Assembly: GCA_947259925.1 (NCBI GenBank)
Contig: CAMYOG010000036.1
Span: 36,208 to 100,207, forward strand
Length of the DNA stretch: 64,000 nucleotides
Origin: Thermoanaerobaculia bacterium
GTDB taxonomy: Bacteria > Acidobacteriota > Thermoanaerobaculia > Multivoradales > JAHEKO01
Direction of reading: 5' to 3'
The position numbers and the translations under genes are program-made. Below are positions 1 to 64,000 of the stretch, piece by piece. Position 1 is the stretch's first letter. Each line of letters starts with the position of its first letter. The notes below the pieces were generated by a model. The model did no database searches, was not told the origin of the DNA, and saw only the letters and a program-made list of their open reading frames with translations.

Positions 1-638
1 TGCTGCCGTCTTCCCGGGGGCACCGGGTGCTCACTACCCCCGACTACCCGATCGAGGATTCGACGGTGGGCATCCACTTGAGGTGGTATCTGGCCAACAG
101 TCTGTATCGGCAACACGGCGCCGGCAGTGATCCGGCCAAGGTGATCTTCATCTCGATCCACGCCGACTCGCTCCACCACTCACTGCGCGGCGCGATGGCC
201 TACGTTCCGGGCGCACGCTATCGCCGCGGCAGCTACGGCAAGTCGGGCGCGGTCTACGCCGCACGCAAGGAGGTTCGCGAGAAGCCGAGCGTCAGCTTTT
301 CCTACAGCGACCGGATCAAGAGCGAGGGACTCTCACGGGATCTGGCCAGCAACGTGATCTCGGCCTTTTCAGAGCGCGGCCTGGCGGTGCACGACGACAA
401 GCCGATTCGCGATCGCGTGGTCCGCAGCCGACGCGCCTGGGTGCCGGCGATCCTGCGCTACAACGAGGTGCCGGCCCAGTTCCTGCTCGAAGTGTGCAAC
501 CTGTCCAACGCCGACGATCTCGAGCTGATGAAAACCCGCGAGTTCCGGCAGGAGGTCGCCGAGGCGATCGTCGCCGGCATCATCGACTACTACGGAGACC
601 CCCAGCCGGTCTCCGATCAGGCCGTCGCCGCGCGTTGA
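1..638 (+). CDS. N-acetylmuramoyl-L-alanine amidase (Amidase_3/AmiC-like), 5' end cut by window edge
   Basis: ORF 27..638 stays open in frame back to nt 3. Motifs VIFISIHADS..AMAYVPG and LLEVCNLSNADDLELM fit the zinc amidase_3 fold. The N-terminal part of the domain is absent, so the gene starts upstream of the window. Confidence 0.75.
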   Translation, partial: LPSSRGHRVLTTPDYPIEDSTVGIHLRWYLANSLYRQHGAGSDPAKVIFISIHADSLHHSLRGAMAYVPGARYRRGSYGKSGAVYAARKEVREKPSVSFSYSDRIKSEGLSRDLASNVISAFSERGLAVHDDKPIRDRVVRSRRAWVPAILRYNEVPAQFLLEVCNLSNADDLELMKTREFRQEVAEAIVAGIIDYYGDPQPVSDQAVAAR

Positions 639-645
639 GCACCGG

Positions 646-673
646 GGAACCCGGGGGTGTGATCGGCGTCTAA
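646..673 (+). promoter_or_regulatory. candidate ECF-sigma-type promoter (GGAAC-N16-CGTCTAA)
   Basis: GGAAC at 646-650, a 16-nt spacer, then CGTCTAA at 667-673, directly upstream of the ECF sigma gene. This matches the generic group-IV sigma promoter pattern. Confidence 0.4.
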
Positions 674-685
674 GTGAGTGGGCCG

Positions 686-1267
686 ATGAGCACTGTTCCC
701 GTCGCGATGCCACGCCCTGTCACCGAGCTCGATCTGATCGAGCGCCACCGTCTGGGCGATCCTCAGGCGTTCGAGGAGATCTACCGCCAACACGAGAAGA
801 TGGTCTTCAATCTGGCACTGAGAATGAGCGGCGACCGCGAAGACGCCGCCGAGTTGACCCAGGAGGTCTTCCTCCGGGTCTACCGGTATCTCGATCGCTT
901 CCGCGGGCGCTCGAGCCTCAAGACCTGGGTCTTCCGGATCGCCGTCAACTGCTGCCGCAGTCGCTTTCGGCGGCGACGCCTGCGGTTCCTGGAGCCCGGT
1001 CCCGATTCCGAGCAGACGCTCGAGCGCGTGGTCGATCCGCGCTCCGACCCCGAGCGCGAGGCGCTCAACCGGAGTCTCGGCGAGCGACTCAGCGCGGCGT
1101 TGGCGCAAGTACCGCTCCCGTTTCGCGAGGCGGTAGTGCTGCGCGACGTGCAGGGTTTCAGCTACGACGAGATCGCCGACATTCTCCGAATTCGGTCGGG
1201 GACCGTGCGCTCCCGAATCGCCCGCGGACGCGAACGGCTGCGGCGGGCGATGGAGGGCGAGCAATGA
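686..1267 (+). CDS. RNA polymerase sigma-70 family ECF sigma factor
   Basis: Region 2 (AELTQEVFLRVYRYLDRFRGRSSLKTWVFRIAVNCC) and region 4 (VLRDVQGFSYDEIADILRIRSGTVRSRIARGRERL) are recognisable. ATG 686 is preferred over the track's GTG 674 because of the promoter position; either start is possible. Confidence 0.9.
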   Translation: MSTVPVAMPRPVTELDLIERHRLGDPQAFEEIYRQHEKMVFNLALRMSGDREDAAELTQEVFLRVYRYLDRFRGRSSLKTWVFRIAVNCCRSRFRRRRLRFLEPGPDSEQTLERVVDPRSDPEREALNRSLGERLSAALAQVPLPFREAVVLRDVQGFSYDEIADILRIRSGTVRSRIARGRERLRRAMEGEQ

Positions 1268-1878
1268 CTGTGCACGCATCCCTCGAACAGCTGTCGAGCT
1301 ACCTCGACGCCGAGCTCGCCCGGCGCGAGCGTGCCGAGCTGGAAGGTCACCTGAGCGGTTGTCCGACCTGCCGGCGCCGCCTCGACGGGCTGCGTGGCGT
1401 CGTCGCCCGGCTCGAGCGCCTCGAGCAGCAGGCGCCACCTCGCGATCTCGCCGTGCTGGTGGAGCGGCGCGTCGCCGTCGAGACGGGCCGCCCCAGGCTG
1501 GGCACGCGCCTGGAAGAGACGGTGAAGACCTTCCTGGTGCAGCCGTCGCTGACGCCCATCTTCGGCCTGGTGGTGGCGCTCGCCCTCATCCTCTACCTCT
1601 TCAGCTTCGGCGTCGCCCGGCAGCAGGAGCGGGGCACTCGCCTGGTGGTGCCGGCCCCGGCCCCCGAGTCGGTCGTGGTCCGCACGATCGAGGGGCGCGA
1701 GTTCGCCCTCTCCGGTGAGATCTGGATCGAGCGGGGACTCGAGAAGGTGGCGAGTTTCGAGACCCTGGATCTGAGTGCCGCGGAGACGCTTCCCGACGAG
1801 CTGGAGCCGTTTGCGCAGCTGGGCGGGCGCGTGATCCTCACCCACGAGGGTCGACCGGTGATGGCCGTCTTTCCCTGA
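1264..1878 (+). CDS. anti-sigma factor (zf-HC2 type, single-pass membrane)
   Basis: ATGA overlap with the sigma gene. Has an N-terminal H..C..C zinc-finger motif (EGHLSGCPTCRRRL) and one hydrophobic span (PIFGLVVALALILYLFSFGV). Confidence 0.75.
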   Translation: MTVHASLEQLSSYLDAELARRERAELEGHLSGCPTCRRRLDGLRGVVARLERLEQQAPPRDLAVLVERRVAVETGRPRLGTRLEETVKTFLVQPSLTPIFGLVVALALILYLFSFGVARQQERGTRLVVPAPAPESVVVRTIEGREFALSGEIWIERGLEKVASFETLDLSAAETLPDELEPFAQLGGRVILTHEGRPVMAVFP

Positions 1879-1889
1879 GCGGCCGCCGA

Positions 1890-3962
1890 TCAGCCCTCGG
1901 CGGGCTCGATGCTCTCGATCGTCATCTGGCCGCCGAGCAGGTCGACGACGTCGCCCGGAGAGCGACCGAGCAGCTGCTTCGCCAGGTCCGACTCGTACGA
2001 GACGATGTTCTCGTCCGGGCTGCTCTCCCAGGGTCCCAGAATCGTGATCTTCTGGCGGTCGCCGTTCGCCCCGCGGAGTGAGACCCTCGCCCCCACTCGC
2101 ACCTCCGAGCCGTCGATGCTGCCGAAGCGGATTGGCTGGACGCGACGCAGCGCGCCGTCGATCTTGGCGACGCGCGCCGACAGGTACTCGTGGCGCTGAC
2201 GAGCCGACTTGTATTCGAAGTTCTCGCGCAGATCGCCGAGCTCGCGCGCCTCTTCGATCGCCTTGCGGTTGGCGGGGATCTCCACTTCGAGCAGGTTCTT
2301 GAGCTCGGCGCGCCGCGCTTCGATCGAGCGCTCGGTGGCGTAGAGCCCGACCTCCTGGTCGGGTCGCAGGTCCGGAAACCGCATGTGCAGCGCGTTGATC
2401 AGGCGCTCGCGCTGGTATTCCTCGAGGTGGGCGCGCCCGAGCGCCTCTTCGGTCGCCTGGGCCTGGTCCTCGCCGACCCTGGAGATCAGCACCGCCAGGC
2501 AGTCGCCGTCGGCGACCAGCTGCCGTAGACGGCTCTTGTAGGGAGCGAACTCGGAGCGCTCGCCGACCGTGGTGATCGCCTGCACGAGACGGGTCGGGTT
2601 CTTGGTGTCGAGAGGATCCGAGTCGCCGCCAATCCCTTCGGCCGCCCAGACGAAGAGAGCGGGGGTGCGGCGGGGCTGCGATAGGACGCCGTCGAGGAGG
2701 CCGTCGAACGCTTGCGGGTCGTGCGAGCGGAGCTCGCTCGCCAGGTAGCCGAGCAGCTTGGGCTCGGTCTCCCGTCCGATCAGGCGGTTGAAATGCACCG
2801 GCCAGTCGTCGCGCTGCCGGACGAGCTCGAACGCTTCCCGCCGCACCGCCCGATCCTCGATCTTCGCGGTCCAGTCCGCTGGATCGTTGCCGGCCTGGGC
2901 GAGCGCGACCGTGCTCCAACTCGAGTCGTCCGCGGCGCCACCATTGCGCTCGAGTGCGGAGGCGATGGCGAACGCGCTCTCCGGCTCCTTCGAGGAGAGC
3001 TCCTGCCCGAGCTCCGCCAGGCGCTCGCGCATCGCGCCGCCGACCGTCGCGTCGCGACCCGCCTCCTTGCGGAAGATCTTCAGCTTGCCGTCGAGGGGAG
3101 CGCGCTCGAACTGGGCGAGCACGGCCTCGCCCGCCTCGGCGTGACTGTCCGCCCATCGGTAGGTACGCTTGACGCCGCTCCCTTCGGTCACCAGCTGCGG
3201 ATGCTTGCGCGCCGCGGTCCACCAGGAGCTCCAGGTCTTCGGTCCCAGAAGACCGCTGACCGCCAGCTTGATCTCGGAGGCCGTCAAGGGACGGTCATAG
3301 CTCTCGAGCAGCTGGCGCAGGAGCTCGGTCGGAGCCAGCCCCTTCAGCTCTTCGGGCACCGACAGCTTGCGATGGAGGAAGTGCCCATCGTCCAGGGCGC
3401 GCAGCAGCTTGCCGGCCGCCTTGAACCCGACTCGGATCTCGCCCACCTCGGCGAAGTCGATCTTGAAGCTTGCCAGCTCCAGGTTGACCTCGACGATCCT
3501 GCCGACGCCCTTGCCCTCCATCGCAACTACGGTGCCCATCTCGAACTGCATCATCTGTTGTAGTCGTTCCACTTTCGTCCATGTTCTGGCGACATCGTCG
3601 ACTGCACGATGCAGGCCGACCAGCTCGACGATCCCTGCCAGGCTCGGCTGACCGTCGTAGATCCGCTCGACCGTCGCAAGGATCTCCTTGTGCGGCTTCT
3701 CACCCGACGGGTGGAGCACCCGGGAGCGCTCCATCAGATCCAGGCGCAGCTGCCAATCCTCGCTCTTCTGCAGCTGATCGTCGACCAGCTCGAGCAGCAC
3801 GTGTGCCCGGTCCGCCTGGCCCGCACCCGCGAGCGAGCGTGCCACCGCCACGAAGTAGTCGAGCTGCCGCGGGTCCTCGTCCAAGCGGGCTAGCCAGTCG
3901 TCCTCGACGGTGGCGAAGTCAGCTCGTTCGATGGCTCTGCGAAGTTCTCTGGCGAGTGTCAT
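1890..3962 (-). CDS. GreA/GreB-family transcription elongation factor homologue with ~500-aa N-terminal extension
   Basis: The C-terminal ~150 aa match Gre factors: a coiled coil (AIEEARELGDLRENFEYKSARQRHEYLSARVAKIDGAL) and a globular domain (VRVGARVSL..ITILGPWESSPDENIVSYESDLAKQLLGRSPGDVV). I did not recognise the N-terminal part. Confidence 0.75.
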   Translation of the reverse strand: MTLARELRRAIERADFATVEDDWLARLDEDPRQLDYFVAVARSLAGAGQADRAHVLLELVDDQLQKSEDWQLRLDLMERSRVLHPSGEKPHKEILATVERIYDGQPSLAGIVELVGLHRAVDDVARTWTKVERLQQMMQFEMGTVVAMEGKGVGRIVEVNLELASFKIDFAEVGEIRVGFKAAGKLLRALDDGHFLHRKLSVPEELKGLAPTELLRQLLESYDRPLTASEIKLAVSGLLGPKTWSSWWTAARKHPQLVTEGSGVKRTYRWADSHAEAGEAVLAQFERAPLDGKLKIFRKEAGRDATVGGAMRERLAELGQELSSKEPESAFAIASALERNGGAADDSSWSTVALAQAGNDPADWTAKIEDRAVRREAFELVRQRDDWPVHFNRLIGRETEPKLLGYLASELRSHDPQAFDGLLDGVLSQPRRTPALFVWAAEGIGGDSDPLDTKNPTRLVQAITTVGERSEFAPYKSRLRQLVADGDCLAVLISRVGEDQAQATEEALGRAHLEEYQRERLINALHMRFPDLRPDQEVGLYATERSIEARRAELKNLLEVEIPANRKAIEEARELGDLRENFEYKSARQRHEYLSARVAKIDGALRRVQPIRFGSIDGSEVRVGARVSLRGANGDRQKITILGPWESSPDENIVSYESDLAKQLLGRSPGDVVDLLGGQMTIESIEPAEG

Positions 3963-4018
3963 GAGGAATGCCCAGCAGGGCGCGCGCTAGACTATCTCAC
4001 TAGCGAGGCCACGTTGAC

Positions 4019-4735
4019 ATGGACGATCTTGCCGCCAAGCTGCGTGGAGCCGACACCAACGAGCTGGCGGAGATCGTCCGCCAGCAGCGAGACCAGCTGG
4101 GTCCCGACTCGGTCCGGCAGGTTTTGCGCAACAGCTACGTCGACGCGCGAATCATCGACGAGCTGATCGAGCATCCCGCTCTGCGCAAGCACTATGAGGT
4201 GCGGCGGCAGATCGCGGCCCACCCACGGACCCAGCAGGCACGCGCGATCAGCTTGGTCGCCGGTCTCTACTGGCGCGACCTGCTCAGGATCGGTAGCGAT
4301 ACTCGGGTCAAGCCGGCGGTCCGGCGTGCCGCCGATCGGCGTCTGGCCGAGCGTCTGGGACGGCTGTCGATCGGCGAGAAGGTGCTGGTGGCGAGAGAAG
4401 CGGGTACGGGCCTGATAGCGAGTCTGCTGGGCGAAAAGGAGCAGCGGGTGGTGACCGCCTTGCTCGAGAACCCGCGACTGACCGAACCGATGCTCGCGCC
4501 GCTGCTGACCAACCCGGTCACCTCACCGCAGGTTCTGCGCCTGGTGGCCGAAGACCGGCGCTGGGGCTCGCGCTACACGACCCAGGTCGCGCTCTGCCTG
4601 AACCCGGCGACCCCCGAGGACCTGGCGATCTCGCTGCTGCCCGGGCTCCGGAAGGCCGACCGTCGCGCGGTCGCCAGCGACACCCGGGTTCCGGCGGCGG
4701 TGCGCGAGCGCGCGGCGCTGCTGAGCGAGTGCTAG
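4019..4735 (+). CDS. hypothetical helical-repeat protein (paralogue of 5556..6602)
   Basis: High GC3 and natural composition. The C-terminal block LLENPRLTE...RWGSRYTTQVALCLNPATPEDLAISLL aligns by eye with the C-terminus of the 5556..6602 product. Confidence 0.6.
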   Translation: MDDLAAKLRGADTNELAEIVRQQRDQLGPDSVRQVLRNSYVDARIIDELIEHPALRKHYEVRRQIAAHPRTQQARAISLVAGLYWRDLLRIGSDTRVKPAVRRAADRRLAERLGRLSIGEKVLVAREAGTGLIASLLGEKEQRVVTALLENPRLTEPMLAPLLTNPVTSPQVLRLVAEDRRWGSRYTTQVALCLNPATPEDLAISLLPGLRKADRRAVASDTRVPAAVRERAALLSEC

Positions 4736-5559
4736 GATCGGAATCTGGCCAGATGCAATCAGGAGCTAACAGCAGGCTTCCTCCCTGGCAGGCTGACGGT
4801 CAGAACGGCGAGGCGCTCACATTCGGCTCGTGGCTACGACGCGAGCGCGAGATTCGCGAGATTCCGCTGCACGAGATCGCCGAGGTCACGAAGATCAGCA
4901 TTCGCTATCTCGAAGCCCTCGAGCAGGACCGTTTCGACGTTCTGCCGGCGCCGGTGTTCGCCAAGGGATTCCTCAAGGAATACGCGCGCTACGTCGGCCT
5001 CGATCCGGACGACGTCATCAACTCGTACCTGACATCGCAGCAGGACGGCGAGGTCGTCGAGGAAGAGCCTCTGGTCGAGACCCCGACCGGCTCGCGCTCG
5101 TCGGCGACCCTCATGGGCACGGCGATCATTGTCCTCCTGGCGGCGGTGGCGGCGGTGGTCTTCTACTCGGAGCGATTCCGTGGCGAGGCGCGAGAGGCCG
5201 CTCCGCCGCCGATCGCGGCCCCGCCGGTGCCGGCGCCGCCGCCGCCCGAGCCGGTTGAAGTCGAGCCCGCGGTCATCGCCCCCGAGGTACCTTTGGTGGT
5301 GACCATGGACTTCACCGAGGACTGCTGGGTGGAGGTCGTGGTCGATGGCCGCCGGCGGATCAGCGAGCTGCACGTTCAGGGTGAGTCGATCCGGTTCGAG
5401 GCCGAGGAGCAGGTCATCCTGACGCTCGGCAACCCGGCGGGCGTTCGCATCGAGAGGAACGGAGAGCCGTTCGAGTTCGACATGCGGACCGGGCGGGTAG
5501 CGCGCGACATCGTCATCGCCCTGGAACCTGAAGAGGAAGCCGCCGAGGGGCGGAGTTGA
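4729..5559 (+). CDS. rodZ: RodZ-like cytoskeleton protein (HTH + TM + DUF4115)
   Basis: HTH region FGSWLRREREIREIPLHEIAEVTKISIRYLEALEQDRFDVLPAPVFAKGFLKEYARYVGLD, one TM segment, a Pro/Ala-rich linker and a C-terminal DUF4115-like beta domain. An alternative start is ATG 4753. Confidence 0.8.
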   Translation: MLGSESGQMQSGANSRLPPWQADGQNGEALTFGSWLRREREIREIPLHEIAEVTKISIRYLEALEQDRFDVLPAPVFAKGFLKEYARYVGLDPDDVINSYLTSQQDGEVVEEEPLVETPTGSRSSATLMGTAIIVLLAAVAAVVFYSERFRGEAREAAPPPIAAPPVPAPPPPEPVEVEPAVIAPEVPLVVTMDFTEDCWVEVVVDGRRRISELHVQGESIRFEAEEQVILTLGNPAGVRIERNGEPFEFDMRTGRVARDIVIALEPEEEAAEGRS

Positions 5560-6602
5560 CGGGAACCAGAGCCGGCGCCTCTCAGCACTCGGAGCTCGTC
5601 GAGCAGGTTCTGTCGGGCGAGCGGCCCGAGCTGCAGCGCCTGGCCGCGAGCGGCATGCTGCCGCTGCCGCCTACCGAGCTGGTCTGGCTGCAGGTCGTCC
5701 TGGCCGAGGGGGGTGGCGGCGAGATCGCCGAGCAGGCGAGCGAGTCCCTTTCCGGCATGGAGCCGCCGGAGCTCGCCGAGCTGATCCGTGAGGGCCTGGA
5801 CATCGCGGCGCTCCCCTGGCTCTGCCAGAATCTCGAGCATCCCCTGGTGCTCGAGGCGGCGATGCGCCGGCGCGACGTACCGCGCTCACTGCTCGAGTTC
5901 CTGGCCTCGCGGCTGAACGCCGAGCTGCAGGAGATCCTCTTGCTCCGCCAGGACGCGATCGTCGAGCTGCCGGAGATCCTCGACGCGCTCGAGGCCAATC
6001 CGGAGCTGAGCTCCTTCTCCAAGCGCAAGATCTCCGAGTATCGGCGCCATCTGCTGCGCCCGGAGCCGGATGAGGCGCCGGCCGCAGAAGAGGTCGTCAA
6101 GGACGAGGTCGACGAGATCAGCGAGGCCGAGGTCGAAGAGGCGATCCGCGAAGCACGCTCGGAGCCGGCGGTCGGCGAGGTCGACGAGATCACTGGCCTG
6201 AGCGAGTCCCAGCTCCGCACCTTGCCGCTGCCGATCCGGCTCAAGCTGAGCCGCCGCGCGCCACGGGCGCTGCGCTCCATCCTGATCCGCGACAACAGTC
6301 CGAGCGTGGCCGTCTCGGTGCTCGAGAACAACCGGATGTCGGAAAGCGAGATCGAGCAGATCGCGCGCAGCCGCTCGGTGGTCGAGGATGTCCTGGCGGC
6401 GATCGCCAGGAACCGCACGTGGATGCGGAAGTACCCGATCGCGCTGGCGCTGGTGAAGAACCCGCGTACCCAGGTCGGGGTCGCCATCCGTCTCTGCTCG
6501 AGACTGTCGGTGCGGGATCTGCGGTCGATCGGCAGGGACCGGAATGTGGCGCATGCCGTACGCACCGCCTGCCAGCGGTTGTATAAACTCAAGCTCACCT
6601 GA
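5556..6602 (+). CDS. hypothetical helical-repeat protein (paralogue of 4019..4735)
   Basis: TTG start overlaps the rodZ stop and follows a GGGGCGGAG Shine-Dalgarno sequence. The C-terminal block VLENNRMSE...RTWMRKYPIALALVKNPRTQVGVAIRL parallels the 4019 product. Confidence 0.6.
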   Translation: MTGTRAGASQHSELVEQVLSGERPELQRLAASGMLPLPPTELVWLQVVLAEGGGGEIAEQASESLSGMEPPELAELIREGLDIAALPWLCQNLEHPLVLEAAMRRRDVPRSLLEFLASRLNAELQEILLLRQDAIVELPEILDALEANPELSSFSKRKISEYRRHLLRPEPDEAPAAEEVVKDEVDEISEAEVEEAIREARSEPAVGEVDEITGLSESQLRTLPLPIRLKLSRRAPRALRSILIRDNSPSVAVSVLENNRMSESEIEQIARSRSVVEDVLAAIARNRTWMRKYPIALALVKNPRTQVGVAIRLCSRLSVRDLRSIGRDRNVAHAVRTACQRLYKLKLT

Positions 6603-6723
6603 TCGGCCGAGAACGTGGGCACGGTGAGTGGATGAGCGAGGCTACGGGTTCGAGATTCAGGCGCGCCGATGGGCGCGATCGCGATGACTGGACGGGCAGC
6701 GGGCACCGTCGGAGCGACTGACG

Positions 6724-7362
6724 ATGGCCAAGGACTACTACGCCATTCTGGGTGTGCCGCGGAACGCGACGCAGGCGCAGGTCCGGGCGCGCTTCCTGGA
6801 GCTGGCCCGCAACCAGCACCCCGATCGCTTCCAGGGTGAGGAGAAGGTCAAGGCGGAGGACGAGTTCCAGGAGATCACCCAGGCGTTCAACGTCTTGAGC
6901 GATCCGACCCAGCGGCGGGAAGCCGACGCGGCTTTGCTGCAGGCGGACAAGGGGGGAGGCGAAGAGCAGAGCGGCGCCGCCAAGGTCTACATACGCCGTG
7001 GCATCAAGGCCTACCGCGAGCGCAACTTCGTCGAGGCCGCCGACAACTTCCAGCGAGCGACCAAAGAGGAACCGCGCAACGCGCGCGCCTGGAGCTATCT
7101 GGCGCAGGCGTGTCAGCACCAGAGCGCCCGGCTCGCCAAGGCGCGTCAGGCGGCGGCCAAGGCGTGCCAGCTCGAGCCGATGAACGCCAGGTACTTGAAG
7201 CTCGCCGGACGGCTGTTCGCGCAGGCCGAGATGTACTCCCGCGCCGAGAAGTACTACGTCGCGGCACAGAACTGGGGGGAGGAGGACGCCGAGGTCGAGG
7301 CCGCCCTGGCCGACGTCCAGCGGCGCATGAAGAAGTCGCGCGGCGGGCTTTTCGGCGGATGA
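6724..7362 (+). CDS. J-domain (DnaJ-like) protein with TPR-like C-terminus
   Basis: KDYYAILGVPRNATQAQVRARFLELARNQHPDR (HPD motif), followed by TPR-like helices (YIRRGIKAYRERNFVEAADNFQRA...). Confidence 0.85.
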   Translation: MAKDYYAILGVPRNATQAQVRARFLELARNQHPDRFQGEEKVKAEDEFQEITQAFNVLSDPTQRREADAALLQADKGGGEEQSGAAKVYIRRGIKAYRERNFVEAADNFQRATKEEPRNARAWSYLAQACQHQSARLAKARQAAAKACQLEPMNARYLKLAGRLFAQAEMYSRAEKYYVAAQNWGEEDAEVEAALADVQRRMKKSRGGLFGG

Positions 7363-8135
7363 CGCTGCAAGCGCGGGCCTATGGCCTCTCCGACGTGGGT
7401 CGGATCCGGGCCGTCAACGAGGACTCGTTCACGATCGATCCTGAGCTGGGGCTCTACCTGGTGGCCGACGGAATGGGTGGTCACGGGCACGGTGACGTCG
7501 CCTCCGGCCTGGCGGTACGGACCATCCGCGATCGATTGCGCCAGGAGCTGGCCGGAAGCGGCTGGAGCGGCTTCCGGCACCGCTTCGGTCGACCTCCGAA
7601 GCGGCTCGCGGCCGACAGTCTAAAACGGGCTCTGGTGGACGCGAACGATCGCTTGCTTCTGGCCGTCGAGGAGAACCTCGAGCTGACCGGGATGGGCACC
7701 ACGGTGGTGGCGGTGATGATCGAAGGCGCTCGGGGCACGGTCGCGCACGTCGGCGACAGTCGGGCCTATCGGATGCGCGGCGGCCGGCTGGAGCTGCTGA
7801 CCGGCGATCACACCTGGGTGGCGGAACAGGTGACAGCCGGCAACCTGTCCGAAGACCAGGCTCGCGAGCACCCGTTCAAGAGCGTCGTCACCCGGGCGCT
7901 CGGGGGTGAGCGCGATCTGACCGTGGAGCTGCTCGAGTTCGATCTCGCTCCAGGCGATGTCTACCTGCTCTGCTCGGACGGCCTGACCGGAATGGTCCCC
8001 GACGAGCATATCGAGAAGCGGCTGGCGACGAGCACTTCGCCGGCGGCGCTGTGCAACCGGCTGGTCGCGGACGCCCTCAGAGGCGGCGGCAGGGACAACG
8101 TCACGGCCCTGGCGCTCGCGATCGACGATCGTTAG
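7359..8135 (+). CDS. PP2C-family Ser/Thr protein phosphatase
   Basis: ATGA overlap with the J-domain gene. Motifs GLSDVGRIRAVNEDSF, LYLVADGMGGHGHGDVAS, HVGDSRAY, LLCSDGLT and GGRDNVT are present. The track's 7110 start is an upstream in-frame extension over the previous gene. Confidence 0.9.
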   Translation: MTLQARAYGLSDVGRIRAVNEDSFTIDPELGLYLVADGMGGHGHGDVASGLAVRTIRDRLRQELAGSGWSGFRHRFGRPPKRLAADSLKRALVDANDRLLLAVEENLELTGMGTTVVAVMIEGARGTVAHVGDSRAYRMRGGRLELLTGDHTWVAEQVTAGNLSEDQAREHPFKSVVTRALGGERDLTVELLEFDLAPGDVYLLCSDGLTGMVPDEHIEKRLATSTSPAALCNRLVADALRGGGRDNVTALALAIDDR

Positions 8136-8162
8136 CCGCGGCGCCAGGCCGTCCGGTCGGAC

Positions 8163-9323
8163 CTAACCGCCCAGCTTGTAGCCCTGGCGGGCGCGGACCC
8201 GGAAGGTCGGGTTGACCGTCTTCACCGAGACCTGGCGGTAGTCCTCTTCGTCCTTCTCGTCCAGGGTGTACTCGGAGCGGTAGCTCAGCAGGTAGTAGCC
8301 GTTGTTGTCCTCCGCGATCTGATGCAGCGGATCGCGGAAGTTGATGAAATTGAAGAAGTACCTGCCACCGGTATCGTTCGACAGCACGCTCAGTCCGTTC
8401 TGGAGCTCCGCGATGTCCGGATTGAGGTCGGAGTCGTCGCGCAGAACCGAGATCGAGTAGACCGCCACGTTGTTGTCGTTCAGCTGCTCCATCATCGGCG
8501 CGTAGTAGCGGGAGTCCGGGGTGTAGGTGGTGGGAGTGTCCCCGACCACGCCGGCCTGGGTGATGTCACCGCCGACGTCCGTTTCGCCCAGACCGATGGT
8601 GAAGAGGAGCAGGTTCTTGCGACCGGTGATGTATCCGGCCGCCTCTCCGACCGTCTCGAGAGCGGCAAACATCCGCTTGCTGGCGCGCCGCAGCTCGTCA
8701 CCACGAGGCAGGTTCTTGGCCAGCGAGGGCCCCTCGTGGGTGGCGACGCGCGATTCCCAGAGATCGCCCGGCCGCTTGCCCTTGGCGAGCTGATTCAGGG
8801 CGCGCACGATCTTCTCGTTGTCGGTCGTGAAGTCCTGGTAGACCGACAGCCGGGCGTCCCAGCCGACAACCGCCACCCAGTCGTTGGGCAGGAGCTCTGA
8901 GTAGACCCACTTCTTGACCATCCGGATCGCCTCCAACTGGTAGGCGGTGAAGGCCGGGTTGAAGTGACGGGTCTCCTCGAAGAAGAGAATGAAGAAGCGA
9001 TCGACCGGAACCTGGCCGCGCTCGACGCCCAGCCGCTCGGCCAGATCGGCGCTGTCCACGAAGCGCCGATTGCTGTAGAAGGTCGCGCTGTTCAGACTGA
9101 CCGGGGCGCCCTTCTCCTCGACGATGAAGTCGCTCGGCTCGAGGCCGAGGATGACGTTGCCTTTGTCGTCAGTGACCAGCACGTCGAGCAACACCTCGGT
9201 CACGTTGATCTGCTCGCCGAACTGGCTCGCGGGCTCGTCCTGTGCCGGTGCCGCGGCGGGCAGCAGCAGTGCAACCAGGGCGATGGCTCCAACTACGGAT
9301 TGGGTCAGTCGTCTATTGCGCAT
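8163..9323 (-). CDS. secreted VWA domain protein (acidobacterial VWFA-related type)
   Basis: Has a signal peptide and an N-terminal block INVTEVLLDVLVTDDKGNVILGLEPSDFIVEEKGAPV. This is followed by a VWA-like fold, as in the TIGR03436-type proteins I recall. Confidence 0.7.
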   Translation of the reverse strand: MRNRRLTQSVVGAIALVALLLPAAAPAQDEPASQFGEQINVTEVLLDVLVTDDKGNVILGLEPSDFIVEEKGAPVSLNSATFYSNRRFVDSADLAERLGVERGQVPVDRFFILFFEETRHFNPAFTAYQLEAIRMVKKWVYSELLPNDWVAVVGWDARLSVYQDFTTDNEKIVRALNQLAKGKRPGDLWESRVATHEGPSLAKNLPRGDELRRASKRMFAALETVGEAAGYITGRKNLLLFTIGLGETDVGGDITQAGVVGDTPTTYTPDSRYYAPMMEQLNDNNVAVYSISVLRDDSDLNPDIAELQNGLSVLSNDTGGRYFFNFINFRDPLHQIAEDNNGYYLLSYRSEYTLDEKDEEDYRQVSVKTVNPTFRVRARQGYKLGG

Positions 9324-9373
9324 TTATAGAGCTCCTCTTCTTCTCTCTGCCAGATAGCAAAAGCGATGCCGGG

Positions 9374-9600
9374 TGCCGGGTATCGGGGACAGGCACGAAC
9401 ACCCAGCCTCGGTGTCGTGCGGTTCGTTGCGGCGAGGCCGGTCGGGGACAGGCACGAACACCCAGCCTTGGGTGTCCTGCGGGTCGATGCCACGAGGCCG
9501 TGGCTGGAGATATCCACAAAGATCGCTGTTCGTGCCTGTCCCCCAGCAAAGATCGCTGTCCGTGCCTGTCCCCCAAAGATCTCTGTCCGTACCGATCCCG
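9374..9600. repeat. REP-like intergenic repeat cluster (core GGGGACAGGCACGAACA)
   Basis: The core is at 9385-9401 and 9444-9460 inside two ~59-bp direct units. Its reverse complement is at 9527-9543 (exact), 9557-9573 (1 mismatch) and 9584-9600 (degenerate), in ~30-bp tandem units. Confidence 0.85.
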
Positions 9601-9631
9601 CGGAAGGCGTCCCAATCTGAGGACGACTCCC

Positions 9632-11774
<2,143 letters not shown>

Positions 11775-11782
<8 letters not shown>

Positions 11783-13571
11783 GGCTCACCTCCGCGCGCT
11801 GGTAGAGGGTGTCGATCCGATCACCGTACTTGGCGACGATGATGCGGCGCTTGATCTTCTGGGTCGGCGTCAGCTCGCCCGACTCGATCGTCCACTCGGA
11901 CTCGAGCAGGTCCCAGGCGTGAATCCGCTCGTATTTCGCCAGCTCACGGTTGACCCGCGTCAGCTCGTCCTCGAACAGCTCGAGGACTACGGCCTCGCGT
12001 ACCAGGCTGGTCGGCTCACCGTCCAGCCCCTTGGCCGTCGCCCATCCCTTGAGGGTCTCGAAGTCGGGCACCAGGAGCGCCGAGAGGAACTTCCGGCGAT
12101 CGCCGATGACGATCGCCTGCTCGATGAAGCGGCTCGCCTTGAGGGCGTTCTCGATCGGCGCGGGCGCGATGTTCTTGCCGTAGGCGTTGACGATCAGCTC
12201 CTTCTTCCGGTCGGTGATCCGCAGGTAGCCCTGGTCGTCGAACTCCCCGATGTCGCCGGTGTGGAACCAGCCGTCCTCGTCGATCGCCTCGGCGGTCGCC
12301 TCGGGCAGGTTGTAGTAGCCCTTCATGATGTTCGGGCCGCGGGCGATGATCTCGCCGTCCTCGGCGATGCGCAGCTCGACGCCGTCGAGCGCAGGCCCTA
12401 CGGTGCCCAGCCGAGCCTCGTGCCGTCGGTTGACTGTCAGCACCGGCGAGGTCTCGGTCAGGCCGTAGCCCTCGTAGATCTCGATGCCAGCACCCCAGAA
12501 GAAGGCGGCGACGTCCTTGGATAGGGGCGCGCCACCCGAGGTGGCGAACAGGAAGCGTCCCCCCAGCCGCTCATGGATCTTGGAGAAGACCAGCTTGTCG
12601 GCCACCCGGAGCTTGACCCCGAGCCACCCGGGCGGGATCTCGCCCCGGAGGCGATACGGCATCGCCTCCCGTCCTACCTCGACGGCCCAGTCGAAGATCT
12701 TTTGGCTGAGCGGGGAGCTCTTGGCTACCCCTTCGTGGACCTTGCCGAGCAGCTTCTCGTAGACGCGTGGCACCGATACGAAGACGTGGGGTCTGACCTC
12801 CAGGAGATTCGCACCGACCATTTGCACCGACTCCGCGTAGGCGATCGTCGCGCCGCGGGTGAAGTAGATGTAGTCGACCGTCCGCTCGAACGAGTGCGAC
12901 AGCGGCAGGAAGGACAGAGCTGTGTGCTCGGGCTGTACATCGATGCAGTGCTGCGACGCCATGACGTTGGAGGCGATGTTGCCGTGGGTGAGCATGACGC
13001 CCTTCGGATTGCCGGTGGTGCCGCTGGTGTAGATGAAGGTCGCCAGATCGTCGGGCTCCACCTTCCGGGCGCGGCGCTCGAGCTCCTCCCAGGGCATCGG
13101 CTCGCTCTCCGCGAGCAGCCGGTCGAGCGTCGTCACCCCCGCGGGAGGCTCGCCACCGATGAGGATGAACTCGTGTACCCGCGGCATGTCGGCCCGCTCC
13201 CCGAGCATGCCGTCGAGCCGCTCGCGCTCCTCGATCAGGACGACCTCGGCGCCGCAGTCGTTGGCCACGTAGGCGCCCTGGTCGGGCGTCAGGGTGGGGT
13301 AGATCGGCACCAGCACCGCGCCCAGGCAGAGGCAGGCGAAGTCGACGGTCGGCCAGTGCAACCCGTTGTCGGCCATCAGGGCGACCCGGTCACCCGCCTT
13401 GACGCCGCGCGCCTCCAGCGCCGTCGCCAGGCGCTGGACGGCGTCGGCTAGCTCTCGGGTCGAGACCGGGGTCCACTCGCCTTCGGCCTTGTGCAGCAGG
13501 CAGTCGGGCTTGTCATACCCTGTCGCCAGCAGAAAGACGTCGCAGAGCGTTCGGATATCCGGTTCCGGCAT
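11775..13571 (-). CDS. long-chain acyl-CoA synthetase (AMP-dependent ligase)
   Basis: Motifs YTSGTTGNPKGVMLTHGN, GYGLTETSP and TGDIGEFDDQGYLRITDRKKELI. An 8-nt overlap with the downstream FadB-like gene suggests an operon. Confidence 0.9.
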
Positions 13572-13682
13572 GGCCCCCCCCGAAGTGGTCAGAGCAGGCC
13601 AGAATCATATCTCGCCCGCCGTCCTCGTGACCGCATCTTGACCCCCACCGACCCCGGGGATAATGTTCCCCCGCCATTCGGC

Positions 13683-13759
13683 CGGGGCGTAGCTCAGCCT
13701 GGTAGAGCGCACGGTTCGGGACCGTGAGGCCGGAGGTTCAAATCCTCTCGCCCCGACCA
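13683..13759 (+). tRNA. tRNA-Pro (anticodon CGG)
   Basis: Folded by hand into a 77-nt cloverleaf. Acceptor stem is CGGGGCG/CGCCCCG, D arm GCTC-AGCCTGGTA-GAGC, anticodon arm CACGG-TTCGGGA-CCGTG and T arm GGAGG-TTCAAAT-CCTCT. Discriminator A and an encoded CCA are present. Confidence 0.95.
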
Positions 13760-13828
13760 TAGGCCTGACGGCTGTCTCGTCTCCCATTCCCCACGGTTTC
13801 CTCATGGGGGACTGCCGAGGCGCGGAGC

Positions 13829-13896
13829 TTTGGACAAAGGGGAGGGCCCTTGCCTCTGAGCCCTGCATTGGACAAAGGGGAGAGCCCTCGCCTTTG
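13829..13896. repeat. two ~30-nt direct repeats (TTGGACAAAGGGGAGRGCCCTYGCCTYTGA), 38-bp period
   Basis: Copies at 13829-13858 and 13867-13896 are identical at 27 of 30 positions by my alignment. They lie between tRNA-Pro and the OPT transporter gene. Confidence 0.7.
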
Positions 13897-14048
13897 AACC
13901 ACTCCATCGGGTTGCGGTCCGACGGGTTCGGCGGTGCCCAGCGCATGTGGCGGATCGGAGGAGTAGCTGCTGCTGCGGCTGAAGCCTGCGCGCGGTGGGA
14001 GCCCTGGTACGATCCCCTGTCCGCCGCAGAGAGACAGAAAGGAACGAG

Positions 14049-16106
14049 ATGGCTGAAGAGCAGGCTCGATCGCACGTGCCGTACGTTCCGGCACGGACCG
14101 ACCTCCCGGAGCTGACCTGGCGAGCGCTGGTGCTCGGCATCCTGATGGCGGTGGTGCTCGGAGCCGCCAACGCCTACCTGGGGCTCAAGGCGGGGCTGAC
14201 CATCTCGGCCACCTTCCCGGCAGCGGTGGTCGCGATCGCCGCCTTTCGACTGCCGTTCTTTCGCGGCAACGTCCTGGAGCAGAACATCGCCCGCACGACG
14301 GCCAGCGTCGGTGAGGCCCTGGTCGCAGGCGCGATCTTCACGATTCCCGCATTCCTGATCGCGCGCGTCGACGGCGAGCCGGTCTGGAGCACCTTCGACT
14401 ACTGGTCGAGCACCTGGATCATGCTGGTGGGCGGGGTGCTCGGAGTGCTGTTCGTCATCCTGCTGCGGCGGACCCTGGTGGAGGACGCGGACCTGCCGTT
14501 TCCCGAGTCGGCGGCGTGCGCGGAGCTGGTCAAGGCGGGTCAGAAGGGCGAAAGCGGGGCCAAGTACGTTTTCGGGGCGATCGGAGTCTCGGCGCTGCTC
14601 GAGCTGCTCAAGAACTCGCGCGGCATCGAGATCATCGCCAGCTACAAGGAGTGGTTCGTGCGCTTCCCGCGGTCGCTGGTCACGCACGGCAGCGCCGAGC
14701 ACCCGCTCGGTCAGGTCGCCCACCAGGGCGGCGCCTTCCTCTCCAGCCCTGCAGCCTCGCCTGCGCTGATCGCGGTCGGCTACATCATCGGGCCGCGGCT
14801 GGCCGCGGTGGCGTTCTCGGGCGGCGCCTTCGGGTGGCTCTTTCTGGTGCCGCTCCTCCTGTTCATCGATCCGGATCTCGGGCAGCGCGCCGGAGGAGCG
14901 GCGGACGCCGAGCTGGCCGACTCGGTCTGGCGCAACTACGTCCGGCCGATCGCGGTCGGCGCCATGCTGGTCGGGGCGGTGCACACTCTCGTCGGCCTGC
15001 GCGACTCGCTCGGCCAGGCGTTCGTCCGGGTCGTCGCCGACTTTCGCAAGAAGGCGTTCGTCGAGTCCGAGGCCGAGGTCGGGTCGCGGCTCGAGATCGA
15101 CGTCTCGCTCAAGTGGATCACCATCGGCGTGGCGCTGACCGTGGTCCCGATGACCGTGCTCTACTGGTACTTCACCGGCAGCCTGGCCGGCGCGCTGCTC
15201 GCGGCCGTGATCATGACGGTGACCGGCTTTCTGTTCTCGGCGGTCGGCGGCTATCTGGTCGGTCTGATCGGCGGTTCCAACCAACCGATCAGCGGGCTGG
15301 CGCTGTCGACCCTGATCATTGCCGCTCTGCTGATGGTGGCGATCGGCGTCACCGGCGCCGGTGGTGTGGCGGCGGTGCTGGGCGTCGCGGCCGTGGTCTG
15401 CTGCGCTTCGGCGATGGCGGGCGACATGATTCAGGACCTGAAGGTCGGCCATCTGCTGGGCGGCACCCCCTGGAAGATGGAGATCGCCGAGATGATCTCT
15501 ACGGTCACCGTCGCCTTCGTCCTGATCTGGCCGATGGTCTTCCTGCACGCCGGCGTTCCGGGCGGCATCGGCGGCGAGCAGCTGGCCGCGCCCCAGGCCG
15601 GCCTGATGGCTCAGCTGGCGACCGGCATCGTCGGCGGCAGCATGCCATGGGCGCTGATCGCCATCGGCATCGCCTTCGGCCTCTCGCTGGTGCTGATCAA
15701 GTCGCCGTCGCCGATGTTGATCGCGGTCGGCATGTACCTCCACCTCGACACGACCTCGGCGATCTTCGTCGGTGGCGTCCTGGCCTGGATCGTCGAGCTG
15801 ATCCAGCGTCGCCGCCAGGCGACCGAGAAGCAGAAGCTGGTGTCGGCGAACCGGGGCACGCTGATCGCGTCCGGCCTGATCGCCGGCGAGGCGCTGATGG
15901 CGGTGGCGCTGGCCGCGCTCTACTTCTTCCTACCGCCCGATCCACCCGGGGGCGTCAGCTCGATCGCGAGCTCCTGGCTGGGGATCGATACCGCCGGCGC
16001 GCTGTCGGCGATGGGTGGGTGGCTGGCCCTGGCGCTGTTCGGTATCGTCGCCTACTGCTTGATCCGGATACCGTTGCAGGCCGCTGGAGGATCGACCGAT
16101 GCGTAA
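14049..16106 (+). CDS. OPT-family oligopeptide transporter
   Basis: Polytopic membrane protein. The N-terminal block ELTWRALVLGILMAVVLGAANAYLGLKAGLTISATFPAAV is typical of bacterial OPT proteins. ATG 14049 (MAEEQ..) is preferred over the track's 13995 start. Confidence 0.85.
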   Translation: MAEEQARSHVPYVPARTDLPELTWRALVLGILMAVVLGAANAYLGLKAGLTISATFPAAVVAIAAFRLPFFRGNVLEQNIARTTASVGEALVAGAIFTIPAFLIARVDGEPVWSTFDYWSSTWIMLVGGVLGVLFVILLRRTLVEDADLPFPESAACAELVKAGQKGESGAKYVFGAIGVSALLELLKNSRGIEIIASYKEWFVRFPRSLVTHGSAEHPLGQVAHQGGAFLSSPAASPALIAVGYIIGPRLAAVAFSGGAFGWLFLVPLLLFIDPDLGQRAGGAADAELADSVWRNYVRPIAVGAMLVGAVHTLVGLRDSLGQAFVRVVADFRKKAFVESEAEVGSRLEIDVSLKWITIGVALTVVPMTVLYWYFTGSLAGALLAAVIMTVTGFLFSAVGGYLVGLIGGSNQPISGLALSTLIIAALLMVAIGVTGAGGVAAVLGVAAVVCCASAMAGDMIQDLKVGHLLGGTPWKMEIAEMISTVTVAFVLIWPMVFLHAGVPGGIGGEQLAAPQAGLMAQLATGIVGGSMPWALIAIGIAFGLSLVLIKSPSPMLIAVGMYLHLDTTSAIFVGGVLAWIVELIQRRRQATEKQKLVSANRGTLIASGLIAGEALMAVALAALYFFLPPDPPGGVSSIASSWLGIDTAGALSAMGGWLALALFGIVAYCLIRIPLQAAGGSTDA

Positions 16107-16302
16107 CGTCCGAATCTTCCTGCTCGGGATCCTGGTCGTGCTGGCCTTCGTGCTGGTGGTCCAGAACACCGAAGTGGTCGGCGTCAGATTCCTGATCTGG
16201 GAGCTGGTCATGTCCAGGATCGTCCTGCTCACCGGGTCGATGGTGGTCGGGTTCATCGCCGGGTACATCGTCGCCAAGCTGACCGGTCGCAAGCGCGCGT
16301 GA
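16099..16302 (+). CDS. LapA-domain (DUF1049) small membrane protein
   Basis: 67 aa with two TM helices (IFLLGILVVLAFVLVVQN..VLLTGSMVVGFIAGYIVAKL). It overlaps the OPT gene end by 8 nt. Confidence 0.65.
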   Translation: MRNVRIFLLGILVVLAFVLVVQNTEVVGVRFLIWELVMSRIVLLTGSMVVGFIAGYIVAKLTGRKRA

Positions 16303-16384
16303 GCGGCGGCCGCGCCCGCGCGCGCTTGCTCGGTCCGCTACGTTGCCTTAGTCTTGCGGCCATCTCTGGTAGAAGGGGGTCTAC

Positions 16385-17860
16385 GTGATCTACGTCTGGG
16401 CGGTAGCCATCTACCTCGCGTTCCTGATCGCCGTCAGCATCTACAAGAGCCGGCAGATCAAGGATCAGGACGACTTCATGGTCGCCGGCCGGAATGTCAC
16501 CGCGACCTTCCTGGTGGCCACGCTGGTCTGTACCTGGATCGGCTCCGGCAGTCTCTTCGGCGGCGCCGGACGAGCGTTCCGTGAGGGCTTCTCGGCGCTA
16601 TGGATGAGTGCCGGTGCCTGGGTCGGCATCGCGATCGTCTACTTCCTCGCCCATCGAGTGCGCCGGATCGCCAAGTACACGGTCCCCGATATCCTCGAGA
16701 CCCGCTACACGCCCGCCGCGCGCCTGCTCGGCTCGTTGGCGATCATCATCGCCTATCTGACCATCGCCAGCTATCAGTTCAAGGGCGGCGGCCGCATCCT
16801 GGCCATCCTGATCCCCGGCTTCGACCCGGTGGTCGGGGCGGCGATCACCTGCGGCCTGGTGGTGCTCTACACGGTGGCCGCCGGCATGCTCTCGATCGTC
16901 ACGCTCGACCTGATCAACGGCATCATGATCACGCTCGGCGTCCTGATCGCGGCGCCGCTGGTGCTCGGCGCCGCCGGCGGCTGGGGCGAGCTGACCACGA
17001 CCCTTCCCGACACCCATTTCACGGTGGTCGGCCGGACCGGTATCGCCCAGGCGCTCGGCCTCTTCTTCCCGACCTTCTTCCTGCTCCTCGGCGAGAGCGG
17101 GATGTACCAGAAGTTCATGGGCGCCAAGGACGCGATGACCGCTCGGCGGGCGGTGATCGGCATGATCATCGGCGTCATCGTGGTCGAGACGGTGCTCGAC
17201 GCGACCGCGATCTTCGGCGCCGGCCTCTACTGGGGCGATCCCGCCTACCGGGCCGCCGACGGGACGTTCAACACTGCGGCGAGCGAGACGATTCTGCTGC
17301 AAGTCGCGCGCCACAACCTGCCGATGGTCTTCGGCATCCTGCTGCTGATCGGCGGCGTGGCGATCGTCTTCTCGACCGCCAACACCTTCCTGATGATCCC
17401 GTCGACCAACGTCGCGCGCGACATCTACCAGCGCTTCATCAATCCGGATGCGAGTCAGAGTCGGATCATCGCCATCCAGCGCCTGATGATCGTCCTGCTG
17501 GCGATCGTCGCCTTCGTCGCGTCGACCTTCTTCGAGAGCATCCTCGACATGGCGCTCTACGCCTACACGATGGTCGGCGCGGCGGTGACGCCGGCGCTGC
17601 TCGCCGCCTTCCTCTGGCGCAGGGTGACCCAGTTCGGCGGCACACTGTCGGTCGCCGCGGGCGTGGTGACCAGCCTGCTCTTCGCCGCACTGAATCAGAT
17701 CGGTGTCGAGAGCCTGCCGCTCGGCTTCGTGACCATGCCGCTCGACTACGAGTACGCGATCTACCCGGCCGCGACCGCGTCGATTCTGGGGTTGATCATC
17801 GGCAGCCTGATGACGCCGCCGTCGCCGGAAGAGAAGTGGAAGCCATTCTGGACCGAGTGA
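16385..17860 (+). CDS. sodium:solute symporter family (SSF) transporter
   Basis: About 13 hydrophobic spans. The N-terminal FMVAGRNV..TWIGSGSLFGGAG motif is typical of the SSF family. Confidence 0.8.
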   Translation: MIYVWAVAIYLAFLIAVSIYKSRQIKDQDDFMVAGRNVTATFLVATLVCTWIGSGSLFGGAGRAFREGFSALWMSAGAWVGIAIVYFLAHRVRRIAKYTVPDILETRYTPAARLLGSLAIIIAYLTIASYQFKGGGRILAILIPGFDPVVGAAITCGLVVLYTVAAGMLSIVTLDLINGIMITLGVLIAAPLVLGAAGGWGELTTTLPDTHFTVVGRTGIAQALGLFFPTFFLLLGESGMYQKFMGAKDAMTARRAVIGMIIGVIVVETVLDATAIFGAGLYWGDPAYRAADGTFNTAASETILLQVARHNLPMVFGILLLIGGVAIVFSTANTFLMIPSTNVARDIYQRFINPDASQSRIIAIQRLMIVLLAIVAFVASTFFESILDMALYAYTMVGAAVTPALLAAFLWRRVTQFGGTLSVAAGVVTSLLFAALNQIGVESLPLGFVTMPLDYEYAIYPAATASILGLIIGSLMTPPSPEEKWKPFWTE

Positions 17861-18091
17861 CCCTACTGCGCGAGCGTACGCACCTGAATCTGCGCGATCT
17901 ACCTCGGTCGGGCGTCCTCGACGTACACGAGTACGCCTGCGGTGCCCTCGGTCGGCAGATCCCACATCTCCAGGCGCCTACACTCGCTCGCTACGGGCCA
18001 CCCTCTCGGTGATGACGCGGGCCGCGTCCGCGAGTGGTCGCGGGGAGGCTCTCAGGGAGTAGACTGGGGCCGAGGAGGAGCTTGGAAGCAG

Positions 18092-18898
18092 ATGTCGCGC
18101 CTCCGCACGCCGGCAGTCAGCGGACTCTTCTACCCTGAGTCGGCACGCGAGCTGAGGTCGCTGGTCCGTCGGTACCTCGACGAGGGGGAGAGCTCGCCGC
18201 AGCTCGGTGGCGACGCCCGCGCACTAATCGCGCCGCACGCCGGCTATGTCTACTCGGGCCCGATCGCCGGCAGCTCGTTCCGGCAGCTGATGCCCGCGGG
18301 CCCGCCGGTCGAGCGTGTCGTGCTGCTCGGCCCGTCCCACCGTTATCCGTTCGTGGGCCTGGCGCTGCCGGACGCCGACGCCTTCTCGACGCCGCTCGGC
18401 GACGTGCCGATCGACGCCGAGCTGCGCGAGAGGGTAGAGGATCTGCCGCAGGTCGTGGTCAGCGACCCGGCGCACGCGCAGGAGCACTCGCTCGAGGTCG
18501 AGCTGCCGTTCCTCCAGGAGGTGCTCGGGGACGGCTTCAGTCTGCTCCCCCTGGTGGTCGGATCGAGCGACGCCGAGTCGGTCGCCGAGGTGCTCGAACG
18601 GGTCTGGACCGCGCCCGAGATTCTGGTCGTGATCAGCTCCGATCTCTCGCACTTCCTGAGCTACGACCAGGCGTCGAGGCTCGACGCCGACACCGCCGAG
18701 CGGATCCTGCGGCTCGATACCCACCTCACCGGGGACCGGGCGTGCGGAGCGATCCCGATTAACGGCCTGCTACGGGCGGCGCGGCGCCGCGGCCTGACCG
18801 GCCGCCTGCTCGATCTGCGCAACTCGGGCGACACCGCCGGCAATCGTTCCAGCGTCGTCGGCTACGGTGCGTTCGACTTCGGGGCCGCTCCGGCATGA
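18092..18898 (+). CDS. AmmeMemoRadiSam system protein B (Memo-like)
   Basis: PAVSGLFYP, APHAGYVYSG and HSLEVELPFLQ motifs. A GAGGAGGAG Shine-Dalgarno sequence lies 12 nt before ATG 18092, so the track's upstream extension was rejected. Confidence 0.8.
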   Translation: MSRLRTPAVSGLFYPESARELRSLVRRYLDEGESSPQLGGDARALIAPHAGYVYSGPIAGSSFRQLMPAGPPVERVVLLGPSHRYPFVGLALPDADAFSTPLGDVPIDAELRERVEDLPQVVVSDPAHAQEHSLEVELPFLQEVLGDGFSLLPLVVGSSDAESVAEVLERVWTAPEILVVISSDLSHFLSYDQASRLDADTAERILRLDTHLTGDRACGAIPINGLLRAARRRGLTGRLLDLRNSGDTAGNRSSVVGYGAFDFGAAPA

Positions 18899-19455
18899 CC
18901 GATGTTGCAGCCGGCGGCGCCGCGCTCCTGGCGATCGCGCGCTCGGCCCTGATCGAGGCGGTGAGCGGTACACGGACGGAGACCGCCGAGCCGCCCGAGT
19001 CGCTGCGCGAAGAGCGAGCGACCTTCGTGACGTTGACACGCCACGGCGAGCTGCGCGGCTGCATAGGAACCCTCGAGCCGCGCCGTTCGCTCTACGACGA
19101 CGTGCGCGAGAACGCCCGCGCCGCCGCGCTGAGAGATACCCGCTTCGCGCCGGTCGGCGCCGATGAGCTCGACGACATTTCGGTCGAGGTCTCGGTCCTC
19201 TCACCACTGCGGGAGATCGAGCACCGGGACGAAGACGAGCTGCTCGCGATCCTGCGGCCGGGCGTCGACGGGCTGGTCATCGCCCACGAGGCCCGCCGCG
19301 CGACCTTCCTGCCCCAGGTCTGGGAGAGCCTGCCGCATCCACGCGCTTTCGTGCAGGCACTCAAGACCAAGGCGGGACTGGCGCGAGACTTCTGGTCGGA
19401 CGACCTGCGCGCCTGGCGCTTCACGGTCGAGAAGTTCGGAGAAGAGGACGGCTGA
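18895..19455 (+). CDS. AmmeMemoRadiSam system protein A (AMMECR1 domain)
   Basis: ATGA overlap with the Memo-like gene. The AMMECR1 signature is present: FVTLTRHGELRGCIGTLEP...DTRFAPV. Confidence 0.85.
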   Translation: MTDVAAGGAALLAIARSALIEAVSGTRTETAEPPESLREERATFVTLTRHGELRGCIGTLEPRRSLYDDVRENARAAALRDTRFAPVGADELDDISVEVSVLSPLREIEHRDEDELLAILRPGVDGLVIAHEARRATFLPQVWESLPHPRAFVQALKTKAGLARDFWSDDLRAWRFTVEKFGEEDG

Positions 19456-19458
19456 GGG

Positions 19459-20655
19459 CTATTCGGCTCGAAGCGCCTCGACCGGGTCCAGGCTCGCCGC
19501 ACGCCGCGCCGGCAGCACTCCCGACAGCAGGCCGGTCGCCAGGCTGAAGGCGACCGCCGCGACCACGAACTCCGGCGGCGTGTGCACCGGCAGGCCGGGG
19601 ATCGCGGTGCGCAAGAGAGCGCAGATGCCCAGTCCAATGCCGACCCCGATCATGCCGCCGAGGCTAGCGAGCGCCGCCGCCTCGGTCAGGAAGACCATCT
19701 CCACCTGGCGCCGGGTGGCACCGATCGACCGGATCAGGCCGATCTCATTGGTGCGCTCGCCGACGGCGATCCACATCATGGTCAGGATTCCGATCGCGCC
19801 CACCAGGAGCGAGATGCCGGCGATCGCGGCGACTCCGGTGGTGACGATGTTCATGATGTTGTCGAAGACCTCGAGCATGCCCGCCTGCGTGACCAGGGTG
19901 AAGTCCTCCTTACCCCGGTGCCGCTCGACCAGGGTCGCGCGCACAGCCTCGACGACTCTCTCCTCGTTCTGGGAGGCCGAGTACTTGAGGTCGATCTCAC
20001 CCAGCTCGTCCAGGTTGAAGAGCTTCATCGACCGCGCCACCGGGATCCAGGCGGCGTCGTTCAGGTCGAAGCCGAGCATCTGCCCCTTCGGCTCCATCAC
20101 TCCGACGACGCGGAAGCGCCCGCCGGCGATGCGCACGAACCTGCCGAGCGCCGGCTCCTGGCCGAACAGCTCGCGCTTCAAGGTCGGGCCGAGAACCGCT
20201 TCCGCCGGGCCACTCCAGGGATCGGAGGAGTGCCAGAAGCCACCCAGCTGGACGTTCCACTGCCAGACATCGGGGACCGACGGCGTCACGCCGTAGACGA
20301 AGACGCTCCGGCCACGGCCGTTGGCCTCGACGCGCGCCATTGCGAACGCGATCGGCACCATCTCCTCGACGCCCGGGATACGGCGGAGCGCCTCGGCGTC
20401 GTGCAGCGTCAGCTTGTTGGTCGAGCCGCCGAACGCGCCCGGCAGGCCGCCGGTCTCCGCCTTGCCCGGGTTGATGGCGATGATGTTGGCGCCGAACTGC
20501 GCGAACTGGTTGACGATGTAGCGCCGGGTCCCCTCGCCGATCGAGGTGAGCAGGATGACCGAGGCGATGCCGATGGCGATGCCGACCATCGACAGCAGAG
20601 ACCGCAGCCGCTGTGCCCGGATGGCCCTCAGAGCCAGCTGGATCAGCTCGCGCAT
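19459..20655 (-). CDS. ABC transporter permease (FtsX/MacB-type, LolC/E-like)
   Basis: Starts at MRELIQLALRAIRAQRLRSLLSMVGIAIGIAS. Has a periplasmic domain and a C-terminal FtsX 3-TM bundle. It is a paralogue of the upstream permease. Confidence 0.85.
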   Translation of the reverse strand: MRELIQLALRAIRAQRLRSLLSMVGIAIGIASVILLTSIGEGTRRYIVNQFAQFGANIIAINPGKAETGGLPGAFGGSTNKLTLHDAEALRRIPGVEEMVPIAFAMARVEANGRGRSVFVYGVTPSVPDVWQWNVQLGGFWHSSDPWSGPAEAVLGPTLKRELFGQEPALGRFVRIAGGRFRVVGVMEPKGQMLGFDLNDAAWIPVARSMKLFNLDELGEIDLKYSASQNEERVVEAVRATLVERHRGKEDFTLVTQAGMLEVFDNIMNIVTTGVAAIAGISLLVGAIGILTMMWIAVGERTNEIGLIRSIGATRRQVEMVFLTEAAALASLGGMIGVGIGLGICALLRTAIPGLPVHTPPEFVVAAVAFSLATGLLSGVLPARRAASLDPVEALRAE

Positions 20656-20710
20656 CGCCCTACCTAGACTGTCTACCCGAAGTCGCCTCCTGTCAAGCGT
20701 GGCCGCCGAA

Positions 20711-21906
20711 CTAGCGCTGGCCGAGGGCGGCGATCGGGTCGAGTCCGGTGGCGCGGCGCGCCGGGATAACGCCGAAGACGACCCCGACCACGATCGAGAC
20801 ACCGAGGGCCGCACCCACCGCCCAGAGCGGCGTGGTGGCAGGAAACGCAGGCCAGAGCCTGACCACGGTCCGCACGATCAGCCACCCGGTGCCGAGCCCG
20901 ATCAGGCCGCCAGCGATCGAGATGAGCGACGCCTCGGCCAGAAAGACGGTGAGGATCTGCCGGTTGTTGACGCCGACCGCTTTGAGCAGTCCGACCTCGC
21001 TGGTCCGCTCGGATACCGAGACCAGCATCACGTTCATGATGCCGATGCCGGCGACCGAGAGCGAGATCGCCGCGATCGCCGCCACCGCCAGAGTAAGGGT
21101 ATTGAGGATCGCCGAGAAGGTACTGACGACCGCGTCCTGGGTGATGACGGTGATGTCCTCTTCCTCGTGGCGCTCGGTGATCAGATCGACCACCCGGTCG
21201 CGGGCGAGATCGAGATCGGTGTGAGCGTGCACCTGGATCAAGATTCGGAAGAGCGAGCTCCGGTTGAGCATTTTCATGCCGGTGCGTACCGGCACGATCA
21301 CCAGGTCGTCGAAGTTGACGCCCATCTTGGTGCCCTGCTTGGCCAGGACGCCGATGACCCGCATCCGCCAGCCGCCGACACGGACCACGGCGCCGATCGG
21401 GTCGCGATTGTCGAACAGCTCCTTCGCCGCCTTGTGTCCGAGCACGGCGACATTGGCGCCGCGAAAGAGCTCCTCGTCGGGCAGGAACTCGCCCCGTTGG
21501 AGCTGGACCCGCCGGGCATGCTGATACTCGGAGGTCGTGCCGAGGACCACGATCTGACGGCTCCGCTCTCGGAAGGCAACCTCCTCGGTGCCCATCGAGA
21601 TTGGTGCCACCCGCCGCGCCTGCGAGATCTCGCGTGCGATCGCCTGCGCGTCTTCGAGGGTCAGATCGTTCGGGACGCCACCGATCCCCATCGTGCCGCT
21701 GGTCTCGGTGCGGCCCGGCAGCACGATCAGGAGATTGGTTCCGAGGCTGTTGAACTGATCGACGACGTAGAGGCGCGCGCCCTCGCCGAGCGCGGTCAGG
21801 ACCACGACCGCGGCCACGCCGATCATCACGCCGAGCAGGCTGAGCGCGGTGCGTAGGCTGTGACCGGTGAGCGCCTTGAGCGAAAAGCGGAGCACCTCGA
21901 CCGGTC

Positions 21907-21910
<4 letters not shown>
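20711..21910 (-). CDS. ABC transporter permease (FtsX/MacB-type, LolC/E-like)
   Basis: LRFSLKALTGHSLRTALSLLGVMIGVAAVV and a C-terminal FtsX domain. 4-nt overlap with the ATPase gene. Confidence 0.85.
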
Positions 21911-22626
<716 letters not shown>

Positions 22627-22639
22627 CCGCTCCCCGAGG

Positions 22640-23806
22640 TCACCGGGCCGATTCGTCGGCCGATTCGTCCTCCGCGACCGCGAGCGCTCCCGCCTCGATC
22701 TCCGGCCGGTCGAGGGAGACGACGATCTCCTCGCCCTCGTCGAGGCCGCTCGTGATCTCGGTGTAGTCCCAGTTGCGCAAGCCGATCTCGACTTCGCGCT
22801 CGGCGAGCCGGTCGCCGTCGAGAACCAACACCCGGCTGCCCTCGATCAGCGCGGACGTCGGGATCCGGGGCACGTCCTCTCGCACCGAGAGGATTACCTC
22901 GACGTCCGCCGAGGTGCCGGGCAGGATCCGCTTTCCGAGGCGATCTATGTCGACCTCGACCTCGACCGTCCGATTCTGCTCTTCGATATCGAGCACGTAG
23001 GGAGCGACGCGCGCGATCGTGCCGGGAAAGCTGATGTCCCGATGCGAGTCGATGCTCACCCGGGCCGGCATTCCGCTCCGGATCCGACCGGAGTCGACCT
23101 CGTCCATCGGAGCCGAGATGTAGATCGATTCCGGGTCGAGCACGTCGACCACCGGCGGCACCGGCAGTGCCGGCGGTGACGGCGTCGTCCACTCACCGAC
23201 CTCGATCGTCACTTCGGCGATCACGCCGGTGAACGGCGCCCGCAGGACGGTTTTCGACAGCGCGGTTCGGGCGACCGCGACCGCGGCCTGAGCCCGCGCC
23301 GTGTTCGCGGCCGCGGTGCGGCAGGCGGCGTCGGCGGTCAGGTGGGCGCTCTCGACCGAATCGAGCAGATCGGTCGAGACGATCTCCTCGTCGGCCAGGG
23401 TGCGCATTCGCTCGAGCTCGCGCTCGGCCCGCTGCGCGGCCAGGCAGGCGCGCTCCTGCTCTGCGCGCGCCGCCTGGCGCTCGCGCTCCGACAGGTCGAG
23501 CTGGGCTCGTTGGGAGCGATCGTCGAGCTGCAGGACGACCGCGCCCGCCTCGACCGTCGCCCCCTCTCGGTGGGGGACGGCGACAACCTGGCCGCCGATC
23601 TCGGGCGATAGCTTCGCCCGCCGGCGGGCGGTCACCGTGCCTGCCCGCGAGTTGGTCACCGTCTCCTCGACCGTGCCACGCTCGACGCTGGTGAGGCGAA
23701 CCGGCACCGGGTCGGGAGCCAAGACGGTCGCCTTGAGCACCATGAACAAGATGACGACGCCGACCAGGATCGCCAGTCGAATCAGCCACTTTTTCATTTC
23801 CAGCAC
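22640..23806 (-). CDS. periplasmic adaptor subunit (HlyD/MacA/DevB-type membrane fusion protein)
   Basis: N-terminal TM anchor, a coiled-coil hairpin (AQLDLSERERQAARAEQERACLAAQRAERELERMR) and beta-barrel segments (APFTGVIAEV..). Confidence 0.85.
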   Translation of the reverse strand: MLEMKKWLIRLAILVGVVILFMVLKATVLAPDPVPVRLTSVERGTVEETVTNSRAGTVTARRRAKLSPEIGGQVVAVPHREGATVEAGAVVLQLDDRSQRAQLDLSERERQAARAEQERACLAAQRAERELERMRTLADEEIVSTDLLDSVESAHLTADAACRTAAANTARAQAAVAVARTALSKTVLRAPFTGVIAEVTIEVGEWTTPSPPALPVPPVVDVLDPESIYISAPMDEVDSGRIRSGMPARVSIDSHRDISFPGTIARVAPYVLDIEEQNRTVEVEVDIDRLGKRILPGTSADVEVILSVREDVPRIPTSALIEGSRVLVLDGDRLAEREVEIGLRNWDYTEITSGLDEGEEIVVSLDRPEIEAGALAVAEDESADESAR

Positions 23807-23883
23807 CTTAACAGCGGTTTCTCCGAGGAGTCACCCTCTACCGAGGTGGGTGGCGTCGCGAAGGTGGATCAGCGAGTAGCATT

Positions 23884-26800
23884 GTGAGGGTGAGACGGCT
23901 CCTCGGACGCACCCTGCTCGCGCTCGCGGTCCTGTTGGTGCTGGTGGTTGGTGCCCTCTGGCTCGCGCTCCATACCGAGACCGTGCAGCGCGCCGTGCTC
24001 GAGAGTGCCAGCGAGACGCTGGAGCGGCGCTTCGGACTGAGGCTCGAGGCCGAGTCGATCGACTTCAGTCCGTCGTCCGGCGCGCTCGAGCTGGGCGGCC
24101 TCACGGTGAGCGACTCGCAGCGAGGCTCGCTGGCGACGATCGAGTCCGTCCGAGGCCGGGTGCGTCTGCTGCCACTGCTCGGCAACCGACTCGTGGTCCC
24201 CGAGCTGGCGCTCGACCGGCCGACGATCGATCTGGGCCGGCTACCGGATCCGCTGGACAAGGAAGCGGACGCCACGGCGGAGGATGGAGCTCCGGTCGTG
24301 CCACCGGTCGAGATCGCCAGCTTGCGCATTCTCGGCGGCGCCCTGACCGGGCTGCCGACTCCAGAGCTGGGAGACCACTGGCAGTGGCATGGCGGGCTGG
24401 ACGAGATCGAGATCGAGGCTCAGCTGGTCGAGGGTCGGCTGGCGGCCGGGCTGACGCGTGCGACGACGGTGCTCAGGCGCGGCGAGCTCGACTCCCTGAG
24501 CCTCGAGCTCGGGGCGGTCCTCGCCGGCCCGCTGTCGGGACCGTTCGAGCTCACCGAGGCCAGGGTGCGCTCGGACGATCTGACGCTTTCCCTGTCCGGA
24601 ATCCTGGGGGTCGCGGACGAGCAACCGTTCGAGCTGGAGTTCGACGGTCGCTTCGATGCCGGACGCCTGCTGGGTGCCGACCTGGCGGCACCGGTCTCGG
24701 CGAGCGGCGAGCTCGACCTGCGCGCTGGCGGCGGCAGGGCAACGATCGAGGTGTCGAGGGCGCCAGCGGAGCTGGCAGCTCGCTGGCTCGGGCCGTCGCT
24801 GGGGGCCGAGCTCAGCGTCGCGGGGACGGCCGTCGACCTGAACGGCGACCTGGAGCTCGGACCAGGGGCTCTCGACCAGGTGCGCGGGTCGCTGACCGGG
24901 AGCTGGAGGAGGGGAGAGAGCGAGCTGCTCACGCTCGAAGCATCGCCGGAGATCGTCGGCTCCGAGCGGAGCGCTAGGGTCCCGTTCATACTCGAGCTCA
25001 CCCCGGATCTGCCCGGCGGCCGGCGGCTCGATGGACGGTTGGCGATCGCGGACTGGGACGAGCTCGCGGACGCCACGATCGAGGACGGGCGGCTCGAGCT
25101 CGAGCTACCGGAGGTCCGAGAGACGCTCGCGTCGGTGGCGGAGATCTGGCCGAGCGCGCCGCGGGCCGGGCGCTTTGATGGCTCCCTGGAGCTCGGCGGG
25201 TCGCTCTCGGGTCCGCTTCTCGAGCCGGAGGTCGACCTCGACGGCGTCCTGCGGGCGGGGGATCTATCGTCGTTACAGGTGTCGATCGCTGGAGCGCCGA
25301 CGGTTCTCCGGGGACGGGTCGCCGCTCGGGCCGAGAGCGTGTCGCTGGCCGAGCTGGGCGGCGCGGCGAGCGGCGTAGTCGACGGTCGGGTGGAGGTCGT
25401 CGTCGGCCCGAGCGGCCTGACCGGGAGCTTCGACCTCGCGGCGCGGGAGGTCGCGGCCGGAGACGGCAACGATCTGGATCTGATCGCGGTCGGCGAGCTG
25501 GCGGGCGGCGGAGTCGCTGTCACACGCCTCGAGCTGGCGAGCGAGTCGCATCGGCTGACCACCGCCGCGACCGTCGAGCCCACGCCCGACGGCCTCCGGA
25601 TCGTCACCGAAGGACTGAGGGTGGACGGCGTCGCGGCGGAGCTCGAAGCCGACCTGCACGCGGCGCTGCTGCCGCGGGCCGACCTCTTGCCGCGGCTCTT
25701 CGGCGCCCCGGCGTGGTCGACGCCGGCGTCGCGGGAGCGGCGGCTGCGACTGGCCTGGGACCTTCTCCGGTCCGATCTGGGTCCGCTGCTGGGTGCGGAG
25801 GATGCGGAGCTGGACCTGGCGACCTCGGGTGACGTCTCGATCGACCTCGGAGTGCCCTCGGCGAGCACCGGCGAGATTCTGCTCTCGGTCTTCGAGTGGA
25901 CCGCCGGCGACCGACGAGTCGCCCTAGCCGACGGTCTCGAGCTCCGATGGGCGGACGGCGTCCTGGTGGCCCCGGGGACCCGATTCACCGCCGGTGGCTC
26001 GAGCTTCACCGGCGACCTGAGCGTCGGCCTGAGCGATCGATGGCGCCCCGGAGATCCATGGGACTCGCTGATCGCCGACGCCCGGATCGTCGGCCACGGC
26101 GTGGTCGGCGCCGGCTGGCCCGGTGAGCTCGTCCGACCCGCCCCGCTTTCAGAAGCGCCGCTCGACTTCGACCTCGAGCTTCGCGCGGACCGGAGCGTCC
26201 TCGGCGGTGATCTTCGCGTCGACGGTGGTGGCTCATTCCTGGAGGCACGAGGCGCGGCCGACCTCGCGGCGGACTGGAGGCCGGGCGACCCCTGGGCGTC
26301 TTCGATCGCCGCCGTCGACCTGACCGCCAACGGTCACCTGGCCGCGAGCTGGGTCGGTGCGCTGCTCGGTGCCGTCGAGCCGGCCGACGGTGCTCTGACG
26401 ATCGATCTCGATCTCGCCGGTCGGCCGGAGGCACTCTCCGGAGCACTGACGGTCGGCGGACCGGAGCTCGTCCTGGGCCTTCTCGAGCGGGGCCGAGTGC
26501 GCCTCGAATCGCCACGGATCGATCTGCGAGTCGCCGATCGCTCGCTGACCCTGGAACGGCTCGATGCGAGTGTCAACGGACGACCGCTCACCGGCCGCGG
26601 GAGCGCGCGGATCGCCGGCGGGCGGCTGGAGCTCGAGCGTCTCGAGCTCGTCTTCGACGGAGTCGAGGGCGTCTGGAGCGGGGGACTGCCGCTCGACGAG
26701 ACGACCGACGAGGTCCGGCTGGAGTGGAGAGTCGCCGAAACCGAGCTGGGCCCCGCGCTGGCGCTCTTCGAGCTGATCGGGGACGAGGACACGCTCCGGC

Positions 26801-29800
26801 TCGGCTCGACCGGAAGCTTCCGGCTGCCGCTGTCCGATCCCGCCCGGCTCGAGGGCTCGATGGAGGTGACCGGCTTCGAGTGGACGAGTCGCGGGCGACG
26901 GACGCATACGCAAGATCCGATTCGTGCCAGCGCCGGCGAGGGACGACTGCGACTCGAGCCGCTGCGGCTACTCTCCGAAGACCAGGCCTTCGACTTGGTC
27001 GGCACCGTCGATCTGGTGGCGGGCTGGAGCAGCGAAGCGGAGCTGCTGGATCTCTTCGGCGAGCTGGAGGTCAGAGGTAGCGGCACGCTCCTCACTTCGG
27101 TCCTGAATCCGTTCCTGAGCGGCGCGGTCGCCGACGGCCATCTGGAGGTCGAGCTGGAAGCGGTCGGGCCACCGTGTGAGCTGCGCGGCCGGCTGACGGC
27201 GCGCGGCAGCGATGCGCGTCTGACCTATGTTCGTCCGTACGCGACGCGCCTGTCCGACCCCGATCTGCAGCTCCTCCTGGAACCGGGAGGCATCGCCCGG
27301 CTGGACGGCAGCCTGGCGCTGAATGAAGGCCGGATCGAGCTGTCGGGTGCCGCCACCGACGGCGTTCTGAACCTGGACGCGACGATCGAGGGCGCCCGCT
27401 TCCGGCTCGACCACGGCCTGCTCGCGCTGCTCAACGGCGATCTGATCCTGGCCCGGAGCTCGACCGGGGCATGGGCGCTGGGCGGTACCGTCGAGGTCGA
27501 GAACGGAGTGCTGACGCGGGACGTCGATCTCGACCTCGACCTGGTCGCCGGCCTACTGTCGCCGGTCGATCTGACGTCGACGGAAGCAAGTCCGCTGGAA
27601 GCGTTCGCGCTCGATCTCGATCTGACGACCGTCGAAGGGATCCGAGTCAAGAACAACATCGCCGACCTTCTGGTCCGCTGGGATCCGATCCGGATTCGCG
27701 GCTCGCTGGCGTCGCCGGTGCTCGCGGGGAGATTCGACGTCGAGCCGGGGGGCAGGGTGCGCGCGTTCGGCCAGACGGTGCGCATCGACGGCGGCTCGAT
27801 CGACTTCCCGGGGGTGGCGGATCTACCCGCCACCGTCGATCTGGACATGACCAGCTCGCTCGAGGACCCGAGCATCGGGAGTCTCGCCAGAGACGATCCG
27901 TTCGCCGGCCACAGCGACCTGGACCAGGACGAGGACGAGTCGGCGCGCCTCGAAGCCGCCGCCAGCGGGTTGGGGATGTTCTACGGCGAGCGCCTGGCGT
28001 CGCGGCTGTCCAGCGGCGTCACCGGTGCCCGCGTGTCGCTGCAGCCGCTCCTGATCTTCGGCGAGGCCGATCCGGGTGCGCGCCTGACCGTGAGCCAGGA
28101 CTTCTCGCCCCAGGTCACCCTGGCGGCATCGATCGATCTGCGCAACGCCGAGCGGCGGACCTACCTGCTCGACATCCATCGGCTCGACGCCGCTCCGGGG
28201 CTGAACGCCCAGGTGATCACCACCGACGAGGCCAGCCAGGGCGCCTCTCTCGGTCAGCGGCTGCTGCTCGGACCGGGCGGTGCCCCTCGCGTCGAGGGTC
28301 CGAAGATCCGGAGGATCCGGTGGGAGCTGCCCGATCGGGTTTCGAAACGACGCGTCAAGCGGGCCGCCGCGCTGCGCAAGGGAGACCGGCTGGCGCCGGG
28401 CGGCCGCTTCGCCGCCGAGGTCGACGTGGTCGAAGCGCTGCGTCGGCGCGGATACACCGACGCCCGGGCGTCGATCGAGGAGATCGAGGTCGACGGTGGG
28501 GTCGAGCTGGTGGTCGCCGTACAGTCCGGACCGAGATCACGGTTCGAGTTCGTCGGCACCGAGCTGCCGAAGCCGCTGCGGCGTCCGGTCGTCGATCTCT
28601 ACCGGGCGGACTACTATGAGACAGCGGCGCTCGAGGAGATGGCGGCCGAAGCCCGCCGGGCGCTGAGGAGTGTCGGTTATCTCGAGCCCGTGGTCGAGGT
28701 CCGGGTCGACCTGGACGATCCGGCGCGGCCCGAGGGTGACCGAACGGTAGTCGTCTCGATGGCGGGCGGCGAGCGAGTCGAGCTCGAGCGTATCCGGTTC
28801 GTGCCCCTGCCGCCGGACGAGACCGAGCTGCTCGCGGCCCGGTTCTCGCGGCCGGTCGGACGGGTCGAGCTGGCGGCGGGACTCGCCGACGCCGATCGTC
28901 GAGTCGAGCAGAGTCTCCGCTTCCTCGGCTACGGCGATCCGCGAGTGGTCGATCGGCGCATCCTCGACCGTGGCCGGGAGCTCGAGGTGGTGCTCGAGCT
29001 GGGCGAGCGTCCGCGGATCGGGTCGATCGAGATCACTGGCGTCGAGTCCGGGGAGGCCGCCCGGCTCGAGCGCTTGATCGAGCTGCAGCCCGGAGATCCG
29101 GTGCGCTCCGATCGCATCGCGGGCGCGGCGCTGGCGTTGCGCGAGGACCTGCGGTCGCGTGGCTTCTCCGATGCCGTGGTCGAGCCGCGGGTGACGCTCG
29201 CGGAGCGGGACTCGGACGCCGAGCTGAGCTTCGCGGTCGAGCCGGGAACGTCCTACTTTCTGAGTGAGGTCGGCTTCACCGGCCTCCGATCGACCCGGTC
29301 GCGCTTCGTGAAGACCGTCGCCGATCTGGAGCTCGAAGGCGACTTCTCGCAGGTCGGTTTGATGGAGGCGCGACGGCGCCTCTGGTCGACCCAGCTGTTC
29401 GAGATCGTCACTCCAGAGGTGGCTCGGGCGCCCGGAGGCGCCGTACGCGTCGACTTCGGTGTACGGGAGAAGAGACGCTTCGAGTTCGCCTACGGTCTGC
29501 GCTGGGACAGCGAGGAGGAGGCGAGCGCGCTGCTCGAGGTGATCGATCGCAACGCGCTCGGGCGCGGCTGGACCGCTGGTCTGAGGACCCGCTGGTCGGA
29601 GGATCTGCAGAGTGTGCGCACCTTCGCCGGTCTGCCGAGGCTGTTCAACGCGCGCTCGTCGCTCGGGCTGTTCGCCGCCTTCGAGGAGGAGACCAAGGCG
29701 GGCTTGATCACCGAGACCATCGAGGGCACCGTGCAGCTCGGCTACGAGTTGACCGGGCGGCTCACGCTCCGGCTCTACGGCCGGTTGACCGATACCCATG

Positions 29801-30459
29801 TGCGCGAGGAGATCCCCGATCCGCGCTTTCCGTTCGACGTCCGGCTGACGCGTCCGGTGCTCGGGACACAGCTGCTCTACGATCGCAGATCGGGCCATCT
29901 GCTGAGCCAGCGGGGCCTGCTGACGACCGCCGACCTGACCTACAGCGACAGCGCCTTCGGGAGCGATTTCGACTACGCGCGCTTCTTCGGCCAGGTCAGC
30001 TATTTCAAGCGCCTGTTCGGCCCCGCCACGCGCCCCTGGATCTGGGCCCAGTCGGCCAGGGTCGGTATCGCCGAGGCGTTCGATCAGGAGCTGATCCGGC
30101 CGGAGCGCTTCTTCGCCGGCGGCGAGTTCTCGGTGCGCGGCTACCTGACCGAGTCGCTCGGGCCGCAGGAGCGGCTCGGCCCGATCACCCGGGCGGTGGG
30201 TGGCGAGTCGTTGCTGGTGATCAATCAGGAGCTCCGCTGGCGGTTCGCGGAGAGCTTCACCGCCACCCTGTTCGTGGACGCTGGCAACGTCTGGGTTCGG
30301 GCTTCCGACCTGGGATCCGAGCTGGTCTACTCGACCGGCATCGGTCTGCGCGCCCTGACGCCGGTCGGGATCCTACGGCTCGATCTGGCGCACGCGCTCG
30401 ATCGTCGACCGATCGACCCCGAGTACAAGCTCTACGTCGGCTTCGGCAACACCTTCTAG
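23884..30459 (+). CDS. giant envelope protein: TamB-like (AsmA/DUF490) module fused to TamA/BamA-like POTRA + Omp85 beta-barrel
   Basis: Single uninterrupted 2,191-codon ORF with an N-terminal signal anchor. A DUF490-like block sits at ~27640-27830 (IRVKNNIADLLVRW..GRFDVEPGGRVRAFGQTVRIDGGSIDFPG). POTRA-like repeats begin at ~28300. The C-terminal barrel motifs are FFAGGEFSVRGY, VDAGNVW, GIGLRALTPVGILRLDLAH and the terminal GFGNTF. Confidence 0.8.
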   Translation: MRVRRLLGRTLLALAVLLVLVVGALWLALHTETVQRAVLESASETLERRFGLRLEAESIDFSPSSGALELGGLTVSDSQRGSLATIESVRGRVRLLPLLGNRLVVPELALDRPTIDLGRLPDPLDKEADATAEDGAPVVPPVEIASLRILGGALTGLPTPELGDHWQWHGGLDEIEIEAQLVEGRLAAGLTRATTVLRRGELDSLSLELGAVLAGPLSGPFELTEARVRSDDLTLSLSGILGVADEQPFELEFDGRFDAGRLLGADLAAPVSASGELDLRAGGGRATIEVSRAPAELAARWLGPSLGAELSVAGTAVDLNGDLELGPGALDQVRGSLTGSWRRGESELLTLEASPEIVGSERSARVPFILELTPDLPGGRRLDGRLAIADWDELADATIEDGRLELELPEVRETLASVAEIWPSAPRAGRFDGSLELGGSLSGPLLEPEVDLDGVLRAGDLSSLQVSIAGAPTVLRGRVAARAESVSLAELGGAASGVVDGRVEVVVGPSGLTGSFDLAAREVAAGDGNDLDLIAVGELAGGGVAVTRLELASESHRLTTAATVEPTPDGLRIVTEGLRVDGVAAELEADLHAALLPRADLLPRLFGAPAWSTPASRERRLRLAWDLLRSDLGPLLGAEDAELDLATSGDVSIDLGVPSASTGEILLSVFEWTAGDRRVALADGLELRWADGVLVAPGTRFTAGGSSFTGDLSVGLSDRWRPGDPWDSLIADARIVGHGVVGAGWPGELVRPAPLSEAPLDFDLELRADRSVLGGDLRVDGGGSFLEARGAADLAADWRPGDPWASSIAAVDLTANGHLAASWVGALLGAVEPADGALTIDLDLAGRPEALSGALTVGGPELVLGLLERGRVRLESPRIDLRVADRSLTLERLDASVNGRPLTGRGSARIAGGRLELERLELVFDGVEGVWSGGLPLDETTDEVRLEWRVAETELGPALALFELIGDEDTLRLGSTGSFRLPLSDPARLEGSMEVTGFEWTSRGRRTHTQDPIRASAGEGRLRLEPLRLLSEDQAFDLVGTVDLVAGWSSEAELLDLFGELEVRGSGTLLTSVLNPFLSGAVADGHLEVELEAVGPPCELRGRLTARGSDARLTYVRPYATRLSDPDLQLLLEPGGIARLDGSLALNEGRIELSGAATDGVLNLDATIEGARFRLDHGLLALLNGDLILARSSTGAWALGGTVEVENGVLTRDVDLDLDLVAGLLSPVDLTSTEASPLEAFALDLDLTTVEGIRVKNNIADLLVRWDPIRIRGSLASPVLAGRFDVEPGGRVRAFGQTVRIDGGSIDFPGVADLPATVDLDMTSSLEDPSIGSLARDDPFAGHSDLDQDEDESARLEAAASGLGMFYGERLASRLSSGVTGARVSLQPLLIFGEADPGARLTVSQDFSPQVTLAASIDLRNAERRTYLLDIHRLDAAPGLNAQVITTDEASQGASLGQRLLLGPGGAPRVEGPKIRRIRWELPDRVSKRRVKRAAALRKGDRLAPGGRFAAEVDVVEALRRRGYTDARASIEEIEVDGGVELVVAVQSGPRSRFEFVGTELPKPLRRPVVDLYRADYYETAALEEMAAEARRALRSVGYLEPVVEVRVDLDDPARPEGDRTVVVSMAGGERVELERIRFVPLPPDETELLAARFSRPVGRVELAAGLADADRRVEQSLRFLGYGDPRVVDRRILDRGRELEVVLELGERPRIGSIEITGVESGEAARLERLIELQPGDPVRSDRIAGAALALREDLRSRGFSDAVVEPRVTLAERDSDAELSFAVEPGTSYFLSEVGFTGLRSTRSRFVKTVADLELEGDFSQVGLMEARRRLWSTQLFEIVTPEVARAPGGAVRVDFGVREKRRFEFAYGLRWDSEEEASALLEVIDRNALGRGWTAGLRTRWSEDLQSVRTFAGLPRLFNARSSLGLFAAFEEETKAGLITETIEGTVQLGYELTGRLTLRLYGRLTDTHVREEIPDPRFPFDVRLTRPVLGTQLLYDRRSGHLLSQRGLLTTADLTYSDSAFGSDFDYARFFGQVSYFKRLFGPATRPWIWAQSARVGIAEAFDQELIRPERFFAGGEFSVRGYLTESLGPQERLGPITRAVGGESLLVINQELRWRFAESFTATLFVDAGNVWVRASDLGSELVYSTGIGLRALTPVGILRLDLAHALDRRPIDPEYKLYVGFGNTF

Positions 30460-30469
30460 GCGTCGGCGA

Positions 30470-31315
30470 TCAGAGGCTGCCGAGCAGCCGGCTCGCTTGC
30501 GCCGCTTCGGGGGCGTGCGGCGCCATCGCCAGGAAGCGATCGAGGTCGTTGACCAGCAGATCCTTGCGCCCGATCTCATTGGCCGCCAGACCCCGGTAGT
30601 AGTAGGCGTACGCGATCCCGGAGTTCATATCGATCGCCTGGGTCAGCGTGTCGATGGCGGCGTTCCAGTCCTTCTTGAACGCCTGCGTGGCACCGATCTG
30701 ATAGACGACCCGGGCGTCCCGCGGACTGGCGCCGCGCGCCTTCTCGAGGGTGGTGATGGCCTGGTCGTAGCGTCCCAGCCCCTGTTGCGCGACACCCAGG
30801 AAGTAGAGTGCCTCCGCGTCGTCCGGTGCCCGGTCGAGAATCGCCTCCGCCCGCTGGGCGGCGCGAGCGAACGCGTCGTTCGCCTGGCCGGTGTTGCGGG
30901 AGCGGAGGTGGGCCTCACCGAGGTAGACCAGTGGCGCGGGATCGCCGTCGGCGGCATCGGCGGCTGCGGTGAGCCGGCCGATCGCCTTGGAGGTGTTGCC
31001 CTCCTGCTCGAGCACGCGCCCGTCGGCGATCTGCAGGTAGACGTTCGAGTCGAGCGCCTCGCCCGCCAGCAACGCCCGAGCCGCGTCGGTGTCGTAGGCG
31101 AGCAGACGCCTGTCGACGTCCTGGACTACCCGCGGCGGGGCGGCCGACCTGCTCGGACTGTCGCCGGTCTCGGTACCGGTGGCGGTCTCCGAAGACTCGG
31201 CCTTGTCCTTCTTCTTCTTCTTTTTCTTCTTCTTCCCGGCCAAACCTTCGTCGGCGCTGCCCACGAGCAGGGCCAGGACCAGAAGCCAGCTGAGCTTTCT
31301 CGCGTCCGTCGTCAT
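30470..31315 (-). CDS. secreted TPR-repeat protein with poly-lysine tract
   Basis: Start at MTTDARKLSWLLVLALLVGSA (signal peptide), then the K9 tract and several TPR units (ALYFLGVAQQGLGRYDQAITTLEKA..). The track's upstream extension was rejected. Confidence 0.75.
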   Translation of the reverse strand: MTTDARKLSWLLVLALLVGSADEGLAGKKKKKKKKKDKAESSETATGTETGDSPSRSAAPPRVVQDVDRRLLAYDTDAARALLAGEALDSNVYLQIADGRVLEQEGNTSKAIGRLTAAADAADGDPAPLVYLGEAHLRSRNTGQANDAFARAAQRAEAILDRAPDDAEALYFLGVAQQGLGRYDQAITTLEKARGASPRDARVVYQIGATQAFKKDWNAAIDTLTQAIDMNSGIAYAYYYRGLAANEIGRKDLLVNDLDRFLAMAPHAPEAAQASRLLGSL

Positions 31316-31359
31316 CGTCGCTCTCCTACCAAGCAAACCGGGTGCCAGCCTCCTGGGTG

Positions 31360-32163
31360 TCAGTCGATGGTGACGTCGTCCAGGCCCTCCTCGGGATCGG
31401 GGAACCGGATGTTCAGCCCACGGAGTCGGGCCACCAGGGCCCTGGTGATGGCGAGGTTGCGGTACCACTTCTGATCCGCCGGAATCACCCACCAGGGCGC
31501 GTGCTCCGTGCTGCACCGCGACAGGGCGTCCTCGTAGGCGGCCATGTAGTCCGGCCATTGCCGGCGCTTGTCCAGATCGCCGCGCGAGAACTTCCAGCGT
31601 TTTTGGGGCTCGTCGAGACGGTCCTGGAAGCGCTTCTTCTGCTCGTCGAGCGAGATGTGGAGGAAGAACTTGAGGATCGTGGTCCCGGTAGCGGCCAGCA
31701 GCCGCTCGAAGTCGTTGATCATCTCGTAGCGCTCGCGCCAGACCTCCTCGGGGACCAGGCGATCGACCCGGACGACCAGCACCTCCTCGTAGTGCGAGCG
31801 GTTGAAGACGCCGATCATGCCGGTGCCCGGAACCGCCTTGTGGACACGCCAGAGGAAGTCGTGGGCGAGCTCCTCGCGCGACGGCACCTTGAACGAGGTC
31901 ACCCGCACGCCCTGGGGGTTGACGCCCTTGAAGACCCTGCGGATGGTGCCGTCCTTGCCGCCGGCGTCCATCGCCTGGAGGACCACGAGCACCTTGCGCC
32001 TGCCCTCGGCGTAGAGGGCGTACTGCAGGTCGGCGAGCTCCTTGCGGAGCTTCCGGAACTCGCGCTCCGCCGCGTCGCGGTCGTCGTGGAAGTCGTCGGC
32101 GCGGGTCGACAGGTCGGCCAGCCGAACCCGTGTCCCCGACCTCACGATATGAGTCTCGGGCAT
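31360..32163 (-). CDS. ppk2: polyphosphate kinase 2 family (polyphosphate:nucleotide phosphotransferase)
   Basis: VLVVLQAMDAGGKDGTIRRVF (Walker A-like), REELAHDFLWRVHKAVPGTGMIGVFNRSHYE and APWWVIPADQKWYRN. Confidence 0.9.
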   Translation of the reverse strand: MPETHIVRSGTRVRLADLSTRADDFHDDRDAAEREFRKLRKELADLQYALYAEGRRKVLVVLQAMDAGGKDGTIRRVFKGVNPQGVRVTSFKVPSREELAHDFLWRVHKAVPGTGMIGVFNRSHYEEVLVVRVDRLVPEEVWRERYEMINDFERLLAATGTTILKFFLHISLDEQKKRFQDRLDEPQKRWKFSRGDLDKRRQWPDYMAAYEDALSRCSTEHAPWWVIPADQKWYRNLAITRALVARLRGLNIRFPDPEEGLDDVTID

Positions 32164-32208
32164 CAGCCTGGATTCTACTCCTCGACGCGCCGGGTAGACT
32201 TCCGCTCG

Positions 32209-33633
32209 GTGCACCTTCCCCTCTGGGTAGCGATTCCGGTCCTGCTGCTCGCGGCGGTCGCGGTGCTCGACCGCTTGCTCAAGCCGGGCGTCCGCTGGTT
32301 CCTACGGCAGCGCGTCAACCACGCGCTCGAGGAGGCGAACCGTCGCCTCCGCATCCGGCTTCAGCCGTTCAAGCTGACCCGGAGGCGGGTGCTGATCGAT
32401 CGGTTGATCCACGACCCCGAGGTGGTCGCCGCGGCCGACGAGCACGCGCGGCGCCACGACATGCCGCGCGCGGTGGCGATGGAGAAGGTCGGGCGCTACG
32501 CGCGCGAGATCGTGCCCGCCTTCAACGCCTACGTCTACTTCCGCTTCGGCTTCTGGCTGTCACGTCTGGTCGCCCGCACCCTCTACCGGGTCCGGTTGGG
32601 GGCCATCGACGAACCGGCGCTCCGCCGCGTGCCGGCCGATTCGACCCTCGTCTTCGTGATGAACCACCGCAGCAACCTCGACTACCTGCTGGTCTCCTAT
32701 CTGGTCGCGGAGCAGACCGCGCTCAGCTATGCGGTAGGGGAATGGGCGCGGGTCTGGCCGCTCGAGACGCTGGTCCGCTCGATGGGCGCCTACTTCGTCC
32801 GCCGCCGGTCGCGCAACGATCTCTACCGCCGGGTGCTGGCGAGCTACGTCGCGATGGCCACCAACGAGGGGGTGACCCAGGCGGTCTACCCCGAAGGTGG
32901 CCTGAGCCGGGACGGCCGCATGGCGCCGCCCAAGCTGGGGCTGTTCGACTACATGCTCAGGTCGTGGGATCCGGACGGCCCCCGGGATCTCGTCTTCGTG
33001 CCGGTCGGTATCAACTACGATCGGGTCCTGGAAGACCGTACGCTGCTACGCGATCTCGATGCGAGCGCCGAGAAGGTCGGCGTGCTCGCCTCGGTCTGGA
33101 CCTTCCTACGCTTTGCGGCCAACAACGTCCGCCTGGCATCGATCGGCCGCTGGTACCGATTCGGCTACGCCTGTGTGAAGTTCGGGCGACCCCTGTCGAT
33201 GAAGGCGTACGCCGCCGAGCCTGGGATCGTCTTCTCGGCGCTGGAGCGAGCCGAGCGCTTCGAGCTCGTGGCCGAGCTCGCCGAGGAGCTGATGGATCGA
33301 GTGCACGAGGTGGTGCCGGCGCTGCCGGCCGCGCTGGTCGCGACCGTGCTCCTCGAGGAGCCGGACCGTCCCCGTAGCGAGCTCGAGCTCAAAGCGTCTG
33401 CCCAGGCGGTGATCGAGAGGCTCGAGGCGCGCGGCGTCTCGGTCTACGTGCCGCGCGCGGACCGCGACTACGCGATCCGGGTCGGTCTGCGCATGTTGAC
33501 TCTGCGGCGCGCGGTGGAGGAGCGGGAAGGGCTCTTCTACACCGTTCCGCGCGAGCTGCCGCTCCTCTCCTACTACGCCAACTCGATCGGCCCGCGTCAC
33601 CCCGACGCTCTCATCGCGGGAGCCGGAGCGTGA
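32209..33633 (+). CDS. PlsB-like glycerol-3-phosphate / lysophospholipid acyltransferase
   Basis: HX4D motif (VMNHRSNLDYLL) and a YPEGGLSRDG motif. GTG 32209 was chosen; the in-frame ATG 32149 would overlap the divergent ppk2 start by 15 nt. The track's 31342 start is antisense shadow. Confidence 0.75.
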   Translation: MHLPLWVAIPVLLLAAVAVLDRLLKPGVRWFLRQRVNHALEEANRRLRIRLQPFKLTRRRVLIDRLIHDPEVVAAADEHARRHDMPRAVAMEKVGRYAREIVPAFNAYVYFRFGFWLSRLVARTLYRVRLGAIDEPALRRVPADSTLVFVMNHRSNLDYLLVSYLVAEQTALSYAVGEWARVWPLETLVRSMGAYFVRRRSRNDLYRRVLASYVAMATNEGVTQAVYPEGGLSRDGRMAPPKLGLFDYMLRSWDPDGPRDLVFVPVGINYDRVLEDRTLLRDLDASAEKVGVLASVWTFLRFAANNVRLASIGRWYRFGYACVKFGRPLSMKAYAAEPGIVFSALERAERFELVAELAEELMDRVHEVVPALPAALVATVLLEEPDRPRSELELKASAQAVIERLEARGVSVYVPRADRDYAIRVGLRMLTLRRAVEEREGLFYTVPRELPLLSYYANSIGPRHPDALIAGAGA

Positions 33634-34079
33634 GCAGCTTGAACCGGCACCAGCGCCGCTTGGCGATCGTCCTGCTGGTAGGGCTGGTCTGGGCGCTGGT
33701 CGAGCTCTGGCCGTCGATCTCCGGCCGCTCCGACCTCGCCGGGTCGGGAGACGTCGCGGTCGACGCGGCGTACGATGCTCGCGCCTCGGGCCGGATGCTC
33801 GAGGTCGAGGGGGTCGTCGAGCGGCTGCTGGCCGACGATCTCGAGGGGAGCCGGCATCAGCGGTTCATCCTCCGGCTCGCCTCGGGGCGGACGCTGCTGA
33901 TCTCACACAACATCGACCTCGCTTCGCGAGTGCCACTCGAGCGGGGCGACCAACTGGAGGTACGTGGCCAATACGAGTGGAACGAGCGCGGCGGGCTGCT
34001 GCACTGGACCCATCACGATCCCCAGGGTCGGCGCGCCGGCGGTTGGATCCGGCACCGGGGACAGACCTACCAGCGCTGA
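33630..34079 (+). CDS. DUF3465-like small secreted protein
   Basis: GTGA overlap with the previous gene. Has an N-terminal hydrophobic anchor and the block HQRFILRLASGRTLLISHNIDLA..GDQLEVRGQYEWNERGGLLHWTH. Confidence 0.6.
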   Translation: MSSLNRHQRRLAIVLLVGLVWALVELWPSISGRSDLAGSGDVAVDAAYDARASGRMLEVEGVVERLLADDLEGSRHQRFILRLASGRTLLISHNIDLASRVPLERGDQLEVRGQYEWNERGGLLHWTHHDPQGRRAGGWIRHRGQTYQR

Positions 34080-34092
34080 CCTGGCGGCGGGG

Positions 34093-35064
34093 CTAGAGCA
34101 GGTCGTTCTCGCGCAGCCACTCCTTGTTCAGCTTCGAGAGATAGCGCTCGCCCGAGTCGGGGAAGAGAGTGACGACCAGGGCGTCGTCCGGTAGCTCGCG
34201 CGCCACCTGCCGCGCTCCGGCGGCGGCGGCGGCGGCGGACGAGCCGACGAAGATCGCCTCGACCTGCGCCAGCTCGAACACCGCTCGATAGGCGGTGCGG
34301 TCGTCGATCTGGATCACGTCGTCGACCACCTCCATCCAGATGCTCTCGGGCAGCAGATCCTCGCCGATACCGTCGATCAGGTACTGGTGGATCTGGTCCT
34401 CGGGAGGCATCTCACCGGTCTCCTGGAGATGCTTGTAGACACTGCCGATCGGGTCGACGCCGATCACCCGGACCTCGGGATTCTGCTCTTTCAGGTACTT
34501 GCCGACCCCGCTGATCGTGCCGCCGGTTCCCATCCCCGCGACCCAGTGGGTCACCCGGCCGTCCGTCTGCCGCCAGATCTCCGGGCCGGTCGTCCGATAG
34601 TGCGCCTCGGGATTGGCTTGGTTGTAGTACTGGTAGGGGAGGAACGCTCCCTGCTCGTCCCGGATCCGCTCGGCGACCTTGTAGTACGAGCGGGGGTCAT
34701 CGGCCGCCACGTCGGTGGGACAGACGATGACCTCGGCGCCGTAGGCCTTGAGCAGGCTCACCTTCTCGGCCGGGATCTTGTCCGCCGAGGTACAGATCAG
34801 CTTGTACCCCTTCAGGGTGGCGGCGATCGCCAGCCCGACGCCGGTATTGCCGGAGGTCGGCTCGACGATCGTGTCGCCGGGCTTGAGCCGTCCGTCGCGC
34901 TCGGCGGCCTCGATCATCGAGATGCCGATCCGGTCCTTGACGCTCGAACCGGGGTTGAAGTACTCGATCTTGGCGGCGACGGTACCGCCGTCTGGCGAGA
35001 AGCGATCGAGCCGTACCAGCGGCGTGTTGCCCAGCGTCTCGAGGATGTCGTTGTAGAGCTCCAT
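34093..35064 (-). CDS. PLP-dependent cysteine synthase family enzyme (CysK/CysM/CBS-like)
   Basis: LGNTPLVRL, KIEYFNPGSSVKDRIG (PLP lysine), TSGNTGVGLA and YYNQANPEAHYRTTGPEIW. Start at MELYNDIL (35064). Confidence 0.9.
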   Translation of the reverse strand: MELYNDILETLGNTPLVRLDRFSPDGGTVAAKIEYFNPGSSVKDRIGISMIEAAERDGRLKPGDTIVEPTSGNTGVGLAIAATLKGYKLICTSADKIPAEKVSLLKAYGAEVIVCPTDVAADDPRSYYKVAERIRDEQGAFLPYQYYNQANPEAHYRTTGPEIWRQTDGRVTHWVAGMGTGGTISGVGKYLKEQNPEVRVIGVDPIGSVYKHLQETGEMPPEDQIHQYLIDGIGEDLLPESIWMEVVDDVIQIDDRTAYRAVFELAQVEAIFVGSSAAAAAAGARQVARELPDDALVVTLFPDSGERYLSKLNKEWLRENDLL

Positions 35065-35097
35065 GCCGAGTCGCCAAAGTAGCACAGCGATAGCCGC

Positions 35098-36054
35098 TCA
35101 GTGCCGCCCGAGAACCAGTGTTCGTAGCCTCACTTTGGCGCGGCCGAGCCAACCGACCCGGCCGATGATCAGCACCGGCGCGCGAGTCGCAACGTCGAGA
35201 AAGACGCGCACGTCGCCGCGCATCCCGAGAAACCGAAAATCGGTGTCGCGGGTCTGCGGCTCGACCCCTCGGCCACCGACCCGCACCCGGAGCGTCTCGA
35301 GCTCGCCGTTGCGACGCCGAGAGCGCCCGTTGTCGACCTCGACCAGGTCGACCTCGATCGTCTCGCGCGCTTCGACCACCAGGTCGACCGCCATGACCCG
35401 GCCCTTGCTCAGGACATAGGTCGTGACCCGGTCGCCGGGCTCGGCCAGGTCCGCTGCTCCGAGGGTGAAGAAGAGCCCGGTCGCCTGGCCCAGCACGGCG
35501 TCGGCCCCGAGCGGTGGGAGCTCCAGCAGCCAGTCGGAGCAGTTGCTCCACTCCTCGGAGGGGGCGTCGACCTCCCGCTTGGTCGGCTTGCGGCTGTCGA
35601 CGTGCACTCCGTCTCGGGCGAACCTGAGAACACGGTTGCGATGGTCCTTGTGCCGTCGGCCGGTCTCCAGCTGGGTGCGCTGGAGCGCGCCGCCGCGGGA
35701 ATCGAGCATCAGATCGAGGCGCGAGTGCTTGCCGAGCCCCTCGGTCTCGAGCTGCAGCAGCCACCCGCCGGCGCTCGGTGCGGGCAGCCACTCGCCCGTT
35801 CCGGGATCGATCAGACGTTGACGGATCTCCGCGGCGGTCATCCGCCGCAGCTCGAGCCGGCTCTCGAGCGAGAGACCGAGCTTGGAAGCCTCGAAGCGGA
35901 GCTCCGACCAGCCGATCCGTCGGGGGTCAGGGGCGCTCGCCAGGGCTGCGGACGGCAGCAGCACGGCCGCCAGGAGGAGCGACAGTAGAGGTCGAGCGGC
36001 GAGCGGTCCTTGCGACTGATTCGGCACCAGAGCAGAGAGGGGAGCAAGGGCCAT
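35098..36054 (-). CDS. hypothetical secreted protein (DUF3108-like by pattern)
   Basis: Signal peptide LLSLLLAAVLLPSAALASA. The body is beta-rich and ends ..VRVFLDVATRAPVLIIGRVGWLGRAKVRLRTLVL. The family call is tentative. Confidence 0.55.
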   Translation of the reverse strand: MALAPLSALVPNQSQGPLAARPLLSLLLAAVLLPSAALASAPDPRRIGWSELRFEASKLGLSLESRLELRRMTAAEIRQRLIDPGTGEWLPAPSAGGWLLQLETEGLGKHSRLDLMLDSRGGALQRTQLETGRRHKDHRNRVLRFARDGVHVDSRKPTKREVDAPSEEWSNCSDWLLELPPLGADAVLGQATGLFFTLGAADLAEPGDRVTTYVLSKGRVMAVDLVVEARETIEVDLVEVDNGRSRRRNGELETLRVRVGGRGVEPQTRDTDFRFLGMRGDVRVFLDVATRAPVLIIGRVGWLGRAKVRLRTLVLGRH

Positions 36055-36174
36055 GCCTGCGCGGCCCGCTGCTATGCTACCCGGCCTCGCGGGAGATCAG
36101 ATGAGACGAGGGACAGCGCTCGCAGGACGCGAGCGGATCCCGTACTGGAACATGGGCGAACCGGACGGCGAGGA

Positions 36175-37152
36175 GTGGCGACCGCGGTCGGTCCGCTAGC
36201 CGGGCGGCGGCCACGGCTGCTCTCCGGTCACTTCTGGACGCTCGCTGGGTACCTGCGCAACCAGCTCGGCCGGCAGCGTGCGCCGGCGTCGAAGCGGTTC
36301 GAGCAGCCGGTGCAGGACCCTCGGCTGGGAGAGGTGCGGCTCTCCGGTCGCCTGAGTGAGGCCGGCGACCGCGGTCTGGTGGTCGTCTTGCACGGCATCG
36401 CCGGCAGCTGCGACAGCGGCTACGCGGTCCGGGTCGCCCGGGCAGCCCACCGGGCCGGATTCTCCTGTCTGCGCCTCAACATGCGCGGCTCCGATCGCTC
36501 GGGCGAGGACCTCTTCCACGCCGGCCTGACCGAGGATCTGCACGCGGTGCTCTCTTGTCGGGAGCTGTCACGTTTCCGATCGCAGCACGTCCTGGGCTAT
36601 TCCCTCGGCGGTCACGTAGCTCTGCGGGCGGCGACGCAGGAGGTCTCGCCACGTCTGCGGTCAGTCGCGGCGATCAGTTCGCCGCTCGACCTCTCGGCGT
36701 GCGCGACCGCGTTCGACCGGCCGGCGAGCTGGGTCTACCGGCGACGGATCCTGGCCGAGCTGTCTGGGCTCTACCGACGGGTAGCCGCGCGCCGCCGGCT
36801 GTCGGTGTCGCCCGATCGCGTAGAGATGGCCCGCTCGCTGCGCGAGTTCGACGGACTGACCGTCGCCCCCCGGTTCGGCTTCGACGACGCCGAGGACTAC
36901 TACCGGCGGATGAGCGTCGGGCCCCGTCTCGCGTCGCTCCGAGTCCCGGCGCTGCTGGTCGTCGGCGTCTCGGATCCCCTGGTGCCGCTGGCGACCCTGG
37001 CGCCGTACGCGAGCCCACCCCCGGCAGCTTTGCAGGTCGCATGCGTCGATCCCGGTGGACACGTCGGCTTTCCCGCCACGGCGGGCCTGGGCCTCGATGC
37101 ACCGAGCGGGATCGAGCGTCAGGTGCTCGCCTGGCTCGCGACTCGGTCCTGA
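36175..37152 (+). CDS. alpha/beta hydrolase (YheT-like)
   Basis: VVVLHGIAGSCDSGY, nucleophile elbow GYSLGGH and a C-terminal DPGGHVGF. The start is uncertain: GTG 36175 was chosen because the track's 36010 start overlaps the divergent gene. Confidence 0.7.
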   Translation: MATAVGPLAGRRPRLLSGHFWTLAGYLRNQLGRQRAPASKRFEQPVQDPRLGEVRLSGRLSEAGDRGLVVVLHGIAGSCDSGYAVRVARAAHRAGFSCLRLNMRGSDRSGEDLFHAGLTEDLHAVLSCRELSRFRSQHVLGYSLGGHVALRAATQEVSPRLRSVAAISSPLDLSACATAFDRPASWVYRRRILAELSGLYRRVAARRRLSVSPDRVEMARSLREFDGLTVAPRFGFDDAEDYYRRMSVGPRLASLRVPALLVVGVSDPLVPLATLAPYASPPPAALQVACVDPGGHVGFPATAGLGLDAPSGIERQVLAWLATRS

Positions 37153-37198
37153 CCGGGGGCGCGTTGAAGCCCTTGCTGTATCATGAGCACCACTAGGA

Positions 37199-37897
37199 AT
37201 GCGACGACCCCCTCGAAGATTGGTCTTCATCCCCAATGCGGTCACGGCGGCGAGCATCACCGTCGGCTTCCTGGCGATGTTGGCAGCAGCCGACGGTCGC
37301 TACGAGCTGTCCGTCTATCTGCTGTTCGTCTGCATCTTTCTCGACATGGCGGACGGCCGGCTGGCCCGCGCGCTCAAGGTGACGAGCAAGTTCGGCCAGG
37401 AGATGGACAGCCTGAGCGACACCGTCAGCTTCTGTGTCGCACCGGCTTTCCTGGTGCAGCGGAGCGTCCTGGCGCCCCTCGAAGGGGTAGGCGTAGCGGT
37501 CGCGGTCCTCTACATCCTGGCAGGGGTTTTCCGGCTGGCCCGTTTCAACCTGACGAGCGACGAGCACACCAAGTCCCGCAAGACGCTGGGCGCGCCGACG
37601 CCGGTCGCGGCCGGGTATCTGATGGCGCTGGTGCTGATGCGCGACCAGGTCCCGGTCCCCGCGGGCGCGGCCCTGGTGCTGATCATGGGCATGCTGATGG
37701 TCTCCAGAATCCAGCTTCCGGAGCTGCACGGCAAGGGGATCGTCAGCACGATGCTGCTGATCGGGGTGGCGAACTACCTCGCTCTGGTCATCTGGCCGAG
37801 CTGGTACACGGTCATCTGGTGGAACATCTGGAACGCCGTGATCCTGGTCACCGCCCACCGTCAGGACCGGCGCCTCGAGCTCTCCGAGTCTCACTAG
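37199..37897 (+). CDS. pssA: CDP-diacylglycerol--serine O-phosphatidyltransferase (CDP-alcohol phosphatidyltransferase family)
   Basis: Signature DMADGRLARALKVTSKFGQEMDSLSDTVSF (DG..AR..G...D...D) in a multi-TM protein. Confidence 0.85.
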   Translation: MRRPPRRLVFIPNAVTAASITVGFLAMLAAADGRYELSVYLLFVCIFLDMADGRLARALKVTSKFGQEMDSLSDTVSFCVAPAFLVQRSVLAPLEGVGVAVAVLYILAGVFRLARFNLTSDEHTKSRKTLGAPTPVAAGYLMALVLMRDQVPVPAGAALVLIMGMLMVSRIQLPELHGKGIVSTMLLIGVANYLALVIWPSWYTVIWWNIWNAVILVTAHRQDRRLELSESH

Positions 37898-38017
37898 GTC
37901 GCAGAAGGGGACGGGGATGGGTACGAACGGCGGAGCGTCCTTGCCCGCTGTATCCTCTGACTGCGGCCCCGGGCCTCGTCAGCTCGAGAAAGCTCTGTTC
38001 GAAACCGTCTCCGGATC

Positions 38018-40213
38018 ATGAATCGCCTGGCGCACGAGAGCAGCCCGTACCTGCTCCTCCACAAGAACAACCCGGTCGACTGGTACCCGTGGGGCGAGGA
38101 GGCTCTGGCCCGGGCCCGCCAGGAGGACCGGCCGATCTTCCTGTCGGTCGGCTACTCGACCTGCTACTGGTGCCACGTGATGGAGCGCGAGTCGTTCTCC
38201 GACCAGGAGATCGCCGAGCTGATGAATCGGGAGTTCGTCAACATCAAGCTCGATCGGGAGGAGCGGCCCGACCTCGACGAGATCTACATGACGGCGACCC
38301 AGGTCCTGACCCAGCATGGCGGCTGGCCGAACTCGGTCTTCCTGACGCCCGATCTCGAGCCGTTCTTCGCCGGCACCTACTTTCCGCCCGACGATCGGAT
38401 GGGGATGCCGGGCTTCCGGAGGGTGTTGCTGTCGATGGTCGAAGCGTGGAAGGGTCGCCGATCGGAGGTCGAGCAGCAGGCGAGCGAGGTTGCGGAGGCG
38501 ATCCGCCGGTACCTCGAGGAGCGCGCTCAGCCGAGCGCCTCGCCGCCCGCCGCCGGACTGGCGCGCGCGTCCCTCGACGCGCTCCGCCAGCGCTTCGATC
38601 CGGAGTGGGGCGGCTTCGGTAGCGCGCCCAAGTTCCCGACGCCGTCCAACCTGCTGCTGCTCGAGGAGTTCGTCGAGGAGGACCCCGAGGCGACGCGGAT
38701 GCTGACCGAGACTCTCGACCAGATGGCTCGCGGCGGGATCTACGACCGGCTCGGCGGTGGCTTCCATCGCTACGCCACCGACCGGGAGTGGCAGATCCCG
38801 CACTTCGAGAAGATGCTCTACGACAACGGCCTGCTGCTCGAGCTGTACGCTCGTGAGTGGGCGCGCCGCGGCGATCCCGAGACCGCTCGGGTCGTGCGCG
38901 CGACGGTCGGCTATCTGGAGCGCGAGATGAGTGCCGACGACGGCTCGTTCTGGGCCGCCCTCGACGCCGAGACGGACGGCGTCGAGGGGGCGTTCTACGT
39001 CTGGACCGCCGATGAGCTCCGCGGCGTGCTGGGCGCCGAGGACTTCGGGTTCCTCGCCCCGCTCTACGGTTTCGACGGCCCGCCGTTCTTCGAGGGTAGC
39101 CACTACGTCCTCCACCTGCCACGGCCGCTCGAGGAGCAGGCGCGGAAGCGCCGCATGGCGCTCGACGACCTGGTGGCTCAGATCGAGCCGCTGCGGGCTC
39201 GCCTGTTCGAGGCTCGTGCGGAGCGTCCGGCGGTCCTCACCGACCACAAGGTGATGGCCGACTGGAACGGCATGGCGATCGCCGGCGTCGCCGAAGCCGG
39301 TCGCCTGCTACCGGAGCCGACGTTCGTCGCGCGGGCGGAGCGGGCGGCCGAGGCGGTGCTCCGGCTACTGCGGAGCGACGACGGACTCCTGCACGTACGG
39401 CGGGGTGAGCAGGCGCCGGTACCGGCCCTGCTCGCCGATTACGCCTTTCTGGTGCGCGGACTGCTGGCCCTCCACCGGGCGGGAGCGGGCGATCGCTGGC
39501 TCGAGGTCGCATGCGGGCTGACCACGGAGCAGCTGGAGCGCCTCGAGGATCCGGCTGGAGGCTTCTTCACCACGGCCGCGAGCGACGATCTTCTCGGTCG
39601 CAGCAAGGAGGTGTTCGATGGCGCCACGCCGGCCGCCAACTCGATCGCGGTGCTCAATCTGCTGGATCTGTCAGAGCACACCGGCGAGCGGCGCTGGCGC
39701 GAGGCGGCGGAGCGGACCTTGCGGGCCTTCGGCGGGCTGGTCGAGAAGCTCCCGGATGGTGCGCGCATCATGGCGCTGGCGGCTCGGCGGGCGGCCGGCC
39801 CCGAGGCGCCGGAAGCTCCGGCCGAGGAGCCGGTATCGATCGAAGCGGGCTGGAGCTCGGAGCCGACCGCCGATGGCTGGCGCGGCTTCGAGGTGGTCCT
39901 GCGGATCGACCAGGGCTGGCACCTCTACGGCCCTTCGGTCGAGGGCTTTCCCCGCGTCGAGGTCAACGCCTCGTCCGGCGAGGTCAGGAATCTCGTCTAT
40001 CCCGCGGGTGAGAACGACCGGATCGAGCTCGACGGCGCGGGCCTCGAGACCTACTCCGGACGGGTGACGATCGGCGGCGAAGCGCGCGCCACCGAGGGAC
40101 CGGTCCGTCTCGCGGTCGCCTTCCAGGCGTGCGAGCGGGACCGATGCCTGACGCCACGAGTCGTCGAGGTCGAGCCCGGAGACGCCGCCGCGGAGCCGCC
40201 ACCGGCGCCCTGA
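38018..40213 (+). CDS. thioredoxin-domain (DUF255/YyaL-type) protein with C-terminal DsbD-alpha-like domain
   Basis: N-terminus [39 protein letters not shown], then an alpha/alpha-barrel-like middle. The C-terminal ~125 aa match the DsbD N-domain pattern ([28 protein letters not shown]). Confidence 0.8.
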
Positions 40214-40223
40214 CCGACGGCGG

Positions 40224-40229
40224 TATACT
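40224..40229 (+). promoter_or_regulatory. candidate -10 hexamer TATACT, 7 nt before the NfeD ATG
   Basis: TATACT at 40224-40229 and ATG at 40237, with no purine-rich Shine-Dalgarno sequence between them. Confidence 0.3.
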
Positions 40230-40236
40230 GGCCTCG

Positions 40237-41580
40237 ATGAGAATGCGTGCCATGCTGCCGTTCCGGATCGGTCTACCCGTCGTGATAGCGCTCTGCGCGT
40301 GGGCCGCGATCGGGCAGGAGACGCGCTCCTCCGAGGTGGTGCACGTCGAGCTCGACTCGATCATCCATCCGGTGGCGAGCCAGTTCATCCTCGAGGCGAT
40401 CGAGGAGGCGGAGCGGATCGACGCCGTGGCGCTGGTGATCGAGCTGTCGACACCCGGTGGGCTGCTGACGTCGACGCGCGAGATCTTCACCGCGATGCTC
40501 GGCTCGGAGGTGCCGGTGGTGGTCTTTGTCGGGCCGAGCGGTGCCCAGGCGGCATCGGCGGGCTTTTTCATTCTGATGGCCGCGGATCTGGCGGCGATGG
40601 CTCCGGGGACCAATACGGGTGCCGCCCATCCGGTGATGGGTGACGGCGAAGAGATCGACGGTGTGATGGGCGAGAAGGTGGAGCAGGACGCGCTGGCCAC
40701 CATCCGCTCGCTGGCGACGCGCAACCGCCGGAACGTCGAGCTGGCCGAGGCGGCGGTCAAGGAGAGCCGCTCGTTCACCGCCGAGGAGGCGCTCGAAGGG
40801 GGCCTGATCGATCTGATCGCCGACGACGTGCACGAGCTGCTGGACGAGATCGACGGTCGCGAGGTCGTCGGTGATGACGACGAGCTGCGCACGCTCCAGA
40901 CCGCCGACGCGATGATCCGGCCGCTGGAGATGTCGGCGTTCCAGCGCTTCCTGGCGACCATCGCCCATCCGAACATCGCGTACATCCTGATGACCATCGG
41001 CGGCCTCGGGCTCTATTTCGAGCTGTCGAATCCCGGGGCGATCCTGCCCGGCGTGGTCGGCGGCATCTGTCTGATTCTGGCGTTCTTCGCGCTCTCGGTG
41101 TTGCCGGTCAACTACGCCGGGATCGCTCTCATCCTGCTGGCTCTGATCTTCTTCATCGCCGAGGTGAAGGTCGTCAGCTTCGGCCTGCTCACCGTCGCCG
41201 GCATCATCTCCCTGGTGATCGGCTCGCTGATGCTGTTCAAGAGTCCCGATCCGGCGATCCGCGTCAGCCTCGACGTCATCTTGAGCATCTCGATCTTCGC
41301 GACCGTGGTGGTCGCCTTCCTGACCTTCATGGTTGTGCGCGCTCACAAGCGACAGGTCAAGACCGGCCAGGAAGGGCTGATCAACGAGGAGGGAGTGGCC
41401 AGGTCCGCGCTCGACCCGCGCGGCAAGGTGTTCGTGCACGGTGAGATCTGGGATGCGGTCAGCGCCGACACGGTAGAGTCCGGGGACCCGATCGCCGTCG
41501 AGGCGGTGGAGGGGATGCTGCTGCGGGTACGGAGCCTCGGTCGGCGGGCTCCCGCGGAGTCCGACGACCTGGAGAGTTGA
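40237..41580 (+). CDS. NfeD-family membrane-bound ClpP-class serine protease
   Basis: Signal peptide, a ClpP-like domain ([47 protein letters not shown]), TM helices and a C-terminal OB-fold NfeD domain ([13 protein letters not shown]). Confidence 0.85.
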
Positions 41581-41605
41581 ACGCGTTTCGAAACGAGGTG
41601 ACGTA

Positions 41606-42361
41606 ATGGGTTTCTACGGTCTGGCGTTCGTGGCATTCCTCCTGATCATCGTGCTCACGCGGTGGATCAACATCCTCAACGAGTACGAGCGCGCGGTCAC
41701 CTTCTGGCTCGGCCGCCTCGGCAAGGTGGCCAAAGGGCCCGGCCTGGTCTTCATCTTCTGGCCGTTCGAGCGGATGGTGAAGATGTCGCTCCGCACGGTC
41801 GTCCACGACGTGCCGTCGCAGGACGTGATCACCCGCGACAACGTCTCGGTCAAGGTCAACGCGGTCGTCTACTTCCGGGTGGTCGATCCGATGAAGGCGG
41901 TCGTGGAGGTCGAGAACTACCTCTTCGCGACCAGCCAGATCGCCCAGACGACGCTCCGGTCGGTGCTCGGTCAGGCCGACCTCGACGAGCTCCTCGCCGA
42001 GCGCGAAAAGCTCAATACCGAGCTGCAGACGATCATCGACATGCACACCGACCCGTGGGGCATCAAGGTATCTTCGGTCGAGGTCAAGCACGTCGACCTG
42101 CCGCAGGAGATGCAGCGGGCGATGGCCCGGCAGGCGGAGGCCGAGCGCGAGAAGCGGGCCAAGATCATCCACGCCGACGGTGAGCTGCAGGCCTCGAAAC
42201 AGCTGGGCGAGGCGGCCGAGGTCATCTCCGAGAACCGCGTGACGCTGCAGCTGCGCTATTTGCAGACCCTGACCGAGATCGCTTCGGAGAAGAACTCGAC
42301 GGTCATCTTCCCGCTGCCGATCGACCTGCTGAAGGCGTTCGGTCCGAGAGACAGCGCTTAG
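41606..42361 (+). CDS. SPFH/Band-7 (stomatin-like) protein
   Basis: Has an N-terminal TM anchor. [51 protein letters not shown] is a typical stomatin core. It is the canonical partner of the upstream NfeD. Confidence 0.9.
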
Positions 42362-43074
42362 TGACCGGATCGGCTCGCCAGAGCTACTACGAGATCGCCC
42401 TGACCAACCGGCAGGTGCTGACGGTCTTCATCGTCCTGCTGGTAGCGGTGCTCGCGGCATTCCTGTCTGGGATCTGGGTAGGGAAGCGCGGCTCGGCGCA
42501 GGTGGAGACCGCCGAGGCGCAGAGCATCGAGGCGGTCGAGGAGCCAGGAAGCGAGCCGATCGCGCGCCTCGACTTCTTCTCGCGCGATGGCGAGCCGGAA
42601 GCCGAGACGGCCGAGCGGCCGGCCGGGCCTCCGGTGGAGTCCGAGGGCGAGACCCCTGTCACTACCGCGGCGGTCGAGCGGCCGGCCGGGCCTCCGGTGG
42701 AGTCCGAGGGCGAGACCCCTGTCACCACCGCGGCGGTCGAGCCGCCCGCCGAGGCCGCGCCGGCAGACGAGCCCACCGAGCCGAGCCCACCGGCCGAGAC
42801 CCGCGTCGCCGAGGCGCCCGAGCCCGAAGCTCCGGCGGCGCCGGTCGGCACGCTGGTCGTCCAGGTCTTCTCGTCGAGCAACCAGGTGCAGGCACAGAGC
42901 GTCGTCGACAAGCTGAGATCGGGTGGGTATCCCGCCCTGCTGTCGCCGGTCGAGGTGTCGGGGCGGACGATGTACCGGGTGCGCATCGGCCCCTACGCGG
43001 ACCGCCAGGTGGCCGAGGGGATCGCCGAGCAGGTACGCCGGGAATTCCGCCTCGAGACCTGGATCACCGAGTAG
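42361..43074 (+). CDS. SPOR-domain (peptidoglycan-binding) protein
   Basis: TM anchor, a Pro/Glu/Ala-rich linker containing a 21-aa tandem duplication, and a C-terminal SPOR domain (LVVQVFSSSNQVQAQSVVDKLRSGGYPA..YRVRIGPYADRQVAEGI). Confidence 0.85.
   Translation: MTGSARQSYYEIALTNRQVLTVFIVLLVAVLAAFLSGIWVGKRGSAQVETAEAQSIEAVEEPGSEPIARLDFFSRDGEPEAETAERPAGPPVESEGETPVTTAAVERPAGPPVESEGETPVTTAAVEPPAEAAPADEPTEPSPPAETRVAEAPEPEAPAAPVGTLVVQVFSSSNQVQAQSVVDKLRSGGYPALLSPVEVSGRTMYRVRIGPYADRQVAEGIAEQVRREFRLETWITE
42613..42738 (+). repeat. 63-bp in-frame tandem duplication (2 copies, 1 nt difference)
   Basis: Copies at 42613-42675 and 42676-42738, each encoding ERPAGPPVESEGETPVTTAAV. By my alignment they differ only by a T/C at unit position 51. 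Confidence 0.9.
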
Positions 43075-43076
43075 CC

Positions 43077-44588
43077 TTGGCGCGCCTCCTCCGGCCTCTG
43101 ATCGCGGTCCTGGGCGGGGTGGCCTGGGCGTTCTGTTTCGGCCGTGAGGCGCTGGTCCTAGCACCCTGGCTGGCACTGGTGCCGCTGCTCTTGATGCTCG
43201 GTGACCGTCGGGCCGGCTGGCTCGGCCTCCTGCACGGGATCGCCTACTGGCTGACCGCGGTCCCCTGGATCCGGCTGACGCTCGAGGTCTACGGCGGTCT
43301 CTCGTCGGCGCTTGCAGTCGTGCTGCTGGTCTTGCTCGCGGTCTACCTGGGCTCCTACACCTGGGCGTTCGCTTGGCTCGGCAGGCGGCTCTGGCAGCGC
43401 GGCGGCGCCTGGGCGCTGGTCGGCCTGCCGGCGCTCTGGGTGTCGCTCGAATGGCTCCGGACCTATCTGTGGACCGGCTTCCCGTGGAATCTCGCCGGCA
43501 CCGCGTGGGCCGAGGTCCCCGGAGCCCTCCAGATCTCGGCCTGGATCGGCATCTACGGCGTCTCATTCCTGGTGTTGTTCGTGAACACCGCGCTGGCGCG
43601 AGCGATCCTCACGCGACGGCCCGCGGTCTGGCTGGCAGTGGCCGGCGGCTGTCTGGTCCTGCTCGCCTTCGGCGCCCGCTGGGCGGGCGGTCCACCGCTC
43701 GAGAAGATGCCGGGGCCGACCCGCGCGGTCCGCATCGTCCAACCGAACATCCCCAACCTGACCAACATCATGCAGTCGAAGCTGGACCGCTTCTACGCCC
43801 GCCTGATGAGGCTCTCCGACCAGGCATGCGACGTCGATGGAGCGCTCCTGATCTGGCCCGAGTCGGCGGCCTGGCCGCGTACCGTCGACGACCCGCGCTT
43901 GCGCGCGGACCTCGCGCGCTTGGCCAGGCGCGGCTGTACGGTGCTGCTGAACTCGACCGTGCGCGAGGGCGAGCGAGTCTTCAACTCGGCGCTTCTGGTC
44001 GGCGCCGACGGCGTCGATGGCCGCTACGACAAGAGGCATCTGGTGCCCTACGGCGAGCACGTGCCGCTGGCCGACTGGCTGCCGTTCGTCGGCACCATCG
44101 CCCGCATGGCGGGCCAGTTCACGGCCGGCACCGACGTCAACCTGCTTCATTGGCAGGACCAGAGGCTGGGCATGGCGATCTGCTTCGAGGTCATCTTTCC
44201 GAGCGAGGTGGCGTCGTCGGTGCGCGCCGGCGCGACCGTTCTCACCACCGTGACCAACGACGCCTGGTACGGCGACACCTGGGCGCCATGGCAGCACTTC
44301 CGGGCGGCGCGGTTCCGCGCCGCCGAGACCCACCGGCCGCTGCTGCGGGCCGCGATCACCGGCGTCTCGGGCATCATCGGGCCGGACGGTCGCGTGGTCG
44401 AGCGGATCGGCGTCTTCGAAGAGGGCATCCTGCGCGCGCGGGTCGCCGGCGGCTCTGGCACGACGCCGGCGGTCAGGGCGCCGTGGCTGGTACCGTTGGT
44501 CTGCTCGCTGATCGCGGCCTTTGCTATATTCCTCAGCGCTCGTGAGAGGTCCGTGCGGCTCTCTCGCGACTCAGGTGAGCGCTCATGA
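43077..44588 (+). CDS. lnt: apolipoprotein N-acyltransferase
   Basis: N-terminal polytopic membrane domain plus a CN-hydrolase domain (VRIVQPNI.., LIWPESA, ICFEVIFP, NDAWYG). Uses a TTG start. Confidence 0.9.
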   Translation: MARLLRPLIAVLGGVAWAFCFGREALVLAPWLALVPLLLMLGDRRAGWLGLLHGIAYWLTAVPWIRLTLEVYGGLSSALAVVLLVLLAVYLGSYTWAFAWLGRRLWQRGGAWALVGLPALWVSLEWLRTYLWTGFPWNLAGTAWAEVPGALQISAWIGIYGVSFLVLFVNTALARAILTRRPAVWLAVAGGCLVLLAFGARWAGGPPLEKMPGPTRAVRIVQPNIPNLTNIMQSKLDRFYARLMRLSDQACDVDGALLIWPESAAWPRTVDDPRLRADLARLARRGCTVLLNSTVREGERVFNSALLVGADGVDGRYDKRHLVPYGEHVPLADWLPFVGTIARMAGQFTAGTDVNLLHWQDQRLGMAICFEVIFPSEVASSVRAGATVLTTVTNDAWYGDTWAPWQHFRAARFRAAETHRPLLRAAITGVSGIIGPDGRVVERIGVFEEGILRARVAGGSGTTPAVRAPWLVPLVCSLIAAFAIFLSARERSVRLSRDSGERS

Positions 44589-45695
44589 TCACGGCCGAGA
44601 CCCAGCAACAGCTCGACGATCTGTCCCAGCGCCTCGACCACCTCAGGAGGTATCTTTGACGAGGCCCGCCTCGAGGAAGAGCTCGCGAAGATCGATCGCG
44701 AGATGGAACAGCCCGGCTTCTGGGATGATCGCGTCAAAAGCGCGCCGCTGGTAAAGCAACGGCGCGGGGTGGAGCGGCGCCTCGATACCCTGCGACGGCT
44801 GCGCGAGGACGCCGAAGAGCTGGGCGCCTGGACCGAGCTGCTCGCCGAAGGCGAGGACGAGAGCGAAGCGGCCGACTTCATGAGTCGGGTCCGGTCGGAC
44901 CTGCACGAGCTCGAGATGCAGCTCAAGCTGTCGGGACCCGAAGACGACAAGAACGCCCTGGTCGCGATCCACCCGGGCGCCGGCGGCACCGAGTCTCAGG
45001 ACTGGGCCGAGATGCTGCTACGGATGTACATCCGCTGGGCGGAGCGGCGGGGATTCGACTCGGAGATCCTCGAGCGGCTCGACGGTGAGGAGGCGGGGAT
45101 CAAGAGCGCGACGTTCGCGGTCCGGGGCGAGTACGCCTACGGCTACCTGCACGGCGAGAACGGCGTCCACCGGCTGGTGCGAATCAGCCCGTTCGATCAG
45201 CAGAGCCGGCGCCACACCTCGTTCGCCTCGGTCTACGTCTATCCGGAGGTCGACGACGAGGTCGACGTCGAGATCGAGGACAAGGACCTACGCGTCGATA
45301 CCTTCCGCGCCTCCGGTGCCGGTGGCCAGCACGTCAACAAGACCGAGTCCGCCGTGCGCATCACTCACCTGCCGACCAACATCGTCGTCTCCTGCCAGAA
45401 CCAGCGCAGCCAGATCAAGAACCGCGCGACCGCGATGAAGATCCTGCGCGCCCGCCTCTACGACCTCGAGCTGCAGAAGCGGGCCGAGGAGAACGCCAAG
45501 CGCGAGGGCGAGAAGAAGGAGATCGCCTGGGGGAGCCAGATCCGCAGCTACGTGCTGCAGCCATACCAGATGGTCAAGGACCATCGGACCAAGATCGAGG
45601 TCGGAGACGCCCAGCGGGTGCTCGACGGCGGCATCGACGACTTCATCGACGGCTGGCTGAGCCGCTCGATGGAATCGGTCGCCGAGACCGGCTAG
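44585..45695 (+). CDS. prfB: peptide chain release factor 2, requiring programmed +1 frameshift at 44654-44660
   Basis: Frame-0 exon ATG 44585..CTT (MITAETQQQLDDLSQRLDHLRRYL), then an in-frame TGA. The +1 frame continues DEARLEEELAKIDREMEQPGFWDD into ORF 44703..45695. That ORF carries the SPF and GGQ motifs (RISPFD, SGAGGQHVNKTESAVRITH). Confidence 0.93.
44645..44660 (+). promoter_or_regulatory. RF2 autoregulatory +1 frameshift site (AGGAGG TAT CTT TGA C)
   Basis: An internal Shine-Dalgarno-like AGGAGG lies 3 nt upstream of the slippery CTT followed by TGA C. This is the same layout as the E. coli prfB site. Confidence 0.9.
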
Positions 45696-45705
45696 AGAGA
45701 TCGTC

Positions 45706-47295
45706 GTGAGCCTCGCCATCGACTACGTCTCGCCCCTGCCGCCGGTCCGCTCGGGGATCGCGGACTACAGCCGCGATCTCCTGATCGAGCTCGCCAGGCT
45801 AGCCGACGTGCGGGTGATTCGCGTTCCCGGTCAGCCGGTCAGCGACGAGATCGTCGAGCGGTGGCAGCCGGTCTCGGCCGAGTTGTGTGGCGAGGACGGT
45901 CGGCTGCCGGTCTACCAGATGGGCAACAACAAATACCACGCGGGCGTGCTCGATCTGGCGATGGGAAGGCCGGGGGTGGTGACGCTGCACGATCTCGTCC
46001 TCCACCATCTGCTGGTCGAGCGGACGCTCGCACACGGTGATCTGGAGGGCTACCAGCAGCAGCTGATCCGAGACCACGGCTGGATCGGCGAGATGACCGG
46101 CCTGGCGCGGCGCTGGGGCGAGATCGGCAGCGCCACCCTCTTCGAGCTTCCGGCCCATCGCGAGCTGATCCGGCGCCATCGCGGCCTCCTGGTTCACAGC
46201 CGGTGGGCCGCCGACCTCGTGCACGAGGACGATCCGGACATCGCGGTCCGGACCGTGCCGATGGCGATGCCGCTCGGCGAGCCGGCGAACGTCGAAGCCG
46301 GCAAGGCGTTCCGGCAGCGATACGATCTGCCGCTCGATCGGCCCCTGCTGGGCTCGTTCGGCTTCCAGACGCCGATCAAGCGGACCGAGGTGGTGATCGA
46401 CGCTCTCGCTCGGCCCGAGCTCGCCGAGGCCCACCTGGTGATCGCCGGCGAGGCCGCCGGCGCGCTCGATCTGGAGGCGCGGATCGAGCGAGCCGGGGTA
46501 GGCGATCGCGTCCACGTGACCGGGTTCCTCGACTACGACGAGTTTCTGACCGCGATCGGAGCGTGCGACGTCTGCGTCAACCTGCGCTATCCGACCGCGG
46601 GTGAGACCTCGGCCTCGCTCTTGCGGGTCCTCGCCGTCGGCCGCGCGGTGGCCGTGTCCGACTACGCGCAATTCGCCGAGCTGCCCGACGACTTCGCGCT
46701 CAAGGTGCCGCTCGGCGAGCACGAGGTGAAGAGCCTGGCGCGACAGCTGAGAGAGCTGCTGGCGCAGCCCGATCGGATCGAAGGGATGGCGGCGGCGGCT
46801 CGGGAATACGTCCGTGTCCGGCACGATCCGCCGCTGGCGGCCCAGGCGGTGGTCGACGCTTGCACAGACCTGGCGCGGCTCGAGCCGCCGGCCGAGCGCC
46901 CCGTCCGCGTCCCCGCACCGACGACGCTCACCTGGCTCGAGCTGAAGGGGAGCCTGGAGGTGGATGGCGGTGACGCCCCCTGGGAGGCGGGAGAGTCGCG
47001 CCGCTTGCGGATCTCGATGACCAACGAAGGCACTTGCCGCTGGCTGCCGACGACCGAGGAAGCGGGGGGCGTGCTGATCGAGCTGCAGTGGCGCGCACAT
47101 CTGGAGGGCTCGGCGGTCGAGCGCGCCTGGGCCGATCTGCCGCGCGAGGTCGCGCCCGGCGAGTCCTACGAGCTCGAGCTCGAGACCCGTCGGCCGCTCG
47201 AGGCCGAAGCGCTGGTGATCGAGCCGCACGTAATCGGGGTGGCGGGATTCAGCTCGCTCGGCGGCCCGAGGTGGGTACAAGATCTTGGTCTCTAG
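45706..47295 (+). CDS. glycosyltransferase (GT4/GT1-like) with extra C-terminal beta-rich domain
   Basis: The C-terminal Rossmann half carries ..LVIAGE..RVHVTGFLDYDEF..CVNLRYPTAGETSASLLRVLAVGRAVAVSD. About 130 additional residues follow. Confidence 0.75.
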   Translation: MSLAIDYVSPLPPVRSGIADYSRDLLIELARLADVRVIRVPGQPVSDEIVERWQPVSAELCGEDGRLPVYQMGNNKYHAGVLDLAMGRPGVVTLHDLVLHHLLVERTLAHGDLEGYQQQLIRDHGWIGEMTGLARRWGEIGSATLFELPAHRELIRRHRGLLVHSRWAADLVHEDDPDIAVRTVPMAMPLGEPANVEAGKAFRQRYDLPLDRPLLGSFGFQTPIKRTEVVIDALARPELAEAHLVIAGEAAGALDLEARIERAGVGDRVHVTGFLDYDEFLTAIGACDVCVNLRYPTAGETSASLLRVLAVGRAVAVSDYAQFAELPDDFALKVPLGEHEVKSLARQLRELLAQPDRIEGMAAAAREYVRVRHDPPLAAQAVVDACTDLARLEPPAERPVRVPAPTTLTWLELKGSLEVDGGDAPWEAGESRRLRISMTNEGTCRWLPTTEEAGGVLIELQWRAHLEGSAVERAWADLPREVAPGESYELELETRRPLEAEALVIEPHVIGVAGFSSLGGPRWVQDLGL

Positions 47296-48640
47296 CATCC
47301 TGGCCTGGATCGCGGCACTGGTCGGCTTCGGCGTCGGCTTTCGCCATCATCAGAAGCGGAGCGGCAGCGGTCCGGCGGCGGGCCTGGTCGTCCTACTGGT
47401 GGTCGCTTCCGGCTGCCTGTTCGAGCTGATCGAGCCGGGCGAGGCGCTCGGCACCTGGGCCGCGGTCGTCTGCGTGATGGCCGCGCTGTTCGTCACCTAC
47501 GATCGCGAGCCGTTTCCGGGCGGCGCGGCGGCCGAGATCTACCCGGATACGAAGAGCTACGCGTTTCCGTTTCTGGCACTCCTGCTGCTCCTGATCGCCA
47601 TGCGTTGGACGCCGATCGCGTTCGTGTTCGTCGCACCGATCGTGGCGGCCGTGCCCCGGGCGGAGCGGAAGGCGCCGCTGGCATTCGCGGTGCTGGGACT
47701 CGCGGTCGTCGCCGTCCTGGCGGTGGTGCTACCGGCTGGCGAGGAGGGCTGGCCGACGCTCTCCTCCGTGCTCCAGCGATTCGAGCCGACGCTGCTCGGC
47801 TGGAATCTGGCGTATTTGTTCGCCGGCCGGAACGTCGGGATCGCGGTCTGGTTTCTACCGGTCCTGTTGCTGGTCGGTTGCTATCGAGCGGGCACGAATC
47901 GCGGCTGGCTGCTGGCAGCGGTCGCGGTTGGAGCCCTGGCACTGCCGCTGCTCGAGCCGCACAACTTCTGGGGCGGTCCTGAAGCGGTCGGCAACCGGTC
48001 GTTTCTACCGCTCTACGGAGCGCTCTGGTTCCTGCCGGTGCGGGTGCCGCCGAGCCGCTGGCTGGTGCTGGCCGCCGCCGTCTCCGGGCTGGCTCTCTGG
48101 CCCGCCTGGCTGGCGCCGCTACCGACCGCGGCCGGCGTCGATCGCCCGTCGATGCATCAGCGTTCGCTGGCCAGCTACCTGCCGTACGAGACCACTCAGC
48201 GGTACGCGCCAGCGTATGCCGAGTGGGAGGGGACCGGTGTCCTGTCGAGATCGCTCGCTCCGGCCCTCAGGGACGGCGAGGACGGCCCGATCTTCGACGC
48301 CGCGAGCGGCGCCGCCGAGCTGATGATCGCCGCCGCACGGCCGCTCGAGGCGGTGCTGATCGACTTCGGAGCCCGTGCTGGCTCCGAGCTCGAGGTCACC
48401 GGTGGCACCGCCGGCAACACGGTCTTCCGGCCGGACGGGGGGGTCCGTTTCGAGATCGGGCTCGACGGTGCGAACCGTGTCCACCCGACCTGGCTCGGCG
48501 AGCGACGGCACCACGTCTACCTCTTCCGGATCGAGATGCCCGACGCGCCCGGGCGCCCCCTGCCGGTGGCGATCATGGCGCGCCCGGCGGACGCCCTACC
48601 GAGATCGCTGGATCCGGCCAGCCTGAGCGGAGACGGATGA
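47285..48640 (+). CDS. hypothetical polytopic membrane protein with C-terminal soluble domain
   Basis: At least 8 hydrophobic spans and high GC3. It overlaps both neighbouring genes (11 nt and 4 nt). I did not recognise the family; it may be GT-C-like. Confidence 0.6.
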   Translation: MVSSILAWIAALVGFGVGFRHHQKRSGSGPAAGLVVLLVVASGCLFELIEPGEALGTWAAVVCVMAALFVTYDREPFPGGAAAEIYPDTKSYAFPFLALLLLLIAMRWTPIAFVFVAPIVAAVPRAERKAPLAFAVLGLAVVAVLAVVLPAGEEGWPTLSSVLQRFEPTLLGWNLAYLFAGRNVGIAVWFLPVLLLVGCYRAGTNRGWLLAAVAVGALALPLLEPHNFWGGPEAVGNRSFLPLYGALWFLPVRVPPSRWLVLAAAVSGLALWPAWLAPLPTAAGVDRPSMHQRSLASYLPYETTQRYAPAYAEWEGTGVLSRSLAPALRDGEDGPIFDAASGAAELMIAAARPLEAVLIDFGARAGSELEVTGGTAGNTVFRPDGGVRFEIGLDGANRVHPTWLGERRHHVYLFRIEMPDAPGRPLPVAIMARPADALPRSLDPASLSGDG

Positions 48641-49254
48641 CCGAGAACACCTCCGACTCCGGCCCCCATAGCTGGATCCTGGCGCTGCGCGAGCGTCTGG
48701 GCTCGCCGCCGCCGACCCGGCTGCCCCCGTCGGAGGAGCGCAAAGCGGCGGTGCTGGTGCCGATCTACGTGGATGGGAACGAGCTCTGGGTGATCCTGAC
48801 CCGGCGATCCGACCATCTCGAGAAGCACCGTGGTCAGTTCGCGTTTCCGGGCGGCGCTCTCGAGCTGGGAGAGGACTACTGGGAGGCGGCGGTGCGCGAG
48901 ACCGAGGAGGAGCTCGGCGTCGACCGCTCGAGACCGCTGCAGCTGGGGGAGCTCGACGAGGCTTCGACGCCGAGCGGCTTCCGCATCGTGCCGTGCGTGG
49001 CCGCGATGCCCTTTCCCCTCGAGACCAGGGTCAACGAAGGCGAGATCGCCGAGGTCTTCGCGGCACCTCTTCTGGCGTTCTCGAATCCACGCCTGGTCGA
49101 GGATCGCCAGGTCGAGATCGACGGCGTGGAGCGGATGCTGCGCATCTACCACATCGGCAACCGCCAGATCTGGGGACTGACCGCGCGCATCCTCCAGAAC
49201 CTCCTGCACCGTCTGGGGCTCGACATGCCGGGCGCCGACGAGGGGAGCGCGTGA
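48637..49254 (+). CDS. NUDIX hydrolase (CoA pyrophosphatase type)
   Basis: VILTRRSDHLEKHRGQFAFPGG followed by the Nudix box GGALELGEDYWEAAVRETEEELGV. ATGA overlap with the upstream gene. Confidence 0.85.
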   Translation: MTENTSDSGPHSWILALRERLGSPPPTRLPPSEERKAAVLVPIYVDGNELWVILTRRSDHLEKHRGQFAFPGGALELGEDYWEAAVRETEEELGVDRSRPLQLGELDEASTPSGFRIVPCVAAMPFPLETRVNEGEIAEVFAAPLLAFSNPRLVEDRQVEIDGVERMLRIYHIGNRQIWGLTARILQNLLHRLGLDMPGADEGSA

Positions 49255-50075
49255 TTGACGGCAGGCGCCGAGACTGGCTGCTCAAGCTGGCCCTGGTCCT
49301 GGTCGCGGCGACCCTCCTGGTGGTCGCCCGCAACGCATACGTGAGACAGGCTACCTATCCGATACCCGCGATCGAGGTCGGCGCGCCGCCGTCCGGCTAT
49401 CAAGAGGTCTATTGGCGGCTGGACAGCGGGGTCGAGGTGCACGGCTGGCACGGCGGCCAGGTCGACGCCTCCAGACCGCTGGTGATCTTCTTCCACGGCA
49501 ACGGCGAGAACCTCGAGACCCTCAAGTGGTCGGGGATCTTCCAGCGCTTCGCCGAGCTCGACGTCTACGGCGTCGTGGTCGAGTACCCGGGGTACGGCAA
49601 GAGTGGCGGCTCACCGACCGAGGCGGGGCTGATCGCCGGTGGGATCGCGGCGCTCGACTGGGTCGTCGAGCGCTGGCCGGAGCGGCCGAAGATCGTGGCC
49701 GGCTGGTCGCTGGGGGCGGCGGTGGCGACGCAGGTCGCTGCCGCCCGGACGGAGGTCCCGGCCGGCCTGGTGGTGATGAGCGCCTGGAGCCGGCTCTTCG
49801 ACCTGGCGACCGACTACTTTCCGGCGTTCCTCGTCCGGCTGATGCTGCGCGAGCGCTACGACTCGATCACCGCGGCCGCGGCGGTGCGCTGTCCGAGCCT
49901 GGTGATCCATGGCGCCCGAGACCGGATCATCCAGGTCCTCCACGGTGAGCGCCTGGCCGAGGCGCTCGGCCCCGAGGCCCGCTGGATCGTGATCGAGGGC
50001 GTTGGTCACAACGATCTGCTCGCGGTCGGGAGGGTCTGGCGGGAGTTCGACACGTTCTTGGGCTCGGTGCGGTGA
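49251..50075 (+). CDS. alpha/beta hydrolase
   Basis: GTGA overlap with the NUDIX gene. N-terminal TM anchor, then VIFFHGNGEN, GWSLGAAVA (GxSxG), HGARDRII and GHND. Confidence 0.8.
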   Translation: MIDGRRRDWLLKLALVLVAATLLVVARNAYVRQATYPIPAIEVGAPPSGYQEVYWRLDSGVEVHGWHGGQVDASRPLVIFFHGNGENLETLKWSGIFQRFAELDVYGVVVEYPGYGKSGGSPTEAGLIAGGIAALDWVVERWPERPKIVAGWSLGAAVATQVAAARTEVPAGLVVMSAWSRLFDLATDYFPAFLVRLMLRERYDSITAAAAVRCPSLVIHGARDRIIQVLHGERLAEALGPEARWIVIEGVGHNDLLAVGRVWREFDTFLGSVR

Positions 50076-50110
50076 TGGGGAGAAGCACGAGCTTGGATCT
50101 CCGGGGATCT

Positions 50111-50238
50111 GGGGGACAGGCACGAACATCGATCACCGGGGACCGGAGAGAGTCTGCGTCCTGGCCGCGTCTGGATGAACTGAGACCGTCCGCTGTTCGT
50201 GCCTGTCCACTACATCTCCTTGGTTCGTGCCCGTCCCC
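50111..50238. repeat. second locus of the REP-like family (core GGGGACAGGCACGAACA)
   Basis: Exact core at 50112-50128. Reverse-complement copies lie at 50194-50210 (1 mismatch) and 50222-50238 (2 mismatches), between the hydrolase gene and fbaB. Confidence 0.8.
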
Positions 50239-50282
50239 GACCGTGGCATACTTGGCTGGGCTTCAAATCGGAGGGAATCGTC

Positions 50283-51362
50283 ATGGCAGTCGCTGAATCG
50301 AGTCGAGCTATCGACCGGATCGCCGAGCAGCTCGGCGACGAGGCCGAGGGTCTCCTGAACTTCACCTGCGAGGGGATACCGCGGGACCACCTGCACCTGC
50401 CGGGACCGACGCACATCGCCGATGTCTTCGGGGTCTCGGACCGCAAGCCGAGCGTGATGGTCAGCCTCTCCCGCATCTACAACCACGGTCGGCTCGCGGG
50501 CACCGGCTATCTGTCGATCCTGCCAGTGGATCAGGGGATCGAGCACTCGGGTGCGGCGTCCTTCGCTCCCAACCCGCTCTTGTTCGATCCCGAGCACATC
50601 GTGCGGCTGGCGATCGAAGGGGGATGCAACGCGGTCGCCTCGACCCTTGGCGTGCTGGGCGCGATGTCCAGGAAGTACACTCACCGCATCCCGTTCATCG
50701 TCAAGATCAACCACAACGAGCTGCTGACCTATCCGAACCGCTACAAGCAGGTGCTGTTCGCGAACGTCGAGCAGGCGTGGGACATGGGCGCCGCCGCGAT
50801 CGGCGCGACGATCTACTTCGGCTCGGACGACTGCGACCGCGAGCTGGTCGAGATCTCGGAGGCCTTTCAGCAGGCGCACGAGCTCGGCCTGGCTACCATC
50901 CTCTGGTGCTACCTCAGAAACGAGGACTTCAAGGTCGGGGGTAGCGACTACCACGCTTCGGCCGACCTGACCGGCCAGGCGAACCATCTCGGGGTCACCA
51001 TCGAGGCCGACATCGTCAAGCAGAAGCAGCCGACCAACAACGGTGGCTACGAGGCGGTCGGTTTCGGCAAGACCCATCCCCTGGTCTACGACGGCCTGGT
51101 GAAGGACCATCCGGTCGACTGGGTCCGTTGGCAGGTGGCGAACTGCTACATGGGCCGCGTCGGCCTGATCAACTCGGGCGGCTCGTCGAGCGGCCAGGGC
51201 GACCTGGAGCAGGCGGTCCGCACCGCGGTGGTCAACAAGCGCGGTGGCGGTACCGGCCTGATCTCGGGTCGTAAGGCGTTCCAGCGGCCGATGGAGGAGG
51301 GCGTCCAGCTGCTCAATGCGATCCAGGACGTCTTCCTCTGCGACGAAGTGACCGTCGCCTAG
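50283..51362 (+). CDS. fbaB: class I fructose-bisphosphate aldolase (FbaB/DhnA type)
   Basis: Close to what I recall of E. coli FbaB: [69 protein letters not shown]. Confidence 0.9.
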
Positions 51363-51376
51363 GAGAGCCTGCAAGA

Positions 51377-52081
51377 GTGACCGACCACGCGGTCGTCTCG
51401 CCCGAGGAGTGGCTTGCCGCTCGCAAGGAGCTGCTGGCCAAGGAGAAGGAGTTCACGCGCCTGCGCGACGAGCTGAGCGACCTCCAGCGCGCCCTTCCCT
51501 GGGAGCGGGTGGAGAAGGAGTACGTCTTTCAGGGCCCGGACGGGGAGCAGACCCTGTCCGAGCTGTTCGCCGGCCGCAGTCAGCTGATCGTCTACCACTT
51601 CATGTTCGATTCGGGGTGGGAGGAGGGCTGCAAGAGCTGCTCGCTGATGGCGGACCACTACGAGCGCTCGATCGTCCATCTCGAGGCCCGGGACGTGACC
51701 CTGGTGACCGTCTCGAGCGCGCCCCTCGACCAGCTCGAGGCGTTCAGGAAGCGGATGGGGTGGAGCTTCAAGTGGGTCTCGGCCGGCCCGACCGATTTCA
51801 ATCGCGACTACCGGGTGACCTTCACCCCGGAGCAGGTCGAGAGCGGCGACATCGTCTACAACTACCGCGAGGACACCGAGTACCCCGGCCCCGAGCTACC
51901 CGGAATCAGCGTCTTTATCAAAGACGACGACGGCGCGATCTACCACACGTACTCGGCCTACGCCCGCGGTCTGGACATCTTCCTCGGCGTCTACCGGTTC
52001 CTCGAGATCGTCCCCAAGGGCCGCGACGAGGACGAGCTGTCGTACGGCATGGAGTGGGTCCGCCACCACGACCGCTACTGA
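51377..52081 (+). CDS. DUF899 thioredoxin-like protein
   Basis: [55 protein letters not shown]...CKSCS is the typical DUF899 layout. Confidence 0.8.
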
Positions 52082-53185
52082 CACCCCCGTTGTCGGGCTG
52101 GCGAACTGGCCGTACCCCTGGTCCTCGAGCTCGGCCGACGGGACGAAGCGGAGCGCGGCCGAGTTGATGCAGTAGCGCAGGCCGGTCGGCGCCGGGCCGT
52201 CGGGGAAGACGTGTCCGAGATGGGAGTCGCCGTGTTTCGAGCGGACCTCGGTGCGGACCATGCCGAACTTGCGGTCCTCGTGGCTGACGATGTTGTCCTC
52301 GACCAGCGGCCGGGTGAAGGACGGCCAGCCGGTGCCCGAGCGGTATTTGTCCGTCGACGAGAAGAGCGGCTCGCCAGAGACGACGTCGACGTAGATGCCG
52401 GAACCCTTGTTGTCCCAGTACTCGTTGGCGAAGGCCCGCTCGGTACCGTCTTCCTGGGTGACGTGGTACTGGATCGGCGTCAGCCGCTCGCGCAGCTCGG
52501 CTTCCGAGGGCTTGGAATAGGTGAGCTTGGTCTCGCTGGCGGCGGCACCCCCGGGGGTGTAGACCTCGTCACCCCAGACCTTCTTCAGATACCCCTTGCG
52601 ACCCGAGCCGACGGCGTAGGCGTTGTAGTGGACCGGGTTCTTCTTGTAGTAGTCCTGGTGGTACTCCTCGGCCGGATAGAAGGCCTCGAACGGGGTGATC
52701 TCGATCGCGATCGGCTTGGCGAAGCGGCCCGACGCCTCCAGGGCGTTCTTGGACTCGATCGCCGCCTCGCGCTGCGCCTCGCTGTGGAAGAAGATTCCCG
52801 GCCGGTACTGGCTGCCGCGGTCGGCGAACTGGCCGCCGGCATCGGTCGGATCGAAGCTCCGCCAGTAGATTTCGAGCAGGTCGCGGTAGCTGATGATCTC
52901 GGGGTTGAAGTTGATCTGCACCGCCTCGGTGTGGCCGGTGCGGCCGTACGAGACCTCGCGGTAGGTCGGGTCCTTCTCCGGTCCGCCGGTGTAGCCCGAG
53001 ACCACCGAGCGCACCCCCGGCTGGCCCTCGAACGGCGGCTCCATGCACCAGAAGCAGCCGCCGGCGAGCGTCGCGAGCTCCTCGGGACCGGGGATGTCGA
53101 CGGTCTCGGAGACGGCGCGATTCGAACAGGCGAGACCGCCAACAGCGGCGATCAGAGCGGTCATCAACACGATTTGCAGCTTCAT
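51896..53185 (-). CDS. msrAB: bifunctional methionine sulfoxide reductase MsrA/MsrB with signal peptide (3' end questionable)
   Basis: A GGAGG Shine-Dalgarno sequence precedes ATG 53185. MsrA motif [12 protein letters not shown]; MsrB motifs GTGWPSF and [11 protein letters not shown]. The ORF then runs ~60 further codons antisense into the DUF899 gene before its first stop. Confidence 0.85.
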
Positions 53186-53245
53186 GCTCTCCTCCAGGTG
53201 ACCCGGAATGAGGTCGGGGCGTGAGTGCACGCCGCCCATCGATTC

Positions 53246-54409
53246 TTACGTCACGGGTACCGGATCAGATGCCTGCTGGCGGAAGATTCGCTGCAGCTCC
53301 TCGCGCTGCTCCTCGGCGTCGCTCTCGCCGATCTCGATCAAGCGCCTCAGATAGTCGGGCTGGAACATCAGCAAGCTCAGGAAGTCGGGGCTCTTGGTCT
53401 CGCGGGTGCCCCAACCGCGGGTCAGGAAGCGTAACCCCTTGGGCAGCCTCGGCTCGAACTCCGCCGCCAGCCGACCGAGGTCCTGAGAGGGGCGGAGAAC
53501 CAGGATCTCGATCGGCCGCAGCTCCCCCCAGGACGAGGGGTCGGAGCTCGCCAGCAGACCATTGATCCGCTGCATCCGCTCGGCATCGTGATCGAGGGCG
53601 TCGAGAAAGACGGCGTTCATCATCGAGCCGACGACCTGGGCGGCGGGCGGATAGCCGACGATGGCCGGATCGCTCGCCTCGTCCGCGCTCCGGAGGTGCC
53701 GGGTCGAGATGGCGAGGACGCGCTCGGCACCCAGATGTACCGCCGGCCCGAGTGGGTTCAGCATGCGGATACCGCCGTCGCCGTACCAGTAGTTGCCGAG
53801 CTTGACCGCCGGGAAGGCGAGTGGTAGCGCCGCCGACGCCATGATGTGATCGATGGAGATGCGGGTGTTGATCCCCAACCGTGCGGGCCGTTCCCAGGTC
53901 TCCAGCTTCTGACCTTGCACCCAGGTGACCGTCTGGCCGGTCGCGTAGCGCAGCGTGGTCAGGGCGAGGGCGTCGAGCCTGCCCGACTCGATGTTCTCGG
54001 CGATGCCTGGCACTTCCTCGTCGACGCAGCGCAGGGCCTTGCGCAGGTAGTCGGCGAGCGGTCTTGTGTCGAACAGGCTGCGCGGCCCCCGCCCGCTTCT
54101 CGAGCCGCCCGAGACCAGTCGTGTCCCCCAGCGGAAGACGTTGCCGAGGAGCGAGCCGGTGCCCACCTTGTAGACCTTCTCGGTAGTGAGCGCGGTCCAG
54201 AGCTCCGACAGCTCGTGCGCGGCGCTCTCCAGGCTGCCGCGGTGCGAGGCCAGAAACACCGCGTTGATCGCCCCCGCCGAGGTGCCGGTGATGATCGGGA
54301 TTCGAACGTCGGGCGCCAGCTTGGCGAGGCAGCGGAGGAGGCCCACCTGATAGGCGGCGCGCGCCCCGCCACCGGTCAGTACCAGCGCGACTCTGGCTGT
54401 CGATCTCAT
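53246..54409 (-). CDS. patatin-like phospholipase
   Basis: Start at MRSTARVALVLTGGGARAAYQVGLL (oxyanion G-G-G-x-R) with the nucleophile motif GTSAGAINA. The track's upstream extension was rejected. Confidence 0.85.
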   Translation of the reverse strand: MRSTARVALVLTGGGARAAYQVGLLRCLAKLAPDVRIPIITGTSAGAINAVFLASHRGSLESAAHELSELWTALTTEKVYKVGTGSLLGNVFRWGTRLVSGGSRSGRGPRSLFDTRPLADYLRKALRCVDEEVPGIAENIESGRLDALALTTLRYATGQTVTWVQGQKLETWERPARLGINTRISIDHIMASAALPLAFPAVKLGNYWYGDGGIRMLNPLGPAVHLGAERVLAISTRHLRSADEASDPAIVGYPPAAQVVGSMMNAVFLDALDHDAERMQRINGLLASSDPSSWGELRPIEILVLRPSQDLGRLAAEFEPRLPKGLRFLTRGWGTRETKSPDFLSLLMFQPDYLRRLIEIGESDAEEQREELQRIFRQQASDPVPVT

Positions 54410-54521
54410 CGCTCGCCGGCGCGAGGATAGCGCAGTCGACCGGGCCGTTCCGCGGTGCGCCGACCAGCCGCGAGCCGGAGCGGCGACCGGACCGTAGGAG
54501 GGGTGTGGCCGGGTATCGCTC

Positions 54522-54535
54522 TCCGATAGACTGCC
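54522..54535 (+). promoter_or_regulatory. 14-mer TCCGATAGACTGCC (contains -10-like TAGACT) upstream of lpdA; identical copy upstream of lipA
   Basis: Exact 14-nt match between 54522-54535 and 60353-60366. Both copies are in the sense orientation in the 5' regions of lipoate-related genes. Confidence 0.35.
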
Positions 54536-54589
54536 GCTCCGCAATCCTCGCGGTTCCGCGGACGGGTCGCGGTGAGCACGGGAGCAGGT

Positions 54590-55984
54590 ATGAGCGAAGA
54601 GCTGGATCTGATCGTCATCGGCAGCGGTCCGGGCGGCTACGTCGCCGCGATCCGAGCCGGGCAGCTGGGGCTGCGCACCGCGATCGTCGAGAAAGACCCG
54701 AAGTTCGGCGGTACGTGTCTCCACCGTGGGTGCATCCCGACCAAGGCGCTCTTACACACCGCTGGGCTCCTCGACGAGATCCGCGAAGCCGGCAGTTTCG
54801 GTATCGACGTCACGGAGCCGGCCCTCGACATGGACCGCACCCATGCCTACAAGGACGCCGTGGTCGACAAGAACGCCCGCGGCGTCGAATACCTGCTCAA
54901 GAAGAACAAGGTGACCGCCATTCACGGCCGGGCGCGGCTGACCGGACCGAACGAGATCGAAGTCGCGTCCGCCGCCGGCGGCGCCAGCTACCGCGCTCGG
55001 CACATTCTGCTGGCCACCGGCTCGGTGCCACGCGACATCCCGCCGGCGCCGACCGACGGCGAGCGGATTCTCAACTCGGACCATCTGCTGGAGCTGCGTA
55101 GCGTGCCCGGCTCGTTGTTGGTGGTCGGTTCGGGGGCGGTCGGATGCGAGTTCGCGTCGGTGTTCGCGTCGTTCGGATCCGAGGTGACCCTGGTCGAGAT
55201 GCTGCCGCGTCTGTTGCCGCTCGAGGACGAGGAGGTCTCGAAGGAGCTGCAGCGTGCCTTCCGCAAGCGGGGCATCAGAGCCAAGACCGGAGCCACGCTG
55301 AGCGGAGTCGAGCGGACCGAGAGCGGGGTGGAGGTGCGCCTGACCAGCGGCGAGAAGACCGAGACCGCCGCCGCCGACCTGGTGCTGATCGCCGTCGGCA
55401 GGACTCCGGTCACCGAGAATCTGGGCCTCGAGGCGCTCGGTGTCGAGCTTGACCGTGGCTACGTCGGGGTCAACGAGTACATGCAAACTTCGGTACCGCA
55501 CATCTACGCGATCGGCGACATCGTCGACACCCCGTGGCTCGCGCACGTCGCGTCGGCCGAGGGCATCCTGGCGGTCGAGCACCTGGCGGGCGAGGCGGCC
55601 CGGCCGCTCAACTACGACCATGTGCCGTCGGTCACCTACTGCGAGCCCGAGGTTGGCAGCGTCGGGCTGAGCGAGGCCGAAGCTAGAGATCGCGGGTACG
55701 ACGTCGCGGTCGGCAAGTTCCCGTTCTCCGCCTCCGGCAAGGCGGCGATCGAAGGCAAGACCACCGGCTTCGTCAAGGTCGTGCGCGAGACCCGATACGA
55801 TGAGCTGCTCGGAGTCCACATCATCGGGCCGAGCGCGACCGACCTGATCGCCGAGGCGTGTGTGGCGCTTCAGATCGAGTCGACGACGGAGGAGCTCTTC
55901 CGTGCGATTCACGCGCATCCGACCCTCTCGGAGGCCATGGCGGAAGCGGCGCACGCCGCGGTCGGACACGCGATCCACTACTGA
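54590..55984 (+). CDS. lpdA: dihydrolipoyl dehydrogenase (E3)
   Basis: DLIVIGSGPGGYVAAIRA, redox centre GGTCLHRGCIPTK, a second GxGxxG (VVGSGAVGCEFA) and a C-terminal HAHPTLSEA. ATG 54590 is preferred over GTG 54572. Confidence 0.93.
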   Translation: MSEELDLIVIGSGPGGYVAAIRAGQLGLRTAIVEKDPKFGGTCLHRGCIPTKALLHTAGLLDEIREAGSFGIDVTEPALDMDRTHAYKDAVVDKNARGVEYLLKKNKVTAIHGRARLTGPNEIEVASAAGGASYRARHILLATGSVPRDIPPAPTDGERILNSDHLLELRSVPGSLLVVGSGAVGCEFASVFASFGSEVTLVEMLPRLLPLEDEEVSKELQRAFRKRGIRAKTGATLSGVERTESGVEVRLTSGEKTETAAADLVLIAVGRTPVTENLGLEALGVELDRGYVGVNEYMQTSVPHIYAIGDIVDTPWLAHVASAEGILAVEHLAGEAARPLNYDHVPSVTYCEPEVGSVGLSEAEARDRGYDVAVGKFPFSASGKAAIEGKTTGFVKVVRETRYDELLGVHIIGPSATDLIAEACVALQIESTTEELFRAIHAHPTLSEAMAEAAHAAVGHAIHY

Positions 55985-55999
55985 TTCGAGGTGCTGTAA

Positions 56000-57376
56000 A
56001 TGGCGACTGACGTGATCATGCCTCAGATGGGCGAGTCCATCGCCGAGGGGACCATCACCAAGTGGTTGGTGAACGTGGGGGACCGGGTCGAGCGCGACCA
56101 ACCGCTGTTCGAGATCTCCACCGACAAGGTAGACGCCGAGATCCCCAGTCCCGAGGACGGCGTCCTGCTCGAGATCAAGTTCCAGGAGGGCGACACCGTG
56201 CCGGTGAACGAGGTCGTGGCTCTCCTGGGGGCTCCCGGCGAGGCGCTGGCGGCCGAGGCGCAGCCGGCCGCAGAGGCCGCTCCCGAGCCGGCGCCGGCCG
56301 CGACTCCGCCCGAGCCGGAGCCCGCCGCGCCGGCGACCGCCGCCGCGGAGCCCGCCACGCCGACTGCCGCGGCCGAGCCGGCCGCCGAGGCTCCGGCGGA
56401 TCTGAAGCAGCGGGTGCGCGAGTTCTCGAGCCCGCTCGTCCGGCGGATGGCCGAAGAGCACGGCGTGGACATCGCGCAGCTTTCCGGGAGCGGCATTCAC
56501 GGCCGGGTCACGAAGCGCGATCTGGAGGCGCACCTGGAGAGTCGCGACCGGGCTCCGGCGGCGGCCGCCGTCCCCAGCGCCGCGCGCGAGCCCGAGCTGA
56601 TGCCGGCGGTGCGGCGGGAGCCGACCGGTTTCTCGGTCGCCCCCTACAAGGAGGGCGAGCGGGTCGAGATCGAGCCGATGTCCAAGATCCGGCAGATCAC
56701 CGCCGCTCACATGGCCTACTCGAAGGCGACCTCGGCTCACGTCACCACGGTCTTCCATATGGACCTCTCCCGGGTCGCCAGGGTCCGGCGGTTGGCGAAG
56801 GCCGGGTTCCTCGAGGCCCACGGCACCAAGCTGACCTACATGCCGTTCATCTTCAAGGCGGTGGCCAACGCCCTCAAGGCGAACCCGAAACTCAACTCCT
56901 CGGTCGACGGCACCGATATCGTCTACAAGAAGGACGTCAACCTGGGGATGGCGGTGGCCTTGGATTGGGGCCTTATCGTTCCGGTCCTCAAGCACGCCGA
57001 CGAGCTCAATCTGGTCGGCCTGGCGCGCACCGCCAACGATCTGGCCGATCGCGCGCGCGGCAAGAAGCTGCTACCCGAGGAGGTGCAGGGCGGTACCTTC
57101 ACGGTGACCAATCCGGGCGTCTTCGGCTCGCTCTTCGGCACGCCGATCATCAACCAGCCCCAGGTGGCGATTCTCGGCCTGGGCGTGATCGAGAAGCGAC
57201 CGGTCGTCGACACCGACGCCAACGGCAACGACATCATTGCCATCAAGGAGATGTCGTACTTCGCCATCACCTACGATCACCGGATCGTCGACGGCGCCGA
57301 CGCGGACCACTTCATGAACCACGTCAAGCGGACACTCGAAGAGGAGACCTGGTCCGAGCTGGACGCGTTTTTCTGA
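56000..57376 (+). CDS. 2-oxoacid dehydrogenase E2 component (dihydrolipoamide acyltransferase)
   Basis: Lipoyl domain (EISTDKVDAEIPSP), an Ala/Pro linker, a peripheral-subunit-binding domain (SPLVRRMAEEHGVDIAQLSGSGIHGRVTKRD) and a catalytic domain with DHRIVDGA. Confidence 0.9.
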   Translation: MATDVIMPQMGESIAEGTITKWLVNVGDRVERDQPLFEISTDKVDAEIPSPEDGVLLEIKFQEGDTVPVNEVVALLGAPGEALAAEAQPAAEAAPEPAPAATPPEPEPAAPATAAAEPATPTAAAEPAAEAPADLKQRVREFSSPLVRRMAEEHGVDIAQLSGSGIHGRVTKRDLEAHLESRDRAPAAAAVPSAAREPELMPAVRREPTGFSVAPYKEGERVEIEPMSKIRQITAAHMAYSKATSAHVTTVFHMDLSRVARVRRLAKAGFLEAHGTKLTYMPFIFKAVANALKANPKLNSSVDGTDIVYKKDVNLGMAVALDWGLIVPVLKHADELNLVGLARTANDLADRARGKKLLPEEVQGGTFTVTNPGVFGSLFGTPIINQPQVAILGLGVIEKRPVVDTDANGNDIIAIKEMSYFAITYDHRIVDGADADHFMNHVKRTLEEETWSELDAFF

Positions 57377-57399
57377 TCCGCCGCGCGCTCGGGCAGGCG

Positions 57400-57939
57400 C
57401 TACCTGCCCGGGGCCGACTCGCGGTCGACGATGCCGACGGCGATCAGCCGGCGCGTCAGGCTGGCCAGACAGCGCTCCATGATCTTGTAGATCCCGGAGC
57501 TCCGGTAGCCCATCCTCTCGGCGGTCTCGGCCGGGTCGCAGCCGAGCCCGTAGCGCAGCTTCAGAACCGAGCGACAGCGGGGCGACAGCTGGCCCAGGAC
57601 CCCGCTCAGGTCGCGTGCCAGCGCGCGGCGCTCCTGCGCCGGCTGCTCGGGCTCGGCGACCGACTCGAGGATTGCGGCGTCGACCGACTCGTACAGGCGG
57701 CGGCGGTGCGCGCGCCAGTACATCAGGCAGCGGTTGCGCAGCGTGCCGACCAGCCAGCGGCCTGGATCCCTGATCTCGTCGCGCTTCATCAAGAACGTGA
57801 GCACCGACTGCTGGAGCAAGTCCTCTGCGTCCTCGAAGGGGATGCGGAAGGTCGCGAGCACTCCTCTGAGACGGGGGTGCAGCTCCTCCAGGAGATCCTC
57901 CAGAGGGCGCTCTCGCTCCTGGTTCTTGGCAACGGTCAT
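57400..57939 (-). CDS. sigma-70 family (ECF-like) RNA polymerase sigma factor
   Basis: Region 2-like (AEDLLQQSVLTFLMKRDEIRDPGRWLVGTLRNRCLMYWR) and a region 4 HTH (LKLRYGLGCDPAETAERMGYRSSGIYKIMERCL). No adjacent anti-sigma gene was recognised. Confidence 0.75.
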   Translation of the reverse strand: MTVAKNQERERPLEDLLEELHPRLRGVLATFRIPFEDAEDLLQQSVLTFLMKRDEIRDPGRWLVGTLRNRCLMYWRAHRRRLYESVDAAILESVAEPEQPAQERRALARDLSGVLGQLSPRCRSVLKLRYGLGCDPAETAERMGYRSSGIYKIMERCLASLTRRLIAVGIVDRESAPGR

Positions 57940-57986
57940 GGTGCGGCGAGCTGCTATCGAGAGACGATATCACCGCGCTCGAAAAG

Positions 57987-58754
57987 GTGTCCAACCGTCG
58001 GTCGCGGACGATTAGAATCGAGTCCGTGACGGACGACGCCGCGGCCGCGCGCCGCGCGACTCGCTGCGGGTTCATCGGCCGCGTTGGCTACGCCGAGGCG
58101 ACCGCGCTCCAGGAATCGATCTGCGCCGAGCTGCGGGCCGGGACCGGGGACGAGGCGTTCCTGCTGCTCGAGCATCCGCCGGTCTATACCCTCGGTCGCA
58201 ACGCCAGGCGTGGGGATCTACTGGCCGATCCCGAGACTCTCACCGCGCGCGGGATCGAAGTGCACGAGACCGATCGCGGAGGCCAGGCGACCTACCACGG
58301 GCCTGGCCAGCTGGTCGGCTACCCCGTCCTGGATCTCAACCCCGACCGGCGAGACGTACGCCGCTACGTGCGTGACCTCCAGCAGCTCCTGATCCGGACG
58401 CTCGCCGACTTCGGGGTGCGAGCGGAGGCCAGGCCTCAGCCGGAGATCGGCCTGTGGGTGGGGGAGCGGAAGATCGCTTCATTCGGCGTTCACCTGAGCC
58501 GTTGGCTGACGACCCACGGTTTCGCCCTCAACGTGGCTACCGATCTTTCCTACTTCGCCGGCATCGTGCCGTGTGGGCTCGCCGGCGTCGAGATGTGCTC
58601 GGTCGAGAGCCTGACCGGACATCGTCCGGAGCTCGAAGAGGTCGCTCGGGTCTGCATCGAGCACTTCGCCGGGTTGTTCGAGCGCCGCGTCGAGCACCTG
58701 CCGAAGGGCTTCGCGCTGCGTGCTCCGGCGCTCACTGCCGGAGGTAGCGGATGA
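57987..58754 (+). CDS. lipB: lipoyl(octanoyl) transferase
   Basis: LLLEHPPVYTLGRNA, ETDRGGQATYHGPGQLVGYP, ERKIASFGVH and HGFALNV motifs. An alternative start is GTG 58026. Confidence 0.9.
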   Translation: MSNRRSRTIRIESVTDDAAAARRATRCGFIGRVGYAEATALQESICAELRAGTGDEAFLLLEHPPVYTLGRNARRGDLLADPETLTARGIEVHETDRGGQATYHGPGQLVGYPVLDLNPDRRDVRRYVRDLQQLLIRTLADFGVRAEARPQPEIGLWVGERKIASFGVHLSRWLTTHGFALNVATDLSYFAGIVPCGLAGVEMCSVESLTGHRPELEEVARVCIEHFAGLFERRVEHLPKGFALRAPALTAGGSG

Positions 58755-59632
58755 GTCGATCTGAAACACCGCGGGCGGTCCATCGCGCGGCCCTCTTCGC
58801 GATGGTCGGGCTACTACTGCTGCTGGCGGCCGGAGCCTCGGTGAACAGCCTGGGGGCCGCCCTGTCGGTGCCTGATTGGCCGCTTTCCTACGGCCGGGTG
58901 TTGCCGTTCAACTTCACCGGCAACGCCACTCACGAGCAGAGTCACCGGATCCTGGCGGTGGTCTGCGCGGTTCTGGTGTCCGTGCTCGGAGTCGCCGTCT
59001 GGCGCCACGAGAGGCGACGCTGGGTGCAGACGGTGGGAATCTCCGCGGCAGCGCTCTACTTCGTGCAGGTTCTCCTCGGCGGCCTGGTGGTGCTCTGGCT
59101 CTCGCCCGGCTGGCTCGCTTCGTTGCACATGGTGCTGGCGCAGGTGACCTTCGTGCTGGTCTTCCTGGTCCTGGTCGCGACCTCGAAGCGCTGGCAGGAA
59201 GGGACCGCCGAGGAGCCGCTCCCGGCCGGGCGGCTGGCGACGTCGATCGCCCACGCGACGCTTCTCCAGATCATCCTGGGTGCCGTCTCCCGGCACCCAC
59301 CGGCGGGCCAGGGCGCCTTCGTCCTCACGCTGCTCAGCCACCTCACGCTCGCCCTGGTGTTGCTCGGGCTGGGGATCGCTCTGGCCGTGAAGCTGGCGCG
59401 TCAGGAGGCGCCGCGCCCCTTGCGGGCGACGGCGTGGGCGCTCATGGGACTGCTACTGGTGCAGTTGGCGATCGGCATGCCGCTCCTGGTCGTCTCCCCC
59501 GAGCCGCTCGCCGACGAGTGGACCGCTCCGCGGTCGTTCTCGTATCTGCACATCGGTCACGTGGTAGTGGCGGCGCTGATCTTTGCGCACGCCGCCGCGC
59601 TGGCGGCGCGGGTCAAGACGCGGACGGCGTGA
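58751..59632 (+). CDS. ctaA: COX15/CtaA-family heme A synthase-like membrane protein
   Basis: ATGA overlap with lipB. About 8 TM helices, with VPDWPLSYG and HEQSHR motifs in the first loop region. Confidence 0.7.
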   Translation: MSRSETPRAVHRAALFAMVGLLLLLAAGASVNSLGAALSVPDWPLSYGRVLPFNFTGNATHEQSHRILAVVCAVLVSVLGVAVWRHERRRWVQTVGISAAALYFVQVLLGGLVVLWLSPGWLASLHMVLAQVTFVLVFLVLVATSKRWQEGTAEEPLPAGRLATSIAHATLLQIILGAVSRHPPAGQGAFVLTLLSHLTLALVLLGLGIALAVKLARQEAPRPLRATAWALMGLLLVQLAIGMPLLVVSPEPLADEWTAPRSFSYLHIGHVVVAALIFAHAAALAARVKTRTA

Positions 59633-60305
59633 CGTCGGCCTGGCCTTGCTCGGCGCCGACGACGATCATCATGCCGCGACGCCGCGGCGACTTGTCGAAG
59701 CTGATGAACAGCGCCCTCCGCATGAGGATCGTGTGCCCCCAGCCGCGCTTGCTCTCCTCGAGGGTGTCAGCGCTCTTCTCCTTGAGCTCGAGCGGATCGA
59801 AGACCCGCAGACCGATGCCCAGCGGGCGGACGATCGCGTACCCGAGGTCGTCTTCGGTATGGAACAGGTGCAGGGCGACCCGGCGGCGCAACGCGAAGCG
59901 CTTGAACGAGTACTCGGCGTAGTTGATCACCGCCTCGTTGGCGGTGTTCATCAGGGGCTCGGCGACCGAGCCGAAGTCCCGCTCGAGCACCGGCACCACC
60001 TCCCGCCAGAAGTCCGAATCGCAGCCGTCCCGAAAGCGCTCGGCGTCGCCGCCGCGGAGCCAGCCGACGAGCTGGGCAAGCGCCCGGCGGGGACGGCTCA
60101 GCCAGCGCCGCGGCCCCGAGGGCAGCGTGAAATGCTCATCGTGGAGGATGCTGCGCCGAGGGGTCAGCTCGGAGACGTCTCCGAGCTCGTTCTTGAGGAT
60201 GTGGACGGCCGCGACCGTCAGCACCGGCGAGCGGTCGGCCATCTTCTCGAGGTCGTTGACGGCCTCCTCGAGCCGATCGCTGGGGATACCCTCGAATTCG
60301 GTCAA
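59613..60305 (-). CDS. hypothetical protein, possibly degenerate GHKL/anti-sigma-kinase-like (HATPase_c_2-like) fold
   Basis: High GC3 and balanced composition. Has an N-box-like NEAVINYAEY and a C-terminal ..KRGWGHTILMRRALFISFD..GMMIVV pattern. The TTG start at 60305 is uncertain (alternative ATG 60242). 20-nt convergent overlap with ctaA. Confidence 0.5.
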   Translation of the reverse strand: MTEFEGIPSDRLEEAVNDLEKMADRSPVLTVAAVHILKNELGDVSELTPRRSILHDEHFTLPSGPRRWLSRPRRALAQLVGWLRGGDAERFRDGCDSDFWREVVPVLERDFGSVAEPLMNTANEAVINYAEYSFKRFALRRRVALHLFHTEDDLGYAIVRPLGIGLRVFDPLELKEKSADTLEESKRGWGHTILMRRALFISFDKSPRRRGMMIVVGAEQGQADVTPSAS

Positions 60306-60352
60306 CGAGGCGCGAGCCTAGCAGGTCGGAGAGGGTCGGACCCCTTCGTCCG

Positions 60353-60366
60353 TCCGATAGACTGCC
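60353..60366 (+). promoter_or_regulatory. 14-mer TCCGATAGACTGCC with -10-like TAGACT ending 8 nt before the lipA ATG
   Basis: TAGACT at 60358-60363, spacer GCCCCGCG, ATG at 60372, and no Shine-Dalgarno sequence. Identical 14-mer at 54522-54535. Confidence 0.35.
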
Positions 60367-60371
60367 CCGCG

Positions 60372-61292
60372 ATGAGCGATGCGCTGATCAAGATCGGCAC
60401 GCCTGCAGCCGAGCCTCTGCGGGAGCCGCGACCCGAGTGGCTGCGGATTCGCCTGTCGACTCCGCCCCGCTTTCATCAGGTGCGTCGGCTGGTCGAGGGC
60501 CTGAACCTCAACACCGTCTGTCAGGAGGCGCGGTGCCCGAATATCTACGAGTGCTGGGGCGAGCACGGCACTGCCACGTTCATGATCCTCGGCGACATCT
60601 GCACCAGACGGTGTGGCTTCTGCGCGGTGACCAGCGGCCGACCCGAGCCGGGCGTCGACGTCGACGAGCCCCGGCACGTGGCCGAGGCGGTGCAGGCGAT
60701 GGGAATCCGCCACGCGGTCGTCACTTCGGTCGACCGCGACGACCTCCCCGACGGCGGCGCGCGCCACTTCGCCGAGGTCACCGTGGCGATTCATCGAGCG
60801 AACCCGGACACCGCGGTCGAGCTGCTGACGCCCGATTTCCGGGGCGTTCCCGAGGCGCTCGACATCGTCCTCGGGGCTCGGCCGGAGGTCTTCTCGCACA
60901 ACGTCGAGACCGTGCCGAGGCTCTACCGGAGCGCCCGCCCCGGCAGCCGCTACCGTCGCTCGCTCGAGCTTCTCGCCGACAGCGCTCGGCGGCGCGACGC
61001 CGGTGAATACGACGGCCGGATCAAAACCGGGATCATGATCGGGATCGGCGAGACCCCCGCCGAGGTCGCCGCCACCATCCAAGACATCCGCGATGCGGGG
61101 GTGGAGATCCTGACCATCGGGCAGTACCTCCAGCCCACCGCCGACCATCTGCCGGTCGACCGGTGGGTACACCCGGACGAGTTCGCCGGCTATCGGGAGG
61201 AGGCCCTCGAGCTCGGCTTCAGCCACTGCGAGTCCGGTCCACTGGTCCGCTCGAGCTACCATGCCCACGAAGCCATATCGGAGACAGGTTGA
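60372..61292 (+). CDS. lipA: lipoyl synthase (radical SAM)
   Basis: N-terminal cluster CQEARCPNIYEC and radical-SAM motif CTRRCGFCAV. The track ORF's upstream part (59583-60371) is antisense shadow. Confidence 0.93.
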   Translation: MSDALIKIGTPAAEPLREPRPEWLRIRLSTPPRFHQVRRLVEGLNLNTVCQEARCPNIYECWGEHGTATFMILGDICTRRCGFCAVTSGRPEPGVDVDEPRHVAEAVQAMGIRHAVVTSVDRDDLPDGGARHFAEVTVAIHRANPDTAVELLTPDFRGVPEALDIVLGARPEVFSHNVETVPRLYRSARPGSRYRRSLELLADSARRRDAGEYDGRIKTGIMIGIGETPAEVAATIQDIRDAGVEILTIGQYLQPTADHLPVDRWVHPDEFAGYREEALELGFSHCESGPLVRSSYHAHEAISETG

Positions 61293-61469
61293 CTATTTCA
61301 AAAGAGCTTACGAGAACGATCCTGTGTCCCCGAGATCCGGCGATCAGGTGACAAGGTACCTATCTCTGACCTGCTTGATGCGGTCGGTGGAGCCGAGATA
61401 GGTATCCTGTCATTTGATCTCCGCCCCGGCGGCTTGTTCTCGTAAGTTGTTTTGAAATAGTCAACCTGT
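61284..61469. mobile_element. MITE-like 186-nt imperfect palindrome with 34-nt terminal inverted repeats
   Basis: Left arm 61284-61317 (ACAGGTTGACTATTTCAAAAGAGCTTACGAGAAC) matches the reverse complement of 61436-61469 at 32 of 34 positions. An inner inverted pair (61350-61367 / 61396-61413) matches at 16 of 18. The arms are AT-richer than the genome: 13 G/C of 34 by my count. Confidence 0.6.
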
Positions 61470-62381
61470 ACCCGTTTTTGGTCCGGCGGCCATGACCCCG
61501 GCCGAGATCAGCAGGAAGCCGATCACCTCGGCGAGACCGATCGCCTCGCCCAGGAAGCCGACCGCCGCGACCGCCGCCACCAGCGGCTGCACCGTGGTGT
61601 AGATCGCCACCAGCGACGGCGACGATCGACGGACCGCCCAGGTGCTCAGGGCGTAGCCGAGGAAGGTGGGGAAGAGGACCACGAAGCCGAGCCCGGCCCA
61701 GGCGCCCAAGGGGACCGTGCCGGGCTCGAGGCTCGCGAGCGGTACCAGTCCGACGGCGAGGATCGCGGCGCTGCCGAAGACGAACGACCAGGCGATCACA
61801 GTCCGCCAGGGGAGCCGGTGCAGAATCGGGCGCTGCAGCACGAGGAAGAGTGCGTAGCTGAGGCAGTTGAGCAGGATGAGCAGGTTGCCGATCGCGGTCT
61901 CACGGGCGACCGTGAACCGGGTCGGGTCGAGCAGGGCGAGGCAGCCGGTCACCGTCAGGGCGACGCCGACCAGCTGGCGCGCGCCGATCCGCTCGATCCG
62001 CAGGAGAGCCGCCGCAGCGATCGCGAAGACCGGAATCGAAGGCATCAGAATCGCCGCGTTGGTCGCCGTAGTGTAGTCGAGGCCGACGATGAACAGCACC
62101 TGGTTCAGGAAGACCCCCAGGATCCCAAGCAGGGCAAGGGTCGGCAGCTCGCGTCGCGACGGCAGCATGCGGTCGTGCCGCCAGGCCATCCAGAGGAGCA
62201 GCGGCGTCGCCAGCAGGGCTCTCAGTGAGGCGAGCTGAAGTGGCTCGAGCGAGCCGAGGACGCTCTTGGCGACGACGTGCATCAGGCCGAAGGCGACCGA
62301 GACCAGCACCAGGGCCCCGTGCACCCGCAGCATCCCGCCAGCGCCGGCCCGAGCGTCTGAGCCCTCGTCCGGTGCTGGCAT
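61461..62381 (-). CDS. EamA/DMT-family transporter
   Basis: Ten hydrophobic spans in two EamA halves (..LGILGVFLNQVLFIVGLDYTTATNAAIL.. and ..FPTFLGYALSTWAVRRSSPSLVAIYTTVQPLVAAV..). Start is ATG 62381 or ATG 62333. The rest of the 781-codon track ORF is shadow. Confidence 0.8.
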   Translation of the reverse strand: MPAPDEGSDARAGAGGMLRVHGALVLVSVAFGLMHVVAKSVLGSLEPLQLASLRALLATPLLLWMAWRHDRMLPSRRELPTLALLGILGVFLNQVLFIVGLDYTTATNAAILMPSIPVFAIAAAALLRIERIGARQLVGVALTVTGCLALLDPTRFTVARETAIGNLLILLNCLSYALFLVLQRPILHRLPWRTVIAWSFVFGSAAILAVGLVPLASLEPGTVPLGAWAGLGFVVLFPTFLGYALSTWAVRRSSPSLVAIYTTVQPLVAAVAAVGFLGEAIGLAEVIGFLLISAGVMAAGPKTGTG

Positions 62382-62456
62382 CGAGGCAGGATACCGGAAG
62401 CCCTCCCTACCCCGAGATCCGGCGACGGCTGGTCTCGAGCGCGCGAAGATGGTGCC

Positions 62457-63143
62457 ATGGGTCGTGAGCGAGCTGGCTTCTTCCGCAGTCCGCTGCGAAT
62501 GCTGCTCGAAGGTCTCGAGGCGATCGGCCTCCTGCTGCTCGTGGTTCCGACCTGGCCGCTCACCAGGCGCTGGCTCGGCGACCTGGGCGCCACACCGGAG
62601 GAGCGCCAGCGGGTCTGGCCCGGCGACCGGCTGCTGGATCGCATCGACGAGTCGACCTTGCGCGCGATCGACGTCGGCGCGCCCGCGTCGGGGGTCTGGC
62701 CCTGGCTCCACCAGTTCGGGCTCGACCGGGGCGGCTTCTTCTCGTACGAGCTGCTGGAGAGGCTCGCCGGGTGGAAGGTCAAGAACATCGAGCGCCTGTT
62801 GCCCGAGCTCGCACCGTTCGAGCTCGACGACGGCGTCGTCCTCGCCCCGGGTGAGCCGTCGATCTGGCTCGCGCTGGTCGAGGAGAACCGCCACCTCTGC
62901 TTCCGGACCTGGCCTGACGCGCGGCGGCCCGATCCGAACCTGCCGACGCTCGGTTCGTGGTCGTTCTACCTGGTGCCGAATGGCGAGCGGACCTGTCGGC
63001 TCTTGCTGCGGTCGTGCAAACAGCTGCGCCGGCAGGGGTCGCCGCTCTCGCGAGCGTTCGTGCGGCTCCTCGAGGACCCTCTCGACCTGGTGATGGAGCA
63101 GCGCATGCTGCGCACGATCCGTCGCCTGGCCGAAAGTTCGTGA
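62457..63143 (+). CDS. SRPBCC-superfamily (polyketide cyclase/START-like) protein
   Basis: The pattern ..APASGVWPWLHQFGLDRGGFFSYELLERL..GSWSFYLVP.. resembles SRPBCC proteins. The family call is tentative. Confidence 0.55.
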   Translation: MGRERAGFFRSPLRMLLEGLEAIGLLLLVVPTWPLTRRWLGDLGATPEERQRVWPGDRLLDRIDESTLRAIDVGAPASGVWPWLHQFGLDRGGFFSYELLERLAGWKVKNIERLLPELAPFELDDGVVLAPGEPSIWLALVEENRHLCFRTWPDARRPDPNLPTLGSWSFYLVPNGERTCRLLLRSCKQLRRQGSPLSRAFVRLLEDPLDLVMEQRMLRTIRRLAESS

Positions 63144-63266
63144 GTGGGGGCGGGGCCGCCGAAGTCTGCCGATTCCGCTCCCTGTCGGGGCGTCCTCGGG
63201 CGCCACGAGGCTGATAGAATGGCGTCGCCCCGGCAGTTCCGCTGCGGGCGGATCCACGAGACCAGT

Positions 63267-63707
63267 ATGTCCGGCGAGCTGAAGATACGTGTCCTCGAAG
63301 ATACCGACCTGAACGGCGTCACCCAGCTCGACGAGAAGCTGGGCGGCGGCTACCGGCCCGAGGTCTGGGAGCACCGGATCACCTACTACCAGCGCCGCGA
63401 TCCGGAGGCTCCGGTGGTCGCGGAGGCGGACGGCAAGGTCGTCGGGTTCATGCTCGGTGAGGTCCGCTCCGGCGAGTTCGGCCTCGAGGAGCCGACCGGC
63501 TGGATCGAGGTCATCGGCGTCGACCCCGACTACCGGGGCCAGGCGATCGGACGGCAGCTCGCCGAGCACATTCTCGAGCACTTCCGCGAGCGAGGGGCGT
63601 CGACCGTCAGGACGCTCGTCGACGAGGACTCCGAGGGGATCGCCGGCTTCTTCAGCGCCCTCGGCTTCGAGCCGTCGACGCTGCGACCGTTCGCGTTGAA
63701 GCTCTAG
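63267..63707 (+). CDS. GNAT-family N-acetyltransferase
   Basis: Acetyl-CoA-binding motif IGVDPDYRGQAIGRQLAEHILEHFRERG. Start at MSGELKIRVLE. Confidence 0.8.
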   Translation: MSGELKIRVLEDTDLNGVTQLDEKLGGGYRPEVWEHRITYYQRRDPEAPVVAEADGKVVGFMLGEVRSGEFGLEEPTGWIEVIGVDPDYRGQAIGRQLAEHILEHFRERGASTVRTLVDEDSEGIAGFFSALGFEPSTLRPFALKL

Positions 63708-63753
63708 CTGCATCCGCGGCCTGGTGCCGCACGAAAGGCCTGCAAGGATATCC

Positions 63754-64000
63754 ATGAGCACTCGCAAAGAGCACATTCCGAAGTCTCTGCACAACGCCGT
63801 CGTCAAGTGGCGCGAGACCTTCCTGCCCGACTACGACTACCTGATCGAGAACTGGGACAGGTTCTTCCCCAACGATCGCCGGTTCGAGCTGTGCGCGTTC
63901 CGCGAGCTGGGCATGTGTGACGAGATCGAGTGCGGCGAGCGCACCGGACAGCCCAAGGCGACCCGCGCGTGTGACCTGCCGGACGACGCCGGCCGCCATC
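63754..64000 (+). CDS. hypothetical Cys-containing protein, 3' end cut by window edge (not in ORF track)
   Basis: An AAGGA Shine-Dalgarno sequence lies 5 nt before ATG 63754. The frame MSTRKEHIPKSLHNAVVKWRETFLPDYDYLIENWDRFFPNDRRFELCAFRELGMCDEIECGERTG.. stays open to the window end. GC3 is high and composition is balanced. Confidence 0.55.
   Translation, partial: MSTRKEHIPKSLHNAVVKWRETFLPDYDYLIENWDRFFPNDRRFELCAFRELGMCDEIECGERTGQPKATRACDLPDDAGRH

Follow-up and report, generated by a model that had tools for sequence, protein, structure and literature searches.

The 64-kb stretch of Thermoanaerobaculia DNA analysed here, called the window below, carries a gene whose product joins a TamB-type protein and a BamA-like Omp85 protein in one chain (Table 1). 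The reading frame is unbroken, with a single stop at its end. An alternative start, an in-frame GTG, lies at 23890. The architecture, comprising a TamB module, a linker, five POTRA domains, and an Omp85 barrel, is genuine, as shown by Pfam, a profile match to E. coli TamB, and two AlphaFold2 models. Each motif cited in the preliminary description for an uninterrupted 2,191-codon frame is found where it had been placed: the DUF490 block at aa 1253-1310 (nt 27640-27813), DLDQDEDES at aa 1345-1353, the TamB terminal-strand motif at aa 1400-1434, the Omp85 motif FFAGGEFSVRGY at aa 2076-2087 (with FSVRGY at aa 2082-2087), VDAGNVW at aa 2131-2137, and GFGNTF at the C-terminal end, aa 2186-2191. The central claim of that description, namely that a complete TamB module and a complete POTRA and Omp85 module are fused in frame, is borne out by the Pfam matches and by AlphaFold2; the three families it had proposed for checking (PF04357, PF07244, and PF01103) all score above their curated cut-offs.

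Table 1. Features of the fused gene and its surroundings; positions are those of the window.
Feature	Position	Residues	Strand	Evidence or remark
Fused TamB-Omp85 gene	23884..30459		+	2,191 codons and stop, GTG start
N-terminal signal-anchor transmembrane helix	23887..23970	2-29	+	Sequence; AlphaFold2 helix
TamB-type extended β-sheet, presumed periplasm-spanning groove	24034..27858	~51-1325	+	AlphaFold2, profile alignment
Complete DUF490/TamB C-terminal domain	27256..28269	1125-1462	+	Pfam, profile alignment
Low-confidence acidic helical insert in the TamB C-terminal domain, holding DLDQDEDES	27859..28056	1326-1391	+	AlphaFold2
Five C-terminal TamB strands	28081..28269	1400-1462	+	AlphaFold2, alignments
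Fusion linker GPGGAPRVEGP, 11 residues	28270..28302	1463-1473	+	Family alignment
Five POTRA domains	28303..29469		+	AlphaFold2, Pfam POTRA, Foldseek match to BamA
16-strand Omp85 barrel with loop-6 VRGY motif and C-terminal GFGNTF	29479..30456	1866-2191	+	Pfam, AlphaFold2, Foldseek
Conserved periplasmic TPR protein, 281 aa, candidate partner	30470..31315		-	Tail-to-tail, 10-bp gap
MacA-like adaptor, ABC ATPase, two MacB-type FtsX permeases	19459..23806		-	Context only; divergent, 77-bp gap
PlsB-like glycerol-3-phosphate acyltransferase	32215..33633		+	Context only; start approximate, from the 473-aa L001 orthologue

In the TamB half, the hydrophobic core of the signal anchor spans aa 11-29 (nt 23914-23970), and aa 2-125 give Pfam matches below the cut-off to DUF748 (32.2 bits, cut-off 50), AsmA (26.6 bits, cut-off 29.8), and YhdP (20.4 bits, cut-off 46). 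The AlphaFold2 model of the sheet has about 55 strands in aa 52-950 and more strands in aa 1036-1324, with pLDDT mostly above 85. A profile built from the fused family matches E. coli TamB over residues 870-1249 of 1259 (E 4.6e-15), and the Pfam TamB match covers aa 1137-1336 (nt 27292-27891; 33.2 bits, curated cut-off 22.4). Over the acidic insert, which is variable in the family alignment, pLDDT falls below 50 (fragment residues 296-361). The last TamB strand, aa 1452-1462, has a beta-signal-like character; its counterpart in E. coli TamB pairs with β1 of TamA in a cryo-EM structure (PMC12800296). Here the strand is internal and has no free C-terminus, as the chain goes on with a Gly, the linker, and POTRA1. 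The TamB equivalog of NCBIfam (NF047952) gives the fused protein 12.6 bits, below its cut-off of 825.

The limits of the five POTRA domains, taken from the AlphaFold2 secondary structure, are aa 1474-1547, 1551-1627, 1636-1705, 1711-1786, and 1792-1862; the Pfam POTRA score is 75.4 bits (curated cut-off 21.3), and that of Omp85, over aa 1890-2191, is 117.5 bits (curated cut-off 24). Foldseek aligned the predicted Omp85 part to full-length E. coli BamA over about 800 columns (E 8e-41), a match far beyond chance. The BamA equivalog (TIGR03303) scores 169-175 bits (cut-off 297), and the TamA equivalog (NF047950) 124-131 bits (cut-off 625). Owing to its five POTRA domains and to the better score with the BamA model, the Omp85 part is BamA-like; of the TamA/BamA-like character ascribed to it before, the BamA side holds, while TamA is ruled out by five POTRA domains instead of three and by the position downstream of the TamB part. 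Since the NCBIfam equivalogs for TamB, BamA, and TamA, as well as the N-terminal AsmA and DUF748 models, are all matched below their cut-offs, the protein is a divergent relative and not an orthologue of the characterised ones.

The linker varies in length (8-30 residues) and sequence across the fused family and is rich in Gly, Pro, and Arg, with a near-invariant Gly as its first residue. Of 55 fused proteins, 49 have F, L, or W in the last TamB column and 51 have Gly as the next residue. Ahead of POTRA1 there is no signal peptide.

When the junction segment was used as query in an exhaustive search, at least 121 representatives (clustered at 50% identity) matched with E ≤ 1e-30; among the matches listed, most are 1.9-2.25 thousand residues long and aligned over the whole query. 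There are 119 clusters at 90% identity, of 1.9-2.4 thousand residues, nearly all annotated with TamB, POTRA, and Omp85 Pfam domains. The intact fused gene is also present on contigs of 4.4, 4.7, 5.1, and 7.2 Mb, of which the 5.1-Mb copy is syntenic with the window locus, and in a GTDB representative genome; the fusion is common in uncultured relatives. The database names of these proteins are generic, such as 'TamB domain-containing protein' or 'BamA', and the literature search found no paper describing a TamB-Omp85 fusion. The novelty claimed in the preliminary description stands in the latter respect, but it is weakened, by a criterion set out in that description itself, by the wide occurrence of the architecture in public databases, where it is uncommented and is no new kind of system. 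Fusions between known interacting partners are common.

A survey of fused and split forms, suggested earlier, complements these clusters with unfused metagenomic relatives from two loci, L008 and L012, in which the nearest unfused omp85 lies directly 3' of tamB, in the order of the fusion, with a 4-bp overlap in L008 and a 120-bp gap in L012. The TamB encoded in the L008/L007 and L012 operons has 1,485 aa and the same C-terminal strands as the fused proteins. These operons differ from the fusion in comprising two genes and in an Omp85 of about 990 aa with its own signal peptide and more POTRA repeats (six Pfam POTRA matches versus five domains); its identity to the window Omp85 module is 25-27%. 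The free TamB in L008 ends with '...VRVRRTF*' at the exact column where the fused proteins run on into the linker, so that in the aligned sequences the point of fusion coincides exactly with the aromatic residue that closes free TamB. Because the unfused omp85 adjoins the 3' side of tamB, the single chain is explained by an origin in a tamB-then-omp85 operon that lost the tamB stop codon together with the signal peptide of Omp85. The earlier contention, which excluded simple operon read-through, is thus mistaken. The order tamB then bamA has also been reported in Spirochaetes (PMC4494059).

Downstream of the fused gene, a homologous TPR gene lies tail-to-tail in eight of nine lineages examined (same-position homologues in L001, L002, L004/L005, L009, L010, L011, and L013); none was found downstream in the unfused operons of L008/L007 and L012. 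Its product is probably a partner of the fused protein. Most of the orthologues have a signal peptide, without a conserved lipobox Cys, and in NCBIfam only generic TPR families match, no BamD model being listed; an identification as BamD was rejected on these two grounds. A longer TPR frame reaching 31558 is an over-call. The MacA/MacB-type neighbour recurs in L001 and L013 and is co-directional in L003. A PlsB-like gene is nearby in the window, L001, and L013, and PAP2 in L004, MlaFED is near the fused gene in L010, a phospholipase-D-family, cardiolipin-synthase-like gene lies directly upstream of it in L011, and accC-accB lies upstream of the unfused operon in L012. Lipid-metabolism genes are often found near fused loci, an anecdotal observation for a category defined post hoc.

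The best explanation, and a probable one, is that the fused operon product is a covalent TAM-like bridge serving outer-membrane phospholipid and protein biogenesis. The covalent TamB-Omp85 linkage is shown at the level of the encoded sequence, and the covalent inner-to-outer-membrane bridge proposed in the preliminary description is the natural reading of this architecture. The N-terminal helix would anchor the protein in the inner membrane, and about 1,400 residues of TamB-type β-sheet would form a groove across the periplasm; past the beta-signal-like strand, the chain would run on through the linker of 8-30 residues and five POTRA domains into the 16-strand BamA-like outer-membrane barrel, presumably remaining intact when mature. 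The protein may work as the TamAB or Borrelia TamB-BamA complexes do; by this analogy the TamB terminal strands would dock in the barrel by engaging its lateral gate, and the barrel would serve as both outer-membrane dock and exit point of the groove. The likely cargo would be phospholipids carried to the outer membrane, and the machine may also aid outer-membrane protein insertion. The fusion would set a 1:1 stoichiometry and let one signal anchor export both halves. Pairing of the last TamB strand with β1 is hard to reconcile with an 11-residue linker and an extended five-POTRA arm, and would require a closed POTRA ring or another docking mode.

A sequencing or assembly artefact, by frameshift or chimeric join of two neighbouring genes, might be suspected from the relative L006, whose two halves are in different frames; L006, however, is itself likely an error or a pseudogene, since its frame changes twice within 5.4 kb and one of these changes falls in TamB. 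More than 100 independent clusters, drawn from several sources and including multi-megabase contigs, have the junction in frame, and the coding signature is even across it (GC3 about 0.85, GC2 about 0.5), so that an artefact is extremely improbable and already effectively refuted. A polyprotein, cut in the Gly/Pro-rich linker after Sec export into ordinary separate TamB and Omp85 subunits, would fit a short linker of variable length and sequence with much Gly, Pro, and Arg, and a preceding TamB strand that keeps the beta-signal-like pattern normal for a free C-terminus. It is nevertheless unlikely, judging from the sequences, as no cleavage motif is visibly conserved past the Gly after the aromatic residue, nor is a protease gene conserved in the neighbourhood of the loci examined.

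The fused Omp85 module could, alternatively, be the only BamA of the organism; in such a permanent BAM-TAM hybrid of the Borrelia type, the essential outer-membrane protein insertase would be linked covalently both to a lipid conduit and to the inner membrane. It has five POTRA domains and BamA as its best NCBIfam match, the 64-kb window has no other Omp85 gene, nor is there one less than 10 kb from any fused locus, and in Borrelia TamB does partner the sole BamA. Against this, the BamA equivalog is matched well below its cut-off, the nearest unfused relatives, which are TamB-adjacent Omp85 proteins, also score under it (273 and 238 bits), and Acidobacteria have been reported to carry a canonical BamA together with a second, TamB-linked copy (PMC4494059), which leaves this reading with a small probability. 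Slightly less probable still is an extension in which the protein, as sole Omp85 insertase of these Acidobacteriota, would form with the TPR protein one machine, integral to both membranes, coupling outer-membrane protein insertion directly to phospholipid delivery; the short linker would force a closed POTRA ring, and the TamB terminal strands would permanently occupy or gate the lateral gate of their own chain.

How phospholipids and proteins get to the outer membrane is a question in which TamB-family bridges and the Omp85 proteins paired with them now have a central place. A covalent fusion that occurs naturally and widely is evolutionary evidence, of an independent kind, for an obligate 1:1 unit of TamB and an Omp85 barrel beyond Proteobacteria and Spirochaetes, and it puts a hard geometric constraint on TAM or BAM-TAM models, in which the last TamB strand must lie within 8-30 residues of the POTRA1 N-terminus. 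The product would be a rare case of a single chain embedded in both membranes, and how such a protein is itself assembled is a question that follows. For structural studies the fusion also provides a construct made of one chain, and its locus points to the conserved TPR protein as a candidate accessory factor.

Among known systems, E. coli TamA-TamB shares with the fusion an inner-membrane-anchored TamB with an extended β-sheet, which forms a hydrophobic groove in E. coli, and a DUF490 C-terminal domain (PMC12800296), as well as a beta-signal-like last TamB strand and a 16-strand Omp85 barrel. It consists, however, of two polypeptides encoded in the order tamA then tamB, and its TamA, which carries a separate signal peptide, has three POTRA domains, whereas the fusion is one chain with TamB ahead of Omp85, five POTRA domains, and no internal signal peptide. 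A likeness is also found in Borrelia burgdorferi, where TamB (BB0794) and a five-POTRA BamA (BB0795), the canonical and only BamA of the organism, have consecutive locus tags (PMC13382580, PMC5582053), although their association is non-covalent. In the Borrelia model the BamA barrel is completed by the C-terminal strands of TamB, and POTRA1 comes close to POTRA5 (PMC13382580), a geometry that makes room for a short linker. Chloroplast TIC236-TOC75 and Bacteroidota TamL-TamB likewise pair a TamB-family protein with an Omp85-family barrel across two membranes, but in both cases as separate polypeptides, TamL being a lipoprotein, unlike the single chain encoded here.

The ORF at 23884-30459 (+) was found to run without interruption over its 2,191 codons, and every sequence motif quoted from it in the preliminary description is present where it had been placed. 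The G+C content of the genome is ~68%, and long spurious ORFs are therefore plentiful on both strands, several of them overlapping the fused gene. The latter has G+C contents of 0.76, 0.50, and 0.86 at the first, second, and third codon positions (GC1, GC2, and GC3), which is the pattern of real genes in the window and is uniform across the proposed TamB–Omp85 junction, while in the overlapping ORFs checked (24420-26330 and several shorter ones) GC2 exceeds GC1, the opposite of real genes in the window; the overlapping long ORFs most likely arise from the high G+C content and are not genes. The anticipated TamB, POTRA, and Omp85 families were all detected by Pfam above their curated cut-offs, and by Pfam criteria the protein can be assigned to the TamB (DUF490) and Omp85 superfamilies. 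DUF748, AsmA, and YhdP match its first 125 residues, each below its own cut-off. The top NCBIfam model is that of BamA (TIGR03303, 169 bits, under the equivalog cut-off of 297), and with the TamA and TamB equivalog models scoring far under theirs, the fused protein lies below all three thresholds.

The AlphaFold2 model of aa 1031-2191, based on a 55-sequence alignment, has a mean pLDDT of 84.3 and a pTM of 0.68. In a Foldseek comparison full-length E. coli BamA aligned with it over ~800 columns (E 8e-41), and TamA was likewise matched. The model of aa 1-1100 begins with two predicted helices, the first at aa 2-29, and continues with ~55 strands as far as aa 950; the low confidence at residues 982-1100 is an artefact of their misalignment in the alignment supplied to this run. 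Foldseek of the N-terminal model (aa 1-1100; nt 23884-26700) against the PDB gave no TamB match; its only significant matches, weak ones (TM-scores ~0.2), were to the beta-sheet with which human ApoB100 wraps lipid, and would indicate at most a resemblance of amphipathic beta-sheets. The TamB C-terminal region used as a single sequence matched nothing among PDB sequences; a profile of this region from 13 fused proteins matches residues 870-1249 of the 1259 of E. coli TamB (E 4.6e-15), and thus the whole DUF490 domain is kept in the fused protein. The last strand of E. coli TamB (1251-1259) pairs with TamA beta1 in a cryo-EM structure (PMC12800296). Its counterpart in the window protein is aa 1452-1462, with conserved alternating hydrophobic positions; among 55 family members, 49 have F, L, or W as its final residue and 51 have Gly directly after it. 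The linker from there to the first POTRA strand has 8-30 residues across the fused family (11 in the window protein). No part of the 55-sequence alignment is sufficiently conserved to serve in a genome scan.

Positions of features of the fused gene and its neighbourhood (aa, residues of the fused protein; other numbers, nt; L001-L013, loci of metagenomic relatives)
Feature	Locus and position	Basis or remark
TamB (PF04357)	window, aa 1137-1336	Pfam, 33.2 bits (cut-off 22.4)
POTRA (PF07244)	window	Pfam, 75.4 bits (cut-off 21.3)
Omp85 (PF01103)	window, aa 1890-2191	Pfam, 117.5 bits (cut-off 24)
TamB-type strands	window, aa 1036-1324	AlphaFold2
Acidic helical insert	window, aa 1326-1391	AlphaFold2, low confidence
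Five strands	window, aa 1400-1462	AlphaFold2
Sixteen barrel strands	window, aa 1866-2187	AlphaFold2
Overlapping ORFs, most likely spurious	window, 24420-26330 (-), 27471-28619 (+), 28537-29898 (-), others	≤636 aa
TPR gene	window, 30470-31315 (-); L001, 9964-10839; L002, 16463-17260; L004, 16156-16995; L009, 16112-16918; L010, 16834-17442; L011, 16322-16819; L013, 10001-10852	
MacA/MacB-like system	window, 19459-23806 (-); L001, 170-3272 (-); L003, 5361-9887 (+); L013, 17416-20852 (+)	
PlsB-like acyltransferase	window, ~32215-33633 (+)	also L001, L013
PAP2	L004, 17018-17911	
Gene with two phospholipase-D domains	L011, 8475-9926	cardiolipin-synthase-like; directly upstream of fused gene
MlaFED	L010, 5779-8738	
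FabH-like gene	L009	
CDP-alcohol phosphatidyltransferase	L013	
Glycerophospholipid genes	L013, 3515-4213 and 7716-9104	

The TamB–Omp85 fusion is real and no artefact. The survey of relatives upheld it, the fused form with TamB, POTRA, and Omp85 recurring in more than 100 clusters: a word-indexed search returned 119 of them (at 90% identity; NCBI, ENA, JGI, and Logan assemblies), nearly all 1.9-2.4 kaa long with the Pfam domains of all three families. With the junction segment (aa 1291-1650) as the sole query, HMMER run exhaustively against 1.84 billion representatives gave 368 matches at E ≤ 1e-3, including 121 at E ≤ 1e-30; those listed are mostly of 1.9-2.25 kaa and aligned over the entire query, the shorter ones resembling fragments. 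Contigs of 4.4, 4.7, 5.1, and 7.2 Mb carry intact fused copies, and a further copy is found in 'Acidobacteriota bacterium isolate OFTM233', a GTDB representative genome (52% identity over residues 30-2191 in one match). By source names, family members come from Thermoanaerobaculia, Luteitalea, unclassified Acidobacteriota, and Candidatus Cryosericum, which makes it most likely that the organism of the window belongs to the Acidobacteriota. A genome scan with the window protein alone found a single close relative, L001; the gene order on both sides of the window gene is shared by L001 and L013, and these two loci are therefore orthologous to that of the window. In one relative (L006 2-5288 (+), 36% identity) the TamB and Omp85 parts are spread over three overlapping ORFs. 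It was rejected as a natural split form on account of two frame changes within 5.4 kb, one inside TamB and the other in the linker region, and the locus is probably either misread in sequencing or a pseudogene. Neither the 64-kb window nor the 10 kb to either side of each fused locus contains a further Omp85, POTRA, or DUF490 gene, and none of the 15 matches returned by a word-based homologue search with the Omp85 part lies on the contigs of these loci.

It had been argued that the order TamB-then-Omp85 rules out operon read-through. This is contradicted by unfused tamB-then-omp85 neighbours, the argument being valid solely for the proteobacterial tamA–tamB order. Among unfused proteins, the nearest relatives of the window Omp85 module (~990 aa, 25-27% identity) have tamB as the gene upstream. 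At L008 there is a 4-bp overlap between the Omp85 gene and its upstream neighbour, which scores 151.7 bits against PF04357; at L012 the gene for a TamB of 1,485 aa is separated by 120 bp from the Omp85 gene (991 aa) that follows it. On the 7.18 Mb contig of L012, genes with biotin carboxylase and biotin-lipoyl (BCCP-type) domains lie ahead of the unfused tamB and omp85, all on one strand (together 1358-10976 (+)), and overlapping gene ends suggest an operon common to tamB–omp85 and fatty-acid synthesis genes. The same gene order, tamB then bamA, has been reported for Spirochaetes (PMC4494059), and Borrelia TamB (BB0794) and BamA (BB0795) have consecutive locus tags (PMC13382580). The free TamB C-terminus at L008 (...YAVDVRVRRTF, then stop) falls exactly on the column at which the fused family has its conserved aromatic residue, and the unfused Omp85 begins with its own signal peptide, which is missing at this place from the fused proteins. 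Given the unfused gene order, the L008 TamB end, and the unfused Omp85 signal peptide, the simplest origin of the fusion would be the joint loss of the stop codon and the signal peptide from a tamB-then-omp85 pair.

The most consistent neighbour of the fused gene is a gene for a ~200-290 aa protein with a signal peptide and TPR repeats, located tail-to-tail directly 3', the two genes overlapping by 4 bp at one extreme and lying 213 bp apart at the other. Eight of nine lineages examined have the TPR gene (the window, L001, L002, L004/L005, L009, L010, L011, and L013), and L003 lacks it. The TPR proteins are mutually homologous, 24-48% identical to the window copy, and have a common C-terminal motif AYAYYYRGLA...RFLALAPDAPEA; the family has at least 157 members, named 'tetratricopeptide repeat protein' and nothing more. 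A BamD identity was rejected, as no BamD model matched. The retention of the convergent pairing over so much divergence is unusual. The TPR ORF in the window (30470-31558 (-)) is over-called at its start, which most likely lies at 31315, as in the public gene call (281 aa). The PlsB-like ORF (31342-33633 (+)) is similarly over-called; its L001 orthologue has 473 aa, and the start would most likely be near 32215. With both starts corrected, the apparent overlaps with the PPK2 gene (31360-32214 (-)) vanish.

Genes for a MacA-like adaptor, an ABC ATPase, and MacB-type FtsX permeases adjoin the fused gene divergently in the window, L001, and L013, and co-directionally in the distant relative L003 (24% identity). 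There are two permeases each in the window, L013, and L003; at L001 the contig ends within the locus. None of these systems was seen to have a gene for an outer-membrane duct beside it. Identification of the upstream system as LolCDE was rejected, MacB and MacA being the best matches and the Lol models remaining under their cut-offs. Across unrelated lineages, lipid-related genes, a category defined after the fact, are often found only a few genes away from the fused one, and this neighbourhood would fit a lipid-transport role. Elsewhere in the window, adjacent Memo-like and AMMECR1 genes (17942-19455 (+)) overlap by 4 bp.

The best-supported reading, drawn by analogy, is that the fused protein may be a covalent TAM, working like a TAM. 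It would be anchored in the inner membrane by its N-terminus, the TamB groove would span the periplasm, and the terminal TamB strands would engage the lateral gate of their own attached barrel, with the POTRA domains alongside. Its role may be in phospholipid supply to the outer membrane and possibly in protein insertion, as in E. coli TamAB (PMC12800296) and the Borrelia BAM–TAM model (PMC13382580). Should the terminal TamB strand be paired with beta1 and stop at the periplasmic face, the short linker would keep POTRA1 close to the barrel.

The claim of novelty holds in so far as no description was found in the literature, within an incomplete coverage of it (a paper on TAM evolution, surveys of Omp85 proteins, and recent reviews), but the architecture is abundant in public databases under generic names. 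The fusion joins partners already known; for a field that is currently active it provides a natural constraint and a structural target, both of them useful. It differs from known TamB proteins in having no free TamB C-terminus and from known Omp85 proteins in having no Omp85 signal peptide. The closed POTRA ring proposed for Borrelia, with POTRA1 beside POTRA5 (PMC13382580), has the very proximity of POTRA1 to the barrel that the short linker of the fused protein would demand.
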